A stretch of 64,000 nucleotides of DNA from NCBI GenBank assembly GCA_963674965.2, contig CAXXFL010000006.1, forward strand, positions 800,001 to 864,000, read 5' to 3'. The stretch is from a bacterium. GTDB lineage: Bacteria; RBG-13-61-14; DATKZS01. Below are positions 1 to 64,000 of the stretch, piece after piece. How positions within the stretch are numbered: the first letter of the stretch is position 1; each line of letters opens with the position of its first letter. Made by a program: the position numbers and the translations under genes. Below the pieces are notes generated by a model. The model saw nothing but the letters and a program-made list of their open reading frames with translations. It ran no database searches and had not been told where the DNA came from.

Positions 1-378
1 TTTACCATCAATTCCTTGTATCCGTAGCCTTGCTTAAACACGAGCAATCTAAGCATAAATGGCTCATACAAGCCGGAGTACTTAATCTTTGTCTCAGGTA
101 CAGTAAAAATGCCCTGGGCGTCCGTTTTCGAGATAAAGCTCCTGCTGAACTCGCTTTGCCCGAAAAGCTCTCCCGCAAGACCGTGAACTCTCCATATTTT
201 TCTATACAGTATATATGCGTCTTGGACGGGACCCCCCGTTTCGGCGTCAACGACGCGAGAGGTTAAAGGAACATCTACATATTGTTTCGAGCATGACTGA
301 AGCAAAAGCAAAGCCGCGGTTATCAACAAGGACGCTAACGCGTTTATTCTATCAAGCTTCATTTTAAATTCTCCTTAA

Positions 379-2093
379 TTACATTCCTGCAATCAACCAT
401 TTCCCGCCAATTGCATTAATGAATACAACGTCCGAAAGTACGTTAATTTTCCCTCCTGCTCCATCATCCTTTTCGAATACAATCGCATATTGCGCGCTAT
501 TGTCTCTAATTGATACGGGGAAAATTAATTTTGCTCCTAAAGCGTCAGCCGCTTGTGGCAAGCTATCAATAGAACTATAGAAGACGTATGAGAAATTGGG
601 CCTGACATTCGGCGCGAAACAGGAAATTGCCGCCTCTACGTTCTGCTTTTCAAGGTATAAAAGCATTTTCTGAAATACCTCTCCAGGATTCCCCGGCCAT
701 TCAGACGGGTCCATTTCCCACTCGATGACCCGCTGGTTTTCGGTATCGGCAAAGGTAAGGCACGTTTTCCATTTTCTGCGGAATAAGTCGATGCCGCCCT
801 TGGAACCGAGCGTAGATGGAGTTATTTCGTCCAATCCCTGGATGGATTCCAGTAATTCGCTACGGTCGTTGAGCCTGTATATTACATGCTCGTCCGGGCA
901 CCAGAAGGCCAGAGTCTGGCTGGCAAGACAGAAGTCCTTGGGGGCCGAGGCAAGGACCGCTTGTGTATAGGCTGTCTCGTTAACCGGCTGATCGGCACTG
1001 AAATTACTATGGCCAAAGACCTCGGTCCCGGCTGTATCGCTATAAAATTTCAGAGCCAGAAAAAGTGAGTCGTTTTCATTGACGGCCGCCTCGTAAATAA
1101 CGGGAGCGACGTTTCCGGTATCATACTGTATGGCAACGGTCCGCGCGCTCGTGTCGCCGTAGGTCAATATTACCGGCGCGCCATTCATGGTGGCCAATGA
1201 AACTCTACCGGCGCTTGAAACGTGGAAGTCCCGGATATCCGCCACGCCCGCTTCCAGGCAATCGGATGAACATCCAGCTATCACCGTGAACGGAGGCCCC
1301 TCCATAATTAAAAACCGTCCTCCATTGTCGGCGCTGACCTCGGCCCATCTCAACGAAACCGTGTTTCCCTCCAGTGAGGCCTCGGCGCCGGCGATCCACC
1401 AATCCTCTCCCGGATGCTCCGCCACCGCGTCTCGCAGAAGACTGACGCCGCTCAACTCGCCATCCGTCAGCTCGTATTGATAGAGCAAGGTGGCTTTCGC
1501 CGCCGTAGAGCTTGTCGCCCCGAGCACGTAGTACTTCTCCTCTTTGGGGTCTCCCACCAAGTCAAGGGGATAAATGCCCTGATCCGAGGTGGAAAAGAAA
1601 GTCTTATACTTGAAGGGATGCTCGATATCGACCAGGCCTATTCCGACCTGATCGGTTTCTTGGTCGGGAAAATTAACGATCGCTTGATAAACCCTGGCCT
1701 CGGAGTAAGAGTGCAGCCCGGGCAAGGCGCATGAGCCGCCCGTAAAATCGCATGAATGATATTCGATCGCTCCGTCCCCATAGGACGTCTCAATCCTGAC
1801 TGGATTGGGCAATTGACTGATAAGGGATTCATTCACGTAGACCGTGAATTGAATTTGCGCGTTGTCCAGAGTAGCCGCCGGCGGGTCCGATATGATTTTA
1901 ATATCGCTTAGATATTGCCCGTCGCCATTGTACGCTACTTCAAGCTCATCCTCTCCATAATTACCCGCGACGTCTCGAGCTTGCGCTTTTATCGTTTGCA
2001 CGTCAGGGGCCTTTATGGTTGGATCGAGCAGCACGGCCTTGGCCCTGAATATTCCGGTCGTCGCGTCCGTCATCTCGATTTCCGCCGCCGTGT
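379..2093 (-). pseudogene. 3' part of an IS-interrupted secreted protein (Ig/PKD-like and propeller-like segments, C-terminal NTF2-like domain)
   Basis: ORF 379..2073 continues upstream in frame (NTAAEIE-MTDATTG) to the target duplication at 2094-2101; removing the IS joins it in frame to ORF 3525..4376. Domain calls are tentative. Confidence 0.85.
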
Positions 2094-2101
2094 TATTGAT
2101 T

Positions 2102-3535
2102 CTGAACTTTAGAACTTTTTAGTCTGGTTTGCACGTATCGACATTAAGCAGCCTCCTTGAGGGGCGTAATTTCCTCTGGTTTGGGGTCGGAATGGAAAGC
2201 GGGAGAAATTCGCAAAGCCTTGTAGAAAGCGCGTCGGAGCCGACCGACGCTTGGGGGGCCGCTCGGGTCCCACCACGGTTCGGCCTCGATCTTTTCCGCC
2301 TCCGGGACGCAAAGGGCAAGCAGGCCCAAAAGGCCGTAGGCGACCAGGCAGAGGTTGGCGTGGCGCTTGATGGCCGTGAACGACCTCTGGCGATAGTCGC
2401 CGAAACCGCCCGCCGTCTTCACCTCCCGGAACAACTCCTCGATCTTCCAGCGGCCCGAATACGTTTCCAGCGCCCGCTCCGGCTTCATCTCGACGTCGGT
2501 GGTGAAAAACACGTTCATTTTTTTGCCGGAGCGCCGGGGGAAAATGATGACGAGTATCGGCTTGTCGCCGAGGGTGGCGCTGGGGACCATCACCCCGACG
2601 AAGGCCTCGATGGTAACGGTCTTGCCGTAAATCCTGGCCTTGATTTTTTCGCGCTTCGATCTTTTCAAACACAGTTGTTGGGGGCTGAACTTCTTGCCGC
2701 GCTTGGGCGGCCTTCCCGGACCATTCTTCCTTTTGGGGAGTTCGTAGAGCGCCGCGTTCGAGCGGAGGCGGCTGATCAGGACCACCTCTTTGCCGTCGAA
2801 CTCGAGACCGGCCAACTTGGCCTTGGCGTAGAGGTTGTCCACCACCAGGACCAGTCTCCGAGCGGGCCAGGAGAACCTTTTTATCATCATGGCGGCCAAC
2901 TCGATCTTGGTTTTGAACTCCCATCCCTTGGGGCAAAACTTTTCCTGGACGAAGAGCAGCGCCGAGAGGGGGAAGGCGAACCACTTGCCCCCGCGCTCCC
3001 ATAGAAGCGCCATCACCACCCAGCAGTGGCCGAGCACCCGGCGCTTTTGATGGCCGGGGTTTTTGTCCGTCGGGTCCGGGTAATAGCCCAGACCGAAGAA
3101 CTTCTTGCCCCATTTCTTGACCAGGGTGTCGTCGACGGCGACGACGATCTCGTCCATGATCTTGAGTCGTTGGGCCACCAGGTCGAGCAGGCATTGACTC
3201 ACCTTTTGGCAGGACCACCGGCCCTTGCGCATGAAAGCGTAGGGCGTGGTCCAGTGCATGACCCGGTGGACTTGGGTGAGGCGCATGACCTCGGTCACGC
3301 AGTGCTGGAGACCGAACAGCGCCGCGTGGGCGATAATGAAGGTCTGGAAGTGCTCGAACCCGGGCTTGGAGAAGCAGTTGACAAATACAAGCATCAGCGG
3401 CAACATAAGAGCTTGAGCGTTCATCAGCGTTCACTCCCGCGTTATGAGGGCCGATCACACCTCTCATTATACGGGAAAAACTGGTGAACGCTATTTTTAC
3501 ATGGTGGAACATGGCTAAAAAGTTCTAAAGTTCAG
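2102..3535 (-). mobile_element. Insertion sequence, IS701-like (DDE), 1434 bp
   Basis: Perfect 21-bp terminal inverted repeats CTGAACTTTAGAACTTTTTAG (2102-2122) / CTAAAAAGTTCTAAAGTTCAG (3515-3535); 8-bp direct repeat TATTGATT at 2094-2101 and 3536-3543; single transposase ORF. Confidence 0.95.
2144..3424 (-). CDS. DDE transposase, IS701/IS4-like (DDE_5 type)
   Basis: Motifs VAVDDT, LGHCWV, LVVDNLY, ISRLRSNAALY, YSGRWKIEELFREVK (Y-R-E-K signature). Confidence 0.9.
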   Translation of the reverse strand: MNAQALMLPLMLVFVNCFSKPGFEHFQTFIIAHAALFGLQHCVTEVMRLTQVHRVMHWTTPYAFMRKGRWSCQKVSQCLLDLVAQRLKIMDEIVVAVDDTLVKKWGKKFFGLGYYPDPTDKNPGHQKRRVLGHCWVVMALLWERGGKWFAFPLSALLFVQEKFCPKGWEFKTKIELAAMMIKRFSWPARRLVLVVDNLYAKAKLAGLEFDGKEVVLISRLRSNAALYELPKRKNGPGRPPKRGKKFSPQQLCLKRSKREKIKARIYGKTVTIEAFVGVMVPSATLGDKPILVIIFPRRSGKKMNVFFTTDVEMKPERALETYSGRWKIEELFREVKTAGGFGDYRQRSFTAIKRHANLCLVAYGLLGLLALCVPEAEKIEAEPWWDPSGPPSVGRLRRAFYKALRISPAFHSDPKPEEITPLKEAA

Positions 3536-4376
3536 TATTGATTAAAACCATAATGTTTTCTTTGGTTTCCCAAGGGTCTTTCGTGAAAGTACCCCGTACC
3601 TCAACGAGAGCGCCACCGGCGTTGGAGGAACCGTTCATGATTGACACGGATGGAGCGCTTTGGTCCAGAATAACCGGATAGATTGTTTCCGTAACGGGAC
3701 CGGACGAATTGTAGTTCACCGTGAGGACTACCGTATTGGTCCCCGGCGCAATGGTAATTTGCCTTGAGAATGAGCCGATTTCAGGATTCGTTGTATTTCC
3801 GGAAACCGTTAGCGGGTATGATATCCCAGATTCCAGTATCCTAACTTGAGCCGATGAGAAATCCGAATAATTCGGAATGACTCCGTTCAGATAAATAAGT
3901 TCCTGAGGCAATATCTGATTGGGGTGGGGGTCGAGAATCATTCTGCCTGAAGTCCTTGGTTGCCCGTCAATGGCGCCGTCGCCGTCCGTGTCCGTTTTTA
4001 TGGGGTCAGTCCCGTAAAGGTCAACCTCATCGCCGTCCGTAAGTCCGTCACCGTCGGTGTCGGGTGAAAAAGGGTCGCTTCCATGAGATATTTCATCGCC
4101 ATCATTAAGATTGTCGCCGTCCGAGTCGCGGTCGCACGGATTGGTCATGAACAGCAACGTTTCATCGCCATCACTCAGCCCATCACCGTCGGTATCGGGA
4201 TTATACGGACTTGTACCCGTGTCCTCAGCGGATGAATACACCCCGGTATTCGTCTCGACGGAATTGTCCAGACCGTCTCCGTCCAAATCTTGGGCCATGA
4301 CCGGCGCCGCCACAAATAGCATCAAGAAAATTGCCGGGAAAATTGTTTTCACTCTTTTTCTCGCAAAACGAAGCAT
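3536..4376 (-). pseudogene. 5' part of the IS-interrupted secreted protein: signal peptide, Ca-binding DxDGDGLxDG repeats (thrombospondin type 3-like), Ig-like domain
   Basis: N-terminal basic and hydrophobic segment ending APVMA-Q; about five DxDGD repeats; the frame runs into the IS right end. Confidence 0.85.
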
Positions 4377-4452
4377 TTACACACCTCTCATTCATATGTT
4401 GCGTCGAATCTACACGATAATCGGTAAATTGTGCTATCAACGGTATCGAGAC

Positions 4453-4493
4453 AAAAAAGCCTCGTCCGAAGACCGATTTGATCTTCACGAGGC
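4453..4493 (-). terminator. Probable intrinsic terminator
   Basis: On the minus strand, GCCTCGT-GAAGA...TCTTC-GG-ACGAGGC stem followed by TTTTTT. Confidence 0.6.
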
Positions 4494-4736
4494 GATAAAT
4501 AATGATTCCCTGTTTTCATTCCCCCTGCTCTGGTGATGGTTAGAAGTGTTCTCTCCTTACCCTTGTACCTCCGCTATGTTTATACTATTCTAGGTAGCAC
4601 GTGGTGATAAGTATGTCAAGTGCAAATTTGCATATTTGAAAATAATATACAAATCTTCCGCCCCTAACGTACAATTAAGGGCTATTGGTTTTTGCGGTCT
4701 AACTGCCCTCTTGCCAACCCCTTAAAATTCATCATG

Positions 4737-5675
4737 CTATTTCCCAAAGGGCACGGACAACCCCTCCGCCAGTTCCAATGCATCCGCAGGCCAGAACCTC
4801 TCGGGCCGAGGATGGCGCACATTCCGCCGTCCAAACGCGGGGCGGCATTCGAGCAGGGACTCGACCCATTGGGTGGGGAGCGAGTTCCGGCCATGCACCG
4901 CTCCCAACAGCGCGCCACAGATGGCGGCGTTGGTGTCGGTATCTCCGCCTCGCATAACGGTGTCAACGACGGCTTCCTCCAGGTTCGGGGCGTGCAGAAG
5001 CTGCCACAGGGCGTTTCCGAATGCCGTCAGTACCCACCCCTGTTGGTGGATATAGTCGGCGGGCGGCGCGTCGGCCGCTCTTCGGACAGCATCGAGGAGA
5101 CTTACATCCACCTCCATGCCTTCCGACCAGGTCACGATCTGCTCATACAGATTTCGGCCATCGCACCCCGAGTGGATGGCATGGGCAATCGCCATCGTGA
5201 ATAATTCGTTGGCTTGCTGGCAAACGGGATGGGGATGGGTGATCGCGGCATCCTGTCGCGCCCACTCGGCCACATGCTTCAAATCATGGTTGGCTCCGAA
5301 GATGCCGAGCGGACTGATCCGCATCATCGCCCCGTTGGCCTGGCTGTCCGGATTAGGACGACCCCGCAGGCCGCTGGAGACCGTCATGCCGCAATCGAAG
5401 GGCTCGGAGTCCAGCCAGAAGATGTACGCTTTCCTGGCTTCAGCGGGATCGTACTTTCCCCGCTCGGAAAGCATGCGGGCCAGGGAGAGGGCCATCTCGG
5501 AATCATCGGTCGGTTGTCCGGCAATCGTGTCCCAGGCGCCTCCGTCGGCAAGCTCCCTCACTCCGTCGGGGTATTCCCGTCGGATGTCCTCCGGAGTTCG
5601 AAACTCGACCAGGCCGCCCAGCGCGTCTCCGGCAAGCTGTCCAAGGAGACAGCCTTGGGCGCGTTCAACTTGCAT
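4737..5675 (-). CDS. ADP-ribosylglycohydrolase (DraG/ARH family)
   Basis: Motifs GCLLGQLAGDALG, PTDDSEM, NGAMMR, TH, GGDTDTNAAICGALLGA. Confidence 0.93.
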   Translation of the reverse strand: MQVERAQGCLLGQLAGDALGGLVEFRTPEDIRREYPDGVRELADGGAWDTIAGQPTDDSEMALSLARMLSERGKYDPAEARKAYIFWLDSEPFDCGMTVSSGLRGRPNPDSQANGAMMRISPLGIFGANHDLKHVAEWARQDAAITHPHPVCQQANELFTMAIAHAIHSGCDGRNLYEQIVTWSEGMEVDVSLLDAVRRAADAPPADYIHQQGWVLTAFGNALWQLLHAPNLEEAVVDTVMRGGDTDTNAAICGALLGAVHGRNSLPTQWVESLLECRPAFGRRNVRHPRPERFWPADALELAEGLSVPFGK

Positions 5676-5895
5676 GGGATATCTCCATAAATTCTAAAAG
5701 TCGCCGTCAGACTGTCGAAATTAAGATTGGCCCGCGGACCCTGACTGAATTGAAGGCTCAATGCCCATTAGTCAGCGCGGCGAATAATAATTTCTGAGCC
5801 GCTCGAGCGATGAAAGTCTAGTCGAAATCACTGATCGAAGTCAAGGAGGACGATGGAAAAGAATAAGTTGTCCTCGTATATTTTTTCATTCCATC

Positions 5896-6075
5896 TTATT
5901 CATCCGGCAGAACAAGCGTCCAAATACGTTTGAGAGGCAATTCGGCCTGGATGTCTTCTGAAAGTTTTTCATAGTGAGCAAAAAGCGCGTCCATTAAATC
6001 TTCAGAATCCCATAGACGAATCTGGAAAAATATCTGCCTTGACTCCGTTTCCACGTTTCCTTTAAAGCCTCCCCG
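5896..6075 (-). pseudogene. C-terminal remnant of an Mrr-like restriction endonuclease
   Basis: GGFK...FFQIRLWD...HYEKLSEDIQAELPLKRIW resembles the C-terminus of Mrr-type proteins; no N-terminal part upstream. Confidence 0.7.
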
Positions 6076-6226
6076 AATGATAACGCAACAATCCATTCTC
6101 CCAAATGGCCGTGTACATTATCTTGTTGTAGCTAAAAGAAAAAAACGGAGAATGCTCAAAAGCGGCTAAAGAAGCGGCTTAAGGCGGATTTCCCTTGCTG
6201 CCCAGGTGCTCCATCAAATAAACCAG

Positions 6227-7366
6227 CTATTCTTTTTTCCCCTTCTTGCCCTTACCTGGTTTCTCCTCTATCATTTTGGCAACTCTCGCCAAAGCCGCGT
6301 CATCCTCCAAGGCTTCCTGTTCCGCCTCTTCAGCGAGACGATGGTGTTCGAACCTTTCATACTGCGAGAGAGCCAACTCCTTTGCTACTTCCATTGAGAC
6401 CTTGCCCGCGTGTTCCAGGATGTCTCGCTCGTTGAACTTGAGGAAGGCATTGAGCTTCTTCCGCCAGTCTCTCATATAAAGAGGTCGGCGGCGGCGGGCC
6501 TGGTCCTCGGCGTAGTCCAGGTACATGACCACAATGCGGTTGAACTCCTCGATCTCGTCGGAGTGGAGGTAATTCTTGGCAATCACCACATCTCCCTTCC
6601 GCACCTTCGCTCCCTTCCACGATGTAAGGCCCATGTTGGGCTCGCCCGAGTCGGCACGGGCCGCTATCAACTCGGCTGCGGTGTGACCGGTCACGGCCCA
6701 GTGGAGCTTGTTCTGGACGATCTTAAAGAATTCCAGAGTCTCCTCCGCGCCGGGGTCATAGTCGCAGGCGAGCTTGTAGATGTCGCGAATCTTCTGGTAG
6801 AAGCGCTTCTCGCTGGCTCGGATATCCCGGATGCGCTCGAGGAGCTCGTCAAAGTAGTCCGCGCCGATATTCCGGCCCTCCTTGAGGCGTTCATCGTCCA
6901 TGACGAAGCCCTTGACGGTTTTTTCAACTGCCTTCGGCAGGGATAATGGTTTGGTAGGAGCCTCTGAATGCGTTTGGCCGACTTCCTGATGAATGATGTT
7001 GGATTGATCTATGAGGTCACGGCTAACACAATTCCAGCCTCGTTTAATGTTCTCGGCCAGCCATTGGTCAGCGATCTTGTCTATCTTCTCCAACGTGGAG
7101 GCTATACGCAGGCTGGTTTTAAGCGGCTCCTTGCGAGCAGCAGAGTAATCGGTGAAGAAGGCGACGTATGGGGGATACAAATCGTCCGCACCATGCTTGT
7201 TGGTTTTCCAGGTAACTACTTTTCGAACGGTTGTCCCGGATTTTCCTTCCTTGGTGTAGACTTCGCGGCGAAGTGCTTCAGCAGGATCAAGTTGCGGTTG
7301 TTTGGTTTCTTCAAGATGGACATCCCTGCCCAAATGATCAGTGATCCTGATCTTGCGCACGCTCAC
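6227..7366 (-). CDS. Chimeric ORF: 15 aa from the second Ku-like gene + about 137 aa from the ligase-AAA gene + C-terminal two-thirds of a RhuM-family protein
   Basis: SVRKIRITDHLGRD matches ORF 14699..15424; VHLEETK...KAVEKTV matches ORF 11616..14702; KGFVMDDERLK...DYFDELLERIRDIRASEKRFYQKI...VQNKLHWA...IAKNYL is the RhuM signature. Expression unknown. Confidence 0.8.
   Translation of the reverse strand: MSVRKIRITDHLGRDVHLEETKQPQLDPAEALRREVYTKEGKSGTTVRKVVTWKTNKHGADDLYPPYVAFFTDYSAARKEPLKTSLRIASTLEKIDKIADQWLAENIKRGWNCVSRDLIDQSNIIHQEVGQTHSEAPTKPLSLPKAVEKTVKGFVMDDERLKEGRNIGADYFDELLERIRDIRASEKRFYQKIRDIYKLACDYDPGAEETLEFFKIVQNKLHWAVTGHTAAELIAARADSGEPNMGLTSWKGAKVRKGDVVIAKNYLHSDEIEEFNRIVVMYLDYAEDQARRRRPLYMRDWRKKLNAFLKFNERDILEHAGKVSMEVAKELALSQYERFEHHRLAEEAEQEALEDDAALARVAKMIEEKPGKGKKGKKE
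6913..7323. repeat. 411-bp direct repeat, copy of 13178..13588
   Basis: No mismatch found by eye between 6913-7323 and 13178-13588. Confidence 0.95.
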
Positions 7367-7568
7367 GAAAAACCTCTCCAGGCTCTAAATCCCATATCAA
7401 AGAAATCCTGAGCGTCATCGTTTTCGTCATTATCGGCGAAGTTGATCAATTGCCCACGCCGAGCATACTCGAATCGACATCGCTCACCCAAGATCAAAAA
7501 AAATCCCTCAACTCCCTTGAGCAGGAATGCGGGATTGTCATGGTATGTTTTGCGCGGTCGGAACGATG
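7321..7568. repeat. 248-bp diverged direct repeat, copy of 15364..15611
   Basis: Ungapped alignment with about 14 mismatches counted by eye (about 94% identity). Confidence 0.93.
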
Positions 7569-7709
7569 GTGGACGGTGTCTTGGAGGAGGCCATCGAGCG
7601 CCTTTGAGCGCCCGGCCTTCATCGTCCTTCCCCTTGTGAAATTTCCATTAACACCTTTCCTGAGTCATCAAAATTTAAAATTTCTTTCTAACCATTCCCG
7701 CGATTAGTC

Positions 7710-7747
7710 TTGCCGACCGCCTTTTGAGGTGCTACACTGTTATTACA
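7710..7747 (+). promoter_or_regulatory. sigma70-type promoter and probable operator of the AbrB/Doc pair
   Basis: TTGCCG-17 bp-TACACT with an extended TG; short palindrome TGTTATTACA just downstream; AAGGAGG ribosome-binding site before 7776. Confidence 0.55.
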
Positions 7748-7775
7748 ATGATGCACCATCAAAAAGGAGGCACTC

Positions 7776-8003
7776 ATGATTAAACGACTCACAAAACATG
7801 GGAACAGCCTGGCCTTGGTCATTGACAAGGGGGCCCTTGACCTTCTCGAGATCGACGCCGAGACCCCGTTGCGCATTACCACCGACGGCCGTTGCCTCAT
7901 CATCACCCCCGAGCGCGACCAGGAGCGGGAGAAAAAATTTCGAGAAGCCCTTTCGGAAGGCAACCGCAAATACGGCAAGGCACTCAAGAGACTGGCGGAC
8001 TAA
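7776..8003 (+). CDS. AbrB/MazE/SpoVT-family antitoxin
   Basis: KRLTKHGNSLALVID swapped-hairpin motif; ends YGKALKRLAD; immediately precedes Doc. Confidence 0.9.
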   Translation: MIKRLTKHGNSLALVIDKGALDLLEIDAETPLRITTDGRCLIITPERDQEREKKFREALSEGNRKYGKALKRLAD

Positions 8004-8006
8004 GCC

Positions 8007-8402
8007 ATGGAGCCGTTGTTTCTCGAGCTGCATGAAGTCATGGAAATTCATCGGGATCAGATCGAAAGGTATGGAGGGAGCGAGGGACTCCGAGACCCGG
8101 GCCTCCTGCAATCGGCCTTGGAAATGCCCCGTTCCGGCTTCGGAGACCAGTACTTTCATGCCGATCTGTTCGAGATGGCCGCGGCTTATCTGTTTCATAT
8201 AGTCAATAACCATCCCTTTCTCGACGGCAACAAGCGCACGGGAGCGATGGCGGCTTTTACCTTCCTCAAGCTCAACGATGTAACTCTCACCGCCTCCAAT
8301 CCTTCTTTCGAGAGAATCGTTCGAGATGTTGCCGAGGGCAGGGCGGACAAGAGCGCCATCGTTAATTTCCTCAAGAAGAATTCCCGTGCTTCCAAGGATT
8401 GA
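8007..8402 (+). CDS. doc: Death-on-curing (Doc/Fic) toxin
   Basis: GLRDPGLLQSAL and HPFLDGNKRTG Fic/Doc motif; 131 aa. Confidence 0.93.
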   Translation: MEPLFLELHEVMEIHRDQIERYGGSEGLRDPGLLQSALEMPRSGFGDQYFHADLFEMAAAYLFHIVNNHPFLDGNKRTGAMAAFTFLKLNDVTLTASNPSFERIVRDVAEGRADKSAIVNFLKKNSRASKD

Positions 8403-8424
8403 AAGCCGTACGAGTTTTTCTTTC

Positions 8425-8784
8425 CTATGGTCCCGCATGGGAAATTTCCATTAACACATTCTTCATCTTGAGCCGCAGGCGCTTGATCCTTCGCCAAGCG
8501 AAAAACGACCAGCCCATCACGTCAAGGATTTCCTGCTCGACCTCGCCGAGGATTTCAACCGAGGACCGCCGCAGGGTGGATTCTCCGTACTCGACCGCTC
8601 CACGCTCCAGCCTCTGTTCAACCAGGGAGACGAACTCGCGCCATTCGTCGGCCAGGTCCTGGCTCATTCCCGTTTCCTGGATGCCCAGGAACACGTCATA
8701 TCCGACCTTATCTCCCATCCGGTGCTCCCTAACCCTTTGAAACAAGCGGCCCTCGCTTTTCGGACCGCCGGTGTTATCCGCCAT
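8425..8784 (-). CDS. Hypothetical protein, phage-like
   Basis: Coherent ORF overlapping the upstream gene; RLERGAVEYG...EVEQEILD pattern seen in small phage proteins; function not recognised. Confidence 0.45.
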   Translation of the reverse strand: MADNTGGPKSEGRLFQRVREHRMGDKVGYDVFLGIQETGMSQDLADEWREFVSLVEQRLERGAVEYGESTLRRSSVEILGEVEQEILDVMGWSFFAWRRIKRLRLKMKNVLMEISHAGP

Positions 8785-9301
8785 CTTTTTTGCGTTTTCG
8801 TTTTTTGGCGGGCTTGTCCTTGCCGTCTTTCTTCTCGTCCGCCAGCGTCTTGACCAACTTACTCGCCCATTCAGCGGGTGTTGCTGCCCGCTTCGAGGCG
8901 GGATCGGTCTCGCGGGTGATCTTGGTTGTCTTCAAATCCTTAAGGTGACAGCGGATCATCCTGTCCAACCGCTCGGCCGCGTCCCAGTTGCCCTCTTCCT
9001 GCGCCCGGCTCAGCTTGATGAAGTAGACCGCCACCAGCTCCACCTGCATGAAGTCCGAGCTCTTGTTGAACACAAAGTCCTGGTAAAGCTGGGCGATGAT
9101 CTTTTCAAAAATCTTTTTTTCATCATCAGACAAGAAGCGGTTGGCGTACATGCCAACCGAGCCCCCGCGCCTTGATTTCACCAGGCGCAGATATCCTCGC
9201 GCCAGAATCGAAGCGATCTCGCCAATCGCCTCGCCACTCCTTTTTTGATCTCCTGAATTCCTCTCCAACTCTTCCTCCTCTCGCGACCCGGCTACGATCA
9301 T
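8774..9301 (-). CDS. Hypothetical helical protein with basic tail, possibly a fused remnant of mobile-element genes (alternative start 9151)
   Basis: Coding-like composition from MYANRFL onward; the N-terminal EIASILARGYLRL resembles small ORFs of recombinase elements. Confidence 0.45.
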   Translation of the reverse strand: MIVAGSREEEELERNSGDQKRSGEAIGEIASILARGYLRLVKSRRGGSVGMYANRFLSDDEKKIFEKIIAQLYQDFVFNKSSDFMQVELVAVYFIKLSRAQEEGNWDAAERLDRMIRCHLKDLKTTKITRETDPASKRAATPAEWASKLVKTLADEKKDGKDKPAKKRKRKKDGG

Positions 9302-9918
9302 CCGGCCCTGGTGGTTATATACCGGACGAGGGGATTATCTGTCGGAGAAAATCCGTCTAGGCCGCCCTGGCACAACCGCCAATACACAAGGGGCGAGTAG
9401 AAGCGAATGGATTTATTCAACTTGTATGGAGATTGTACGAAAGAGAACCTGGTTTTGCGTCTGCACGGAACTGTTAACAAACTCGGCATGTTAAACGGAG
9501 AATGGGAGATTCCGCCGGAGAAAAATTCGGTCAACGGGCGAAACCTTAAGGTCGCAAACGTACCCCGAAAATGTGAGTCGCAAACGGAGAATGGCGATAT
9601 GTGTGAGAGGTCCGCAACCTGGCGGAATTGATTGGAAAAGCCGAAAGCCCCAGGACCTGGTGTCCGGAGGCTCTCCGTAAAAGAAAAAAGCCGCTTTGGT
9701 TCGCGGCTGGATATCTGGCTCCGCAAATGAGACCTCCATAAAGCATGCCCTATAAATGCCGTGTGCAATATCTAGCTGATTTAACAATGGAAAAAGGAAG
9801 AAGGTCGTCTATTCAGCAGTGAAATCAACTCAACACTATTTCTCAAGTGGTATGATTATGTGTTCTTTTAGAAGTCAAGTAGAAATTTTGGGCGGGATTT
9901 ACAGGTCGAAAAGATATT

Positions 9919-9950
9919 ACTTGACAAATCTCTGGCAAGTGGTATATTAT
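9919..9950 (+). promoter_or_regulatory. sigma70 promoter with overlapping inverted repeat (probable XRE operator)
   Basis: TTGACA (9921-9926) and TG-G-TATATT (9940-9948); imperfect palindrome ACTTGACA-N6-TGGCAAGT (9919-9940); AAGGAG ribosome-binding site. Confidence 0.65.
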
Positions 9951-9976
9951 AGATATGGTCGGGAAAGGAGATTGCT

Positions 9977-11089
9977 ATGGACTTGCAGATACTCGCTAAA
10001 AACGTGAGACGGCTGAGGACTGCAAAGCGCTTCAGCCAAAAGGCATTGGCTGAAGCAGCGGGGCTATCCCTGCCTGCGGTCAAGAACATGGAACTTGCCA
10101 AAAACGAACCTCGGATGAGAACCATTCAAGCAATCGCCAAGGCGCTTGATGTTAATCTCAGGGAACTCTTTTTGCCGGTAAGGGATTTGCAGACCGTAAG
10201 GTTTCGCTCTACCCGGAAGGTACAGTACCGTGAAAATATCCTGGCAGAGGTGTCCAGATGGCTAGAGGATTTCAATTACCTAGAGGGAACTCTCGGCGAG
10301 AGAATTCCTTTTGAGCTAAAGAAGGTCAGGGTGCGCTGCTCCAATGAGAATATCGTCCGTTCCGCCGAGCTTTGCCGGAAGAAATTGGAACTCTGGGATG
10401 ACGAGCCATTATACGATATCTGCGGATTGCTCGAACATGCAGGTATAAAAGTGCGGTCTGTTCCCATGGCTTCTGATGGTTTTTTCGGATTATCAGTGGG
10501 AGAAAAGGACGGAGGCCCTGCCATAGCAGTAAACGTTTGGGAAAGGATTACCGTTGAGAGGCGGATCTTTAGCGCAGCCCACGAACTCGGTCATCTCATG
10601 CTGCATCCTGACGCCTATGATGTTTCTCAAACTGAGGAAAACAAAAAAGAGGAGCAAGAGGCTGATTTTTTTGCCGGACATTTCATAATGCCGGACAAGG
10701 GATTTCTCAAAGAATGGAATGATGCATCGGGATTGCACTTCGTAGACAGGGTCTTTAAAGTCAAACGAATTTTCCGTGTCAGCTATAAAACCGTTTTGGC
10801 TCGACTCATTGAACACGAAGTCGCGGACAAGTCCATCTGGATGAAATTCAATGTTGCCTATCAGAAACGATTCAATCGAAAACTCGCCTTTAAGGAAGAA
10901 CCAATGGCCATTGACTCCGCTGAGCCATATGGATTACAGCGATTCGATTTTTACGAGGACCGCTTCAGTCGTCTTGTCAGAAAGGCCCTTGAAAAGGACA
11001 AAATTTCTATCAGTCGTGGCGCGGAAATGCTTCACATTGGTATTGAGGAGATGCGGGATCTCCTCGATAATTGGGAGGCTGTTCTTTGA
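9977..11089 (+). CDS. XRE-family HTH fused to ImmA/IrrE Zn metallopeptidase (COG2856-like)
   Basis: N-terminal RRLRTAKRFSQKALAEAAGLS...EPRMRTIQAIAKAL HTH; RRIFSAAHELGH (HEXXH) and EQEADFFAGHF. Confidence 0.92.
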   Translation: MDLQILAKNVRRLRTAKRFSQKALAEAAGLSLPAVKNMELAKNEPRMRTIQAIAKALDVNLRELFLPVRDLQTVRFRSTRKVQYRENILAEVSRWLEDFNYLEGTLGERIPFELKKVRVRCSNENIVRSAELCRKKLELWDDEPLYDICGLLEHAGIKVRSVPMASDGFFGLSVGEKDGGPAIAVNVWERITVERRIFSAAHELGHLMLHPDAYDVSQTEENKKEEQEADFFAGHFIMPDKGFLKEWNDASGLHFVDRVFKVKRIFRVSYKTVLARLIEHEVADKSIWMKFNVAYQKRFNRKLAFKEEPMAIDSAEPYGLQRFDFYEDRFSRLVRKALEKDKISISRGAEMLHIGIEEMRDLLDNWEAVL

Positions 11090-11613
11090 CGAAGCGCCAA
11101 CGAAATCCCCAATTGATGATCATGGATGCTTGTGTCCTCATTGATTTCATCAATGCGGACCGAGCTATTCTTCAACTTGTTGTGAAATACGTGGGACCAC
11201 TCCATGTGGCCAGCCCTGTAGTAGACGAAGTCAACCAGATAGATGACGAAAACGAACTTGTCGAGCTTGGTCTTATTATCATTGAGCCCGAAATCGAGGA
11301 TGCCTTTGCCGCAGCCACTCAACCCGGACCGACATCGTTTCAGGACCGACTATGTCTCCTAGCGGCAAAACGGCATGGCTTCACCTGTGTGACCAACGAT
11401 AAAAACCTTCGAAAACTTTGCAAGCAAGAAGGAGTCCCTCTCCTATGGGGCCTTCAGCTTATAGTCGAGCTTCACAAAGCAGGAGGAATCCCCGGAAAAA
11501 GCGCTGAGATGATCGCTCAGACCATAAGAAAATCTAATCCCAAACATATCACGGCCGAGATAGTATCTCGCTTTACGGAGATTATCCGCCGTCAGGAGAG
11601 TCAACGGTCCTAA
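11086..11613 (+). CDS. PIN-domain protein (DUF3368/VapC-like)
   Basis: IMDACVLID, VVDEV, SFQDRLCL, VTNDKNLRK; TTG start overlapping the upstream stop with a GGAGG site. Confidence 0.85.
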   Translation: MTKRQRNPQLMIMDACVLIDFINADRAILQLVVKYVGPLHVASPVVDEVNQIDDENELVELGLIIIEPEIEDAFAAATQPGPTSFQDRLCLLAAKRHGFTCVTNDKNLRKLCKQEGVPLLWGLQLIVELHKAGGIPGKSAEMIAQTIRKSNPKHITAEIVSRFTEIIRRQESQRS

Positions 11614-11615
11614 CA

Positions 11616-14600
11616 TTAAAGAGCACTTTCTGTTGGCATCCAATCACTGACATGGGATTGAGAGCTTGTTGGCCTCATCTCTTCAATTGCTTTTATTAAA
11701 TGTTTACTTTTAACGGACATGGACTGTTTGAAAGGCCCTTCAATTATGGCCTCCTTTATGCACAGGACACCAGCGCGTCTACAGATGAAAGCGATCTGGG
11801 CTCCGGAGAGACTGGGAGTTATAGTGGCCAGTTGCGTAAAATCAATGTCCTGGGAGATCTTCATGTTTCTGGTGTGATGTTCGAAAAGAGACTTGCGACC
11901 GGACTTATTTGGTAGGTCCATGTTTACGACCCTGTCGAACCTTCCGGGACGACGAAGCGCGGGATCTATGTCGTTGGGCCGGTTGGTTGTAGCGATCACG
12001 AATACTTGCCCTCGGCTTTCAATGCCATCGAGTAGCGTTAGCAATTGGGCAACAAAGGTTCGTTGGCTGGAATCTCCATTTCTGGTTCCGGCGATTCCGT
12101 CAAGTTCGTCGAAGAGAATGATGGATGGCTGAAGCTCACGGGCTCTTTTAAAGACAGCGCGCAACCTTCTCTCGGACTCACCGAACCATTTCGACAGGAG
12201 TTCCGGCCCCGCTACTATTTCGATATGCGCTTTACTCTCGCCAGCCACGGCCCTGGCCAAAAGAGTTTTACCTGTCCCCGGCGGTCCCGCGAGAATGATT
12301 CCTCCACCAGCGCCACTCACGCCCACCTGAGCGAACAGGTCCGCATGCGTTATCGGTAGCTCGACCATGTCTCGCACGGCCTCGACCGCTTCGTCCTGCC
12401 CGCGGACGTCCAAGTAAGATACAGTAGAGATATTTCGGAGTGGCGCAGCATGTGGCTGGCCATGTTCCATCGCGCCTTTTGCATCCGCTACGCCCACACG
12501 CCTCGCATCAGAAAACCCGAAGGGCAGTGGGTGCTTAACCGGCCATAGCCATGCGGGCGATCCGTCTTCCCTGCGATAAATAATTTTCCAGCCCTCGGCC
12601 TCTGCAGTGATAACTTCGGGCAGACAATCTATGTTTTGCGCTACGGCTTTACTATCATAGTTAGGACACAGCCGGTATAGCTCGTTTCTAGAGGCAGAAG
12701 CTTGTCGCTTGAGTTTCCTCTTGTCTATTTTCAGCATTCGGCCATCGAAGTTCCCGACCGTCCACCACAACTGCCGGGATTGGTACGAGTCAAGGGATTG
12801 TTTGACGGGCTTGATAAAGAGTTGATCACATCCCAATCGACAATTGTTAGCGCACGACTCTGAAGCCTCACGGATTTTCTTGCGGCGGCAACGGTCTACC
12901 TCTTCCAGTCGATTAATAAATGCTCCAAAGTCGATTGGCTTGACCGGTTCTCTCGAGATGCAGAACTCTGCGGACTTCCACCCCCGGACCATGCGGGTGA
13001 GGTTAGAGATTCTACGGGCGAGCTCGACCAGGTTACCAGATCCGATGGTAAGAGAGTACCAAACCTCGCGGTCCTTATCGTCCGTCTCGATCATGAGCGC
13101 GCCACTATCGGACAGAGATTTGAGGCGTTTCCTGGCGATGGGGAATGACGGCGAGGCGCTACGGGCGAATGATATGGTGACGGTTTTTTCAACTGCCTTC
13201 GGCAGGGATAATGGTTTGGTAGGAGCCTCTGAATGCGTTTGGCCGACTTCCTGATGAATGATGTTGGATTGATCTATGAGGTCACGGCTAACACAATTCC
13301 AGCCTCGTTTAATGTTCTCGGCCAGCCATTGGTCAGCGATCTTGTCTATCTTCTCCAACGTGGAGGCTATACGCAGGCTGGTTTTAAGCGGCTCCTTGCG
13401 AGCAGCAGAGTAATCGGTGAAGAAGGCGACGTATGGGGGATACAAATCGTCCGCACCATGCTTGTTGGTTTTCCAGGTAACTACTTTTCGAACGGTTGTC
13501 CCGGATTTTCCTTCCTTGGTGTAGACTTCGCGGCGAAGTGCTTCAGCAGGATCAAGTTGCGGTTGTTTGGTTTCTTCAAGATGGACATGGTCCGTCACCT
13601 GTCTCATCCCTGCCTCTGCTACGCTCACGGATTTGTCATGACGCATGCGCAGGAAGACAGCGTTTATCATGCTTATGCTGTTCGTTGGCCCTATGGGGGA
13701 CCAACCATCCTCGGAGTAATCCAACAGCATCCTGCGCACAGGACGGTCCTTGCTGTCAGATTTGATGATATCGTTACATTTTACCTCGACGACGATTTTC
13801 GGGCGTATCCAGCGATAAAGGACTCCCTGGTCGGTGGCCTTTCGGAAACTCGATTGGCAGGACATCTCAGAAAAACGTTCATGAAGGTCCATCTTCTCGA
13901 CTGCACTCATGCCAATAGATACTCTGCCGATCAGCCTAAAGCGATTGTCGTTCAGCACCAGGGCAAGGAGAAGTTCATGGACTCGACCTTGAGATTCAGC
14001 GTATCCGACTACCGCAGCATCGATGGTAATCTCAGGTTTGATCTTTAAAATCCCGCCGTTTTCTAATCGGAGTACGATTCCTTCCGCTCCACCTTGGGTC
14101 ACGGTCTGCTCGAACGCATAATCGACGGCATGGGGCGAATCGGCTGTTTTGAAATCAGCGGTGTGGATTTTGTCGCCGGTGTCGAATATTTCCTGTAACC
14201 TCTCAACCCGTTGAGGAAAGGGCCATGCCTGCGCATCCTTGTCATTATCCTGGATCAGGTCAAATGCGGCAAAACGCAACCGGTCGGTTTTGGCATGCTC
14301 TCCTGTCTTCAAAGCTGACATGATGTCGTAGACATGTGACCTGCCTGATTTGCTAGTTGTATAAAGCTCTCCAGCAACAAGCATTCTTTGATCACCCAAG
14401 CTCTCGGCAACTTCCTGAGTAATCGGGATGCCGGTAATCGCCCTGCCCGACGGCGACAGCAGGTGGACCTCTCCATCCCACGCATACAGGAACCAGCACT
14501 CGCCGTCTATCTTAGGTGACAGAATATGGCTGCCGGGCGGAATGGTCTGCAAGATGTTGTCCGGTGATACGCTCCGATAGCTGGAGGCCACGTTACGTTT

Positions 14601-14702
14601 GTACGCGGCCAATCGGGCTGCAAGAACAGTGTTCTCTATGGAGCCCTGAGGAGCAATGCGCCCTTGCCCAAATGGCTTCCAGCGGGACTGATCGACTATC
14701 AT
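11616..14702 (-). CDS. ATP-dependent DNA ligase fused to a C-terminal CDC48/VCP-like AAA+ ATPase
   Basis: Ligase motifs I SPKIDGE, III VAGELY, IIIa FAAFDL, IV EGIVLR, V LKIKP, OB fold and VI RMRHDK; AAA: YLDVRG, VELP, Walker A GPPGTGKT, pore loop SKWFGESE, Walker B IILFDELD, SRH TNRPNDIDPALRRPGRFD. Confidence 0.9.
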   Translation of the reverse strand: MIVDQSRWKPFGQGRIAPQGSIENTVLAARLAAYKRNVASSYRSVSPDNILQTIPPGSHILSPKIDGECWFLYAWDGEVHLLSPSGRAITGIPITQEVAESLGDQRMLVAGELYTTSKSGRSHVYDIMSALKTGEHAKTDRLRFAAFDLIQDNDKDAQAWPFPQRVERLQEIFDTGDKIHTADFKTADSPHAVDYAFEQTVTQGGAEGIVLRLENGGILKIKPEITIDAAVVGYAESQGRVHELLLALVLNDNRFRLIGRVSIGMSAVEKMDLHERFSEMSCQSSFRKATDQGVLYRWIRPKIVVEVKCNDIIKSDSKDRPVRRMLLDYSEDGWSPIGPTNSISMINAVFLRMRHDKSVSVAEAGMRQVTDHVHLEETKQPQLDPAEALRREVYTKEGKSGTTVRKVVTWKTNKHGADDLYPPYVAFFTDYSAARKEPLKTSLRIASTLEKIDKIADQWLAENIKRGWNCVSRDLIDQSNIIHQEVGQTHSEAPTKPLSLPKAVEKTVTISFARSASPSFPIARKRLKSLSDSGALMIETDDKDREVWYSLTIGSGNLVELARRISNLTRMVRGWKSAEFCISREPVKPIDFGAFINRLEEVDRCRRKKIREASESCANNCRLGCDQLFIKPVKQSLDSYQSRQLWWTVGNFDGRMLKIDKRKLKRQASASRNELYRLCPNYDSKAVAQNIDCLPEVITAEAEGWKIIYRREDGSPAWLWPVKHPLPFGFSDARRVGVADAKGAMEHGQPHAAPLRNISTVSYLDVRGQDEAVEAVRDMVELPITHADLFAQVGVSGAGGGIILAGPPGTGKTLLARAVAGESKAHIEIVAGPELLSKWFGESERRLRAVFKRARELQPSIILFDELDGIAGTRNGDSSQRTFVAQLLTLLDGIESRGQVFVIATTNRPNDIDPALRRPGRFDRVVNMDLPNKSGRKSLFEHHTRNMKISQDIDFTQLATITPSLSGAQIAFICRRAGVLCIKEAIIEGPFKQSMSVKSKHLIKAIEEMRPTSSQSHVSDWMPTESAL

Positions 14703-15424
14703 AAAGCGATCTCCAGCGGGCGACGCAACTCAAAAGCTGCGAGATGCAAAACCAGCAGGTAGCTGTCGCTCTCTGTCCTGCCCTCGAGCAATCCCAGCAT
14801 GGGAGCGCCGTTTCGCTCAAGGATCAGAGGGCCCAGGCTGTCAGGTCCGGAGCCGATAATAGCCAGGCTATCTCGCTCTTCAAGGTAACCGGCAAGCGAA
14901 AATAAGAAGTCGAAGGTAAGGGCGTCAACGTGCCTGACCATGTACTTCCGCGTGAATGCAAAACGCCGGGCCGTAACATTACGAGGTAATAGCTTCCCGG
15001 ACCAGGGCCGAGGGTCGAGGAGGTTCGAGTGATAGGGCTTCGGTTCCCGTCGTTCACATTCCGAGCCATCAGGACCATAAACGACCTCCATGATTTTTGC
15101 CGCGTACAATGGCTCGCCTTGGCCATTCACGAATACCCTCCTGCACTGACCAGTCTCCTTGCCCACCGCCTCCATGTCTATTTCCGGGTCGCCCTCGATC
15201 AATGCATTGGCAAGAGCCTGTCCATCACCGAAACGATCAATCAAGGCTTCATGGTTGTTGGTCGTGCTGCTCTTCACAAGGCGGACATGGCGAATGGTCG
15301 ATCCGCTCATACTCTTGTACGTGATGTTTTTACCAAGACGACATGCTTCCAGCGCCACTACCGCATCCCTGCCCAGATGGTCTGTGATCCTGATCTTGCG
15401 CACGCTCACGAAAAACCTCTCCAC
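14699..15424 (-). CDS. Putative divergent Ku-like DNA-end-binding protein (B)
   Basis: LLPRNVTARRFAFTRKYMV...FDFLFSLAGYLEERDSLAIIG...LLEGRTESDSYLLVLHL parallels the Ku core order (FVP..I.PIYF.KSYYL...Y.LL..AL...VAIG...LRP..GLVLHTL); ATGA overlap with the ligase. The CDS is secure; the family call is tentative. Confidence 0.55.
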   Translation of the reverse strand: MERFFVSVRKIRITDHLGRDAVVALEACRLGKNITYKSMSGSTIRHVRLVKSSTTNNHEALIDRFGDGQALANALIEGDPEIDMEAVGKETGQCRRVFVNGQGEPLYAAKIMEVVYGPDGSECERREPKPYHSNLLDPRPWSGKLLPRNVTARRFAFTRKYMVRHVDALTFDFLFSLAGYLEERDSLAIIGSGPDSLGPLILERNGAPMLGLLEGRTESDSYLLVLHLAAFELRRPLEIAL

Positions 15425-16089
15425 GTTCTAAATCCCATATCAAAGAAATCCTGAGCGTCATCGTTTTCGTCATTATCGGCGAAGTTGATCATCTGCCCAC
15501 GCCGAGCATACTCGAATCGACATCGCTCACCTACGATCAGGAAAAATCCCTCAACTCCCTTGAGCAGGAATGCGGGATTGTCATAGTATGTTTTGCGCGG
15601 CCTGAACGATGTCCGATAAATTTCGCCAGCTTCGAGTGAGTCCTGCAATCCCGAGTCCAGCGTTTTCGCTTCCAGTAGATAAACCGCCGTGACGACATGC
15701 TCCAAAATCTCACTGTCCGGAACCGGGCCTGATATTTTCTGTGGCGCCCCGGGGGTGGCTGGAAATTCAGCTAATGAGTTTCCCACTTCATCACAAGCAA
15801 TGATTTCCTTCCGCTCGACATGGTCCCCTTCCTCATCCAGGTACATTTCCGCTGTACAGCCGTTGGGCATAAGGTGGAGGCCGTCATCGGTGAGCAATAC
15901 GGTGGAGCACTCTCTATCTTCATGGTCCAGAGCTATCCTCCGTTTATAGCCATGGAAACTTATTGGGTCGATTTTACGCACGATGAATTGCGAAAGCCTG
16001 CCATGAAAGAGGAGATCCAGAGTAGTGGGCTTTCCCGATCCCTTTTTCAAGCCATTACATTCCGAGATTTTTCTATTCATATGGCTCAT
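15406..16089 (-). CDS. Putative divergent Ku-like DNA-end-binding protein (A)
   Basis: YLDEEGDHVERKEII parallels Ku ring arm (GEEV..EDIVKG); QKISGPVPDSEILEHVVTAVYLL parallels I.EFVP..EI...YF...YYL; ends in a beta hairpin AFLLKGVEGFFLIVG and an acidic tail. The CDS is secure; the family call is tentative. Confidence 0.55.
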   Translation of the reverse strand: MSHMNRKISECNGLKKGSGKPTTLDLLFHGRLSQFIVRKIDPISFHGYKRRIALDHEDRECSTVLLTDDGLHLMPNGCTAEMYLDEEGDHVERKEIIACDEVGNSLAEFPATPGAPQKISGPVPDSEILEHVVTAVYLLEAKTLDSGLQDSLEAGEIYRTSFRPRKTYYDNPAFLLKGVEGFFLIVGERCRFEYARRGQMINFADNDENDDAQDFFDMGFRTWRGFS

Positions 16090-16158
16090 CAGCGGTCACC
16101 TTTTATTCGACCATGCCCATTGCCATGTACCTGAAGGAGAAAATTCGCATGTAAGCCA

Positions 16159-16578
16159 TCAAGTCCCGCATGAAGACTTCAGCAATTCCCACTGTCTCAG
16201 CTGTTGGGTCCAGTCCTCGGCCTGGATAATGTCACGCAACCTTCGTTCGCTAATGGCATCTTTTTTTCTGGTCGATTCCATGAATAAAATCTCCTCCTGG
16301 ATTTGCGGGGCCAATAGGAGCAGGTTCAGTATCTGGGTAAGACGGGCCCGTGTGAGACCGTGCCGCCGAGCCAGGCCAGCCCGGTTGCCGCATCCGCCAT
16401 GGTCAAGCTCCTTTTGCAGATGATGAGCCTGCGCCAGCAATACCGCAAGGGGAATCGGCTTCAAAGTGGGGGGTTCAGGTTTAACTGGAGGCTCGGCAGA
16501 CAATATAGTCTCCCGTCCCCGGCGGGCGCGAAAAATATAAGCGGTCATCGTTTTAATGGGTTGTTCGGATTCGATCAT
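16159..16578 (-). CDS. Accessory HTH protein of DUF2924/serine-recombinase modules
   Basis: LAQAH...G...AGLARRHGLTRARLTQILNLLLLAPQIQEEIL, typical of the gene that follows these recombinases. Confidence 0.75.
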   Translation of the reverse strand: MIESEQPIKTMTAYIFRARRGRETILSAEPPVKPEPPTLKPIPLAVLLAQAHHLQKELDHGGCGNRAGLARRHGLTRARLTQILNLLLLAPQIQEEILFMESTRKKDAISERRLRDIIQAEDWTQQLRQWELLKSSCGT

Positions 16579-16602
16579 GGTATCCTCCAGCGCGTCTTTT
16601 TG

Positions 16603-18114
16603 TTAACATAAGGATGGCCCTGCGACCGAGTAATCGACAATTTTCATTTCCACCTTGCCACAAGGCTCGTCGATGATGATTTCACTTACAATTGCGCGCA
16701 GTAGTCGGCGCTTATTTTCAGATGTCAAGGCATCCCACACCGAGTCAAAGCGTCTCATAACACCAATCATCCACTCGACCTCTTCATTTTGCTTGTTCAG
16801 AGCAGCGATGTCCCGTTCCACTTGGCAAAGATTGTGGTCCATCTTCCCCAGTTCATCGTACAAGCAGCCGAGCTTGGCATCGAGATTTTTCCAATCATCC
16901 CCCTTTGCCTGCTCCATATTTTTAGCGATCTCGTGCCCTTTTGCCGCAAGTTCGCCGATCATCTTTGGCAGTCGTTGACGTTCCATGTTCCTTTCCTGAA
17001 GCCTGGCCGCATAATTCCGTCTAACGGATGACAATAAATCGTCAGGATTGTCGATCTCGGACGCGGCGTCCTTTACCCGATCAACCACATATTTCTCGAG
17101 TGATTCCGCGGGCAGTGGCCGTGCGGGGCAGGCGTCCCGGCCCTGTTTATCGCGGGTAAGGCAACGGTAATAGCGCCGCTTGTTTTTTCCTCGTTTGGCT
17201 GAGGCTGGAGTATAAGCGGCCCCGCAGGCAGCGCAACGCGTCAGTCCCTGCAGAAGATATTCATCTGTAGAAACCTGGCGGGTTCGGGTATTGTCACGAA
17301 TAAGTTTCTGAACGGTATGGAACTTTTCTCTGTCCACTATTAGGGCATGCTCGCCTTCATAGAGGTTGTTTCCGTAAGATATGTAGCCCGCATAAAGCGG
17401 ATTTTTCAGCATGCGCAGAACCGTGTGCTTGTTCCATTTGCGGTTACTGTCTATCTTTTCCAAATTGTCAGAGAGGCTTTGGAAAACCGCAAGCGGGGAT
17501 CGGCAATCGATATAGAGATCGAACACCCGCCGTACTACATCCGCCTCCGGTTCATTGACAATCAATTTTTTGTCCACAATCCTGAAGCCGAAGGGAACCT
17601 GCCCGCCGGTCCATTTCCCTTTTTTCCTGGCCGCTCCTATCTTGTCCCGAGTTCGCTCCGAGATAATCTCACGCTCGAATTCGGCGAAGCTCATCAGCAT
17701 GTTGAGGGTCAACCGGCCCATAGCGTCGGCGGTGGAGAAGTTCTGGGTCACGCTCACAAATGCAACATGGCGGCGGTTCAATTGATCTATAATTTTTGCG
17801 AAGTCCAAAAGCGACCTGGAGAGACGGTCAACCTTGTAAGTTACTATCACGTCGATTCCCCCGGCTTCCACGTCACCCATCAGCCGCTGAAACGAGGGAC
17901 GGTCAAGATTTGATCCGGTAAAGCCGCCGTCATCGTAGGTCGGAGAGATCGCTCGCCAGCCCAGTTGCGCCCGGTCGCGAATGTAATCCAAGCAAGCATC
18001 TTTCTGAGCGTCCAGTGAATTGAATTCCTGCTCCAGGCCCGCGGACGTCGATTTGCGGGTATAGATCGCGCAGCGGACGTCAGTTCCCTGGGAACGTTTG
18101 CTTACATTGTTCAT
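16603..18114 (-). CDS. Large serine recombinase (resolvase + recombinase + Zn-ribbon + coiled coil)
   Basis: RCAIYTRKST, YDDGGFTG...RP, KVDRLSRS, FAEFEREIISERT, NPLYAG, LLQGLTRCAACG, YYRC; likely start at the ATGA overlap at 18114. Confidence 0.95.
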   Translation of the reverse strand: MNNVSKRSQGTDVRCAIYTRKSTSAGLEQEFNSLDAQKDACLDYIRDRAQLGWRAISPTYDDGGFTGSNLDRPSFQRLMGDVEAGGIDVIVTYKVDRLSRSLLDFAKIIDQLNRRHVAFVSVTQNFSTADAMGRLTLNMLMSFAEFEREIISERTRDKIGAARKKGKWTGGQVPFGFRIVDKKLIVNEPEADVVRRVFDLYIDCRSPLAVFQSLSDNLEKIDSNRKWNKHTVLRMLKNPLYAGYISYGNNLYEGEHALIVDREKFHTVQKLIRDNTRTRQVSTDEYLLQGLTRCAACGAAYTPASAKRGKNKRRYYRCLTRDKQGRDACPARPLPAESLEKYVVDRVKDAASEIDNPDDLLSSVRRNYAARLQERNMERQRLPKMIGELAAKGHEIAKNMEQAKGDDWKNLDAKLGCLYDELGKMDHNLCQVERDIAALNKQNEEVEWMIGVMRRFDSVWDALTSENKRRLLRAIVSEIIIDEPCGKVEMKIVDYSVAGPSLC

Positions 18115-18635
18115 TGTTGACTTTCCTTTTTCCGGCGGTTTGCGCAGTGGAAAAACAGAAAGCCATTCCACTGGATGCCGGTGATCTCCCGCGCCACCTT
18201 TGAAAGGGTTCGATAATGCTTCCCCTTATACCCGAAACCGTCATCCAAGACTTGCACTTCGTAAACCTTGTCTTTATAGATTCGACGAAGGATACTGCCC
18301 GGTGGAGGTAAGCGAGCATCGCGTGGCCGGAATGTTTTTCCTGGTGAGCTCTTTGACCTCTTCTGTACGACCGGAAACGGCTCAGTCGCCAGTTCTTCAA
18401 TTCTTAGCTTGGCTTTTTCCGAAAGGCCCCGGATGGAAAGCTCCTGTATCCGGAAAGCCAGTCGCTTGCGAAGATAGGTTTTGTGGCTGCTGCGGGCCGG
18501 AAAACCGAATAGTTCGCTGAACCGCTCCTGTAGCTCACGGACGCTCATGTCGTTGAGCCTGGCCAAATCCGCCGCCAAGCTGAGTATCTGACGGTCAGGG
18601 GTGATTGTTTTATGGTCGCCTTTAATTTTTTGCAT
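18111..18635 (-). CDS. DUF2924 domain protein
   Basis: LRKRLAFRIQE, PGSILRRIYK, GFGYKGKHYRTLSKVAREITGIQWNGFLFF. Confidence 0.9.
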   Translation of the reverse strand: MQKIKGDHKTITPDRQILSLAADLARLNDMSVRELQERFSELFGFPARSSHKTYLRKRLAFRIQELSIRGLSEKAKLRIEELATEPFPVVQKRSKSSPGKTFRPRDARLPPPGSILRRIYKDKVYEVQVLDDGFGYKGKHYRTLSKVAREITGIQWNGFLFFHCANRRKKESQQ

Positions 18636-18671
18636 CCGTTTTCTCCTTTGGCATGTTAACCGCTGGACACA

Positions 18672-18701
18672 ATGAACGCTCTTAACTCCAGTTAAGTCAA
18701 G
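18672..18701 (-). promoter_or_regulatory. Putative promoter/operator of the DUF2924 module
   Basis: Minus strand CTTGACTTAACTGGAGTTAAGAGCGTTCAT: TTGACT-like -35 with a perfect 7-bp inverted repeat CTTAACT-N2-AGTTAAG (18681-18696). Confidence 0.45.
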
Positions 18702-19100
18702 TTAATTCTCAAGCTGCGGGAAGTTTTTGAGGTGTGCTGTGTGGTAGTAGAGCAAGGGGACTCTGCCGACCCGTTTCTGCTTTGATAACAGGGTAGCTGG
18801 TTCGGCCAGGACAACCATCCTAAATCAGGATTCAAAAGTTCCATTTATATCCTCATCGGAGCCTCGGGTTCGGGAAAAAAGCCAAATCAATCGTCAGTAA
18901 AATGAGGCTCCTGAAGAATATATACCGGAAAAAAAGTGAAAGTGTCGGAAAAAGTTAAAAAATTTAGAAAATCTCTAGATCTTTGATCAACTATCATGCG
19001 AAGGTTTTTCTTTTCGGTGGGGCATGATCTGTTCTCATTATGGCAGGTTTGCGCATCGATTCATGTTACAAACACACGCGGGTCATTAAGTTATGCGCAA

Positions 19101-19985
19101 TTACACTGAAATCGTCTCTTTCTCTATGATTTCCCTGAATTCACTCAATAATTCTGGATAGTTCTTAAACAAATATTTCTTAACCTTGGAGTTGTCTAGT
19201 ATACGCTTTAAATACTTGCGGTATATGGCGACTTTAAGTGTGTTCTCGGCCAGCGAGTCGTCAAGCAGGCGATACTTTCGCTCCAATGTTTCCAGCTCTT
19301 TGCGCAACTTTGCCATATCAGCCAGTGTGGTCTCTTTCCCTTTTATTGGTTTGCCTGAATCAACCATTAGTTCCGGCGCAGTGGCCAAGACCTGTGCCTC
19401 CACGTACTTTGCGCTGAAATAGTTCAGCCGAACCAGCGTCTCAGCAATCTCTATCTGCCTAATGGGCTTGACTTTTTTTAATAGCTTGAGAGTCTTTACG
19501 GCAACCTGTTTATCTTTCAGCATATCCACCGCTTCCGGGCAGATGCCGTTCACTATATCCCTGCGCTCGCGAATCCTTTTTACGTCGACATTGAGAGTTC
19601 GGGCGAGTTCTTCCTCTGACAAGCCCTTGCTTAGAGCTTCCACGATCATCCTGTGCTCCTGGATGATGGCAAGGCGGTTGATGTAATAATTATAGCTGAA
19701 GTACTCCTCATCCTTCGCGACCAGGCACTTGGCTTCAGTCCAGCCAAGATCAGAAATCGCCTTATATCTAAGATGCCCGTCCAGAAGACAATAAAAGCCC
19801 TTGCGGCCTTTCTCGGGAAAGACCACGAGTGGCTCGACCAAGCCAACTTCTTTTATGGAGGCAAGAATGCTGTTGTATTTGTTGGAATGACTTGTCGAAA
19901 ACTTGATTGATTTGACGGGAAGTATTCTGTCCAAGGGAAGGACGACCATTTCGCCATTAAAAGCCCATTTGATTTTCTTGCTCAT
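19101..19985 (-). CDS. ParB-like protein with RepB C-terminal domain
   Basis: ILASIKEVGLVEPLVV, LLDGHLR, QEHRMI, GICPEAV, KPIRQIEIAE. Confidence 0.88.
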   Translation of the reverse strand: MSKKIKWAFNGEMVVLPLDRILPVKSIKFSTSHSNKYNSILASIKEVGLVEPLVVFPEKGRKGFYCLLDGHLRYKAISDLGWTEAKCLVAKDEEYFSYNYYINRLAIIQEHRMIVEALSKGLSEEELARTLNVDVKRIRERRDIVNGICPEAVDMLKDKQVAVKTLKLLKKVKPIRQIEIAETLVRLNYFSAKYVEAQVLATAPELMVDSGKPIKGKETTLADMAKLRKELETLERKYRLLDDSLAENTLKVAIYRKYLKRILDNSKVKKYLFKNYPELLSEFREIIEKETISV

Positions 19986-20875
19986 CGCCCGTCAACCCTG
20001 AGGGCTCCATCCGATAGTATGCGCGGCATGTCCTGCAAACCTTCGGCACGCAATAGATTGATAAAATTTTCATCGCCAAGCAGTCGCCGAAAAGCGGCCT
20101 CGATTATCGAGCGGCGGTAGTCAGCCAGTTCAGACTTCTTCACCTGCAGCTTCTGGATTTCGGCCTGCTTTTGATACTCCCTTAGCAGACCAGTTTTGCC
20201 GCCCCCTTTACCGTGAGGATGCTTATGCTTGGTTTTTCCCATCAGCATGCGCTTCTCCGCTATACGCCGCGTCATCCTCAGTTCCTTGCCTTTCAACTCA
20301 CCGTTCTCATAAGCTTCGGTTAGCCAACTCTGCAACTGTGAGTCGTCCAGTTTCATTATTTCCAAAGCAGCGCTGATAGGTATGCGCCCGGAAGCGACCG
20401 CCTCTACCAAACGCTCTTCTCCCTCCTCCAACAACTTCAATATGCTTCTAATATAATTTTCAGTCAACCCAGTTTTATTGGCGATCTCAAGATAACTGTA
20501 TCCGCGGTCCTTCTGCAACAGAAGATTTCCGATCAATTCATAATAACTGCTATGACGACGCGCCAGGTTCTCCACCAGGCTCATCTGCAGACTCCGTTTC
20601 TTGGAAGCATCGATCACGATCGCGGGAATTTCCTTTTCGCCAAGCTCGACAAATGCCTCCAGACGCCCCTGCCCGCACACCAGATCAAATCCCGATTCCT
20701 CGGTTTCACCGGGTTTTCTGCGGCTCACTATTATCGGCCTCTTGATGCCGATCTGGGGCATGCTGCGGACGATCCGGTGGAACTTATTTTTATCCCGAAC
20801 GCGAGGATTGATAACCCGGATCTGTTCGATGGGAATAACCGCGATTGTAAGATCTTCCTGCTTCTTTTTAGCCAT
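19982..20875 (-). CDS. ParB/RepB/Spo0J-family protein
   Basis: NPRVR, GIKRPIIV, LVCGQGRLEAF, MSLVENLARR, HTH, FINLLRAEGL. Confidence 0.9.
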   Translation of the reverse strand: MAKKKQEDLTIAVIPIEQIRVINPRVRDKNKFHRIVRSMPQIGIKRPIIVSRRKPGETEESGFDLVCGQGRLEAFVELGEKEIPAIVIDASKKRSLQMSLVENLARRHSSYYELIGNLLLQKDRGYSYLEIANKTGLTENYIRSILKLLEEGEERLVEAVASGRIPISAALEIMKLDDSQLQSWLTEAYENGELKGKELRMTRRIAEKRMLMGKTKHKHPHGKGGGKTGLLREYQKQAEIQKLQVKKSELADYRRSIIEAAFRRLLGDENFINLLRAEGLQDMPRILSDGALRVDGR

Positions 20876-20877
20876 GA

Positions 20878-22437
20878 TTAAGCCACATCCTCCAGCATCA
20901 CGCGCTCGGCAAGATTGAAGAAATAATTGAGATTGTCAAAACGATACGCGTCCAAGTTAAAGCTGTTCTCTTCAGCCAGGCGAAGTTTACTAGCTGTCAG
21001 GTCGAGAGATGGGAACAGATAATAATCCCTAATTTGCTCATTGCCCTCTTCCATTCTGACCGCAATGGTTATGTCGGGCCTGAGACCCTCTTCAAATCGC
21101 AGCAGCCAGCGAAGGGCCCCGGCTCCTGTCTGCCGACAGCGAGCCAGGGTTAAGGAAACCAGAAGCTCTCGATTGATCAACAGCAGATCCGATTGCTCGT
21201 CAGTCTCCACTTCCGCGCCATGTTCTTCCAATTGATTGATCACCTCAGCGATCGTTTGCGGATACATCTCCCTCAACCGACGATTGACTTCGATGTAACT
21301 GTAATCGATATCCGGGACGTAACCTATCAGCCGGTAAGCCCGCAACAGGCTGCCGAAGCGATGCTGATACGCTGAAGCCGTGGGCAGTGTTTCAGCCTCA
21401 TCAATCAAAATCCCCGAAAGCCTTCCGTTTTTGAGGTAGACATTTTTCAGCTTTTCCAACATCTCATCATCGCTCAACCTCCGACTGCGAGCCAGGATTA
21501 TGCCCCGAGCAGTAAAGAAAGTCTGCGCTTCAATGATCGGCTCAAAGGCCCCATCCTTGCGAATCCATTCCTCAGGCGGATTTTTCACCCTTGCTATTTT
21601 CAGCTTGTACGACTGACGGTTATAAACGTTGTTGCCAATGTACTTTTCATTGGTCAGAATCTGCCGTATGGGACCCCGCTTCCAGGGGCGCTGATGATCG
21701 TTTAATATTTTTCGGTCATTGAAAATAGCGGCTATCTCACCTTCATTCTTGCCTTCATGAACAAAAAGCCGAAACATCTCTCGGACATTTGCCACTTCTT
21801 CGGAAGGGCCGGGAGTCAGAATCACCCGGTCAGTCTGGAGGCTTTTGTGCTCGCCCATCTTCAACTCGCCCTTCACCTGTCCGCTGCTGTCCACCAACAC
21901 TCGACGCAGGCCGTAACCAGCCGTGCCACCCTGGCGAAATCCCAGCTTCACCAGGTTCGACGCGCCATGGAAAACCTTGCCAGACAACTCCCGGCTATAC
22001 TCCGCGGCCATGGAGCGCTTTACTCCTTTGACGATTGTTGAAATGGGGCTGCCGTCGTTTTCAAATAGCTCCGCGCAATATTTGATCTTGACCCCAGCTC
22101 TTTTGCAGACGTATTCATAATGAGCGCTCTCATCCGCATCCTGAAATCTGCCCCAGCGGGAAACGTCATATACCAGTATCTCCTCAAATGCTGCCTGCCC
22201 GCTTTCGACATCGCGCAGAAGCTTCGCGAGAGAATCTCGGCCTTCAATATTCAGACCGCTCTTACCTTCATCAGAATAGATCTCTATAATCTCGTAATTG
22301 TGGTGCTCGGCATACTGTCTGATGATCTCAAGCTGGTTGTCTGCGCTGTATTGCTGATGTTCGGTGGACATGCGCACATAAGCGGCAGCGGGAATGGACT
22401 TGTCGCGTGGCGGCTGTCCTGTTCGGCCGTTTGTCAT
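20878..22437 (-). CDS. Serine recombinase of the recombinase-ParB-ParB trio
   Basis: AAYVRMSTEHQQYS, YSDEGKSG, VYDVSRWGRFQD, AEYSRELS, NEKYIG. Confidence 0.95.
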   Translation of the reverse strand: MTNGRTGQPPRDKSIPAAAYVRMSTEHQQYSADNQLEIIRQYAEHHNYEIIEIYSDEGKSGLNIEGRDSLAKLLRDVESGQAAFEEILVYDVSRWGRFQDADESAHYEYVCKRAGVKIKYCAELFENDGSPISTIVKGVKRSMAAEYSRELSGKVFHGASNLVKLGFRQGGTAGYGLRRVLVDSSGQVKGELKMGEHKSLQTDRVILTPGPSEEVANVREMFRLFVHEGKNEGEIAAIFNDRKILNDHQRPWKRGPIRQILTNEKYIGNNVYNRQSYKLKIARVKNPPEEWIRKDGAFEPIIEAQTFFTARGIILARSRRLSDDEMLEKLKNVYLKNGRLSGILIDEAETLPTASAYQHRFGSLLRAYRLIGYVPDIDYSYIEVNRRLREMYPQTIAEVINQLEEHGAEVETDEQSDLLLINRELLVSLTLARCRQTGAGALRWLLRFEEGLRPDITIAVRMEEGNEQIRDYYLFPSLDLTASKLRLAEENSFNLDAYRFDNLNYFFNLAERVMLEDVA

Positions 22438-22802
22438 TATTTACCTCTCTGAGAAATGTTAATAGAGCTTGTATTTGTTCTCGGCAGAACAGCTTAAGGT
22501 TGGGATGAGCCTGCAAATCTTAAGCGGGTCGCTTTCTGGAACTTCACGCGACCCCGAAATGAGAGTACTGCTCTAAAATAACAACTACACTTGTTAACCA
22601 AAGGCATTTGCTCTCTGTACGGAGAATCTAAACAGAGAGCAACCGTTTACAAAAAACAGGAGGATTGACTTTTGCCAATCCTCTCTAACTATCCTTGGTT
22701 CTTTCCCTTCACTTTTTTTATTAGCAATATTAGCAATCTATAACTTGACCCCAAAGGGGTTTCACTTGTTAACCTCAAACTAAATAGAGCGTGCTATTTA
22801 GT

Positions 22803-22830
22803 TGGCTCCTGGGGAGGGATTCGAACCCCC
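22803..22830 (-). other. 3' remnant of a tRNA (T arm + acceptor strand + CCA), probably tRNA-Asn; putative att site
   Basis: Minus strand GGGGG-TTCGAAT-CCCTC-CCCAGGA-G-CCA; no anticodon or D arm upstream. A GGAG-CCA end is typical of tRNA-Asn. Confidence 0.8.
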
Positions 22831-23046
22831 TGATAAGCTCATTAAATATTCGTATAATCAGGGACAAGAAACCCCTTATCCCGGACAATTTAGTGAAAAA
22901 CCAGGCCAAGATCAAGAAGTTAAAAAATCCTCTCCTGTAAAGGGCCGGACACATACTGTAAAAACCATATCATACGAAGGTAAAATAAAGGACCGTAATT
23001 TTCACGGTTCCGCCCATAACCGGCCCGGATCCGAAAAGGCCATAAA

Positions 23047-23200
23047 TGAAAAGCTTGACTCTAACCTTGCTCTGGTCCTTGATGCTTGGCCTACGCTCCC
23101 TCATGCGATACGGGCAGGGATCGTGGCAATAGTGAGGGCCACGGCGCAACCAGCGCCCACGGGACGGCGCGAAACCAAGGGAGGCAAGGGAGATGCCTAG
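23047..23200 (+). CDS. Short helical ORF or remnant typical of integrative-element ends
   Basis: LALVLDAWPTLPHAIRAGIVAIV motif, commonly seen beside integrase/att ends; true start uncertain. Confidence 0.4.
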
Positions 23201-23314
23201 CCGCGGCCGGATCGCCGCCCTGGGCCGTCCTGGGCGTCCGGTACGATACGGAAATCGGAAAGTGAAGGGGGCAATGCCCACTGCAAGGGAACAAGCTGAA
23301 GCTGGAGGACAAAG

Positions 23315-23977
23315 ATGAAAAAGAAGGACAAGAAGGGACTGGCAAGGACAACGAAAAAGGAAGACGCCAAGCTCGCCGTGACCGCATACACCGACGAGGA
23401 AAGGGCGATCATCTCCAGGGCCGCGGAACGAAGAAATAATCCGCCCCCCAAATACATAGAGGGAGAATCGAAAGGGAGGCATCTGAGTATTGCCCTCCCC
23501 AAAGAGAAACCTCACCTTGTACACGCAAAAATTGCTTTGGCATTGGGGACAGTGGATAATTCCACCGAAACCTTTCTTCTAAATCAAGCAATCCAGAGTT
23601 TCCCCGACTCCGTTCCAGGAATAGACCGCGTGAACATCACCGCGGCGCTGATGTATGGAATAGCGCCTGATAACGAGGTGGAGGGAATGCTCGGCCTTCA
23701 GATGGTCGCCACCCACAACTTGGCGATGGAGCTATTGGGCCGCGCCATGAGATATGATTGCTGGGACGCGACCCGCGACGGCGTCAACATGGCCACGAAG
23801 CTGCTCCGGACTTACAAGGCCCAGATGGAGGCCCTGAACCGGAACCGGGGCAAGTCCCCAAGCCAGAAGGTGACGGTCGAGCACGTCCACGTGAACGCGG
23901 GCGGCCAGGCCATTGTGGGCAACGTCGAGAGAACGCCCACCGGGAGGGGGAAGGAGGGGGGTGATGCCAAAAAGTGA
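23315..23977 (+). CDS. Conserved hypothetical protein of integrative elements/phage satellites
   Basis: EGMLGLQMVATH and QKVTVEHVHVNAGGQAIVGNV motifs; GGAGG ribosome-binding site; precedes an HGGxSTG gene. Confidence 0.8.
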   Translation: MKKKDKKGLARTTKKEDAKLAVTAYTDEERAIISRAAERRNNPPPKYIEGESKGRHLSIALPKEKPHLVHAKIALALGTVDNSTETFLLNQAIQSFPDSVPGIDRVNITAALMYGIAPDNEVEGMLGLQMVATHNLAMELLGRAMRYDCWDATRDGVNMATKLLRTYKAQMEALNRNRGKSPSQKVTVEHVHVNAGGQAIVGNVERTPTGRGKEGGDAKK

Positions 23978-24314
23978 GGAACCACCCCTTGCTATGCACC
24001 GCGCGCCACGGTGCGGAGCTAAATGCAAGCGCACCGGTCTCCCATGCCGGATGCCGGCCATGGCTAACGGCAGATGCTTTCTTCACGGCGGCAAAAGCAC
24101 GGGCGCAAGGACGGAGGCGGGCATGGAACGTTGCCGTAAAGTCAACGTAAAGCACGGATTCTATTCCCAGGAATCAATGGCAAGGCGCCGGGAAATTAGG
24201 CGTTTTATAAGTGAGTCCAAAAAATTACTGAGACAAATAGAATCCAAAGCACTCCAATCAGGAAACCTCGATGATAACCCCATCGAACCGCCTTTCTTTA
24301 AAAATAAAACGTGA
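23964..24314 (+). CDS. HGGxSTG domain protein
   Basis: RCGAK..RTG.PC...AM.NGRC.LHGGKSTG...KHG; ATG at 23964 with AAGGAGG upstream. Confidence 0.88.
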   Translation: MPKSEEPPLAMHRAPRCGAKCKRTGLPCRMPAMANGRCFLHGGKSTGARTEAGMERCRKVNVKHGFYSQESMARRREIRRFISESKKLLRQIESKALQSGNLDDNPIEPPFFKNKT

Positions 24315-24494
24315 AGTTCCCCTATAATCCTTGGGGGACCCATTAAAATCCCGGAACTTCCCCTAACAGGAAGGGAACAGAAAGTGGCAGAAATAACTTT
24401 ACGCCGGTTTCCCGGATGCAATCTCTTCCCACCAGCTTTCTGACTATTCCTCCCATCTTTTATGTAGTATCACCAAACATCGCTCTACCAATAT

Positions 24495-27400
24495 TTACTC
24501 AGCGGCAGTTACGCTCTTCGCCTGCCAGATGGTGAGGAGTCTAGCGAGGTCGATGAGGACGTCTTCAACGTCGGCTTCCTCGATGGCGTTCACCTCGGCC
24601 ATGGCGTCAAGGATGTAATCGATGGCGTCCTCGGCTCCCTCCTGGTCGTCCTCCAGGTCCGGTGTGATCCGCGACAGGTACGCGAGGGCGTCGTCGCGGC
24701 GACAATCGTCCTGGCAATGACCGTTGCCTCCATGACCACCGTTGCCACCATGGCCGCCATTACCACCGTGGCCCCCATTCCCACCATTACCGCCGTTTCC
24801 GCCGCCGTGGCCGCCTCCACAACGGTCGTCCATTTCCCGATCGTCATCGCCGCCTGTGAAGGGATATAAGTTATAGAGACCAAAGCCTCTCGGTTCGATA
24901 TTTTGAAGGCCGTCACCGTACCCTAGAGTCTGGTAGTAACCAAGATATCCGTAAGCTCCCTCGTAGAGGCCGCGATTGCCGTGACCGCCATTACCGCCGC
25001 CGTTTCCACAGCCTCCATCTCCGCAATTGCAATCGCCGCAGCCGCCGTATCCGTGACCATAGCCGCAGCAACCGCCATGGCCACATCCGCAGTCGCCGCA
25101 TCCGCCGTTGTGCCCCTGGCAGCAGTCGGGGATGGGGAGGTCATCGAGCTGGGTCTCGATGGACGCGATTAAATCCCAGGAATCGGTGGACAGGTTTATC
25201 GACGCGCTCAAGCCGTCGCAGAGATGGAAGGTCCCGCCGGTTAAGTAGGACGCCTCGGTAACCGAGCTGTAATCGCCGACAAGGTCGGGGAACCTGACTC
25301 GGAATTGCATGCTGGCCATCACGTTCATCTCCAGGTACCTGAGCCAGGTGATCTTGTCCGGCAGAATGAGAGAGCCGTCCGAAGCCCAAACCGTCTCGAG
25401 TTCCGGGGCCGGATACTCGTCAATCCGATAATGGTCGTCGGAGCCCAGGTTGGTCACGTCAAGCGAAACCGAAACCACCCCAAGAGGCGACACGGTCGAG
25501 ACCGCCGGAGTAACGTAGTAAACGCTGTCAACGAGAAGCTGGTCGATTACGACCTGGTCGTCGCAGTCCACCGCCGCCGGGTTGAAGGAGTAGGACAGAA
25601 CGCGACCCAGTCCTTCCGAGTTGAGGGCCGCGCCGGGATCGTAATCGTGACCCTGACACCTTCCATCGGTGAAGTAACCCATGGCCTCGGCGTCGAGCAT
25701 CTCCATGTTCACGGCCGACTTCTTACCGATGACGGTAAAGGACACGGAGGGAGTGAGGTCGGAATCGTACATCGTGACCACGTTGATATTATTGGAGCGC
25801 CTTCCCTCCCAATGCACGCCGAGAAGGTCTCGCGCCTGGGGCAGTTCCTCGGGGAAATTCTTGAACGCGATCATGCCGTCTCCGGCAAGCACGCGTCCCC
25901 AAAGCTCGTAGTTGATCTCGTCCGTCTTGCCGACGTTCACCACGATGAATACGTTATAAAGGCCGCTCCTCATCTCGGCCAGGAAGTTGTCTTCCTCATA
26001 GACCGCGAGGTGTGGGACCTCCATGTCCGTCAGCACCGCGCCAATCCAGGCCCCGACCTCGTCCGGGTCCATGCTATGTTTCTTGCCCTCGCGGAGCCAG
26101 ACCAGGACCCAGGGAGACGGGTCGGTAACGTACTTGTCGATCTCCAGGTCGCAGGTCCCGACCTCGGTCGATATCTCGAACGTCAACGAATCGTCGGCGG
26201 AGTTGCCCGCCAGGTCCACGGCGTGAACGGCAAGCAAGTAGACCCCGTCCTCCGTAACCGGCGTGTCGCTCGCGAAGGGAAGCCCGTTTAACGTGATTTC
26301 ATGGTGGTCATGATGCAAGTCCGTCACCTCGACGTGGGGTATCACCTGCGAGTCGTAAGTCACGCCATCCGTAACGCCGGTAATGAGAATGGTCGGCGGA
26401 GTCTTGTCGATGACCACTCCGGACACGGTCTCCTCGACCGAGTTGCCCGCGCAGTCCCAGGCCTCGATGACGACGGTATAGTCGCCCTCCTCGGTCAGGG
26501 TCACCGCCGCCAAAGGCTCGGCCGAAGACAGGGTCGAGCCGTCCTTAACGACAGTGACCATCGAGGCCGTCAGATTGGCGTCATCGGCTTCGGGCGTAAA
26601 GGTTACGTAGTCGTTGTAGTAGCCGGAGGCAACGTTCGCCGTCACCGCCGGGGCCGTGAGGTCGATAATAACCGGACCGGCCTGAGCCGTAACCGAGTTG
26701 CCGGCAAGGTCCATGGCCCAGCCCGAGATTATATAGACGTTCTCGGCGGAAAGCGTGACGCTCTCGCCAAAGGCATGTTCGTCAACCGTCGCCCCGTAGG
26801 ACACCCTCACCCAACTCTGGGACGCGTTGGCCTCGGTCAGGGTCGGAGTGAACGTCAGGGCCTGGTTGAAGCAGCCCGAGGTGACGCCAAGGTCGATCTC
26901 GGGAGCGCTTTTGTCGATGGTGAAGGTCATATCGACCAGTGCCGCAGTGTTCCCAGCCAGGTCCGCCGCCTCGGCGTGGAGCGCGTACGAACCGTCATCG
27001 GTAAGCTCGATCGAAGTATCCATGCCGTAGGCCAGGGCGTTGATCTCGAGAGCCTCGCCCGCCGGATCGCGGTTAGCGTCGTTGACCGTCCCCTCGAGCG
27101 TGACCCCGGCGCCATAGAACTCGCCGTCGGAAACGCCCGTAACAACTATCTCGGGCTTGGTCTTGTCAATGACAACGCCGGACACGGTTACCTGACTTGT
27201 ACGACCGGTGCAGTCCACGCCTTGAACGACCACGGTATAGGTCCCCTCATCCGCGAGCACAACGGTGGAGCCGACCTCGGTCTCGATTACGGTCGTTCCA
27301 TCCATATAGACGGTGATAGGAGCGTAAACCAGGTTCGCGTCCAGAGCGGTGGGGTTGAACTCCACGTCATGGTTGTAATAGCCGGACGTGACGTCCGCGT

Positions 27401-30400
27401 TTACCTCCGGGGCGATCAGGTCTATCACCATGGGGCCGACGAGGACGGTCTTTTCATTGCCCGCGAGGTCCTTGGCGTAGCCCTCGATGTAATAAGCCGT
27501 GTCCTGGTCGAGTACCAATGAATCGCCAAAGTCGAAGAGGTCAGATGCCGCGCCATGGAAAACCGTCAGTCGGCTCTCCGCGAGATTGTCCTCCTCCAAA
27601 GTGGGCGTCGTCGTCTGGACGGTCCCGTAGCAGCTTGGAGCGATGCCTATATCTATCGTCGGTTTGGTTTTGTCGATGGTGAAGGTCAAATCGATCGGTG
27701 CCGCGGTGTTCCCCGCCAGGTCGGTGGCTTCAAGAATGAGAGAGTATTCGCCATCGTCGCCGATAAATATATCGGCGTCATACGCGTTGGCCTCAGCGTT
27801 AATTAAGAACGCTTCGGATGAAGGGTCGCGGTTGACGTCAATGACGGTAGCGTGAAGCGTGACGCCGGCGCCGTAATAACCTTCATCCGAGACGCCGACG
27901 ATGGATAAAATGGGCTTGGTTTTATCGATGACTATCGGGGCAACCTCGAGGTAAACGTAATTACCCGCTATATCGGTAGCTTCCAGAATAAGCGCGTACG
28001 AGGCTTCCTCCGCCAGCGTAATTTGATCGCCAAAGTTTGTGCTTAACCAGGTACTTCCGTCCTTGAGCACGACCACGCCGCCGGAGGCTTCAATATTGTC
28101 GGTGACCGAGGGAGTGAACGTAAGGTCCTCGTTGTAATATCCCGCCTCGGCGTCCGGGTCGATAAGTGGAGGTTGCATGTCTATTCCGAACTCGATAACC
28201 TCGTAGGCTAAATTATCCGCCTCATCCACGGCGTAAACCTCGAGAGCGTGCCATCCATCTCCAATGGGGGAGCCGGGAGCGTACTCGGCTCCGTCCAGGT
28301 AACACGCGAAATCCGCCACTTCGGACAGGGAGTCCTGAATATCGATCAGGGGAACGACCTCGGAGTTCGCATAAAGGTCGGCCATGACCCCGGTAATGGC
28401 TATAACGGGTGGAGTAAAGTCCAGGGTGAACTCGGAGGAAAGAGCGGCCGTATTGCCGGCAAGGTCCTCGGCGTAAAGAGATATTACGTGTTCGCCCTCA
28501 TCCATGACCACGTCCCCGGCTTCGACCGACAGGCCGTCAACCGTCGAGCTTGTATTACTGAGGTTTTGGTCCTCCGCGCTAAAAACCAGATCGACCGGAT
28601 AGCCCCATACAAGGTGGTCCTCCGGTGAATAAAGCGTAATGGTCGGCTTGATGGTGTCGACCGCGGTAAAGACGGTTGACGCGTCCATCAAGAAGCCGGG
28701 ACCCGACGCGAATACCGCGCCGAGTTGGTGTTGTCCAAGGCCGGATATTTCTTCGGAATCGAGAGTGACCGCGTAGGCGGTCTCCCCGTAAAGATGGATG
28801 GAGGCGGAAACCACGGTCGTCCCGTCAAGGAGTATGGTCAAGTCCCCCGTGACGTCCCACCCGAACAGGGTTACGAGGCAGGACGCCCCTTCCACGCGGC
28901 TTTCATATTCGGCCTGATCGCACGAGACGCCGACTATGCCATAATCAGCCACGGTGAATTTAACCACCTCGACCGACTTGGCGACGGACATGGCCGTATC
29001 CGCGTATAGCGTGGCGTAAAGCTCGTGTTCTCCAAAGGTTTGGGCTGAAAATGACCGCGGGCCTCCATCGAGATCGGATATGCCCGGCTCGAGGGAGGCG
29101 GACGCCGTCCCGAGCGCGCTTGTCACGCCATCCGGGTCCTGGACCTGAAACTCGACCGCGCCGTCCATGGATATGGCGCTATCGATAATCAGGTGAGCGG
29201 CAATCTCGTCGTCCATGAGGTACACGGACTTGTCAGTTTTCAGGTCCACGATGGCTACGTCGTCGTCAAGCACCTGATAGCGGTACTCGAGATCATATCC
29301 CATGAAGACGTAATCGATCATTTGCGCGCCGGCGACCTGGTCCGCGGGCAACTGGAACTGGACCGACTCGGGCGTATCCGGCTCAAGTGAAATCTCCCAC
29401 TCCACGCCGCCGGAAAGCGCCGAGATATCCATGGTCCCGCCGAAAAGCGCCTGGGCGACGACGGTGACCGTGTCTCCGGGGTAGTAAGCCGGCTTGTCGG
29501 TATAGAGGCTCACGAGGATATAATCCTCCTGGATGAGAACGAAGCCGGCGGCCAGTTCGGGACCTTCGTCCTGATGACGGATGGTAAACACGGCCCTCGG
29601 GTCGGTCATGTCTCCAACCGGGATTTCGAAGGTAACCGCGTTGGAGTCGGCGTCGAGGATGAAAGGTAAAACGTATTCATTCCCGTCGTAATCCACCGCC
29701 GCCTCCAATGGAGCGCCTGATATGCCGTTCCGATTGATAACGTCGATGGTCATGGACGCGGCGTCGTCCATCGCGTAATTCGCCTTGTCCAGGCTCGCGG
29801 AGGCCTCGATGGAGAGCCCTTGTATGGTTATTGGAATCGTTCCGGTTGACGGCGTTCCCAGTTCTCCCTCACTCGTTGAAATTTCGAATTCAAGGGAGGT
29901 AACCGTGTCTCCGGCCGTATAGGGAATGGAAACGGTCGCGGCGCCCATGGCGGTATCGCCGGGGAAGATATAAAGCTCGGCCGAGTCGTTCAGTCCCAGG
30001 TTGGGACAAAAAACGGCAAGGGTCGCGACGCCCGACTTTTCTCCCGAGTTCTCGATGAGGAGCGCGGCCTCGATATCGTCGCCCGCGTTGGCCGTAAGGC
30101 TTGAAGGAGCAAAGGCCACCCGGAAAACCGGGCCTCCGACCTCGAAGGGTATCGTTTGAGAGGCCACCTCGTTTCCGATCAAGTCGGATACGGAAGCCTC
30201 GAGTTCATGCGATCCGGTTTCCGCGTCGTCAAGATACATGACGCCCGAATACTCGAGGGATTCTCCCGCCGCCAGGGAGACAAAGAAATATTCCGACCAA
30301 AAGGAGGTCTCGAGGCTCACAAGGCCTTGGAAATCGTAGCTCGAGTTGTTGGTCACCAGGGCCGACGCCTCGCGCGCGCCGTCCTCGGAGTCGCCGAGGG

Positions 30401-33400
30401 ACGAGGCCAGCGAGATATCGACCGCCGTCAAGACCTCAAAGTACACGGAGCCGGAACCGTTTACCGGATCGAGCGAGTATTGGACCTCGTAGTCGCCGGG
30501 GGCCAGAGAGTATTCCAGCCTCCCGTGATAGACGCCCGGATAAGGAGACGAGAGGCTCCCGGCCGGCAGGGAAACTGTCGCCGAGTTCTCATCGAGTATC
30601 TCCGCGCCGGAGAGCAGGGTGAAGCCGGCGGTGAAGACCTCGTCAAAATCACCCGCGTTCTCGATCGTATAGGGAATGGACACTATCCCTTCCCGGTAAG
30701 AAGCCGAGGCGGACAAGGTCAGGACCCCTTCCGAGGACTTGACCTGGAAATAGTAGGAGCCGGAATCGCCGTCAATGTAATAGTCGAGTCTATAGTCTCC
30801 CTCGCCCAGCGAGAAGTATAGCTCGTCCGATGCGACGTCCGGGTCCTCATAAAGTTCGCGGCCTTGCAGGAAGACCACCCTCGAGTCGGTTGTCACCGGC
30901 TGAGAAGCCGAGTCGAAAAGCTCGAATTCCACGTCGTAGAATCCGTCCACTCTCCCGTCCCCGATGACCTCGAACGGTATCGCGACCTGTCCCGACTTAT
31001 AGACGCCGGTCCCGTTTCCGAGAACGTCGACCCGGGCGTTAAGCCCGTAAAGGACCAGGGCCTGTTCCTCGTCCGCAAAGTCTCCCTCCACGGCTATGGT
31101 GAACAGCGCGTCGTCCTGGATTTGCTTGTAATAGGTCAGGACCACGGTCTCGTAAGCCCCGATAGAGGCGGACTTGGATTCCTCGTCGGACGCGCCCGCC
31201 CCCACCGCCACGGTCAGGTCCATGGGAAGATCGACGTTGTTCGTCAGCACCACGTCGATGGCGAAGGGCTCGCTTCCCGCGTATTCGGGGGAGTAAACGT
31301 TGATCGATACGTCCGGCTCGAGCACGGTAATAACTTCAACTTGTCTGGACAAGAGGTTTTGGTCCTGGGTGAGCGAGGCCTCGATGATGACTTGGCCGGG
31401 AACGTCCGCCGTGAACCCGGATAAAATGGAGATCGTGTTCCCAGCGGAGAAGTCCATTGGCCACGAGCCTATCTCGCTGGACGTCCCGTCGGGGCCGCGG
31501 CGCGTTATTTCAAGCTCGACGCCCTCCGGGGCCTCGAGTCCGTAAAACTCGATTTGAGACGAGACCGTAACGCCGTCCCCTGATTTGACGGTCAGAGGGG
31601 CGACCAGGAGAGACAAGGAATAATCGCCGTCCACGACCAGGAAAGGGTACCTGTCCTTGGCCCAGGTGACGGTCTCGCTTCCACCGGAGACGGGACCCTC
31701 GAGTTCGGCGAGAAGATAAAGCTGCCCGGTGGCGGAAAGCGATCCGGCCGGGTCGGAGCCTCCCTCCAAAGTTCCCGAGGCAAGGTCGGAATAGTGGATC
31801 GTGTCATGCCACAGGATTTCCGAGACGAGTTCTTCCTCCACTTCACCGGCTGATTGATCGAGGCCGATGAACCGGACGTTGTCAAGGAGGATGGCCGAAT
31901 CTATCGAGTCGGTCTCCAGGCCGAAATAAAGCGTGAAAACCGATCCCGTTTCCCCCTCTCCTTCACCTTCCCCCCCTTCTCCTCCGGAGCCTCCCGAAGA
32001 AGAAAAATCCAATTCATACTCGATTGGAAGCCATCCGGTCTCATAAAGGAAATCGGCGCCGGAACTGGAGTAAAGCGTCATTTCATCCAGCATCGCCCCG
32101 AAGCCGCCGAAATAATTCCACGCGTCGTCCATTAAATAGGAGAAGTAGCTTGCATTGCCGGCTCCCGGTTCCTCATTGGTAAGGAAGTATAAATCGAAGG
32201 CTATTTTCTCCACGCCCTCGGGAAGGGTGATCTCTTGAGACAACTCGATGTAATAGGGTCCGGTCCGGAGCGCCGCGAAATCGCTCCCGTCGGGGGAGGA
32301 GACGCCGTCAAAAGTAGAGCCGACCTGGAAATATCCGCCCCAGAGGGAATCGTCGTCATATAATTGCCAGCCATAGTCTCCCTGCTCGAAACCTCCGTTG
32401 GTAACGCCGGGCAGTTCCACTTCCTCCGGCGGGAGGGGGTACTCTCCCAAGGCGAAAATCTGGCCGTCGGAACTCGCGATCACCAGGTCGGCCTTGCCGT
32501 CGCCGTTGATATCACCGGCGGCCGCGGAGGAAATCCCCGAGACGGGTATGGACCATTCAACCGAGCCGTCCTCCCCGTTAAGCGCGTATACCGTGGTCAC
32601 GCCCGCTCCCTGGCAGATGACCTCGAGGGCGCCGTCGCCGTCCACGTCAAGCGCGATGGGAGACGACTTGACCGGTCCGATCGAGGTGAAGGACCACGCG
32701 AGGGAGCCGTCCGAGTTAAAGGCGAAGACGCCGGGATTATCCTCTTTCTCCGATCCGACGACGACCTCGAGTCCCGGAGAGGACGGATCAAGGTCGGCGA
32801 TGGCGGGAGAGGACATACCCGAAATCATAAGCCCCGGGTTCTCCTGGAAGGATGTCCACAGGACCGTCGGGGAGTCGCCGTCGGCTATGCTGAGGGCGAC
32901 CAGGGCGTGGCTCGCGTCGCTCGTGGCCCCGTACTGTAGATAGACCACCTCGAGGACTCCGTCCATGTCGATATCCGAGACGGCGGGCGAGGACAGGACC
33001 GGGGCGGCCAGGGGTCCCGGCAGGCCGGAGACGTAGGGAGAGAAGCTCCAGGAAAGCGAGCCGTCAAGGTTGAAGGCGTGAACTCCGCCGATCATCCAGG
33101 CGCCGAGTTCGGGATGACAGGAGTCGCTTAACGCGCGCGCCCACCCGTATATAATTTCCGGTTCACCGTCACCGTCCAGGTCATGGACGGCCGCTGAGGA
33201 TGGACCTCCTCCCCTTATCTCGCCATAGGCCGGCTCGTTGGGGTCCGAGTCCAGTATGATATTATCGCTCGCGTCGTTGGGGTTCACGATCACGGCGTGA
33301 TCGCCGTTTACGAGGAAAACGTCACACCCGCCGCTCGATTGTTCCACTATATATCCAGGCTGGTAGGTAACGTAAGGGACCTGTGAGACGCCGGCCGGGA

Positions 33401-36400
33401 AAATAACGGGGGACGACAGCACGGGACCGCCCTGGATATAAAATCGCTCGACCTCCGCGAGATCGACGTCCAGAAGCTCCAGGTCGTAACCCTCCGCGGC
33501 CGGCAAAGAAACCAACAAGCCCACCTCGTAGCCGTGGATACCATTGTCGATTATTTCCCCGACGGCGGGAGTGGCCGAGGCGTGGACGTCGTGATTGATC
33601 GCCAGGGTCGCGCCGTCCACCCCGCTATAGACGAAGAGGCTTTCGCCGCCGAAGTTAAAGGAGTTGTCCCTGGTTACTATCACCACGTCGTTAACGCCGT
33701 CATGGTTCATGTCCGCGATAACTGGCGAAGCGTCGACCTCGGCCTCGAGGTACGCGGACCAGAGGACGTCCCCTGGACCGATGTCGGTCGAGAGAGACGA
33801 GGCGCCGGTGTTCGCCAGGTCCCCCCTGAATTTCGGCCAGGAGTCCAGGGGCTCGCGCTGAACGTATTCGAGGCGGACGATCTTAAGGTCCAACAAGGCC
33901 TCATCGATGGTGGAACCGCCGCCGAATGAAAACTCGTACTCGGCGGTGATGGGGTCGGACGCGCCGCCGACGGCGTTGTAAACGTCTTGATCGGTCCAGG
34001 CGGACAAGGACGCGTCAGTCCCGGTTATGGCAAGCATGGCGTGTTTGACGCCGTGGTGGCCGTTGCCAAGGTCGAGGACTTGACATTTTACGTGGTACTC
34101 GCCCGACTTTATCGTCTCGGGAATCTGGAAGACAAGCGGGAGGCTTTCGCCTCCGGTCCCGACCGATCCCGCGCCCTCGGCCAACCGGTTCGCGTAGCCC
34201 AGGTCGCTCCGGTCCATCTCGATGAAATACTCGAAATCCGTTTCCACGCCGCCCGCGTTGGCAAGGGTGAACTCGGCCGTGTCCCCCGCCGAGAGCGCGG
34301 TCCCCGAAAACGACAACTCGAGCTTGGAAGTAGGAACGTAATAGGCGAAGGTCTTTTCCAACTCTTCGCCGTTTGGAAGTGAAATCGATACGTCGATAAA
34401 GTGGACGCCGGAAATCGAGTCCGGCGGAATGGTCAAGGAATAGACGGCCGCGTAAGGAGTCACCGAAAGCTCGATGGTCTTATCGTCGACGAAACCTCCC
34501 AGATCGGCGGCCTCGACGTGGAAGTCGGCGGGGATGGTCCCACCGAACTCCGAGCCGGCGGTTATCGAGAACGTGACCTCAAGGACGTCTCCGGCTATAT
34601 AAGAGTCCTTGTCAAAAGAGGCGACAACGTCGGGATCGATCGGCGCGACGGTGAAGCTCGTGACCCATCCGATCGTGTCGCCCGAGGGTATGGTTGCCTC
34701 GACGTGGACCGGGTAGGTCCCGGGCGCGACGTCGTCCGGAAGCGACTCGAACGCCGTGACCGCGGCGGCGCCGGACGGGCCGCCGGGCGTCAGCTCGAGC
34801 TCGGCCGCGTCGGAGACGATCCCTAAATCCGGGACGTGGGCCCGGACGCTTACGGGTTGATGGAAGTTCCCCGGATTTACCATGCTTACGGTCACTTCCA
34901 ACTCGTCATGATACTTGACCCGCTGGTTGTCCTTTACTATCGATCCGGCCACCTGGGACAAGAGGGTCCGCGACCCCGACGCCGAATGGTTTAAGGGCCA
35001 TTCGATCCGGTAATCCAGGGTATATTCGCCAAAGGGAAGATCGGGGAACAGGAGCGGCAGAGTCATCATTCGAGTATCGACGATATCGGTCGACGCGGTA
35101 TGGCTCCAGATAACTCCGCTCATGGAATCCCTTAGCTCCGCCGTTATCAGCGCCTGGCTTGTATGACAGGCTTGATTGCTTCCCGCTACGATCATGGTGA
35201 TATCGTTCGTGGTACCCGCGTAGAGGACCGAATAATCCGAGCTTAAAGGCTCGATCGAAACGTATTCCTCCAGGCGAGGATAGAAGCTTGTATAACCGCC
35301 GAAGGGGAATTGGTAAGGCCTGTAGGTCAACTCGCCGCTTTCGATCTCGGCCTCGACCTTGTATCTTCCGTATGTCCAGGCGGGGTCGGTGGCAAATCCC
35401 GAGACCGCGTCGAGGTAACCGTTCGCGCCAATCTCGAAGGGAACGCTTTTTATATCGAGCGGCAAATCGTCGGGACTAAGGAGCGTTAAATGGATGACGC
35501 CCGAATGAGGGCTGGACTCCCGGTTATGTACGCCGACCTCGAGATCGAATGAATCCCCGAAATAAAAGCAGTCGGGAGACTCCTCCAGTCCGACGGAAAT
35601 ACTTGGATGATCGTTCAGCTTGATCTGGTATGAAATCACCGAAACGTGCCCAAGGTGGTCGGACAAACGGAAAGAAAGCGTTTGAGACGCGGCGTCCGTC
35701 GATATTTGGCCGCTGGGCGGCGCCGTTGTCCACGCTCCCGAGTCCACCTTGTATTCAGAGGTCTCGACTCCGACGTAGTCGTCCGATACATCGACGGACA
35801 GGACGAGCTCGCAAGTGTCGCCGCATTCGGGACCGGGCTGGACGTACGCCACAAGGCCATGGGCGTAGTAAGGCTCCGAAACGTCCGTTATGGCCATTTC
35901 CGGCGGCAGCGGGTCTACCACGACCTCGATGGTCTTCTTCTCTTCAACGTTGCCGGCCAGGTCGCGAGAGCGGTACGACAGGGTCTCCAGGCCCTCGAAA
36001 CCGAGACGGAAATCTCCCGTCACCGCGATCCAGTCTCCTTCCCCCACGCGATACTCCGTCACCGCGGTGGGCGAGAAGTTGTCCTCGGCTGAAAGGCCGA
36101 ATACCGTCTCCGGGCTGACGTACAAGGTGGCGCCGGACGAGTAGCTCGGATCGCCTATCAGCAACTCGCTGACCGGTGGAGAAAGGTCCACCAGGAAGGA
36201 CTTCGCGTTTAAAGTCGTCGTCCCGACAGAAAGCACGGCGGCGTAATAACCCTCGGTCCAGTCGTCAACGCTGAAGGCGTCGGAAAGGCTGATTGACTCT
36301 CCCCGTAAAAGGGTAACGACATGGGTCGATTCCGCCGCGACGGCCGTGTCCCCCTCCAATGGACGGATCGAAAGCCTCGCGTTAAGGTCCGTAAAATCGA

Positions 36401-39400
36401 CGTTGCCCACGTTCCTGAGACCGTATGACGCGGTCAAGGGGGCGCCGCTCCTTACATTGTCCGGCTCGAGGGTCAGCCGGGAGAAAAGCGCCTTGTCGAT
36501 CGAGTCCTGGAGGACCCGTACCGAAAGAGTCGATTCTCCAAGCGTCGTGCTCCCTTCATTGACGGTTACGGTGGCCGTGTAAATCCCCGCCTGATACGCG
36601 GCATGGATCACGTTAAAGGGAACGTCCATATGACCTCCCTTTACGAGCGAAGAGGTCTCCGCCTGATCCGAATACACAACCGCCGAGCCGTCGTCTAACA
36701 AAACAAAGTCCGCCGCCAGGGACGTGAAGGTATAATTCTCGCTGTCCGAATTTATTCGGGCGGTGAACTTCATCGTCTCGCTGGAGTTGTAAGACCCCGC
36801 GTCGGCCACGAGGGTCACGCTCAGGCTACGGTCGGCCTCCACCGTGAAGGGAAGGGCCAGGCTTTCCATAAGCGCGCCTTCCAAATCGTAAACCAGGACC
36901 GTAAACTCGTATGCTCCGGGTTGATATCCGTCGGTGTTCCAGATAAAGCTCGCGGCGGTTTCAGCCTCGACGTTGCTCGCGCTCCCCGAGCCTCTCACGG
37001 CGCCGCCCGCGTCCATGACTTTATAGGAAACGTTATAAAACGTCCTTCCCCCTTGGACGTCCATGATGGTATAGCCGCATATTACGTCGGTCCCCGCCGG
37101 ATATGAGACGCTATCCAAACTCGCCAATAACTCCACCCCGTCAACGGTTATGGAAATCGAATCGGAGCGGGGGCCTCGGTTATCGTTCGAGTCGATAGCC
37201 TCGGCGTATAGAATATTTTCGCCCTCGCCCAGGGTCACCGAGTCAAAGGCAAAGCCGCCCGAGGCGTCCGTATCAGTGGAAGCGGCCAACTCGGACCCGA
37301 TATACAGCTCCACCCTCGCGTCCGGCTCGGACGTTCCGGACACGTCGGTCACGCGTGAAGTGACGGTAATGGGCTGGCCGGTCTCGGTTGGGTACGTGAT
37401 CACGGGGGCCGCCGGCAACTCATGGTCGATAACGACGCTTCGCGTCAACAGGGCCTCATGGCCGTGGATATCCACGGCGGACAGGCGCAGGATATAATCG
37501 CCGTCAACGAGTCCGCCCGTGTCCCATCGCGCCAGGATTCCGTCTTCAACCGGCTCCAGGACCGGAGAGGGAGTGATGGAGAATAAGGAACCGCCCGGCG
37601 AGACGTATTCGAGCAGATAGCTCCCAAAGCCCTCGGCGTCCGCGGCCGTGCCCGTGATGGAGACCTCCCCAGTAAGCGCGGACCCCTCGCCCGGATAGGA
37701 AACGGCGAGGGTCGGGCCGCCGCCAAGATAATGGACGGATACTTCCTCGGAAACGGGACTCGAGGCCAGGTCCGCGAACGCCCTGGCCCGGAAGGTATTC
37801 AAGCCCGCGTTGAGCTCGACGCCCGAGAAGGCGAAGTTGCCTTGCGCGCCTTCCCGCGTGATAACCAACTCGTCAAAGGTGGGCGTAATAAATCTATCGC
37901 TGGAACTCATCTGGACGCGATACTGTAGATACCCGCCGTTTAGAGACTCGGGCAGGACTTGTCCGTTCACCAGCGTGGTCCATCCGCCCCAGGAGGAGGG
38001 ATCGGCCGCGTCGCCGCTTCTGACCGAGACCTCGATGGCCGTGCCCTCCGGGGTCGTCGAGGTCCATTGCGCGCGGCCAAAGTCGGTCTCGACCCCCAGG
38101 TCGATAGCGTCGGATATGAACTCGCCCGATTGAGCATACCCCGCGTAAACCTCGACCTCGGAGAGCGCGGCGCTCTTGCCATAGTGGCCGTCAAGATAGA
38201 CCCTCACGTGACCCGCCTTAATCAACTGGTCCGAGGGCATGACGTGAAGGCGCTCGGGATCGTCGGACTCGAGGAAGGCGTCCTCAACCAGGAGGGTCTC
38301 ATCCGCGGAAAAGTCGCCGGAGATACTCGACGTGATCCTGTATTCCCTGGTACCGAGAGCGGGGTCGGTCCCGTTTGCCAGCCTGATGGAGGAAAGGTCG
38401 TAAATACCTTCCAGGTCAACCTCTATCCAGCCGCCGTACTTGGTCAGGTTTTGCGACGTGTCGCCGTCGAACAGAACGCGAGCGGACCATTGCACGCCGC
38501 TTTGACTGGACGGCTTGCCCAGCGCCACGTTCACCCCCTGGCCATAAGACAGGGAAAGAAGCTCCGTGTCCCTCTCGGAATCCACGTTAGTGAAAGAGCC
38601 ATATACGCCCGTTGAGAAATCCCCCGCGCTCGATGGGTTTACGGCCGCGGAAGGTCCATCGCCGCCGTAAGTGTACGCGCTGGACGAAAACTCCCAGCCG
38701 GTCCAGTGACCGGAAACATCGAGTCCCTCGACGGCGGGGGTGACGCCCGGGTCGTCGCTCGAGAGGACCGCCCTAATCTGCCAGTACTCGCCAATGATAT
38801 CCGCGCTTACTCCCGCTCCGTTCTCGATTCGGACCCACTCCGACCAGCCCGCGTCCGGGACTTGACTGGCGCCGGCCCTGGCGTAAACGGCTACGCCGGT
38901 CCCATCGGCGAGGTCCTCGGCCCAGGAGATTTTATCGGCCGCCATCTCGAGTCCCGCGTCGAAGACCTCGGAGAGGAACTCGCCCGAGGTCTCGTACAAG
39001 GCGAATACCTCTACCTCGTCGAACCCGCCGCTGGTGACCTTGCCCAGGTACTCATAGGCGTCCACCACCTCGATCCGCAGATACCGCGCTCCCGACCTGA
39101 CCGCCGGCTGGACGTACGCCTCGGCCCCGCCCTCGCCGTAATAGGCATAGGGCATGACGCCCGAGCAAATGACGCGCTCCTCACCGGCGAAAGCCCCGGT
39201 CGAGGACGCCCATATCCGGAAGTTCTTCACGCCTCCGTTTTTAGCCGGCTTGTGCAGCCCGACCTTGAATATGGCGGGATAATACCGACCCAGGTCGATC
39301 CCGATCCAATAGGGGGAGTTACTGACGCCGGGACAAACCTCCCATCCTCGAGAACCGTCGTCCCAAATCCCGTCCGTTATGGCTTCGGCGAAATGAGGCC

Positions 39401-42400
39401 AGTCCCGCCCGCAGCCAGTGATAGGAATAACCGTTTTGCCCAGGGCAACGTTGGCGTCGGTCTCCGCCAGGCGCGCGGTTTTGCCGTTGTTGGCCACGCC
39501 CGTTCCCACATGCTCTCCCCTGGCCGGGTCTACAAGCCACTCCAGTTTCACCGCCGCCGAGTCGTCCTTGTCCACCTCCCCGACCTCGCGATATAGCTCG
39601 ACCCTGGTCGAATATCCCGAAAGGCCGGTAACGGATATGGGAGAGGCGTGGAACAAGTCGCCCTCCTCCGGACGCTCGATCGACGGCGCGTTCAAAGCGT
39701 CGGCCAGGGCCGCCGAGCCGGCGTTGTCCACGATAACTCCATCCACCGCGTACTCGGACTCGTTGCCCGCCAGGTCCCGGGCCTCGAGCCTGATGGAATA
39801 GGAACCGTCAACCACGTCCGAGACGTTCCACGTTCCCAGCGCGCCGTTCATGACCTCCTGAAGCGATTGGGAAGGGGGAATGGAAATCTCGGTCCACGAA
39901 GACCCGCCGAGCGAATAGGAAAGCTCGTATTCCTGGAAATTAAGGTCCGTCGCGCCGCCCTCAATTACTATCGAGGCGCTTTGCCTGGAGCCGGAAACGG
40001 GAGAAGAAATGTAAACGTCGGGCGGGGCGTCGTCCACGATCACCGTCGTCTCCGGGGAGGCCGACAAGGAAAAGACGCCGCTCGAGCCGTCGCCGAAGAT
40101 TTTGTAGACGCCCGTTATCTCCCGCACGAAACAGGGATTGGAAACCTCTCCCACCTTGGCCGGCTCGGAAACGAAGCCCAGACCGTCAAGGGAATAAAGC
40201 TCGTAAAGGACCGGACCGCCATCCTCGCTGACCGACGCCAGCATCGCGTATTGTCCGCCGCCGCGCCGCGAGACCTCGGCCGACAATATCTCGGTGGCCG
40301 AGGGGAAAGCGTCCAGGCCAAGCCTTGGCCCCTCTTCAAGCGTCCAACTCGAGCCGTCGTCGCTGATCGCCGAGTGGATCGCATTGCCCGAGCCGTCGTC
40401 GCCCACGAGGAAAAGCCTCTTCAGTCCGTCGTCCAGGCTGATTATCGACGGGCTTCCCATATAGGCAAAGCCCCAATCGTCCGCCTCGGCGAGGACCGCG
40501 TCGCGCTCGAGCGCGAGTCCGTCCTCGGAAATATAGCGGACCAGTCCGCTGGTGGTTTCGCCGTCCTCCACGACCAGAACCGAAAGGCTTCCGTCCCGCT
40601 CGGAAACGACAAACGGATCGCTTACGCCGGGGCCGGATATCCTGGTCCCGCTCTCCCTGGTCCAGGTTATCCCGCCGTCATTGGAAACGGCGCTGATGAT
40701 ATTGCCCACCAGGTCCGAGGCGTACATCCGATACTTGCCGTTGGACGCGGCGTAAACCGAGGGCGAACCGGCCAACTCCAGCGCCTCGCCGTCCTCATGA
40801 TATCCCGTCTCGGCGAAAAGCTCGGGCACGACGTTCTTTACGCCCACCGCCACGATCTTGTCTATCGAGGGCGTGTATTGCCCGGTGTAGCTCTCCAGCG
40901 CCGCCTCGATCTCGAGATACCGGCCCCTGACCGACAAGTCGGCGGAGCCCAGAACGCTCGAGTACTCGGACCACGCGGCAAGCTCAAGCTCGGCCAGGGT
41001 CTCGGCGCTTTTATAACGGGACTTCACCCCAGTGCCGAAAGGCCTCGACCCGTCCAAGATTAACTGCTTCCAAGCCGTGCCCTTCGAGCCGGAGTCGTAA
41101 ACCCCGGTCCACGTGCCTAAAGAATCGTACCTTGCCTTGATCGAGTACAGGTCGGAACCTTCTTGGCCCTTTACCAACAATTTTGGCATGCACCATTTAT
41201 ATATACCGTTAAATTCATACTGAACCGCAAGAGAGTCCAACTCGACTCGCGCCAGGCCGCCTTCGTGTCTCATGAGAATACCGTAATTGGGGTATTCTCC
41301 ATCGATCCATCCCTGGGCCACCTCGGAAAGATCGGAGGTGTACCAGTTGCCTCCAAATACTCCATCGCTTTCAGTGTTTACTGAAACCGGCTCCAGTTCG
41401 GACTCGGATGGGCGGTTGTTCCAGCTAAGCTCGTCAACCTCGTATTGGGACGTGAGCCTGTAAAATTTTACCTTGTCCGGGTCGAGAAGCGGGGCAAGGT
41501 GATAAAATCCGCCCTGATAATACTTGAGCCTCGCGTTATTTATCGGCGTCCCGGGAGCAATTCCCGTAAAGTCGAAAAACCAGTAAATCTCGCGGGACAA
41601 ACCGGGAAAGCCGTCCACAAGTCCGGTCCAGCCGATCCGCCGGTTATCAAATACTTTGAAGTGGTCATCCGGATCGAACCCATTGTCCGGATACTCCTCG
41701 GCAACGGTGATATGCGAGTCCCGCCGAAGTCGCAACTCGCCGTTAATGGTTATTCCGATCCCGTTGGACCCGAGTTGGCCCTCCCAAAACTCGCTCTCGC
41801 CGTCCCAGTACTTCGCGATCTGGAGACCGGGAACCAGCGCCCCCAGCTTGGCCGAGTACTCGCCGTCAGCGGCGGAAAGGCCCGTTACTATGTTCCGGCC
41901 GTTCCAGTCGATGCCCGTTGTCCCCGCCGCCAAAGGCCCGGGGGTGACTATCTCCTCGATCAGCGCGCCGCTTGCGTCGTAGATGTTCGCCATCACAACC
42001 GCGTCGTCCGACAGCCCGAAGGAAAGGCGGGTCTCGTCCTTGACGAAAGGCGAATAAAGAGGCGAGAACACCGGCGGATCGGAGGCCACCGACGAGAAAA
42101 TCACCGGCGACCGCAAGGGATTGAGAGACCTCTCCGCCCGGTTGTTGTCCTCGTTCGGCTCGATGATAAGGCCGGCCTCGTCCACCACCGCCACGACGGC
42201 CTCGGCGCCGCTCGGGTAATACCAGTCGAAAACCGCCTCCGCCTCGCCCATGCCGGGGACCGTGACCGTCGCCCCGTCCACCAAATATAGCTTGTCATCC
42301 GAGTCCTTCCAGTAAACCGACAGCCCCGCCCTCGCGCTCGAAACACCGAGGTTCCTGACCGTGACGGATATGGACGTCAACGAAAGCTCGGCCGGGACCT

Positions 42401-45400
42401 CCGGATCGAACTCCACGTCCGTCATCCAGACCGTAAGGTCCGCCGCGTTGATCTTAAGTCCCGCGTAGGCGTCGTTATTGTCCTCGTAAAGCTCGACTAT
42501 CGAGTCATCGGGATCGACCTCGAAGAACAGGGGTACCTCCCCGTAGGCGTCCCCCGGATCGAGCTGGAAGGCGACCGAGGTCGCGGAATCTCCCGCGATA
42601 TAGGACACGCTCTCCTCGTGGACCACTTCCCCCAGGAAATCCGGGTTGCCCTTGTAAACCCGCACCAATACGTCCGAGCCCCCCGCCGGGCCCCGGTTGT
42701 CCACGCGGACCGTCACGTCCGTCAACTGGCCGTAATTGGGGCAAGTCGGATTGAAGCTCACCGCGTCCGGACCGAGCGTAAAGTCCGGCTCGTAAGGCAC
42801 GATAAGCTCGAAAGCCGCGTTAATAAGGTTGTCCGAGCGCGTCGTCTCGAGGACTTTTTTGCCCTCGTCCACGTATCCGTAAAGAACGTGAGGGCCGCCC
42901 GTCTTAAGGTCCGGATGAAACTCGAAAACGAGCCGGGCCGTGGCCCCCGACTCGAGGCCCGAAAGAGAGTCGAAACCGACGTTCCAGTAAAGGGGGTTGT
43001 TCCCAATGTCCCACCCATAAGGATAATTAACCGGCTCGTCAATATAGAGGCTCACGCCGAAATTGTCCGTTACCGCCCGGTCCCCGTCGTTACCCACCAC
43101 CATGGTGAAGGTCACCGCGTCCTTGACGGTCGGCGACGTGGGAGACCACTCGAGGGACTGAACGTATAAATTGGGCCGGTCCAGGCCGTCAAGGTGCACA
43201 ACGGCGCTCGCCAGGTTGTTGGTCTCGTCCGATTCACCGACCTTCACCAGCGGCGAGGCCATAACCCAAATCTCGTGGTCCCCCACGTCCACCTCGTCCG
43301 TGGCCCAGACGCCGCTTACCGGAACGATCGCGCCCGACTCGAGGGTGTCCGAGTCGGCGAAGGAAACGATGATATTGGAACCGTCCTCCTCCGGCTCTCC
43401 CAGGTAAAAGCCGCCCTCGATCCCCCCAATGGGGACGCCGCCCGCGTTCGCGATCTGGGCGGACAAGCCGACCGCGGTTCCCTTGATCGGCTCGGACGGG
43501 TCGAAAACCGGGCCCGAGAAGACGGAAAGGTCCGCCCCGAAGACGTCCACCACCAACGAGTTGATCGCCGCGTTGTTGCCCGAGTCGCTCTCCGGAGCGG
43601 GCCAAAAGCCGGCTATCATCTGGAGGTTGACCTCGGCCTCGACGGCGTTGACCCCCGCCTTCGCCAGTATGGTCGAGGTCATCGTCACCCGTCCCCCGGC
43701 GGGGATCGACGCGATGACGTTGCTCACCAATATATCGCCGCTCGATACCTCCTGGGCCACGATGGGAACGTTGTAACCCGGCGTGTCGCCCAGGTTGTAA
43801 ACCTCGATCGAGACCGTGACCGCGTCATTAACCGACGGAGAGGACGGCGTGAAATGGATGCCCGAGGAAAATACCGCGAAGTCCGGGATCGAGTTCACCA
43901 GCGCCTCCACCCGAGCCGCGTTGTCAAGCTCGTTCGACTCGAATACGACGTCGCCCGCGTCCGCCACGACCTCCAGCGTCCAATCACCCGCGTGGCCCAG
44001 GGTGTTCCACTCGAAATCCACCGCCACGGACCCGCCGAGCAAAACGCCCGCGACCGTCGCCGAGTCCAGCGCCGTCCGCTCCTCGCCGCCAACCAGGTAA
44101 AGGACCGCGCTGAACGCGCCCGCGTCCGTATAGCCCGCGTTCCCGATCTTGGCCGCGACCGAGAGCGTGTCGCCGTCGTAGGCCGGGTCGGGAGAAATCG
44201 AAACCTCGGCCGCCTCCACCTCGAGGTTGGCCCGGTACCCGTGAAGCGCGAGAAGCGCCTCGGCCGTGACGTACTCGTCGCCCGCGAAGCTCCCGTTCGC
44301 CTCCTGAGCGGCAATAAGGTACTGAAGGCCAAGATCGATCTCCGGTTTGTAGTCTCCCGTCGCCTCCAGCGCCTTTATGGCCAGAGCCGTGTCGAGCGTT
44401 CTCCGTCCGGGCTCCAGGCCGAAGCTTCCGTCTCCGTTCTGGAGCGCCAGCGTCCAGGCAAGGGCCGCGTCCAGCGCCGCTCCCAACCCGTGAGCCTCGC
44501 GATACGGGGCAAGGGCCATGATGACCTCGGCCGTAGGCGACGTCGATGAATCCATGCCAGGGCCGAAACCGAACCCGCCGTCATCGTTGGCCGCGCCGGC
44601 GAGGTAATCGATGGCGGAAATGAGAGCGTCTCCTCCTATGCCCGCTCGGTCCATGGTCTTGATGGCCAGGGCCGTGACTACGGCGTCGCTCTTAAAGCCG
44701 CCGGCGGGGGCGAAACCGCCCGAGTCGGTAACGCTCGATGAGAGGAACGCCGAAAGCTCGGCCGCCGCGTCATTGCCGGCGCCGAGGAGCGAGTGAACGC
44801 GCCTGATTTCCTGGTCGCCGTTATAGACGAGGGCGGTCTCGAGATAAGTTACCGCGCCGGACTGGGTGGAAGGATGGGCCTGGTTAAGGCGAAGGGCCTC
44901 GAGGGCCGTCGAGGTGGTCTTCACCGCTCTCGAGGAATCTACCCAAAGGCCGGTTACGTCTCGAGCGTCTATTAAAAAGGAAAGGCCGTCGTTAACGTCT
45001 ATGGCCGTGCCGGATAGCGCCCAGACGCAAAGGGCCGTAGCGTAAAGGTCCGAGCCTTGGCCGGCGTATTGAATATTGCCCAGACCGTCCCGACCCAGGG
45101 ACCAGCCCCCATCGGAGTTTTTCATGGCGCCGAGGCTTTGGGCCGTGAGGTTTATGTCGTAAAGGTCGGCTCCGTGGGCCTTGAGGCAGAGGAGAGACCA
45201 GGCGGTCTCGGGAGGAGGGCCGAAGGAGCCGTCCGGCCGTCGATTGTCGAGGATAAAGGCGTAAGCCCTGCCGTTGGATGAGCCGGCCTCGTGGAGGGCC
45301 AGGGCGGCGATGGCCGTATCGAGGAGGTTGTGGCCGGGGCCGAAGCTGCCGTCGTCGTTCTGGAGGGTGAAGAGATAGTCCCTGGCGCCGGGGTCAGGTT

Positions 45401-45800
45401 GGCCCGAGCGGGACAGGGCGAGGAGGGAGAGGGCCGTCACCCGGATGGAGCCATAGGAGCCGTCGGGGAGATGGAGAGAAAGGAGGTGGGCGGCATTTGT
45501 CGGTTCGGGAGCGGCAAGGAGGAGAAAGGACGCCTCCTCAGCGTTGGCGGGCGAAATCGAGGTAAGGGAAGAGACGGCGTCCGTGACGTCGTGCCCATGG
45601 GCGCCGAGGGCGGCCGCGGCCAGCCCCGACCCCCGCGCGTCCACCACCGCCCCGAACCCGCCGTTCGGACCCGCCGCGCCCCGAAGCCATTCGACCCCCG
45701 CCGTAACCGCCGGGTCCTCCTCGGCCAGGCCCGGGAAAATCGGGAGCAAGATTAGCGCCTCGCAAGTGATCAAAAGCCATAAATACGATTTCAGTTTCAT
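24495..45800 (-). CDS. Giant secreted multidomain protein, 7101 aa (prenyltransferase/squalene-cyclase-like alpha/alpha repeats, CARDB repeats, FlgD-Ig, DNRLRE-like, two F5/8-type C, FG-GAP/PQQ propeller, Ig arrays, Cys/His/Gly-rich tail)
   Basis: Signal peptide ending PGLA-EE; repeated L...QN.DGSFG/W motifs; CARDB motifs (PDL.V...N.G...E.NE.NN); NVALGK/W..IDLG discoidin motifs; SSPA..D.D.DG..EV repeats; many A.DLAGN...IDK..P units; uninterrupted 21.3-kb frame. Confidence 0.92.
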   Translation of the reverse strand: MKLKSYLWLLITCEALILLPIFPGLAEEDPAVTAGVEWLRGAAGPNGGFGAVVDARGSGLAAAALGAHGHDVTDAVSSLTSISPANAEEASFLLLAAPEPTNAAHLLSLHLPDGSYGSIRVTALSLLALSRSGQPDPGARDYLFTLQNDDGSFGPGHNLLDTAIAALALHEAGSSNGRAYAFILDNRRPDGSFGPPPETAWSLLCLKAHGADLYDINLTAQSLGAMKNSDGGWSLGRDGLGNIQYAGQGSDLYATALCVWALSGTAIDVNDGLSFLIDARDVTGLWVDSSRAVKTTSTALEALRLNQAHPSTQSGAVTYLETALVYNGDQEIRRVHSLLGAGNDAAAELSAFLSSSVTDSGGFAPAGGFKSDAVVTALAIKTMDRAGIGGDALISAIDYLAGAANDDGGFGFGPGMDSSTSPTAEVIMALAPYREAHGLGAALDAALAWTLALQNGDGSFGLEPGRRTLDTALAIKALEATGDYKPEIDLGLQYLIAAQEANGSFAGDEYVTAEALLALHGYRANLEVEAAEVSISPDPAYDGDTLSVAAKIGNAGYTDAGAFSAVLYLVGGEERTALDSATVAGVLLGGSVAVDFEWNTLGHAGDWTLEVVADAGDVVFESNELDNAARVEALVNSIPDFAVFSSGIHFTPSSPSVNDAVTVSIEVYNLGDTPGYNVPIVAQEVSSGDILVSNVIASIPAGGRVTMTSTILAKAGVNAVEAEVNLQMIAGFWPAPESDSGNNAAINSLVVDVFGADLSVFSGPVFDPSEPIKGTAVGLSAQIANAGGVPIGGIEGGFYLGEPEEDGSNIIVSFADSDTLESGAIVPVSGVWATDEVDVGDHEIWVMASPLVKVGESDETNNLASAVVHLDGLDRPNLYVQSLEWSPTSPTVKDAVTFTMVVGNDGDRAVTDNFGVSLYIDEPVNYPYGWDIGNNPLYWNVGFDSLSGLESGATARLVFEFHPDLKTGGPHVLYGYVDEGKKVLETTRSDNLINAAFELIVPYEPDFTLGPDAVSFNPTCPNYGQLTDVTVRVDNRGPAGGSDVLVRVYKGNPDFLGEVVHEESVSYIAGDSATSVAFQLDPGDAYGEVPLFFEVDPDDSIVELYEDNNDAYAGLKINAADLTVWMTDVEFDPEVPAELSLTSISVTVRNLGVSSARAGLSVYWKDSDDKLYLVDGATVTVPGMGEAEAVFDWYYPSGAEAVVAVVDEAGLIIEPNEDNNRAERSLNPLRSPVIFSSVASDPPVFSPLYSPFVKDETRLSFGLSDDAVVMANIYDASGALIEEIVTPGPLAAGTTGIDWNGRNIVTGLSAADGEYSAKLGALVPGLQIAKYWDGESEFWEGQLGSNGIGITINGELRLRRDSHITVAEEYPDNGFDPDDHFKVFDNRRIGWTGLVDGFPGLSREIYWFFDFTGIAPGTPINNARLKYYQGGFYHLAPLLDPDKVKFYRLTSQYEVDELSWNNRPSESELEPVSVNTESDGVFGGNWYTSDLSEVAQGWIDGEYPNYGILMRHEGGLARVELDSLAVQYEFNGIYKWCMPKLLVKGQEGSDLYSIKARYDSLGTWTGVYDSGSKGTAWKQLILDGSRPFGTGVKSRYKSAETLAELELAAWSEYSSVLGSADLSVRGRYLEIEAALESYTGQYTPSIDKIVAVGVKNVVPELFAETGYHEDGEALELAGSPSVYAASNGKYRMYASDLVGNIISAVSNDGGITWTRESGTRISGPGVSDPFVVSERDGSLSVLVVEDGETTSGLVRYISEDGLALERDAVLAEADDWGFAYMGSPSIISLDDGLKRLFLVGDDGSGNAIHSAISDDGSSWTLEEGPRLGLDAFPSATEILSAEVSRRGGGQYAMLASVSEDGGPVLYELYSLDGLGFVSEPAKVGEVSNPCFVREITGVYKIFGDGSSGVFSLSASPETTVIVDDAPPDVYISSPVSGSRQSASIVIEGGATDLNFQEYELSYSLGGSSWTEISIPPSQSLQEVMNGALGTWNVSDVVDGSYSIRLEARDLAGNESEYAVDGVIVDNAGSAALADALNAPSIERPEEGDLFHASPISVTGLSGYSTRVELYREVGEVDKDDSAAVKLEWLVDPARGEHVGTGVANNGKTARLAETDANVALGKTVIPITGCGRDWPHFAEAITDGIWDDGSRGWEVCPGVSNSPYWIGIDLGRYYPAIFKVGLHKPAKNGGVKNFRIWASSTGAFAGEERVICSGVMPYAYYGEGGAEAYVQPAVRSGARYLRIEVVDAYEYLGKVTSGGFDEVEVFALYETSGEFLSEVFDAGLEMAADKISWAEDLADGTGVAVYARAGASQVPDAGWSEWVRIENGAGVSADIIGEYWQIRAVLSSDDPGVTPAVEGLDVSGHWTGWEFSSSAYTYGGDGPSAAVNPSSAGDFSTGVYGSFTNVDSERDTELLSLSYGQGVNVALGKPSSQSGVQWSARVLFDGDTSQNLTKYGGWIEVDLEGIYDLSSIRLANGTDPALGTREYRITSSISGDFSADETLLVEDAFLESDDPERLHVMPSDQLIKAGHVRVYLDGHYGKSAALSEVEVYAGYAQSGEFISDAIDLGVETDFGRAQWTSTTPEGTAIEVSVRSGDAADPSSWGGWTTLVNGQVLPESLNGGYLQYRVQMSSSDRFITPTFDELVITREGAQGNFAFSGVELNAGLNTFRARAFADLASSPVSEEVSVHYLGGGPTLAVSYPGEGSALTGEVSITGTAADAEGFGSYLLEYVSPGGSLFSITPSPVLEPVEDGILARWDTGGLVDGDYILRLSAVDIHGHEALLTRSVVIDHELPAAPVITYPTETGQPITVTSRVTDVSGTSEPDARVELYIGSELAASTDTDASGGFAFDSVTLGEGENILYAEAIDSNDNRGPRSDSISITVDGVELLASLDSVSYPAGTDVICGYTIMDVQGGRTFYNVSYKVMDAGGAVRGSGSASNVEAETAASFIWNTDGYQPGAYEFTVLVYDLEGALMESLALPFTVEADRSLSVTLVADAGSYNSSETMKFTARINSDSENYTFTSLAADFVLLDDGSAVVYSDQAETSSLVKGGHMDVPFNVIHAAYQAGIYTATVTVNEGSTTLGESTLSVRVLQDSIDKALFSRLTLEPDNVRSGAPLTASYGLRNVGNVDFTDLNARLSIRPLEGDTAVAAESTHVVTLLRGESISLSDAFSVDDWTEGYYAAVLSVGTTTLNAKSFLVDLSPPVSELLIGDPSYSSGATLYVSPETVFGLSAEDNFSPTAVTEYRVGEGDWIAVTGDFRLGFEGLETLSYRSRDLAGNVEEKKTIEVVVDPLPPEMAITDVSEPYYAHGLVAYVQPGPECGDTCELVLSVDVSDDYVGVETSEYKVDSGAWTTAPPSGQISTDAASQTLSFRLSDHLGHVSVISYQIKLNDHPSISVGLEESPDCFYFGDSFDLEVGVHNRESSPHSGVIHLTLLSPDDLPLDIKSVPFEIGANGYLDAVSGFATDPAWTYGRYKVEAEIESGELTYRPYQFPFGGYTSFYPRLEEYVSIEPLSSDYSVLYAGTTNDITMIVAGSNQACHTSQALITAELRDSMSGVIWSHTASTDIVDTRMMTLPLLFPDLPFGEYTLDYRIEWPLNHSASGSRTLLSQVAGSIVKDNQRVKYHDELEVTVSMVNPGNFHQPVSVRAHVPDLGIVSDAAELELTPGGPSGAAAVTAFESLPDDVAPGTYPVHVEATIPSGDTIGWVTSFTVAPIDPDVVASFDKDSYIAGDVLEVTFSITAGSEFGGTIPADFHVEAADLGGFVDDKTIELSVTPYAAVYSLTIPPDSISGVHFIDVSISLPNGEELEKTFAYYVPTSKLELSFSGTALSAGDTAEFTLANAGGVETDFEYFIEMDRSDLGYANRLAEGAGSVGTGGESLPLVFQIPETIKSGEYHVKCQVLDLGNGHHGVKHAMLAITGTDASLSAWTDQDVYNAVGGASDPITAEYEFSFGGGSTIDEALLDLKIVRLEYVQREPLDSWPKFRGDLANTGASSLSTDIGPGDVLWSAYLEAEVDASPVIADMNHDGVNDVVIVTRDNSFNFGGESLFVYSGVDGATLAINHDVHASATPAVGEIIDNGIHGYEVGLLVSLPAAEGYDLELLDVDLAEVERFYIQGGPVLSSPVIFPAGVSQVPYVTYQPGYIVEQSSGGCDVFLVNGDHAVIVNPNDASDNIILDSDPNEPAYGEIRGGGPSSAAVHDLDGDGEPEIIYGWARALSDSCHPELGAWMIGGVHAFNLDGSLSWSFSPYVSGLPGPLAAPVLSSPAVSDIDMDGVLEVVYLQYGATSDASHALVALSIADGDSPTVLWTSFQENPGLMISGMSSPAIADLDPSSPGLEVVVGSEKEDNPGVFAFNSDGSLAWSFTSIGPVKSSPIALDVDGDGALEVICQGAGVTTVYALNGEDGSVEWSIPVSGISSAAAGDINGDGKADLVIASSDGQIFALGEYPLPPEEVELPGVTNGGFEQGDYGWQLYDDDSLWGGYFQVGSTFDGVSSPDGSDFAALRTGPYYIELSQEITLPEGVEKIAFDLYFLTNEEPGAGNASYFSYLMDDAWNYFGGFGAMLDEMTLYSSSGADFLYETGWLPIEYELDFSSSGGSGGEGGEGEGEGETGSVFTLYFGLETDSIDSAILLDNVRFIGLDQSAGEVEEELVSEILWHDTIHYSDLASGTLEGGSDPAGSLSATGQLYLLAELEGPVSGGSETVTWAKDRYPFLVVDGDYSLSLLVAPLTVKSGDGVTVSSQIEFYGLEAPEGVELEITRRGPDGTSSEIGSWPMDFSAGNTISILSGFTADVPGQVIIEASLTQDQNLLSRQVEVITVLEPDVSINVYSPEYAGSEPFAIDVVLTNNVDLPMDLTVAVGAGASDEESKSASIGAYETVVLTYYKQIQDDALFTIAVEGDFADEEQALVLYGLNARVDVLGNGTGVYKSGQVAIPFEVIGDGRVDGFYDVEFELFDSASQPVTTDSRVVFLQGRELYEDPDVASDELYFSLGEGDYRLDYYIDGDSGSYYFQVKSSEGVLTLSASASYREGIVSIPYTIENAGDFDEVFTAGFTLLSGAEILDENSATVSLPAGSLSSPYPGVYHGRLEYSLAPGDYEVQYSLDPVNGSGSVYFEVLTAVDISLASSLGDSEDGAREASALVTNNSSYDFQGLVSLETSFWSEYFFVSLAAGESLEYSGVMYLDDAETGSHELEASVSDLIGNEVASQTIPFEVGGPVFRVAFAPSSLTANAGDDIEAALLIENSGEKSGVATLAVFCPNLGLNDSAELYIFPGDTAMGAATVSIPYTAGDTVTSLEFEISTSEGELGTPSTGTIPITIQGLSIEASASLDKANYAMDDAASMTIDVINRNGISGAPLEAAVDYDGNEYVLPFILDADSNAVTFEIPVGDMTDPRAVFTIRHQDEGPELAAGFVLIQEDYILVSLYTDKPAYYPGDTVTVVAQALFGGTMDISALSGGVEWEISLEPDTPESVQFQLPADQVAGAQMIDYVFMGYDLEYRYQVLDDDVAIVDLKTDKSVYLMDDEIAAHLIIDSAISMDGAVEFQVQDPDGVTSALGTASASLEPGISDLDGGPRSFSAQTFGEHELYATLYADTAMSVAKSVEVVKFTVADYGIVGVSCDQAEYESRVEGASCLVTLFGWDVTGDLTILLDGTTVVSASIHLYGETAYAVTLDSEEISGLGQHQLGAVFASGPGFLMDASTVFTAVDTIKPTITLYSPEDHLVWGYPVDLVFSAEDQNLSNTSSTVDGLSVEAGDVVMDEGEHVISLYAEDLAGNTAALSSEFTLDFTPPVIAITGVMADLYANSEVVPLIDIQDSLSEVADFACYLDGAEYAPGSPIGDGWHALEVYAVDEADNLAYEVIEFGIDMQPPLIDPDAEAGYYNEDLTFTPSVTDNIEASGGVVVLKDGSTWLSTNFGDQITLAEEASYALILEATDIAGNYVYLEVAPIVIDKTKPILSIVGVSDEGYYGAGVTLHATVIDVNRDPSSEAFLINAEANAYDADIFIGDDGEYSLILEATDLAGNTAAPIDLTFTIDKTKPTIDIGIAPSCYGTVQTTTPTLEEDNLAESRLTVFHGAASDLFDFGDSLVLDQDTAYYIEGYAKDLAGNEKTVLVGPMVIDLIAPEVNADVTSGYYNHDVEFNPTALDANLVYAPITVYMDGTTVIETEVGSTVVLADEGTYTVVVQGVDCTGRTSQVTVSGVVIDKTKPEIVVTGVSDGEFYGAGVTLEGTVNDANRDPAGEALEINALAYGMDTSIELTDDGSYALHAEAADLAGNTAALVDMTFTIDKSAPEIDLGVTSGCFNQALTFTPTLTEANASQSWVRVSYGATVDEHAFGESVTLSAENVYIISGWAMDLAGNSVTAQAGPVIIDLTAPAVTANVASGYYNDYVTFTPEADDANLTASMVTVVKDGSTLSSAEPLAAVTLTEEGDYTVVIEAWDCAGNSVEETVSGVVIDKTPPTILITGVTDGVTYDSQVIPHVEVTDLHHDHHEITLNGLPFASDTPVTEDGVYLLAVHAVDLAGNSADDSLTFEISTEVGTCDLEIDKYVTDPSPWVLVWLREGKKHSMDPDEVGAWIGAVLTDMEVPHLAVYEEDNFLAEMRSGLYNVFIVVNVGKTDEINYELWGRVLAGDGMIAFKNFPEELPQARDLLGVHWEGRRSNNINVVTMYDSDLTPSVSFTVIGKKSAVNMEMLDAEAMGYFTDGRCQGHDYDPGAALNSEGLGRVLSYSFNPAAVDCDDQVVIDQLLVDSVYYVTPAVSTVSPLGVVSVSLDVTNLGSDDHYRIDEYPAPELETVWASDGSLILPDKITWLRYLEMNVMASMQFRVRFPDLVGDYSSVTEASYLTGGTFHLCDGLSASINLSTDSWDLIASIETQLDDLPIPDCCQGHNGGCGDCGCGHGGCCGYGHGYGGCGDCNCGDGGCGNGGGNGGHGNRGLYEGAYGYLGYYQTLGYGDGLQNIEPRGFGLYNLYPFTGGDDDREMDDRCGGGHGGGNGGNGGNGGHGGNGGHGGNGGHGGNGHCQDDCRRDDALAYLSRITPDLEDDQEGAEDAIDYILDAMAEVNAIEEADVEDVLIDLARLLTIWQAKSVTAAE
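24722..24818 (-). repeat. Tandem GGN/GGH tripeptide-coding repeats
   Basis: Encodes GGGHGGGNGGNGGNGGHGGNGGHGGNGGHGGNGH with varied codons. Confidence 0.8.
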
Positions 45801-45873
45801 ACTTCAGCCCCTAATGTTTTATCTGTAATTTTTATACTCTCGCGGGTGACCCTTATTCAACACCGCCTATATG

Positions 45874-46716
45874 TCACATGTTATTAATTATTGTCAAAGC
45901 CTCTTGATATTGTTTTCTCTTATCATCATCGGATTCATCATTAATGTTTTGCTCAATAATATTTATTACATCATCCTTATATTGGCCTGAATTAGCAAGG
46001 GCAAAGGCCGCTGCCTTTCTTACATCAGGATCGATATCATTCAATTTAGGTATTAATGACATTACAGCTTTTCGAGATTTCGAGAGATGATATGAAAGAG
46101 TGTTTATAGCGACCTCGCGTACAATCGGCATTTTGTCATCAAGCTTTTCAATCAGAGTAGGGATAATAACGTCTTCATTTTTTCCAGCGTTACCAATAGC
46201 AATAATAGCTAGAGTTCTTATTGCATCATCATCGTCTTTAATTGAACCTAAAATATTATCTAACTCTGGCAGGGCTTTTTCTCCATAATATGAAAGTGAA
46301 ACTAAAGCGGAGCGTTTTATTCTATCGTCATTCGAGTCAATTTTCTGTGATATCATTGGTACCGTAGATGATGGTTTATATTTTAATTTGCCTAAAGATA
46401 TTATCGTCTTGGATTGAACTTCTACATCTTCGTCGTTAATACTATTAATCAACTTTGGGCCTATTATTTCGGAATATACTACGTATTGCCCTAGTACTGA
46501 AGCGGATTGGCGACGGTCTTCAATCTCGCCGTTTTCATATTTATCTAGCAATTTTATTACATTTCTTTTCCATCTGCATTCTCTTATTGCGGGAAAGATA
46601 TAGATATCTGAAGATATTATTAAAATAAATATTGTTGCCGAAAATATTGTTACAAACAAGATGAACGATCTTGATCTAATGGCTATTTTCATTACTCTCA
46701 CCAATTTTATTGACAT
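45874..46716 (-). CDS. HEAT-repeat protein with N-terminal membrane anchor; candidate immunity/accessory protein
   Basis: Repeated L...L.D.D..VR..A..AL motifs; AT-rich DNA; downstream of the orphan toxin tip. Confidence 0.8.
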   Translation of the reverse strand: MSIKLVRVMKIAIRSRSFILFVTIFSATIFILIISSDIYIFPAIRECRWKRNVIKLLDKYENGEIEDRRQSASVLGQYVVYSEIIGPKLINSINDEDVEVQSKTIISLGKLKYKPSSTVPMISQKIDSNDDRIKRSALVSLSYYGEKALPELDNILGSIKDDDDAIRTLAIIAIGNAGKNEDVIIPTLIEKLDDKMPIVREVAINTLSYHLSKSRKAVMSLIPKLNDIDPDVRKAAAFALANSGQYKDDVINIIEQNINDESDDDKRKQYQEALTIINNM

Positions 46717-46744
46717 GAAACTATTTTCATTTATTTTTATTATA

Positions 46745-47068
46745 TTAATTACCCCATTTAAATAAACCGTAAAAATATATCCCGATATATACTAGCCAAG
46801 TTAGCAACGATAATGACATTAATAATATGGGCCCAACGTCATATATTGTTATATTGCTGTGGTCCAATAGAATCTTTCGACATCTAATGCTGACTAGGTA
46901 ATAAATTATAATAAATACCCCAAATACAGCGAAAGATTCCACTCCAAATAGTTCCGTTCTGAATGCTGCATAAAATGAGGTATTAATAATGAATGATATA
47001 AGCAAGATTGCTTGTATTATATTAATTGCAATCAATGATATCTTACACATTAAGCGGCTAGTTAGCAT
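46745..47068 (-). CDS. Small three-helix membrane protein; candidate immunity protein of the orphan RHS tip
   Basis: Three hydrophobic segments; AT-rich; starts 1 bp after the toxin stop. Confidence 0.65.
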   Translation of the reverse strand: MLTSRLMCKISLIAINIIQAILLISFIINTSFYAAFRTELFGVESFAVFGVFIIIYYLVSIRCRKILLDHSNITIYDVGPILLMSLSLLTWLVYIGIYFYGLFKWGN

Positions 47069-47069
47069 G

Positions 47070-48785
47070 TTAATCTCTCCTGTGATTTTCTTTCCATTCT
47101 TCCACTTTATCGTCCATTATCTTCTCAGCTTCCTTCGAGACATCTTCATTAATTGTATCAGACTGGTTATGTTCAGAAAGATACTCTCCAACTGCCATAC
47201 CTCCAGCCTCCGCGAGATCAATATACGCATCATTTCCAAGACCATACCCTGCTTTAACTAAAGTAATAATACGCACCATATTAATATTTCTACATCTTTG
47301 TTCCAATACCATCATATAGGCATCGTTATCTGCCCATAAATATTTAGCGCAATCGTCATTCCATTCGCAATAATGATCATCATCACAATTATTATTGTAT
47401 TTATTAAGAATTCCCTGCTTTATACCAATTTGACAGTATGCTCGAACTAATGGCTCATTTTTCATTGCTTTATCGCCTAGCATCGCGGCACCAATTGCCC
47501 AGAGTATTACAGATCCAATTACTATTACGATTGCCAGTTCAAATAAAGTAAACATTCCAGATGGGTCAGTGAAATCTATTGGGTCGCAATATGTGTAAAT
47601 ATATTTATGCAAACTTTTCGGGTAAACATATCTTCCACCAAAATTATCTGTAGAAACAAATCTTCCCGAAACGGGGTCGTAAAGTCTGGCTCTTAGATAA
47701 TAATATCTAAGATTAAAGTCATAGGCGTCTCCCGTAAAAAGATGAGAAGTAATTGTCTGGTCGGTTGCGAACAAAAACGATCCGAAAGCGAGATAGGAGA
47801 ACGCGTTTGTGGTAGTACCCGAATTGGAGGAAAGCGCCCGTGATGACCCCAGGCCGTCGTAATGGAAGAACGAGACCGCAGCCTTTTCCTGACTGATCAG
47901 ATCGTCTCCAAATGTATAAGCCACTTCTTCAACCTGTGCCGCGTCGGTTTCGCGGAGGGCTTGGGAGTAGCCGGTCTGGTTGTTGTTGTCTATCAGGAAG
48001 CGGGTGGCGCCGTCGGGCGTCCGCTTGTATATGCGCTCGCCGCGGAAGTCGTAGGCGTAGGCGGCGGCGAGGGCGGCGTCCTTGTCGGCGCGGGCCATCT
48101 TGTTCTCGAGGTCCCACTCGTAGGCCCAGGTTTCCGACGGCCCGGCCTTGCCGGCCATATTGCCATTATCGTCCCACGCGTACGGCGTGACTCCCGAGGC
48201 CGCTGACTCGGTGAGGAGCCGGTCGTTCGCGTCGTAGGCGTAGGCCGTGACCAGGCCGCCCGCGTTCATCTGCCGGCGGTTCCCGAAGGCGTCGTAGTCG
48301 TACTCGATCCAGTAGGTGCGGTCGGGCTCGGGGGAGGTCCGCGCCTCGCGGGTGAGCCGATACAGTTCGTCATACTCGTAGGCGCACTCGTCCTCGATCA
48401 CCGGCCGCTCGGCCGTGTCGCCCTCCGCCTCCTTCGGCTCTCGGTAGCGCTCGATGATCCCCGTCCGGTTCCCCGCCGGGCCCAGCGTGTACTCATAGCT
48501 CGATATCAGCCCGCCCGGCCCCGAGTTCTCGAGGTAGGTCAGGCGGTTCAACTCGTCGAACTCGTAAGTGGCCAGTGTCCCGTTCGGATAGGCCATGCTC
48601 TTTCGGTTGCCAATGGCGTCGTAGGCGTACTCCGTGATTCCGTTGTCGTCGGTCACGGTCGCGAGGCGGCCGAGCGCGTCATGGGCGTAGGTCACCACGT
48701 GCCCGCCATAGCCGCCGGGTCCTCCTCGGCCAGACCCGGGAAAATCGGGAGCAAGATTAGCGCCTCGAAAGTGATCAAAAGCCAT
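47070..48785 (-). CDS. Orphan RHS module (partial YD core + RHS core end + about 160-aa variable C-terminal toxin)
   Basis: YD repeats, YYLRARLYDP..GRF, KYIY...DPIDFTDPSG; the first ~27 codons are an out-of-frame copy of the giant gene's 5' end; GC drops sharply in the tip. Confidence 0.88.
   Translation of the reverse strand: MAFDHFRGANLAPDFPGSGRGGPGGYGGHVVTYAHDALGRLATVTDDNGITEYAYDAIGNRKSMAYPNGTLATYEFDELNRLTYLENSGPGGLISSYEYTLGPAGNRTGIIERYREPKEAEGDTAERPVIEDECAYEYDELYRLTREARTSPEPDRTYWIEYDYDAFGNRRQMNAGGLVTAYAYDANDRLLTESAASGVTPYAWDDNGNMAGKAGPSETWAYEWDLENKMARADKDAALAAAYAYDFRGERIYKRTPDGATRFLIDNNNQTGYSQALRETDAAQVEEVAYTFGDDLISQEKAAVSFFHYDGLGSSRALSSNSGTTTNAFSYLAFGSFLFATDQTITSHLFTGDAYDFNLRYYYLRARLYDPVSGRFVSTDNFGGRYVYPKSLHKYIYTYCDPIDFTDPSGMFTLFELAIVIVIGSVILWAIGAAMLGDKAMKNEPLVRAYCQIGIKQGILNKYNNNCDDDHYCEWNDDCAKYLWADNDAYMMVLEQRCRNINMVRIITLVKAGYGLGNDAYIDLAEAGGMAVGEYLSEHNQSDTINEDVSKEAEKIMDDKVEEWKENHRRD
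48480..48707. repeat. RHS core segment shared with about 51095..51320
   Basis: Near-identical DNA encoding GGHVVTYAHDALGRLATVTDD...LTYLENSGP in both RHS genes. Confidence 0.9.
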
Positions 48786-48815
48786 AATAACGATTTCAGT
48801 TTCATTCTTTAGTTC
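48702..48815 (-). repeat. Diverged copy of the 5' end of the giant gene (45697..45810)
   Basis: MKLKSLLWLLITFEALILLPIFPGLAEEDPA (from 48805) versus MKLKSYLWLLITCEALILLPIFPGLAEEDPA (from 45800); a few substitutions. Confidence 0.93.
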
Positions 48816-49202
48816 CTATTTTATTTGCTCAAGATAATCTATTTTATCTAATTATCCCACAAAGCTCGTCTATTTAGACGACGGCCAGGGAGCAGGTCAT
48901 CCTCCGTCATAGTTAGAATTGGCCATCTCATTAATTAAAAAAAACCAAATATATCCCCCAAAAATCCCCTGACTTACAATTTATTACCACTATTTAAAGC
49001 AAATCATAATGATCTGCTGGCTATGCTCGCCCACATAGGCGAGCTATGGGTTACTCGTTGATTTAAATATATATGTGGCCTCGGCCTCACTAAGCCCACA
49101 TCCCAAGCCATGCTTTCTCCGCTTACAAATCAGGCAAATTTTATTAAAATAGATCAATTTTTCGCCTATTATACAGTAATTCCTGAATATATTTTACTTC
49201 AA

Positions 49203-49619
49203 TTAGCCTTTATCAATGCCCGCAAGGGAGAAAAGAAAGTTGTCAATAAGTCTTAACACCTGTGATTGATAACTAGTAAAGCTAATATCTTCGTATCTTC
49301 CAATTAATTCATCTTTGCCAGTTGAATACCAATAAACTTCAACCGTTAAAGTAGGTCCATCTTTTATAAGTGCAATTTTCCATGGGTCATCTAGATAGTA
49401 GATAATTGATCTTTGAATATTTTTATCTATTGTTTCATAAAATGAATATATTAAGTTGTAAATGTAATCTTCTGCAACATTTTCTAATATATTGAATTCA
49501 TCAATATATATAGAAACGGAACCGACGGCAACCTCAATACAAAATGTTAATTCATTATAATATAATAACTCCTTATCAACATCAATATAATCCAGTTCAA
49601 TATGAATTTGCTTTTCCAT
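49203..49619 (-). CDS. Candidate immunity protein of the full-length RHS toxin
   Basis: 138-aa acidic, AT-rich ORF starting 6 bp after the RHS stop. Confidence 0.75.
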   Translation of the reverse strand: MEKQIHIELDYIDVDKELLYYNELTFCIEVAVGSVSIYIDEFNILENVAEDYIYNLIYSFYETIDKNIQRSIIYYLDDPWKIALIKDGPTLTVEVYWYSTGKDELIGRYEDISFTSYQSQVLRLIDNFLFSLAGIDKG

Positions 49620-49625
49620 TTATCA

Positions 49626-52600
49626 TTACTCCGGTGGAAGTGATATGACTCCAGGTCCATCTGGCCAACTAGTGATTATTACCTTTGATTCATCGCTGAC
49701 AATAACATATATTTTTTCAACACCATCTTTTGGAACGTCAAGAACATATTCAATGCATTTATTCCCTTTGTTAGCTATTCCCGGTACTTCAGTACCATGG
49801 TCGACAGCATGAATAACCCATTCTTCGACTTCATGTTCAGTCCAACTTGCAGGGAATATATCTGTTTTGAATTTTCCCTTGCGCCAAAGGCCCTTTATAT
49901 GCCTGCCTACTATATGAAACCAACCGAATTTTGTGTTGCCCCGTAATAACGTGTACCCCTTCATGGAAACCCTTCTGATAGTACCAGAATCACCAGGGAT
50001 AATTGGGTCTGTAACCACCCCTATGAAAATGAGCATCCATTCCCACGTTGCTAATTGCTCCCCAGTATCGGGGTCTACGCCTGAATATAAGGACTGAACA
50101 TCTCTCAGCATGAAAAACAAGGTTAATGTGGCAAGGCTTTCTCCCATCATTAACAAATAATTCGATACTGCCATGGCAGCCAAATAGACTCTCACGGCAA
50201 TATTTGTCATTATCTCAATCAGGCTGTAGCCGGAATAATCCACAAACTGCAAAGGATTGTTTGATGTATATAAATATTTGTGAATACTCTTGGGATCATA
50301 TTCTTTTCCTAAATAATCATCTTGAGATATAAACCTTCCGGAAAAGGCATCATATAACCTCGCTCTAAAATAGTAGTATCCCAAATTAAAATCATACGCT
50401 TCTCCCGTAAAAAGATGGGTAATTATAGTGCTTCCTGTCCTGTCGAGCATACTCCCGAACGCGAGAAAATTAATAGTGTCAGTCACCTCGCGCGATGCTG
50501 ACGTCAGCGCCCGGGTCGAGCCGAGACCGTCGTAATGGAGATAGGAGACCTCCTGCCTTCCCTGGCTGATTAAATCGTCGCCGAAAGTATAATTGACAAG
50601 CTCCACGCCATCACTTACTTCACGCAAAGCCTGCGAATAACCGGTCCGGTTGTTATTGTCGATAAGATAAACAACAGATTCCGAGTCCGTGACCTTGTGA
50701 ATTCTTTCTCCCCTGAAGTCGTATGAATAGGATGACTCCTCTTGGCCGTCCTTTTCGGCGACTGTCATTTTATTTTCGAGGTCCCATTCGTATTGCCACG
50801 TCTCGCCAGTCGAGGCTTTACCCGTCATGTTACCGTTGTCATCCCACGTATACGACGTAATTCCCGAGGTTTCCGATTCGGTAAGGAGACGGTCGTTGTC
50901 GTCGTAGGCGTATGTCGTCAATACTCCGCCGACGTTCATATCGAGACGGTTGCCAAAAGCGTCGTAATCATATTCGATCCAATACGCGTTGTTTCCCGTC
51001 CTGCTCTCGCGAGTCAAGCGGTATAGATCGTCGTACTCGTAATCGTTCACGTCGCCATTATTTTCCTTGATGGAGACACGATTTCCGGATGGTCCCAGCG
51101 TGTAGGAGTAACTTGAAATGACGCCTTCCGGCCCCGAGTTTTCGAGGTAGGTCAGGCGGTTCAACTCGTCGAACTCGTAAGTCGCCAGGGTCCCGTTCGG
51201 ATAGGCCATGCTCTTTCGATTGCCCGCGGCGTCGTAGGTATACTCCGTGATTCCGTGGTCGTCGGTGACGGTCGCGAGGCGGCCGAGCGCGTCGTGGGCG
51301 TAGGTCACCACGTGCCCGCCCGAGTAGGTCGTCTCGACGAGGCCCCCGGCGATGTCGTATTTATAGGCGATGTACTGGCCGTCCTCCTTGTCGTCGCGGA
51401 GGAGCTGCCCGGTGACGTCGTCGTAGGTGAAGACGCGGTCCCGATACGGCTCGCCCGCGCCGAACTCGTAGCCGGTATAAATCACGCGGACGAGCTGGCC
51501 CCGGCCGTTGTATTGGCGTCCGATGGCCTTGCCGTCCGGATAGGTCCGGAGGGTCTCGCGCTTCATCTCGTCGAACTCGTAATTGACGGTCCGGCCGTTG
51601 AAGTCGGTATGGGACGATGCCATGCAGCAGTCCCGATATTCCCACGTCTCGGCCATGCCCTCGGGCAGGGTCCGCGAGGTCTTGCGGCCAAGCTCGTCGT
51701 AGGTAAAGGAGGTGACGTGCCCGTTGGGATCGACGATCGAGAGGAGGTTCCCGCCCGCGTCGTAGGCATAGCGGGTCTCTCCCCCCTCGGCGTCGTCCAC
51801 GCCGATGAGGCTACCCATCTCGTCGTAAAGAAACTCGGTCCTCACGCCCGCCTGGTCCACCTCGGCCACCTTCCTCCCCAACTCGTCATACTCGACGCTC
51901 GAGCGCGTCCCGTCCGGATATACCGTCGCCGTCTTCCGACCCGCCGCGTCGTACTCGCTCTCCCAGCGGTTGTCGTTGGCGTCGATCATCGCGACCTGCC
52001 TCCCAAGCTCATCGTACTCGTACGAGGTCTCGTTGCCAAGGGCGTCGATGACTTTTTTCGTACGTCCCAAAACGTCGTACTCTCTCTGACTGACGCCGCC
52101 GCGAGGGTCCTTGCTTTGCACCACCCGGCCAAGGGCGTCGTAAGCGCTCGAGGTCTCGGCCCCGTTGGCGCGGACGCTCTTCACGGCCCGGCCAAGCGCG
52201 TCGTAGAACGTACGCGAAGCCTGACCGGTCTTGTCCACGCTCATGACCACTCGGCCCTCGATATCGTAGACCGTTTCCGTGTGCGTCCCGTCTGGAGACC
52301 ACTGCTCGATGGCGCGGCCCTGGTCGTCGTACACGGTGAGGGTCTCGGCGCCGTTCGAGTCGATGACCGAGGTCTGGAGGCCGGCGGCGTTGTACTTGTA
52401 GGCGGTGGTCCGTCCGAGGGGGTCGGTGGTGGAGATGAGCCGTCCTTTTTTGTCGTACTCGCTGGTGGTCGCGTATCCGCGCCGGTCGATGCTGGAGACG
52501 GCGTTGCCCATGGCGTCGTAGGCGGTGGAGGTCACGACCGTCGCGGGGTTTCCCAGGTAGTCGGTGACGGTCATGGAGGTGGACACCCGGTTTCCCTTGT

Positions 52601-55600
52601 CGTCGTAGACGTAGGAGGTGGTGTCGCCCAGGGCGTTGGTGGTAAGTACCATGTTGCCGCTCGAGTCGTATTCGTAGAGGGTTTCGCTCCCGAGCTTGTC
52701 CACGGACCGCGTCAGGTTTCCGCGCGAGTCGTACTCGCTTGAGCTTACGTGATCGAGGGGGTCGGTAGCGGTGAGGAGTTGGCCCCTCGAGTTGTAGGCG
52801 TAGGTCCAGACGTTGTCCATGGCGTCGGTCTTTGTAAGCATGTTGCCTTTGGAGTCGTAGGTCCAGGAGGTGGCGGCGCCGAGGGCGTCGGTCTCGCCGG
52901 TCTTGTTGCCGTCGCCGTCGTACTCGTACTCGGTCCGGTGGCCGAGGGCGTTGGTCTCGGAGACCACGTTGCCGGCGGAGTCGTACTCGTAGACCGTGAC
53001 GTTGCCGAGGCGGTCCTTGATTACCTCCTGGCGGGCGCCGGGCCGGTGGTCGAACTCGACGCGCTCCCCGTCCGGGTCCACCACGGCAATGAGACGTCCC
53101 GACTCGTCGTACTCGTTCCTGGTGGCGCGGACGCCGGTGGGCGCGACTATGTCGGTCAGGTAGTGTGCCGCATAGGCGAACCTGGTGACGGCGCCGTCCT
53201 GGAGGGTGGTGGAGACGAGGTCGCCGCTCGCGTCGTATCGATAGGTCACCTGGTTTCCGGCCGGGTCGGTCAGGGCGGTGACGCGGCCGCCATGGGCCAG
53301 GTCGCGGGTAAAGGTCACCTCCTCGATACAGTCCGAGCAGTTCCGGCCCCACTCGTCGCAGGTGGACATATCGCAGCCGTAATGCACGCCGCCGCCGTCA
53401 AAGACCAGGCGGTTGCCGTTCAAGTCCTCGACACCCGTCAGGGCGGGCGACTCCCAGGCGATGGGAGCGTCGGTGATGGGGTCGCGATCGGTAACCTCCT
53501 TGACTATATTGTACTTCGTGCCGTCCCTGGTGGTCAGGATATAGCCGGGCACGACCGACTCCTGGTAGGGCGTGCCGTAGGTTGAGTAATCGTGGAAGAA
53601 GCCGAGTATCTGTCCGTTGAGGTTGTCGTAGAGAACGCGGTTGTCCTCCGACATCTCGAGGGTGTCGAACACGCCGGGCGGCGCCTCCCACGCGGCCCGC
53701 AGGGTGACGGGGTTTTGCTGGGTCAGCTTGTAGTAGAAGGTCACGCGCCTTCCGTCGGGGAGGTTGACGGTGACGTTCCTCGCGGCGTCCTCCTTTAAGT
53801 CTATGTCGCGGAGGAACATCTTCCAGCCATGGCCGAAGTCTCCCGCCTCGTCCCTCTCGATGGAGGAGTAGGTCCTTCCCACGGTGATGGACAGGCCGCC
53901 GAGGGGCACGGTCAAGTCCTCGAAGGAGATGGTGAAGAGGCCGATCTTAAGCTGGCCCGTGACGATGAACTCGGACAAAAGCTCGGACTCCCGGCCCTCG
54001 GCGTCGATGGCCGAGAGGCGGAGGACGTAGAAGTCGTTCTTCATGTTGGTGGGATCGAGGGCGGCGACGGCCCGCTCGGCCACCGGCTCGTCCCCTCCCG
54101 AGGCCAACTCGATAAAGGCGTCGGGATCGTAGGCCCCGACCTCGTCCAGGGCCTGGTACTCGAGCTTCCACGAGACCAGGTCCAGGTCGTTGACGGTGGC
54201 GACGACGTCGGCGGGCGCGGTGATGGAGTCGCCGTCGCCGGGCGAATGTATGGCCAGCATGGGCGGCTGGTTTACGATCTCGATGAAGAAGCCTTCCGAG
54301 GCAACATAGGAGCCGGTGGAGAGGGACGCGACGTACTCGCCGTTGGGGGCGGCCTCGCCGGTATCGAGTTTTCCGTCCCACTCGAGAAGGGCCTCCGTGC
54401 CGACGCCGCTGAAGGTTTTGAGGACCGTGTTCCCCGAGGCCGTCTCGAGGGTGATGGTCCAGTTGGAATGAGCGGTTATCTTGCCGGAAACGGTAAGGGT
54501 ATCGCTAACGCCGTCGCCGTTGGGGCTTACGACCTTCGGGGTTACCGAGAAGGCGTAGAGGCGGTTGTCCGCGATGACGCTTATCGAGTCCTGGCCTTTC
54601 CTTCCCCGCTCGTCATAGGCGCGGGCGGCGATGGTGAGGGTCCCGTTGTCGTAGCGCTGGGTGTCCAGGTCGAGCGAGTACTGGCCGTTGCCCTGGCCGG
54701 TTACGGTCTCGACGACCCGGCCGTTCACGAGGAATTCCAGCTTGGCCACGTCCCAGTCGTCGTTGGCGTCCGCCGTTACCTGTATCTCGCCGCTTACCTC
54801 TTGTCCGTTCTGGGGGGCCGTTATCGCGACGACGGGGGCGGCCTGTCCCTGGTCCTCATTTTGCACCGTGACCGAGTCGCCGGAGATGAGGCCCACGGAG
54901 TCGGTGGCGGTCAGCTTGATCCGGCACGGTCCGGCCGGGTAAAGGGAGGAGTCCACGAGGGCCAGGGTGGCGTTGTCGGCCGGGCTGAGGCGGGCGTCGA
55001 GGTTTTGCCACGGGTCGCCGTTGCAGCTTATGTCGAGGGAGTAGCCCATGAAGTGCTCGTCCTTCGCCGTTCCGGCCACGGCGAACACGCGGTCCACGGT
55101 CTGGCCGCCGACGGGGCTGGATATGATGGCGGTCGGCGGCGTGGCGTCGATCTCGATCCGGGCGCTCGCGGGCAGGGCCGCGATGGTCTTGCCCGCGGCG
55201 ACGGCGTTGGCCGTGACGGTGTAGACCCCGTCGTCGGCGACGGCCATGCTCTCGTCGGTCCCGTCCCACTCGAGGTCTATGAGCCGTCCCCGGCCGGAGA
55301 ATTCCTTAATTGGGGCGTCGGAGTCGTCGGTGATGGTCACGGTCCAGTCGGACTCGCGGGAGATGCCGCCCGTGATCCTGGCGGTATCGAGCTTGCCGCC
55401 ACCGCCGGGGGAGATGACGGCGGGCGACGCCGAGAACTGGACAATATTGGCCCGGTTGCTCAGGACGTCGATCACGCCCGATATGGCGATACCCGAGGCG
55501 ATATAGGTGACCTTGTCCAGTTCCTCCTTGTCCCGGAACCAGTCGTCTATGGCGCTGATGGCGGGGGAGTAGGACCAGGCCGCGGAGGTGGTGACCTCCT

Positions 55601-58328
55601 GGGCCAGGGTCATCCATCCGATTACCGGCTCGAGTATCTCGAGGTATTTGGACGAGTCGCCGGGAGTTATGAGGTCGGTCACGGTAAGGAACGCCGCCGG
55701 TCTGATGCCCCCCGCCAGTCCGCCCTCCATGAAGTATCCCGAGCCGCCCGTTTGCGGGTCGTGCACGATATAGCTCGCGCCCTTGTACCCGGCGTACTCG
55801 ATCTCGGCCGCCGGCGCCGTGACGATCATGCCGGAGCTTGCCGCGTTGGCCGCCTTGATCCTGACCTCGGGGGGCAGCGCCGTCATTTGCAGCATCGCGT
55901 CCTCGAAGTTGTCCGGCGTAAGCGTGTGGACGGGAACGCCATTCTTGTTGGCCGCGAGCAGGAGGTTGAGGGAGGAGGCCGCGCTCGCTCCCAGCGTCTG
56001 GGTAAGAACGTTATGCTCGAAGGCGGCTGAGGTCAGCCCGGCGATGGTCATGAACTGTTTCTCGTCCACCCGGTCCCCATTTATGGACACGGGCACGATG
56101 GCGTTCCTGTCGATGGAGAGGGCGAAACGGTTGGCCCTGGCGGCGGTGGGAACGCCGAAGGTCAGGTCTCGGTCGAGTTCGTAGCCGATGGTCAGGGCCG
56201 AGGGATGGCGCGTGGCCTTGACCTGGAGGGAGGAGGAGGCGATTTGGAGCATCCGGTCCAGTTCCTGGAAATAGGCGAGGCCGACCGCCTGCAGCGTCTT
56301 GCCGAGGACGGCGTCGAGGTCGTCGATCGCGGGAGAGCCGGACAATTCCTTTTCCAGGAGCCTTAATTCCCCGAGCCTGGCGTGAAGGTTTTCGACCGAT
56401 ACTCCCTGCGCGTCGAAAACGACAGCCACGTAGGAGCCGGCCAGTATGGGCCTGACCGCGCTGGACGACTCCAAGCCGGGACCGTCAAAGGTGATGGAAA
56501 TCGCCTGGTCCGAGGCCATCTGAACGGGATTCTGGCCCGCGGCCACGACTTCTCCGTCGATCGACAACCTGGGCAACACGTTAATGAGATAGGCGGGGAC
56601 CTCGTCTTCCCCGGCGAACTGATTGAGGATCAACTCGTCCTCGACGCCGGCGGGGACGTAGGAGACGCTCGCTATTTGGCGGCCAAGTGTCATTATGTCG
56701 GCCTGATAGGACAATTCGATCGAGTCGTCTGGATTGACGATCTGGATAGTAACGAAGTGCTTGATATCCTGCCCCAGGGACGACGACTCGACGGGCTCGC
56801 CGATCACGTCGTAGGGAAGAGAAGACGGCAGGGCCTGGAGGCTTTGCTCGATTATTTCTTTTTTCTGATATAGGTCCTCTGGAGAGCGGCCGTTGGCGCC
56901 CGCGAAACGCTCGACCCGAGAGCCCCAGCCGTCGATCTTCTCGACGATGAAGTCCTCGGGCACGTTGGTGGCGTACGAGTTTGCCTCGTCAATCGAGGAA
57001 GCGTCCTTGATAGAGACTATAAAGGAATTGGCGTCCACGCCCAGGGACGTGGCCACGTCGATATGGACACCATACTCGTGGAGCTTGTAACTCGGGTCCA
57101 GGTCTATCCAGTCCGAGCCGGGCTCTCCCGCGTCGGCTCCCCTGTGGGTCGAGTAAGGGACAAAGGCCCGGACCCAGGTATGCTCGAACTCGATGAACCG
57201 GCCGTTGCCAACGTCCTTAAGCTCGGCTTGTATGCCGTTGTCTCTCAAAACGTTCACGGAGCTTTGCGGGTCCAGGGAGCCTATCCAGGACCCGACTTTG
57301 TCCGCCGGGACTCTTATAACTCCGCTTACGTAGCGAGAGGGTATGCCGGCCTCGCGGAGCATGGATATTAGCAATGAAGCCTGATCTACGTCGTTTCCGT
57401 ATCCTGAAAGGAGCGCTCCTTCATTGCCCTGAATCGAGCCGGTTGAGGGAGTAAACTCCACCCGGTTGCGGACGTATTCGTAAATCCTGACGGGGTTGTT
57501 TTGCAATTGCTCCACCAGGTTCCTTATCCCGCCCGTCCGCGCGGTCTCGGGCGTCGCGGCCAGGTCGTCCTCAACCGGAGGAGACGCCGCCAGAGCCTTT
57601 TCGCCCAGCAAGACGTCGGTTAATACCGATGCAAGCCTTACGCCGTCCCCGGGATGGGCAAGGCTTAACTCGGTCGTTTGATTTGTCGCCAATGAATAAC
57701 GCGGAATTTGAGTCGGCAGATTTCCAGACTCGTATTGATTATCTATTCTGGCGCGATCAAAATGAGTGACCGCCTCGATGAGCTTATTGCCTTGATTCAG
57801 TATCCGGTTACGATAGTGGTTCCTTAAAAGACCGCGCAGCCAGAAATCGTCGCCCTGAAGATTATTGTAGCTTTCCGCTAATTCCAAAAGTTTGGGAAGA
57901 GTTTTTTCAAGAACTTCCAAGTCGCTGAAAATTCCAAGCTTGGCCGCGTCATGTCGCTTCATGGCCAGGTCGGGTAATCGCTTCTCCTTTATCATCGCGT
58001 CCAGCCTCGATAGCTTGCCGGTTATTGCGGCCCGATGATCGCTCAGAACGCCAAGGGCGGCCTCGATATTCGAGACCTCACTATCCAGCCTCTCGCCCAG
58101 CGCCGCGTGTCTCTGGAGGGATTTTACAAGCCAGCCCACCTGACTGACGAAAAGCCTGGGATCGTCCTTTGAATAGTCCACTTCCACGACGTCGCGCATC
58201 CATGATGGGATATGCTCGATGGAGCCTCGGCGAGGCGGAATTAGAAAGTCATGAAAAACCAGCGCCGTGGATATGAAAATTAATACGGCTATAGCCAGAG
58301 GTTTATTTCTTACGATCCTTGTTATCAT
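49626..58328 (-). CDS. 2900-aa polymorphic toxin: N-terminal anchor/signal, transglutaminase-like domain, FlgD-Ig/Big domains, DUF6531-like entry, RHS/YD core, pre-toxin TG-like linker, EndoU/BECR-like nuclease tip
   Basis: GNDVDQASLL..LR..GIPSRYV, HTWV, WIDLDPS; RTYSS...GDFGHGW; long YD array; YYFRARLYD..SGRF, NPLQFVDYSG; GVDPDTGEQL; GWFHIVGRH...F...W...IITSWP. Confidence 0.92.
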   Translation of the reverse strand: MITRIVRNKPLAIAVLIFISTALVFHDFLIPPRRGSIEHIPSWMRDVVEVDYSKDDPRLFVSQVGWLVKSLQRHAALGERLDSEVSNIEAALGVLSDHRAAITGKLSRLDAMIKEKRLPDLAMKRHDAAKLGIFSDLEVLEKTLPKLLELAESYNNLQGDDFWLRGLLRNHYRNRILNQGNKLIEAVTHFDRARIDNQYESGNLPTQIPRYSLATNQTTELSLAHPGDGVRLASVLTDVLLGEKALAASPPVEDDLAATPETARTGGIRNLVEQLQNNPVRIYEYVRNRVEFTPSTGSIQGNEGALLSGYGNDVDQASLLISMLREAGIPSRYVSGVIRVPADKVGSWIGSLDPQSSVNVLRDNGIQAELKDVGNGRFIEFEHTWVRAFVPYSTHRGADAGEPGSDWIDLDPSYKLHEYGVHIDVATSLGVDANSFIVSIKDASSIDEANSYATNVPEDFIVEKIDGWGSRVERFAGANGRSPEDLYQKKEIIEQSLQALPSSLPYDVIGEPVESSSLGQDIKHFVTIQIVNPDDSIELSYQADIMTLGRQIASVSYVPAGVEDELILNQFAGEDEVPAYLINVLPRLSIDGEVVAAGQNPVQMASDQAISITFDGPGLESSSAVRPILAGSYVAVVFDAQGVSVENLHARLGELRLLEKELSGSPAIDDLDAVLGKTLQAVGLAYFQELDRMLQIASSSLQVKATRHPSALTIGYELDRDLTFGVPTAARANRFALSIDRNAIVPVSINGDRVDEKQFMTIAGLTSAAFEHNVLTQTLGASAASSLNLLLAANKNGVPVHTLTPDNFEDAMLQMTALPPEVRIKAANAASSGMIVTAPAAEIEYAGYKGASYIVHDPQTGGSGYFMEGGLAGGIRPAAFLTVTDLITPGDSSKYLEILEPVIGWMTLAQEVTTSAAWSYSPAISAIDDWFRDKEELDKVTYIASGIAISGVIDVLSNRANIVQFSASPAVISPGGGGKLDTARITGGISRESDWTVTITDDSDAPIKEFSGRGRLIDLEWDGTDESMAVADDGVYTVTANAVAAGKTIAALPASARIEIDATPPTAIISSPVGGQTVDRVFAVAGTAKDEHFMGYSLDISCNGDPWQNLDARLSPADNATLALVDSSLYPAGPCRIKLTATDSVGLISGDSVTVQNEDQGQAAPVVAITAPQNGQEVSGEIQVTADANDDWDVAKLEFLVNGRVVETVTGQGNGQYSLDLDTQRYDNGTLTIAARAYDERGRKGQDSISVIADNRLYAFSVTPKVVSPNGDGVSDTLTVSGKITAHSNWTITLETASGNTVLKTFSGVGTEALLEWDGKLDTGEAAPNGEYVASLSTGSYVASEGFFIEIVNQPPMLAIHSPGDGDSITAPADVVATVNDLDLVSWKLEYQALDEVGAYDPDAFIELASGGDEPVAERAVAALDPTNMKNDFYVLRLSAIDAEGRESELLSEFIVTGQLKIGLFTISFEDLTVPLGGLSITVGRTYSSIERDEAGDFGHGWKMFLRDIDLKEDAARNVTVNLPDGRRVTFYYKLTQQNPVTLRAAWEAPPGVFDTLEMSEDNRVLYDNLNGQILGFFHDYSTYGTPYQESVVPGYILTTRDGTKYNIVKEVTDRDPITDAPIAWESPALTGVEDLNGNRLVFDGGGVHYGCDMSTCDEWGRNCSDCIEEVTFTRDLAHGGRVTALTDPAGNQVTYRYDASGDLVSTTLQDGAVTRFAYAAHYLTDIVAPTGVRATRNEYDESGRLIAVVDPDGERVEFDHRPGARQEVIKDRLGNVTVYEYDSAGNVVSETNALGHRTEYEYDGDGNKTGETDALGAATSWTYDSKGNMLTKTDAMDNVWTYAYNSRGQLLTATDPLDHVSSSEYDSRGNLTRSVDKLGSETLYEYDSSGNMVLTTNALGDTTSYVYDDKGNRVSTSMTVTDYLGNPATVVTSTAYDAMGNAVSSIDRRGYATTSEYDKKGRLISTTDPLGRTTAYKYNAAGLQTSVIDSNGAETLTVYDDQGRAIEQWSPDGTHTETVYDIEGRVVMSVDKTGQASRTFYDALGRAVKSVRANGAETSSAYDALGRVVQSKDPRGGVSQREYDVLGRTKKVIDALGNETSYEYDELGRQVAMIDANDNRWESEYDAAGRKTATVYPDGTRSSVEYDELGRKVAEVDQAGVRTEFLYDEMGSLIGVDDAEGGETRYAYDAGGNLLSIVDPNGHVTSFTYDELGRKTSRTLPEGMAETWEYRDCCMASSHTDFNGRTVNYEFDEMKRETLRTYPDGKAIGRQYNGRGQLVRVIYTGYEFGAGEPYRDRVFTYDDVTGQLLRDDKEDGQYIAYKYDIAGGLVETTYSGGHVVTYAHDALGRLATVTDDHGITEYTYDAAGNRKSMAYPNGTLATYEFDELNRLTYLENSGPEGVISSYSYTLGPSGNRVSIKENNGDVNDYEYDDLYRLTRESRTGNNAYWIEYDYDAFGNRLDMNVGGVLTTYAYDDNDRLLTESETSGITSYTWDDNGNMTGKASTGETWQYEWDLENKMTVAEKDGQEESSYSYDFRGERIHKVTDSESVVYLIDNNNRTGYSQALREVSDGVELVNYTFGDDLISQGRQEVSYLHYDGLGSTRALTSASREVTDTINFLAFGSMLDRTGSTIITHLFTGEAYDFNLGYYYFRARLYDAFSGRFISQDDYLGKEYDPKSIHKYLYTSNNPLQFVDYSGYSLIEIMTNIAVRVYLAAMAVSNYLLMMGESLATLTLFFMLRDVQSLYSGVDPDTGEQLATWEWMLIFIGVVTDPIIPGDSGTIRRVSMKGYTLLRGNTKFGWFHIVGRHIKGLWRKGKFKTDIFPASWTEHEVEEWVIHAVDHGTEVPGIANKGNKCIEYVLDVPKDGVEKIYVIVSDESKVIITSWPDGPGVISLPPE

Positions 58329-58756
58329 GGTCCATCCTCTTTTAGATTTCTATACTTGCGACTAAAGGAATAAATCTTCCCGAATTCCGCCAAATTCCAT
58401 AATGGCTATTCTTTCCCTGGCGACTGAAAGGAACAAGACAATTGTTGATCCTTACATTATCCCTTCTGGCCGTTTGCCGGGCCTATAACGGCACTTGAGA
58501 ATCGATAATTTCGTTTTACTCGCCGGCTACTCCCCATGCGAAGCCGACGAAACTGGATTATTCAATTGAACTCTGTAAAGCAAGGATCAAGAACGTGGAG
58601 GCAAGAGTTGATCGTACCCTGATGGCTCAATAATAGAGTGATAACCAAAGAGGCCGTTAATTCCCTCGCCGTTTTCACCCGTTGCTCCATTCATTAATCC
58701 CTTTCTGGATTTTGCTCATAGAGTCCGCCTAATTCGATAAATACAAGAAAACGCTA

Positions 58757-59120
58757 CTACACTCGCGTTGGATATTCAAGCGTTTTATGGAAATTTTTTT
58801 GTTTTCTCATATTTCCATTTAATTTTAAGCACTTGGATATTACGGGAAGTGAGTCGATGATAAAAGGGATGTGTGGTCCGCGGACGAAAAGGGGCATAAG
58901 TTGATATTTCACTTGGTTCGCTTTTTCCTCCCACATGTCCGCGGGAATATTCCCGTCGTTCTCCAAAAGGATTTCATTCAATTCTTCCCAAGTGCAAAGT
59001 GGGACGGCGGTATTGGTTAGGATGTCCAGCCCAAGTAAAGTCTTCATTAATTATAAGAAGGTTATCCTGTTCTGTGTCGGAAGTTAAAGACTTCAACTTC
59101 TTACTATCATCCTTGCTCAT
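58757..59120 (-). pseudogene. Probable frameshifted or truncated small gene after the DUF499 ATPase
   Basis: TGATG-coupled start at 59120 (MSKDDSKK...) stops after 48 codons; protein-like sequence continues in another frame (VPLCTWEELNEILLEN...). Confidence 0.35.

Positions 59121-64000: not shown

What the first reader, a model, noticed from the sequence alone, without database searches (positions are those of the whole stretch)
11616..14702. DNA ligase fused to a CDC48/PAN-type AAA+ module with intact pore loop
Seen: ligase (about 14702-13630), two intervening domains, then one AAA module (about 12420-11680) with Walker A/B, the KWFGE substrate pore loop and the RRPGRFD arginine-finger region. 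No LigD polymerase or phosphoesterase motifs. Established: this AAA clade forms hexameric protein unfoldases and is not a normal ligase appendage. Inference: the protein may be a hexamer displaying six ligase heads, or a ligase that strips proteins from DNA ends.
Basis: partly seen in the sequence, partly recalled or inferred. Interest (0 to 1): 0.8.

Follow-up and report, generated by a model that had tools for sequence, protein, structure and literature searches.

The report
DNA ligase fused to Cdc48-type unfoldase
This real, widely conserved gene joins a DNA-sealing enzyme to a protein-pulling motor and sits behind two genes predicted to fold like Ku, the ring that grips broken DNA ends, so the motor may pull that ring off repaired DNA, a step whose mechanism is unknown in bacteria.

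Summary
ORF 11616-14702 (minus strand, 1028 aa) encodes an ATP-dependent DNA ligase, two domains with no family match, and one Cdc48/VAT-type AAA module with an intact pore loop and arginine fingers. It is not a chimera: 119 of the 120 best homologues are full length and none has more than a generic name.

The context changes the reading. The gene ends a translationally coupled trio. Both upstream "hypothetical" genes are predicted to fold like Ku (top fold matches are M. tuberculosis and B. subtilis Ku).

Earlier notes of this scan saw the basic trio (two Ku-like genes plus a ~450-570 aa ligase) on other DNA; I reached it independently. It is widespread, with at least 565 matches in species genomes.

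The AAA-bearing form is a minority branch of that family. A single origin is not ruled out. It arose by capture of a pre-existing "N-domain + AAA" module, and it often lies beside DUF2924 and serine-recombinase genes.

Here the trio rides a 12.8-kb mobile element present twice in the genome and absent from the 12 other genomes of the phylum.

Best reading (inferred): an end-joining kit whose ligase carries its own segregase, probably to extract the trapped Ku-like ring, as p97 does in eukaryotes. New variant; interest high.

The parts
15406..16089 (-). up2: Ku-fold protein (227 aa) with a disordered acidic C-terminal tail; first gene of the cassette
14699..15424 (-). up1: Ku-fold protein (241 aa); second gene; overlaps up2 by 19 nt and the ligase start by 4 nt (ATGA)
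13623..14702 (-). ligase-AAA residues 1-360: ATP-dependent DNA ligase (nucleotidyltransferase + OB domain)
   Evidence: Pfam. NCBIfam NHEJ_ligase_lig scores 1.4e-22, below its cut-off. Invariant residues are K64/D66/G67 (motif I), E112, F144/F147/D148, E207, K220/K222 and R354/D356/K357. K.DGE is present in 119 of 119 full-length homologues.
13176..13598 (-). mid1 (residues 369-509): domain of unknown fold that follows the ligase in both the AAA-less and the AAA-bearing forms
   Evidence: Found after the ligase in 72 of 80 genome loci. No Pfam or PDB sequence match. ESM Atlas gives only unnamed clusters.
12438..13175 (-). mid2 (residues 510-755): N-domain of the AAA module, with four conserved Cys (C605, C617, C625, C679)
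   Evidence: Found in only 2 of 80 loci located through up1. A mid2 profile finds 461 representatives at E <= 1e-3, including ~510-560 aa proteins that are mid2 + a single AAA (12 of 12 scanned), a 766-aa mid2 + 2xAAA protein in the Bacillus cereus group, mid2 alone, and VRR_NUC + mid2. Cys conservation is seen.
11616..12437 (-). residues 756-1028: single classical-clade AAA module plus lid (Cdc48/VAT-like)
   Evidence: Pfam; NCBIfam CDC48 and PAN models score below their cut-offs; PDB search. Invariant residues include Walker A K812, Walker B D865/E866, N907 and R918/R921. An aromatic-hydrophobic-Gly pore loop is present in 118 of 119 homologues, and an HbYX C-terminus in 0 of 119.
16159..18635 (-). 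DUF2924 (18111-18635), large serine recombinase (16603-18171) and a small partner (16159-16578) directly upstream of the cassette
   Evidence: Pfam; phrog_14161 'recombinase'. Among the AAA-type metagenome loci, tblastn finds the recombinase in 8 of 26 and, separately, the small partner in 8 of 26. DUF2924 was confirmed for a representative.
9702..22457 (.). 12.8-kb mobile element that carries the cassette (also HTH+M78 9977-11089, PIN-like 11071-11613, two ParB/RepB genes 19101-20875, and a second serine recombinase 20878-22437)
   Evidence: A second copy on contig C2 is 92-97% identical in nucleotides over this span, with sharp ends and unrelated flanks. Pfam and PADLOC.
6913..7568 (-). Remnant of a third cassette copy (up1 start joined to mid1, 1.78 kb deleted), fused in frame to a RhuM-family ORF (6227-7366)
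   Evidence: The joint 13585->15364 is also seen in Logan contigs of runs X1 and X2.

Best explanation
The ORF is the ligase subunit of a divergent, horizontally mobile DNA end-joining cassette. The cassette consists of two paralogous Ku-fold proteins (up2, up1) followed by an ATP-dependent DNA ligase.

In most relatives the ligase is ~450-570 aa (ligase + mid1). In this branch it captured a pre-existing 'mid2 N-domain + Cdc48-type AAA' module.

Proposed mechanism:
1. The two Ku-like proteins form a ring on DNA ends (inferred from fold and pairing).
2. The ligase is recruited, possibly through mid1 and/or the acidic C-terminal tail of up2, and seals the break (catalytic motifs shown, activity inferred).
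3. The AAA part assembles into a hexamer and threads a protein through its pore (pore loops and arginine fingers shown, activity inferred).
4. Its most likely substrate is the Ku-like ring left topologically trapped on the sealed DNA. The enzyme would thus combine sealing with ring extraction, the task that p97/Cdc48 performs for Ku80 in eukaryotes.

No protease partner is implied, because no HbYX tail is present. In this genome the cassette is cargo of a serine-recombinase element, so it most likely serves that element or its host after DNA breakage.
For: Shown:
- Real ORF with intact ligase and AAA motifs.
- 4-nt and 19-nt gene overlaps within the trio.
- Both upstream proteins have Ku as the best fold match by two aligners: Foldseek and VIA-align against all 48,161 representatives. 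Bacterial Ku aligns over 163-172 residues, against about 100-110 for the SPOC barrels that follow.
- The trio is conserved. In 80 loci found through up1, the ligase follows in 75 and up2 precedes in 68; no other conserved neighbour appears.
- By my count over the tblastn table, in the 19 AAA-type metagenome loci with at least 1.5 kb upstream of the ligase, up1 is present in 18 and up2 in 17. Three pairs of these loci are near-identical.
- The AAA-type ligases form one side of a branch (35 of 95 rows, SH-aLRT 99).
- mid2 + AAA exists as a free-standing protein family, so the fusion joined two working modules.
- The own genome has no PF02735 Ku at E <= 0.01 (97.6% complete).

From papers (passages read):
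- Ku rings are sterically trapped after ligation and are extracted by p97 in eukaryotes (PMC5577460).
- B. subtilis Ku stays on DNA for hours after ligation, and the bacterial removal mechanism is 'as-yet-unidentified' (PMC7969030).

Weak support: MoxR-type AAA/VWA genes lie within about three genes of AAA-less cassettes in 3 of 80 loci (L118, L158, L166). Pfam confirmed the domains only for L118; L158 and L166 are assigned by BLAST clustering.
Against: - No test of binding or of ring formation could be run.
- Most cassettes (78 of 80 found through up1) have no AAA, so extraction by a fused motor is not generally needed.
- I saw no consistent tail or degron difference between the Ku-like proteins of AAA-type and AAA-less cassettes.
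- The mid2 domain also occurs with a VRR-NUC nuclease and alone, so its target need not be Ku.
- AAA-type cassettes often sit beside serine-recombinase modules. This offers another candidate substrate.
Confidence: 0.4

Rival explanations
1. The AAA motor acts on a DNA-bound protein other than Ku. One candidate is the large serine recombinase of the same element, stalled or in an unproductive synapse. Another is an end-blocking protein of a competing element. The motor would clear the end so that the Ku-like ring and the ligase can reseal the DNA.
For: By tblastn the serine recombinase is found in 8 of 26 AAA-type metagenome loci, and its small partner, counted separately, in 8 of 26. The recombinase is found in 0 of 80 loci located through up1. 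DUF2924 lies between them in 5 sources. One homologue (P0056) carries a DUF2924 domain in the same protein. mid2 is a portable N-domain also found with a VRR-NUC nuclease.
Against: By tblastn, 18 of 26 AAA-type loci show no recombinase within the DNA fetched. The Ku-like genes, by contrast, are nearly always present. An unfoldase cannot by itself break a covalent phosphoserine-DNA link, and no phosphodiesterase is in the cassette.
Confidence: 0.2
2. The AAA module is mainly an oligomerisation or regulatory device. A hexameric ring would cluster six ligase heads and bridge or hold DNA ends (synapsis), or gate ligase activity by ATP, without unfolding any substrate.
For: Classical AAA modules form hexamers (established knowledge of the clade, recalled). 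No adaptor, tag or protease partner is evident (0 of 119 HbYX tails).
Against: The substrate-gripping pore loop (aromatic-hydrophobic-Gly) is kept in 118 of 119 homologues. Both arginine fingers and the Walker B glutamate are invariant in the 26-sequence alignment. That conservation is not expected for a mere scaffold.
Confidence: 0.15
3. The trio is an anti-phage or anti-plasmid defence system, or a counter-defence carried by the element, rather than a repair system. It might act, for example, by binding and sealing invader DNA ends, or by mending restriction or CRISPR cuts in the element itself.
For: The distribution is patchy and horizontal: up1 and mid2 are each found in 1 of 13 genomes of the phylum. 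Here the trio is cargo of a mobile element. Some loci lie beside type I restriction, ParE, LexA-like or amidoligase genes. The AAA core resembles IetA of PADLOC.
Against: Among the 103 neighbour proteins scanned for AAA-less cassettes, the Pfam families found are mostly housekeeping ones. No PADLOC model matches the Ku-like proteins, the ligase or mid2. No nuclease or other toxic effector is in the cassette.
Confidence: 0.12
4. The fusion is an assembly chimera or a decaying pseudogene.
For: Logan contigs of runs X1 and X2 are fragmented across 13178-15244. A rearranged remnant of another copy lies nearby at 6913-7568.
Against: There are 119 full-length homologues with the same architecture from many sources. 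A second intact copy is in the same genome. There are no internal stops. The contig fragmentation coincides with the repeated copies, and all 30 depth bins are covered.
Confidence: 0.01

Closest known systems
Bacterial two-component NHEJ (Ku homodimer + LigD; M. tuberculosis, B. subtilis)
   Same: Ku-fold end-binding proteins are encoded next to an ATP-dependent DNA ligase of the LigD-ligase-domain type (NCBIfam NHEJ_ligase_lig is the best ligase model). The unit is a compact, self-contained operon.
   Different: There are two diverged Ku paralogues instead of one. Neither matches PF02735. The ligase has no polymerase or phosphoesterase domains but carries mid1, and in this branch also mid2 + AAA.
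Eukaryotic Ku70/80 with p97/VCP/Cdc48-mediated extraction of trapped Ku (passages of PMC5577460)
   Same: Two paralogous Ku-fold subunits are combined with a Cdc48-type AAA module, the closest solved relatives of this AAA domain.
   Different: There is no ubiquitin system and no Ufd1-Npl4. There is one AAA ring instead of D1 + D2, no Cdc48 N-domain was detected by sequence, and the motor is covalently joined to the ligase. The functional parallel is an inference.
AAA-less 'two Ku-like + ligase' cassette, noted earlier in this scan on other genomes (e1-5230467, e1-3929732, e1-3568930)
   Same: The three gene families and their order are the same. I reached the Ku-fold assignment independently (precede).
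   Different: Those cassettes have a ~450-570 aa ligase. None of those notes mentions the Cdc48-type AAA extension or the serine-recombinase element.
Free-standing mid2 + AAA proteins (~510-560 aa; a 766-aa two-AAA form in the Bacillus cereus group, named only 'AAA family ATPase')
   Same: They share the mid2 N-domain followed by the same kind of classical AAA + lid.
   Different: They have no ligase. Their genomic context could not be fetched, so their function is unknown.

Membership tests
Bacterial Ku (PF02735) / Ku-LigD NHEJ | Sequence match of the end-binding protein to the Ku family | tested here: not met
   up1 and up2 have 0 Pfam families at E <= 0.01. Profile searches of solved chains list no Ku at E <= 10.
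Bacterial Ku (PF02735) / Ku-LigD NHEJ | Ku core fold (beta-barrel with extended arm) | tested here: met
Bacterial Ku (PF02735) / Ku-LigD NHEJ | Dimeric ring that encircles DNA | not testable with these tools
Pairing is inferred from co-conservation (68 of 80 loci).
Bacterial Ku (PF02735) / Ku-LigD NHEJ | LigD with polymerase (POL) and phosphoesterase (PE) domains | tested here: not met
   Only the ligase adenylation and OB domains are found. LigD models match residues about 59-316 only and score below their cut-offs.
ATP-dependent DNA ligases (PF01068/PF04679) | Nucleotidyltransferase motifs I, III, IIIa, IV, V and OB motif VI | tested here: met
   Both Pfam domains score above their cut-offs. 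Motif residues are invariant in 26 sequences. K.DGE is present in 119 of 119 homologues.
Cdc48/p97/VAT (TIGR01243) | Classical AAA module with pore loop 1, Walker A/B and second-region-of-homology arginines | tested here: met
Cdc48/p97/VAT (TIGR01243) | Tandem D1 + D2 AAA rings and whole-protein score above the curated cut-off | tested here: not met
   There is one AAA domain. TIGR01243 scores 257.4 bits against a cut-off of 802.65.
Cdc48/p97/VAT (TIGR01243) | Cdc48-type N-domain (double-psi barrel) | tested here: inconclusive
   No Pfam family is found on residues 369-756 in 16 homologues at E <= 1 apart from scattered weak hits. The fold of mid2 was not predicted.
Proteasome-activating nucleotidases (PAN / Mpa) | C-terminal HbYX docking motif and score above the cut-off | tested here: not met
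   HbYX-like C-termini occur in 0 of 119 homologues. The PAN and Mpa models score 165-238 bits against cut-offs of 500-750.
IetA (PADLOC Ietas defence system) | Match over the whole IetA protein, with an IetS protease partner | tested here: inconclusive
   The match covers only the AAA core, residues 773-1006. No protease gene is in the cassette. A partner gene elsewhere was not searched for.

The most novel reading that the evidence does not exclude
This family is a bacterial solution to the 'trapped Ku' problem. It would be a single polypeptide that seals a double-strand break and then uses its own Cdc48-type ring to pull the heterodimeric Ku-like clamp off the closed DNA, with no ubiquitin. 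That would make it a prokaryotic functional counterpart (or forerunner) of p97-dependent Ku removal, and the first identified Ku-unloading activity in bacteria.
Probability: 0.3. Interest if true: 0.9.

Novelty: new variant of a known kind. Interest (0 to 1): 0.75.

Why it matters
How bacteria remove Ku from repaired DNA is an acknowledged gap. B. subtilis Ku stays on ligated DNA for hours, and the removal mechanism is called as-yet-unidentified (PMC7969030, passages). In eukaryotes the answer is p97/Cdc48 (PMC5577460, passages).

A ligase that is physically fused to a Cdc48-type motor, and always encoded behind two Ku-fold genes, gives a compact three-protein system in which that question can be tested in vitro.

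It also extends an apparently undescribed end-joining family, which Pfam-based surveys of Ku would miss. And it shows that mobile elements carry their own end-joining kits.

My literature searches listed no description of the cassette or of a ligase-AAA fusion. They cover open-access papers and bioRxiv only.

Tried and rejected
- First locus scan with the full-length alignment picked generic AAA patterns. It returned 80 loci, of which only L003 was a true relative. These were not used in any count.
- The full up1 alignment was too diverse for a scan. A 13-sequence subset worked.
- hhalign of up2 against up1 was only weak: probability 15.6%.
- Middle region: no Pfam or PDB sequence hit, and ESM Atlas was uninformative.
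- Context of free-standing mid2 + AAA proteins: scans with P0254 and P0399, and a viral scan with the mid2 alignment, found nothing.
- PLSDB plasmids hold only ordinary LigD-like matches to the ligase part: 2 records at 25-27% identity. P0399 matched only generic Cdc48 AAA parts.
- No RNA holder was listed among sequencing runs, so nothing can be said on expression.
- Logan contigs did not give one piece across the whole ORF. The breaks coincide with the repeats.
- Chimera and pseudogene readings were rejected (see rival explanations).
- A proteasome-coupled role was rejected: 0 of 119 homologues have an HbYX tail.
Full report
**Observation**

The window holds one uninterrupted ORF at 11616..14702 on the minus strand (1028 aa, ATG start). 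Pfam places these domains:
- an ATP-dependent ligase adenylation domain at residues 43-214
- the ligase OB domain at 238-357
- one AAA domain at 802-929
- an AAA lid at 952-986

No LigD polymerase or phosphoesterase family is listed.

NCBIfam's best models for the C-terminal part are CDC48 and PAN, all far below their curated cut-offs. The best ligase model is the NHEJ ligase domain of LigD, also below its cut-off. Among solved chains the AAA part is closest to VAT, Cdc48 and p97 (E about 5e-122), well ahead of PAN (2e-62).

**Not a chimera**

The protein search lists 120 best hits. Of these, 119 are 950 aa or longer, at 42-60% identity over about 95-100% of the query, with the same precomputed Pfam architecture. 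Where a name is given it is only 'AAA family ATPase' or similar.

In a 26-sequence alignment these residues are invariant:
- ligase motifs: K64, D66, G67, E112, F144, F147, D148, E207, K220, K222, R354, D356, K357
- AAA motifs: K812, D865, E866, N907, R918, R921

Across the 119 full-length homologues:
- K.DGE is present in 119.
- A strict Walker A pattern and a strict Walker B pattern are each present in 110.
- An aromatic-hydrophobic-Gly pore loop is present in 118, as SKW[VFLA]G or [NS]PYVG.
- An HbYX-type C-terminus is present in none.

The genome itself holds a second intact copy with 989 of 1028 identical residues. All 39 differences lie in residues 1-509.

Logan contigs of two runs, which probably come from the source sample and so are not independent, cover all 30 depth bins of 11500-15500. 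One 3160-bp contig matches 11500-13175 without a difference. The fragmentation beyond 13178 coincides with the repeated copies.

**The gene is the third member of a cassette**

Upstream on the same strand lie a 241-aa ORF (14699-15424, 'up1') and a 227-aa ORF (15406-16089, 'up2'). They overlap each other by 19 nt, and up1 overlaps the ligase start by 4 nt (ATGA). Neither matches any Pfam, NCBIfam, PADLOC or PHROG family at the thresholds used.

Relatives of both ORFs precede the ligase relatives in the first three true loci.

- up1 has 123 database relatives, all unnamed or 'hypothetical'.
It returned 80 loci from Myxococcota, Planctomycetota, Bacillota, Bacteroidota, Actinomycetota and other phyla.

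By tblastn on those 80 loci:

| Feature next to up1 | Loci of 80 |
|---|---|
| ligase domain follows | 75 |
| mid1 (residues 369-509) | 72 |
| up2 precedes | 68 |
| mid2 (residues 510-755) | 2 |
| AAA part adjacent to the ligase | 2 (L087, L107) |

L130 and L155 also showed an AAA-like hit, but upstream and unrelated to the cassette. Clustering of all ORFs in these loci found no further conserved neighbour.

The usual ligase partner is about 450-570 aa. Of 228 flanking proteins I scanned 103 with Pfam. Where a family was found they are mostly housekeeping enzymes. A few are restriction, toxin-antitoxin, helicase or MoxR/VWA genes.

**Both partners are Ku-fold proteins**

The AlphaFold2 models have mean pLDDT 83.2 (up1, 44-sequence alignment) and 82.6 (up2, 38 sequences).

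| Search | up1 | up2 |
|---|---|---|
| Foldseek vs PDB, hits at E <= 1e-3 | 51 | 19 |
| Foldseek best hit | M. tuberculosis Ku, 3.4e-6 | M. tuberculosis Ku, 9.5e-5 |

All listed Foldseek hits for both models are Ku: M. tuberculosis Ku, B. subtilis Ku, and human and yeast Ku70/80. VIA-align does not depend on Foldseek and was run against all 48,161 representative chains.

Ring formation and heterodimerisation are inferences. No complex prediction was obtained. Profile-profile comparison of the two families is only weak (probability 15.6%).

up2 relatives end in a disordered acidic tail with a conserved tip, D-[LM]-D-F-x-M-hydrophobic. By recall, this resembles the protein-recruiting tip of SSB. 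It may dock the ligase, but this is untested.

The window's genome has no match to the Ku family PF02735 at E <= 0.01. The genome is 97.6% complete, and the control genome B. subtilis rang.

**Where the AAA module came from**

A maximum-likelihood tree of the ligase + mid1 region had 95 rows: 60 AAA-less and 35 AAA-bearing. I left out ligase ORFs under 440 or over 1200 aa, AAA-type ORFs under 980 aa, and three duplicate loci. The tree puts all AAA-bearing rows on one side of a branch (SH-aLRT 99). One origin is therefore not ruled out, and it is the most economical reading. Branches within that side are deep.

A mid2 profile searched against 1.84 billion representatives finds 461 proteins at E <= 1e-3, 115 at <= 1e-10 and 23 at <= 1e-30. 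Besides the ligase fusions these include:
- ~510-560 aa proteins that are mid2 + one AAA + lid. All 12 of the 12 scanned with Pfam have this layout.
- A 766-aa mid2 + two-AAA protein of the Bacillus cereus group, named only 'AAA family ATPase'.
- 200-300 aa proteins with mid2 alone.
- One VRR-NUC + mid2 protein.

PADLOC models match only the AAA core (IetA, TRIP13) and never mid2.

So a pre-existing 'N-domain + Cdc48-type AAA' module was grafted onto the ligase of the cassette. mid2 keeps four conserved cysteines, possibly a zinc site (inference).

**Context of the AAA-bearing form**

A metagenome scan with a mid2 alignment returned 26 loci. By my count over the tblastn table, in the 19 loci with at least 1.5 kb upstream of the ligase, up1 is present in 18 and up2 in 17. 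The exception is L176, which has a truncated ligase. Three pairs of these loci are near-identical.

By tblastn a large serine recombinase is found in 8 of the 26 loci and its small partner in 8 of 26. In the 80 loci found through up1 the counts are 0 and 1. A DUF2924 gene lies beside the recombinase in 5 sources. LexA-like and amidoligase/GATase genes recur nearby.

Two contigs carry two ligase-AAA genes each. Five paralogues at 75-93% identity have the same listed contig length of 3.3 Mb. That they share one contig is an inference from the equal length.

**This genome**

The cassette lies in a 12.8-kb element (9702-22457). From the right end of the element, in the direction of transcription, its genes are:
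- serine recombinase
- two ParB/RepB genes
- DUF2924
- serine recombinase
- the small partner
- up2, up1, ligase-AAA
- on the opposite strand, a PIN-like gene and an HTH + M78 (ImmA/IrrE-like) gene

A second copy on another contig is 92-97% identical in nucleotides, with sharp ends and unrelated flanks.

A rearranged remnant of a third copy is fused to a RhuM-family ORF at 6227-7366.

Of the 13 species genomes held for the window's phylum, only this one has up1 or mid2. The element was therefore acquired horizontally.

**Mechanism**

Shown:
- an intact ligase
- an intact, pore-loop-bearing Cdc48-type AAA module with no proteasome-docking tail
- two Ku-fold partners
- tight operon coupling
- long-term conservation of the fusion

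Inferred:
- The Ku-like pair rings DNA ends.
- The ligase seals the break.
- The hexameric AAA ring threads and removes a DNA-bound protein.

The most economical substrate is the Ku-like ring itself, which is topologically trapped once the break is sealed. In eukaryotes p97/Cdc48 extracts trapped Ku (passages of the review PMC5577460). For bacteria, single-molecule work shows that Ku stays on ligated DNA for hours, and the authors call the removal mechanism as-yet-unidentified (passages of PMC7969030).

I give this reading 0.4. Points against it:
- Most cassettes lack the AAA module.
- I found no tail or degron difference between the Ku-like proteins of the two forms.
- mid2 occurs in other architectures.
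- The serine recombinase is an alternative substrate.

Rival readings are a motor directed at another DNA-bound protein (0.2), a scaffold or switch without unfolding (0.15), a defence or counter-defence role (0.12), and an artefact (0.01).

**Relation to earlier notes and to print**

After reaching the Ku assignment, I found that earlier agents of this scan had described the AAA-less 'two Ku-like + ligase' trio on other genomes: e1-5230467, e1-3929732 and e1-3568930.
- One of these notes calls mid1 'WGR-like'. I could not confirm this.
- Another note, e1-3881431, links the trio to a MoxR-AAA/VWA pair. I saw such genes near 3 of 80 cassettes. Pfam confirmed the domains for L118 only; L158 and L166 rest on BLAST clusters.
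- None of the notes mentions the Cdc48-type fusion.

These are unchecked AI notes and not independent evidence. Four full-text searches listed no paper that describes the trio or a ligase-AAA fusion. Subscription journals are not covered.

**Verdict**

The finding is a new variant of Ku-ligase end joining. It gives a specific, testable hypothesis for a recognised open question.

Noticed in passing
window 24495-45800 (minus strand): A single ORF of 7101 aa (21.3 kb) lies just beyond the element. It was not analysed.
   Followed up: no
window 6227-7366 (minus strand): This 379-aa ORF is a three-part chimera. It joins the first residues of a up1 copy, residues about 372-509 of a ligase copy (window 6913-7323 is 100% identical in nucleotides to 13178-13588) and the C-terminal part of a RhuM-family protein (Pfam positions 56-249 of 252). 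The 1.78-kb deletion joint lies at a short TDH-coding repeat.
   Followed up: partly
window 11616-13175 versus the copy on G000 contig C2 (L086): The two ligase-AAA copies differ at 39 residues, all within residues 1-509. mid2 and AAA (510-1028) are identical, which suggests recent gene conversion or a mosaic origin of the 3' half. The C2 copy of the element also has about 1.66 kb extra between the PIN-like gene and the ligase-AAA stop, and its serine-recombinase/DUF2924 region differs.
   Followed up: partly
window 9977-11613 (plus strand): An HTH + M78 (ImmA/IrrE-like; PADLOC RmrA models, E 2e-31) gene overlaps a weak PIN-like gene, convergent with the ligase-AAA gene. This is probably the element's regulatory or addiction pair. 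It was not seen in the 26 metagenome loci.
   Followed up: no
window 46001-48000: G+C drops to 0.365, between flanks of 0.47-0.63. This may be another foreign insert.
   Followed up: no
window 3525-5675 (minus strand): An ADP-ribosylglycohydrolase (4737-5675) and a bacterial TSP3-repeat protein (3525-4376) lie to the left of the remnant.
   Followed up: no
L173, L182, L187 (metagenome loci): An Amidoligase_2 + GATase_6 gene pair recurs next to the DUF2924/serine-recombinase module that flanks AAA-type cassettes. L176 and L178 carry a LexA-like repressor there.
   Followed up: partly
L117, L118, L158 (Actinomycetota loci): A ~1150-aa gene lies next to the AAA-less cassette: directly after the ligase in L117 and L118, upstream of up1 in L158. 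The L117 protein has RNase_H_2 + SF1-helicase domains (Pfam); the other two are assigned by BLAST cluster. In L118 a MoxR-type AAA gene and a DUF2201 (VWA-like metallopeptidase) gene lie just upstream.
   Followed up: no
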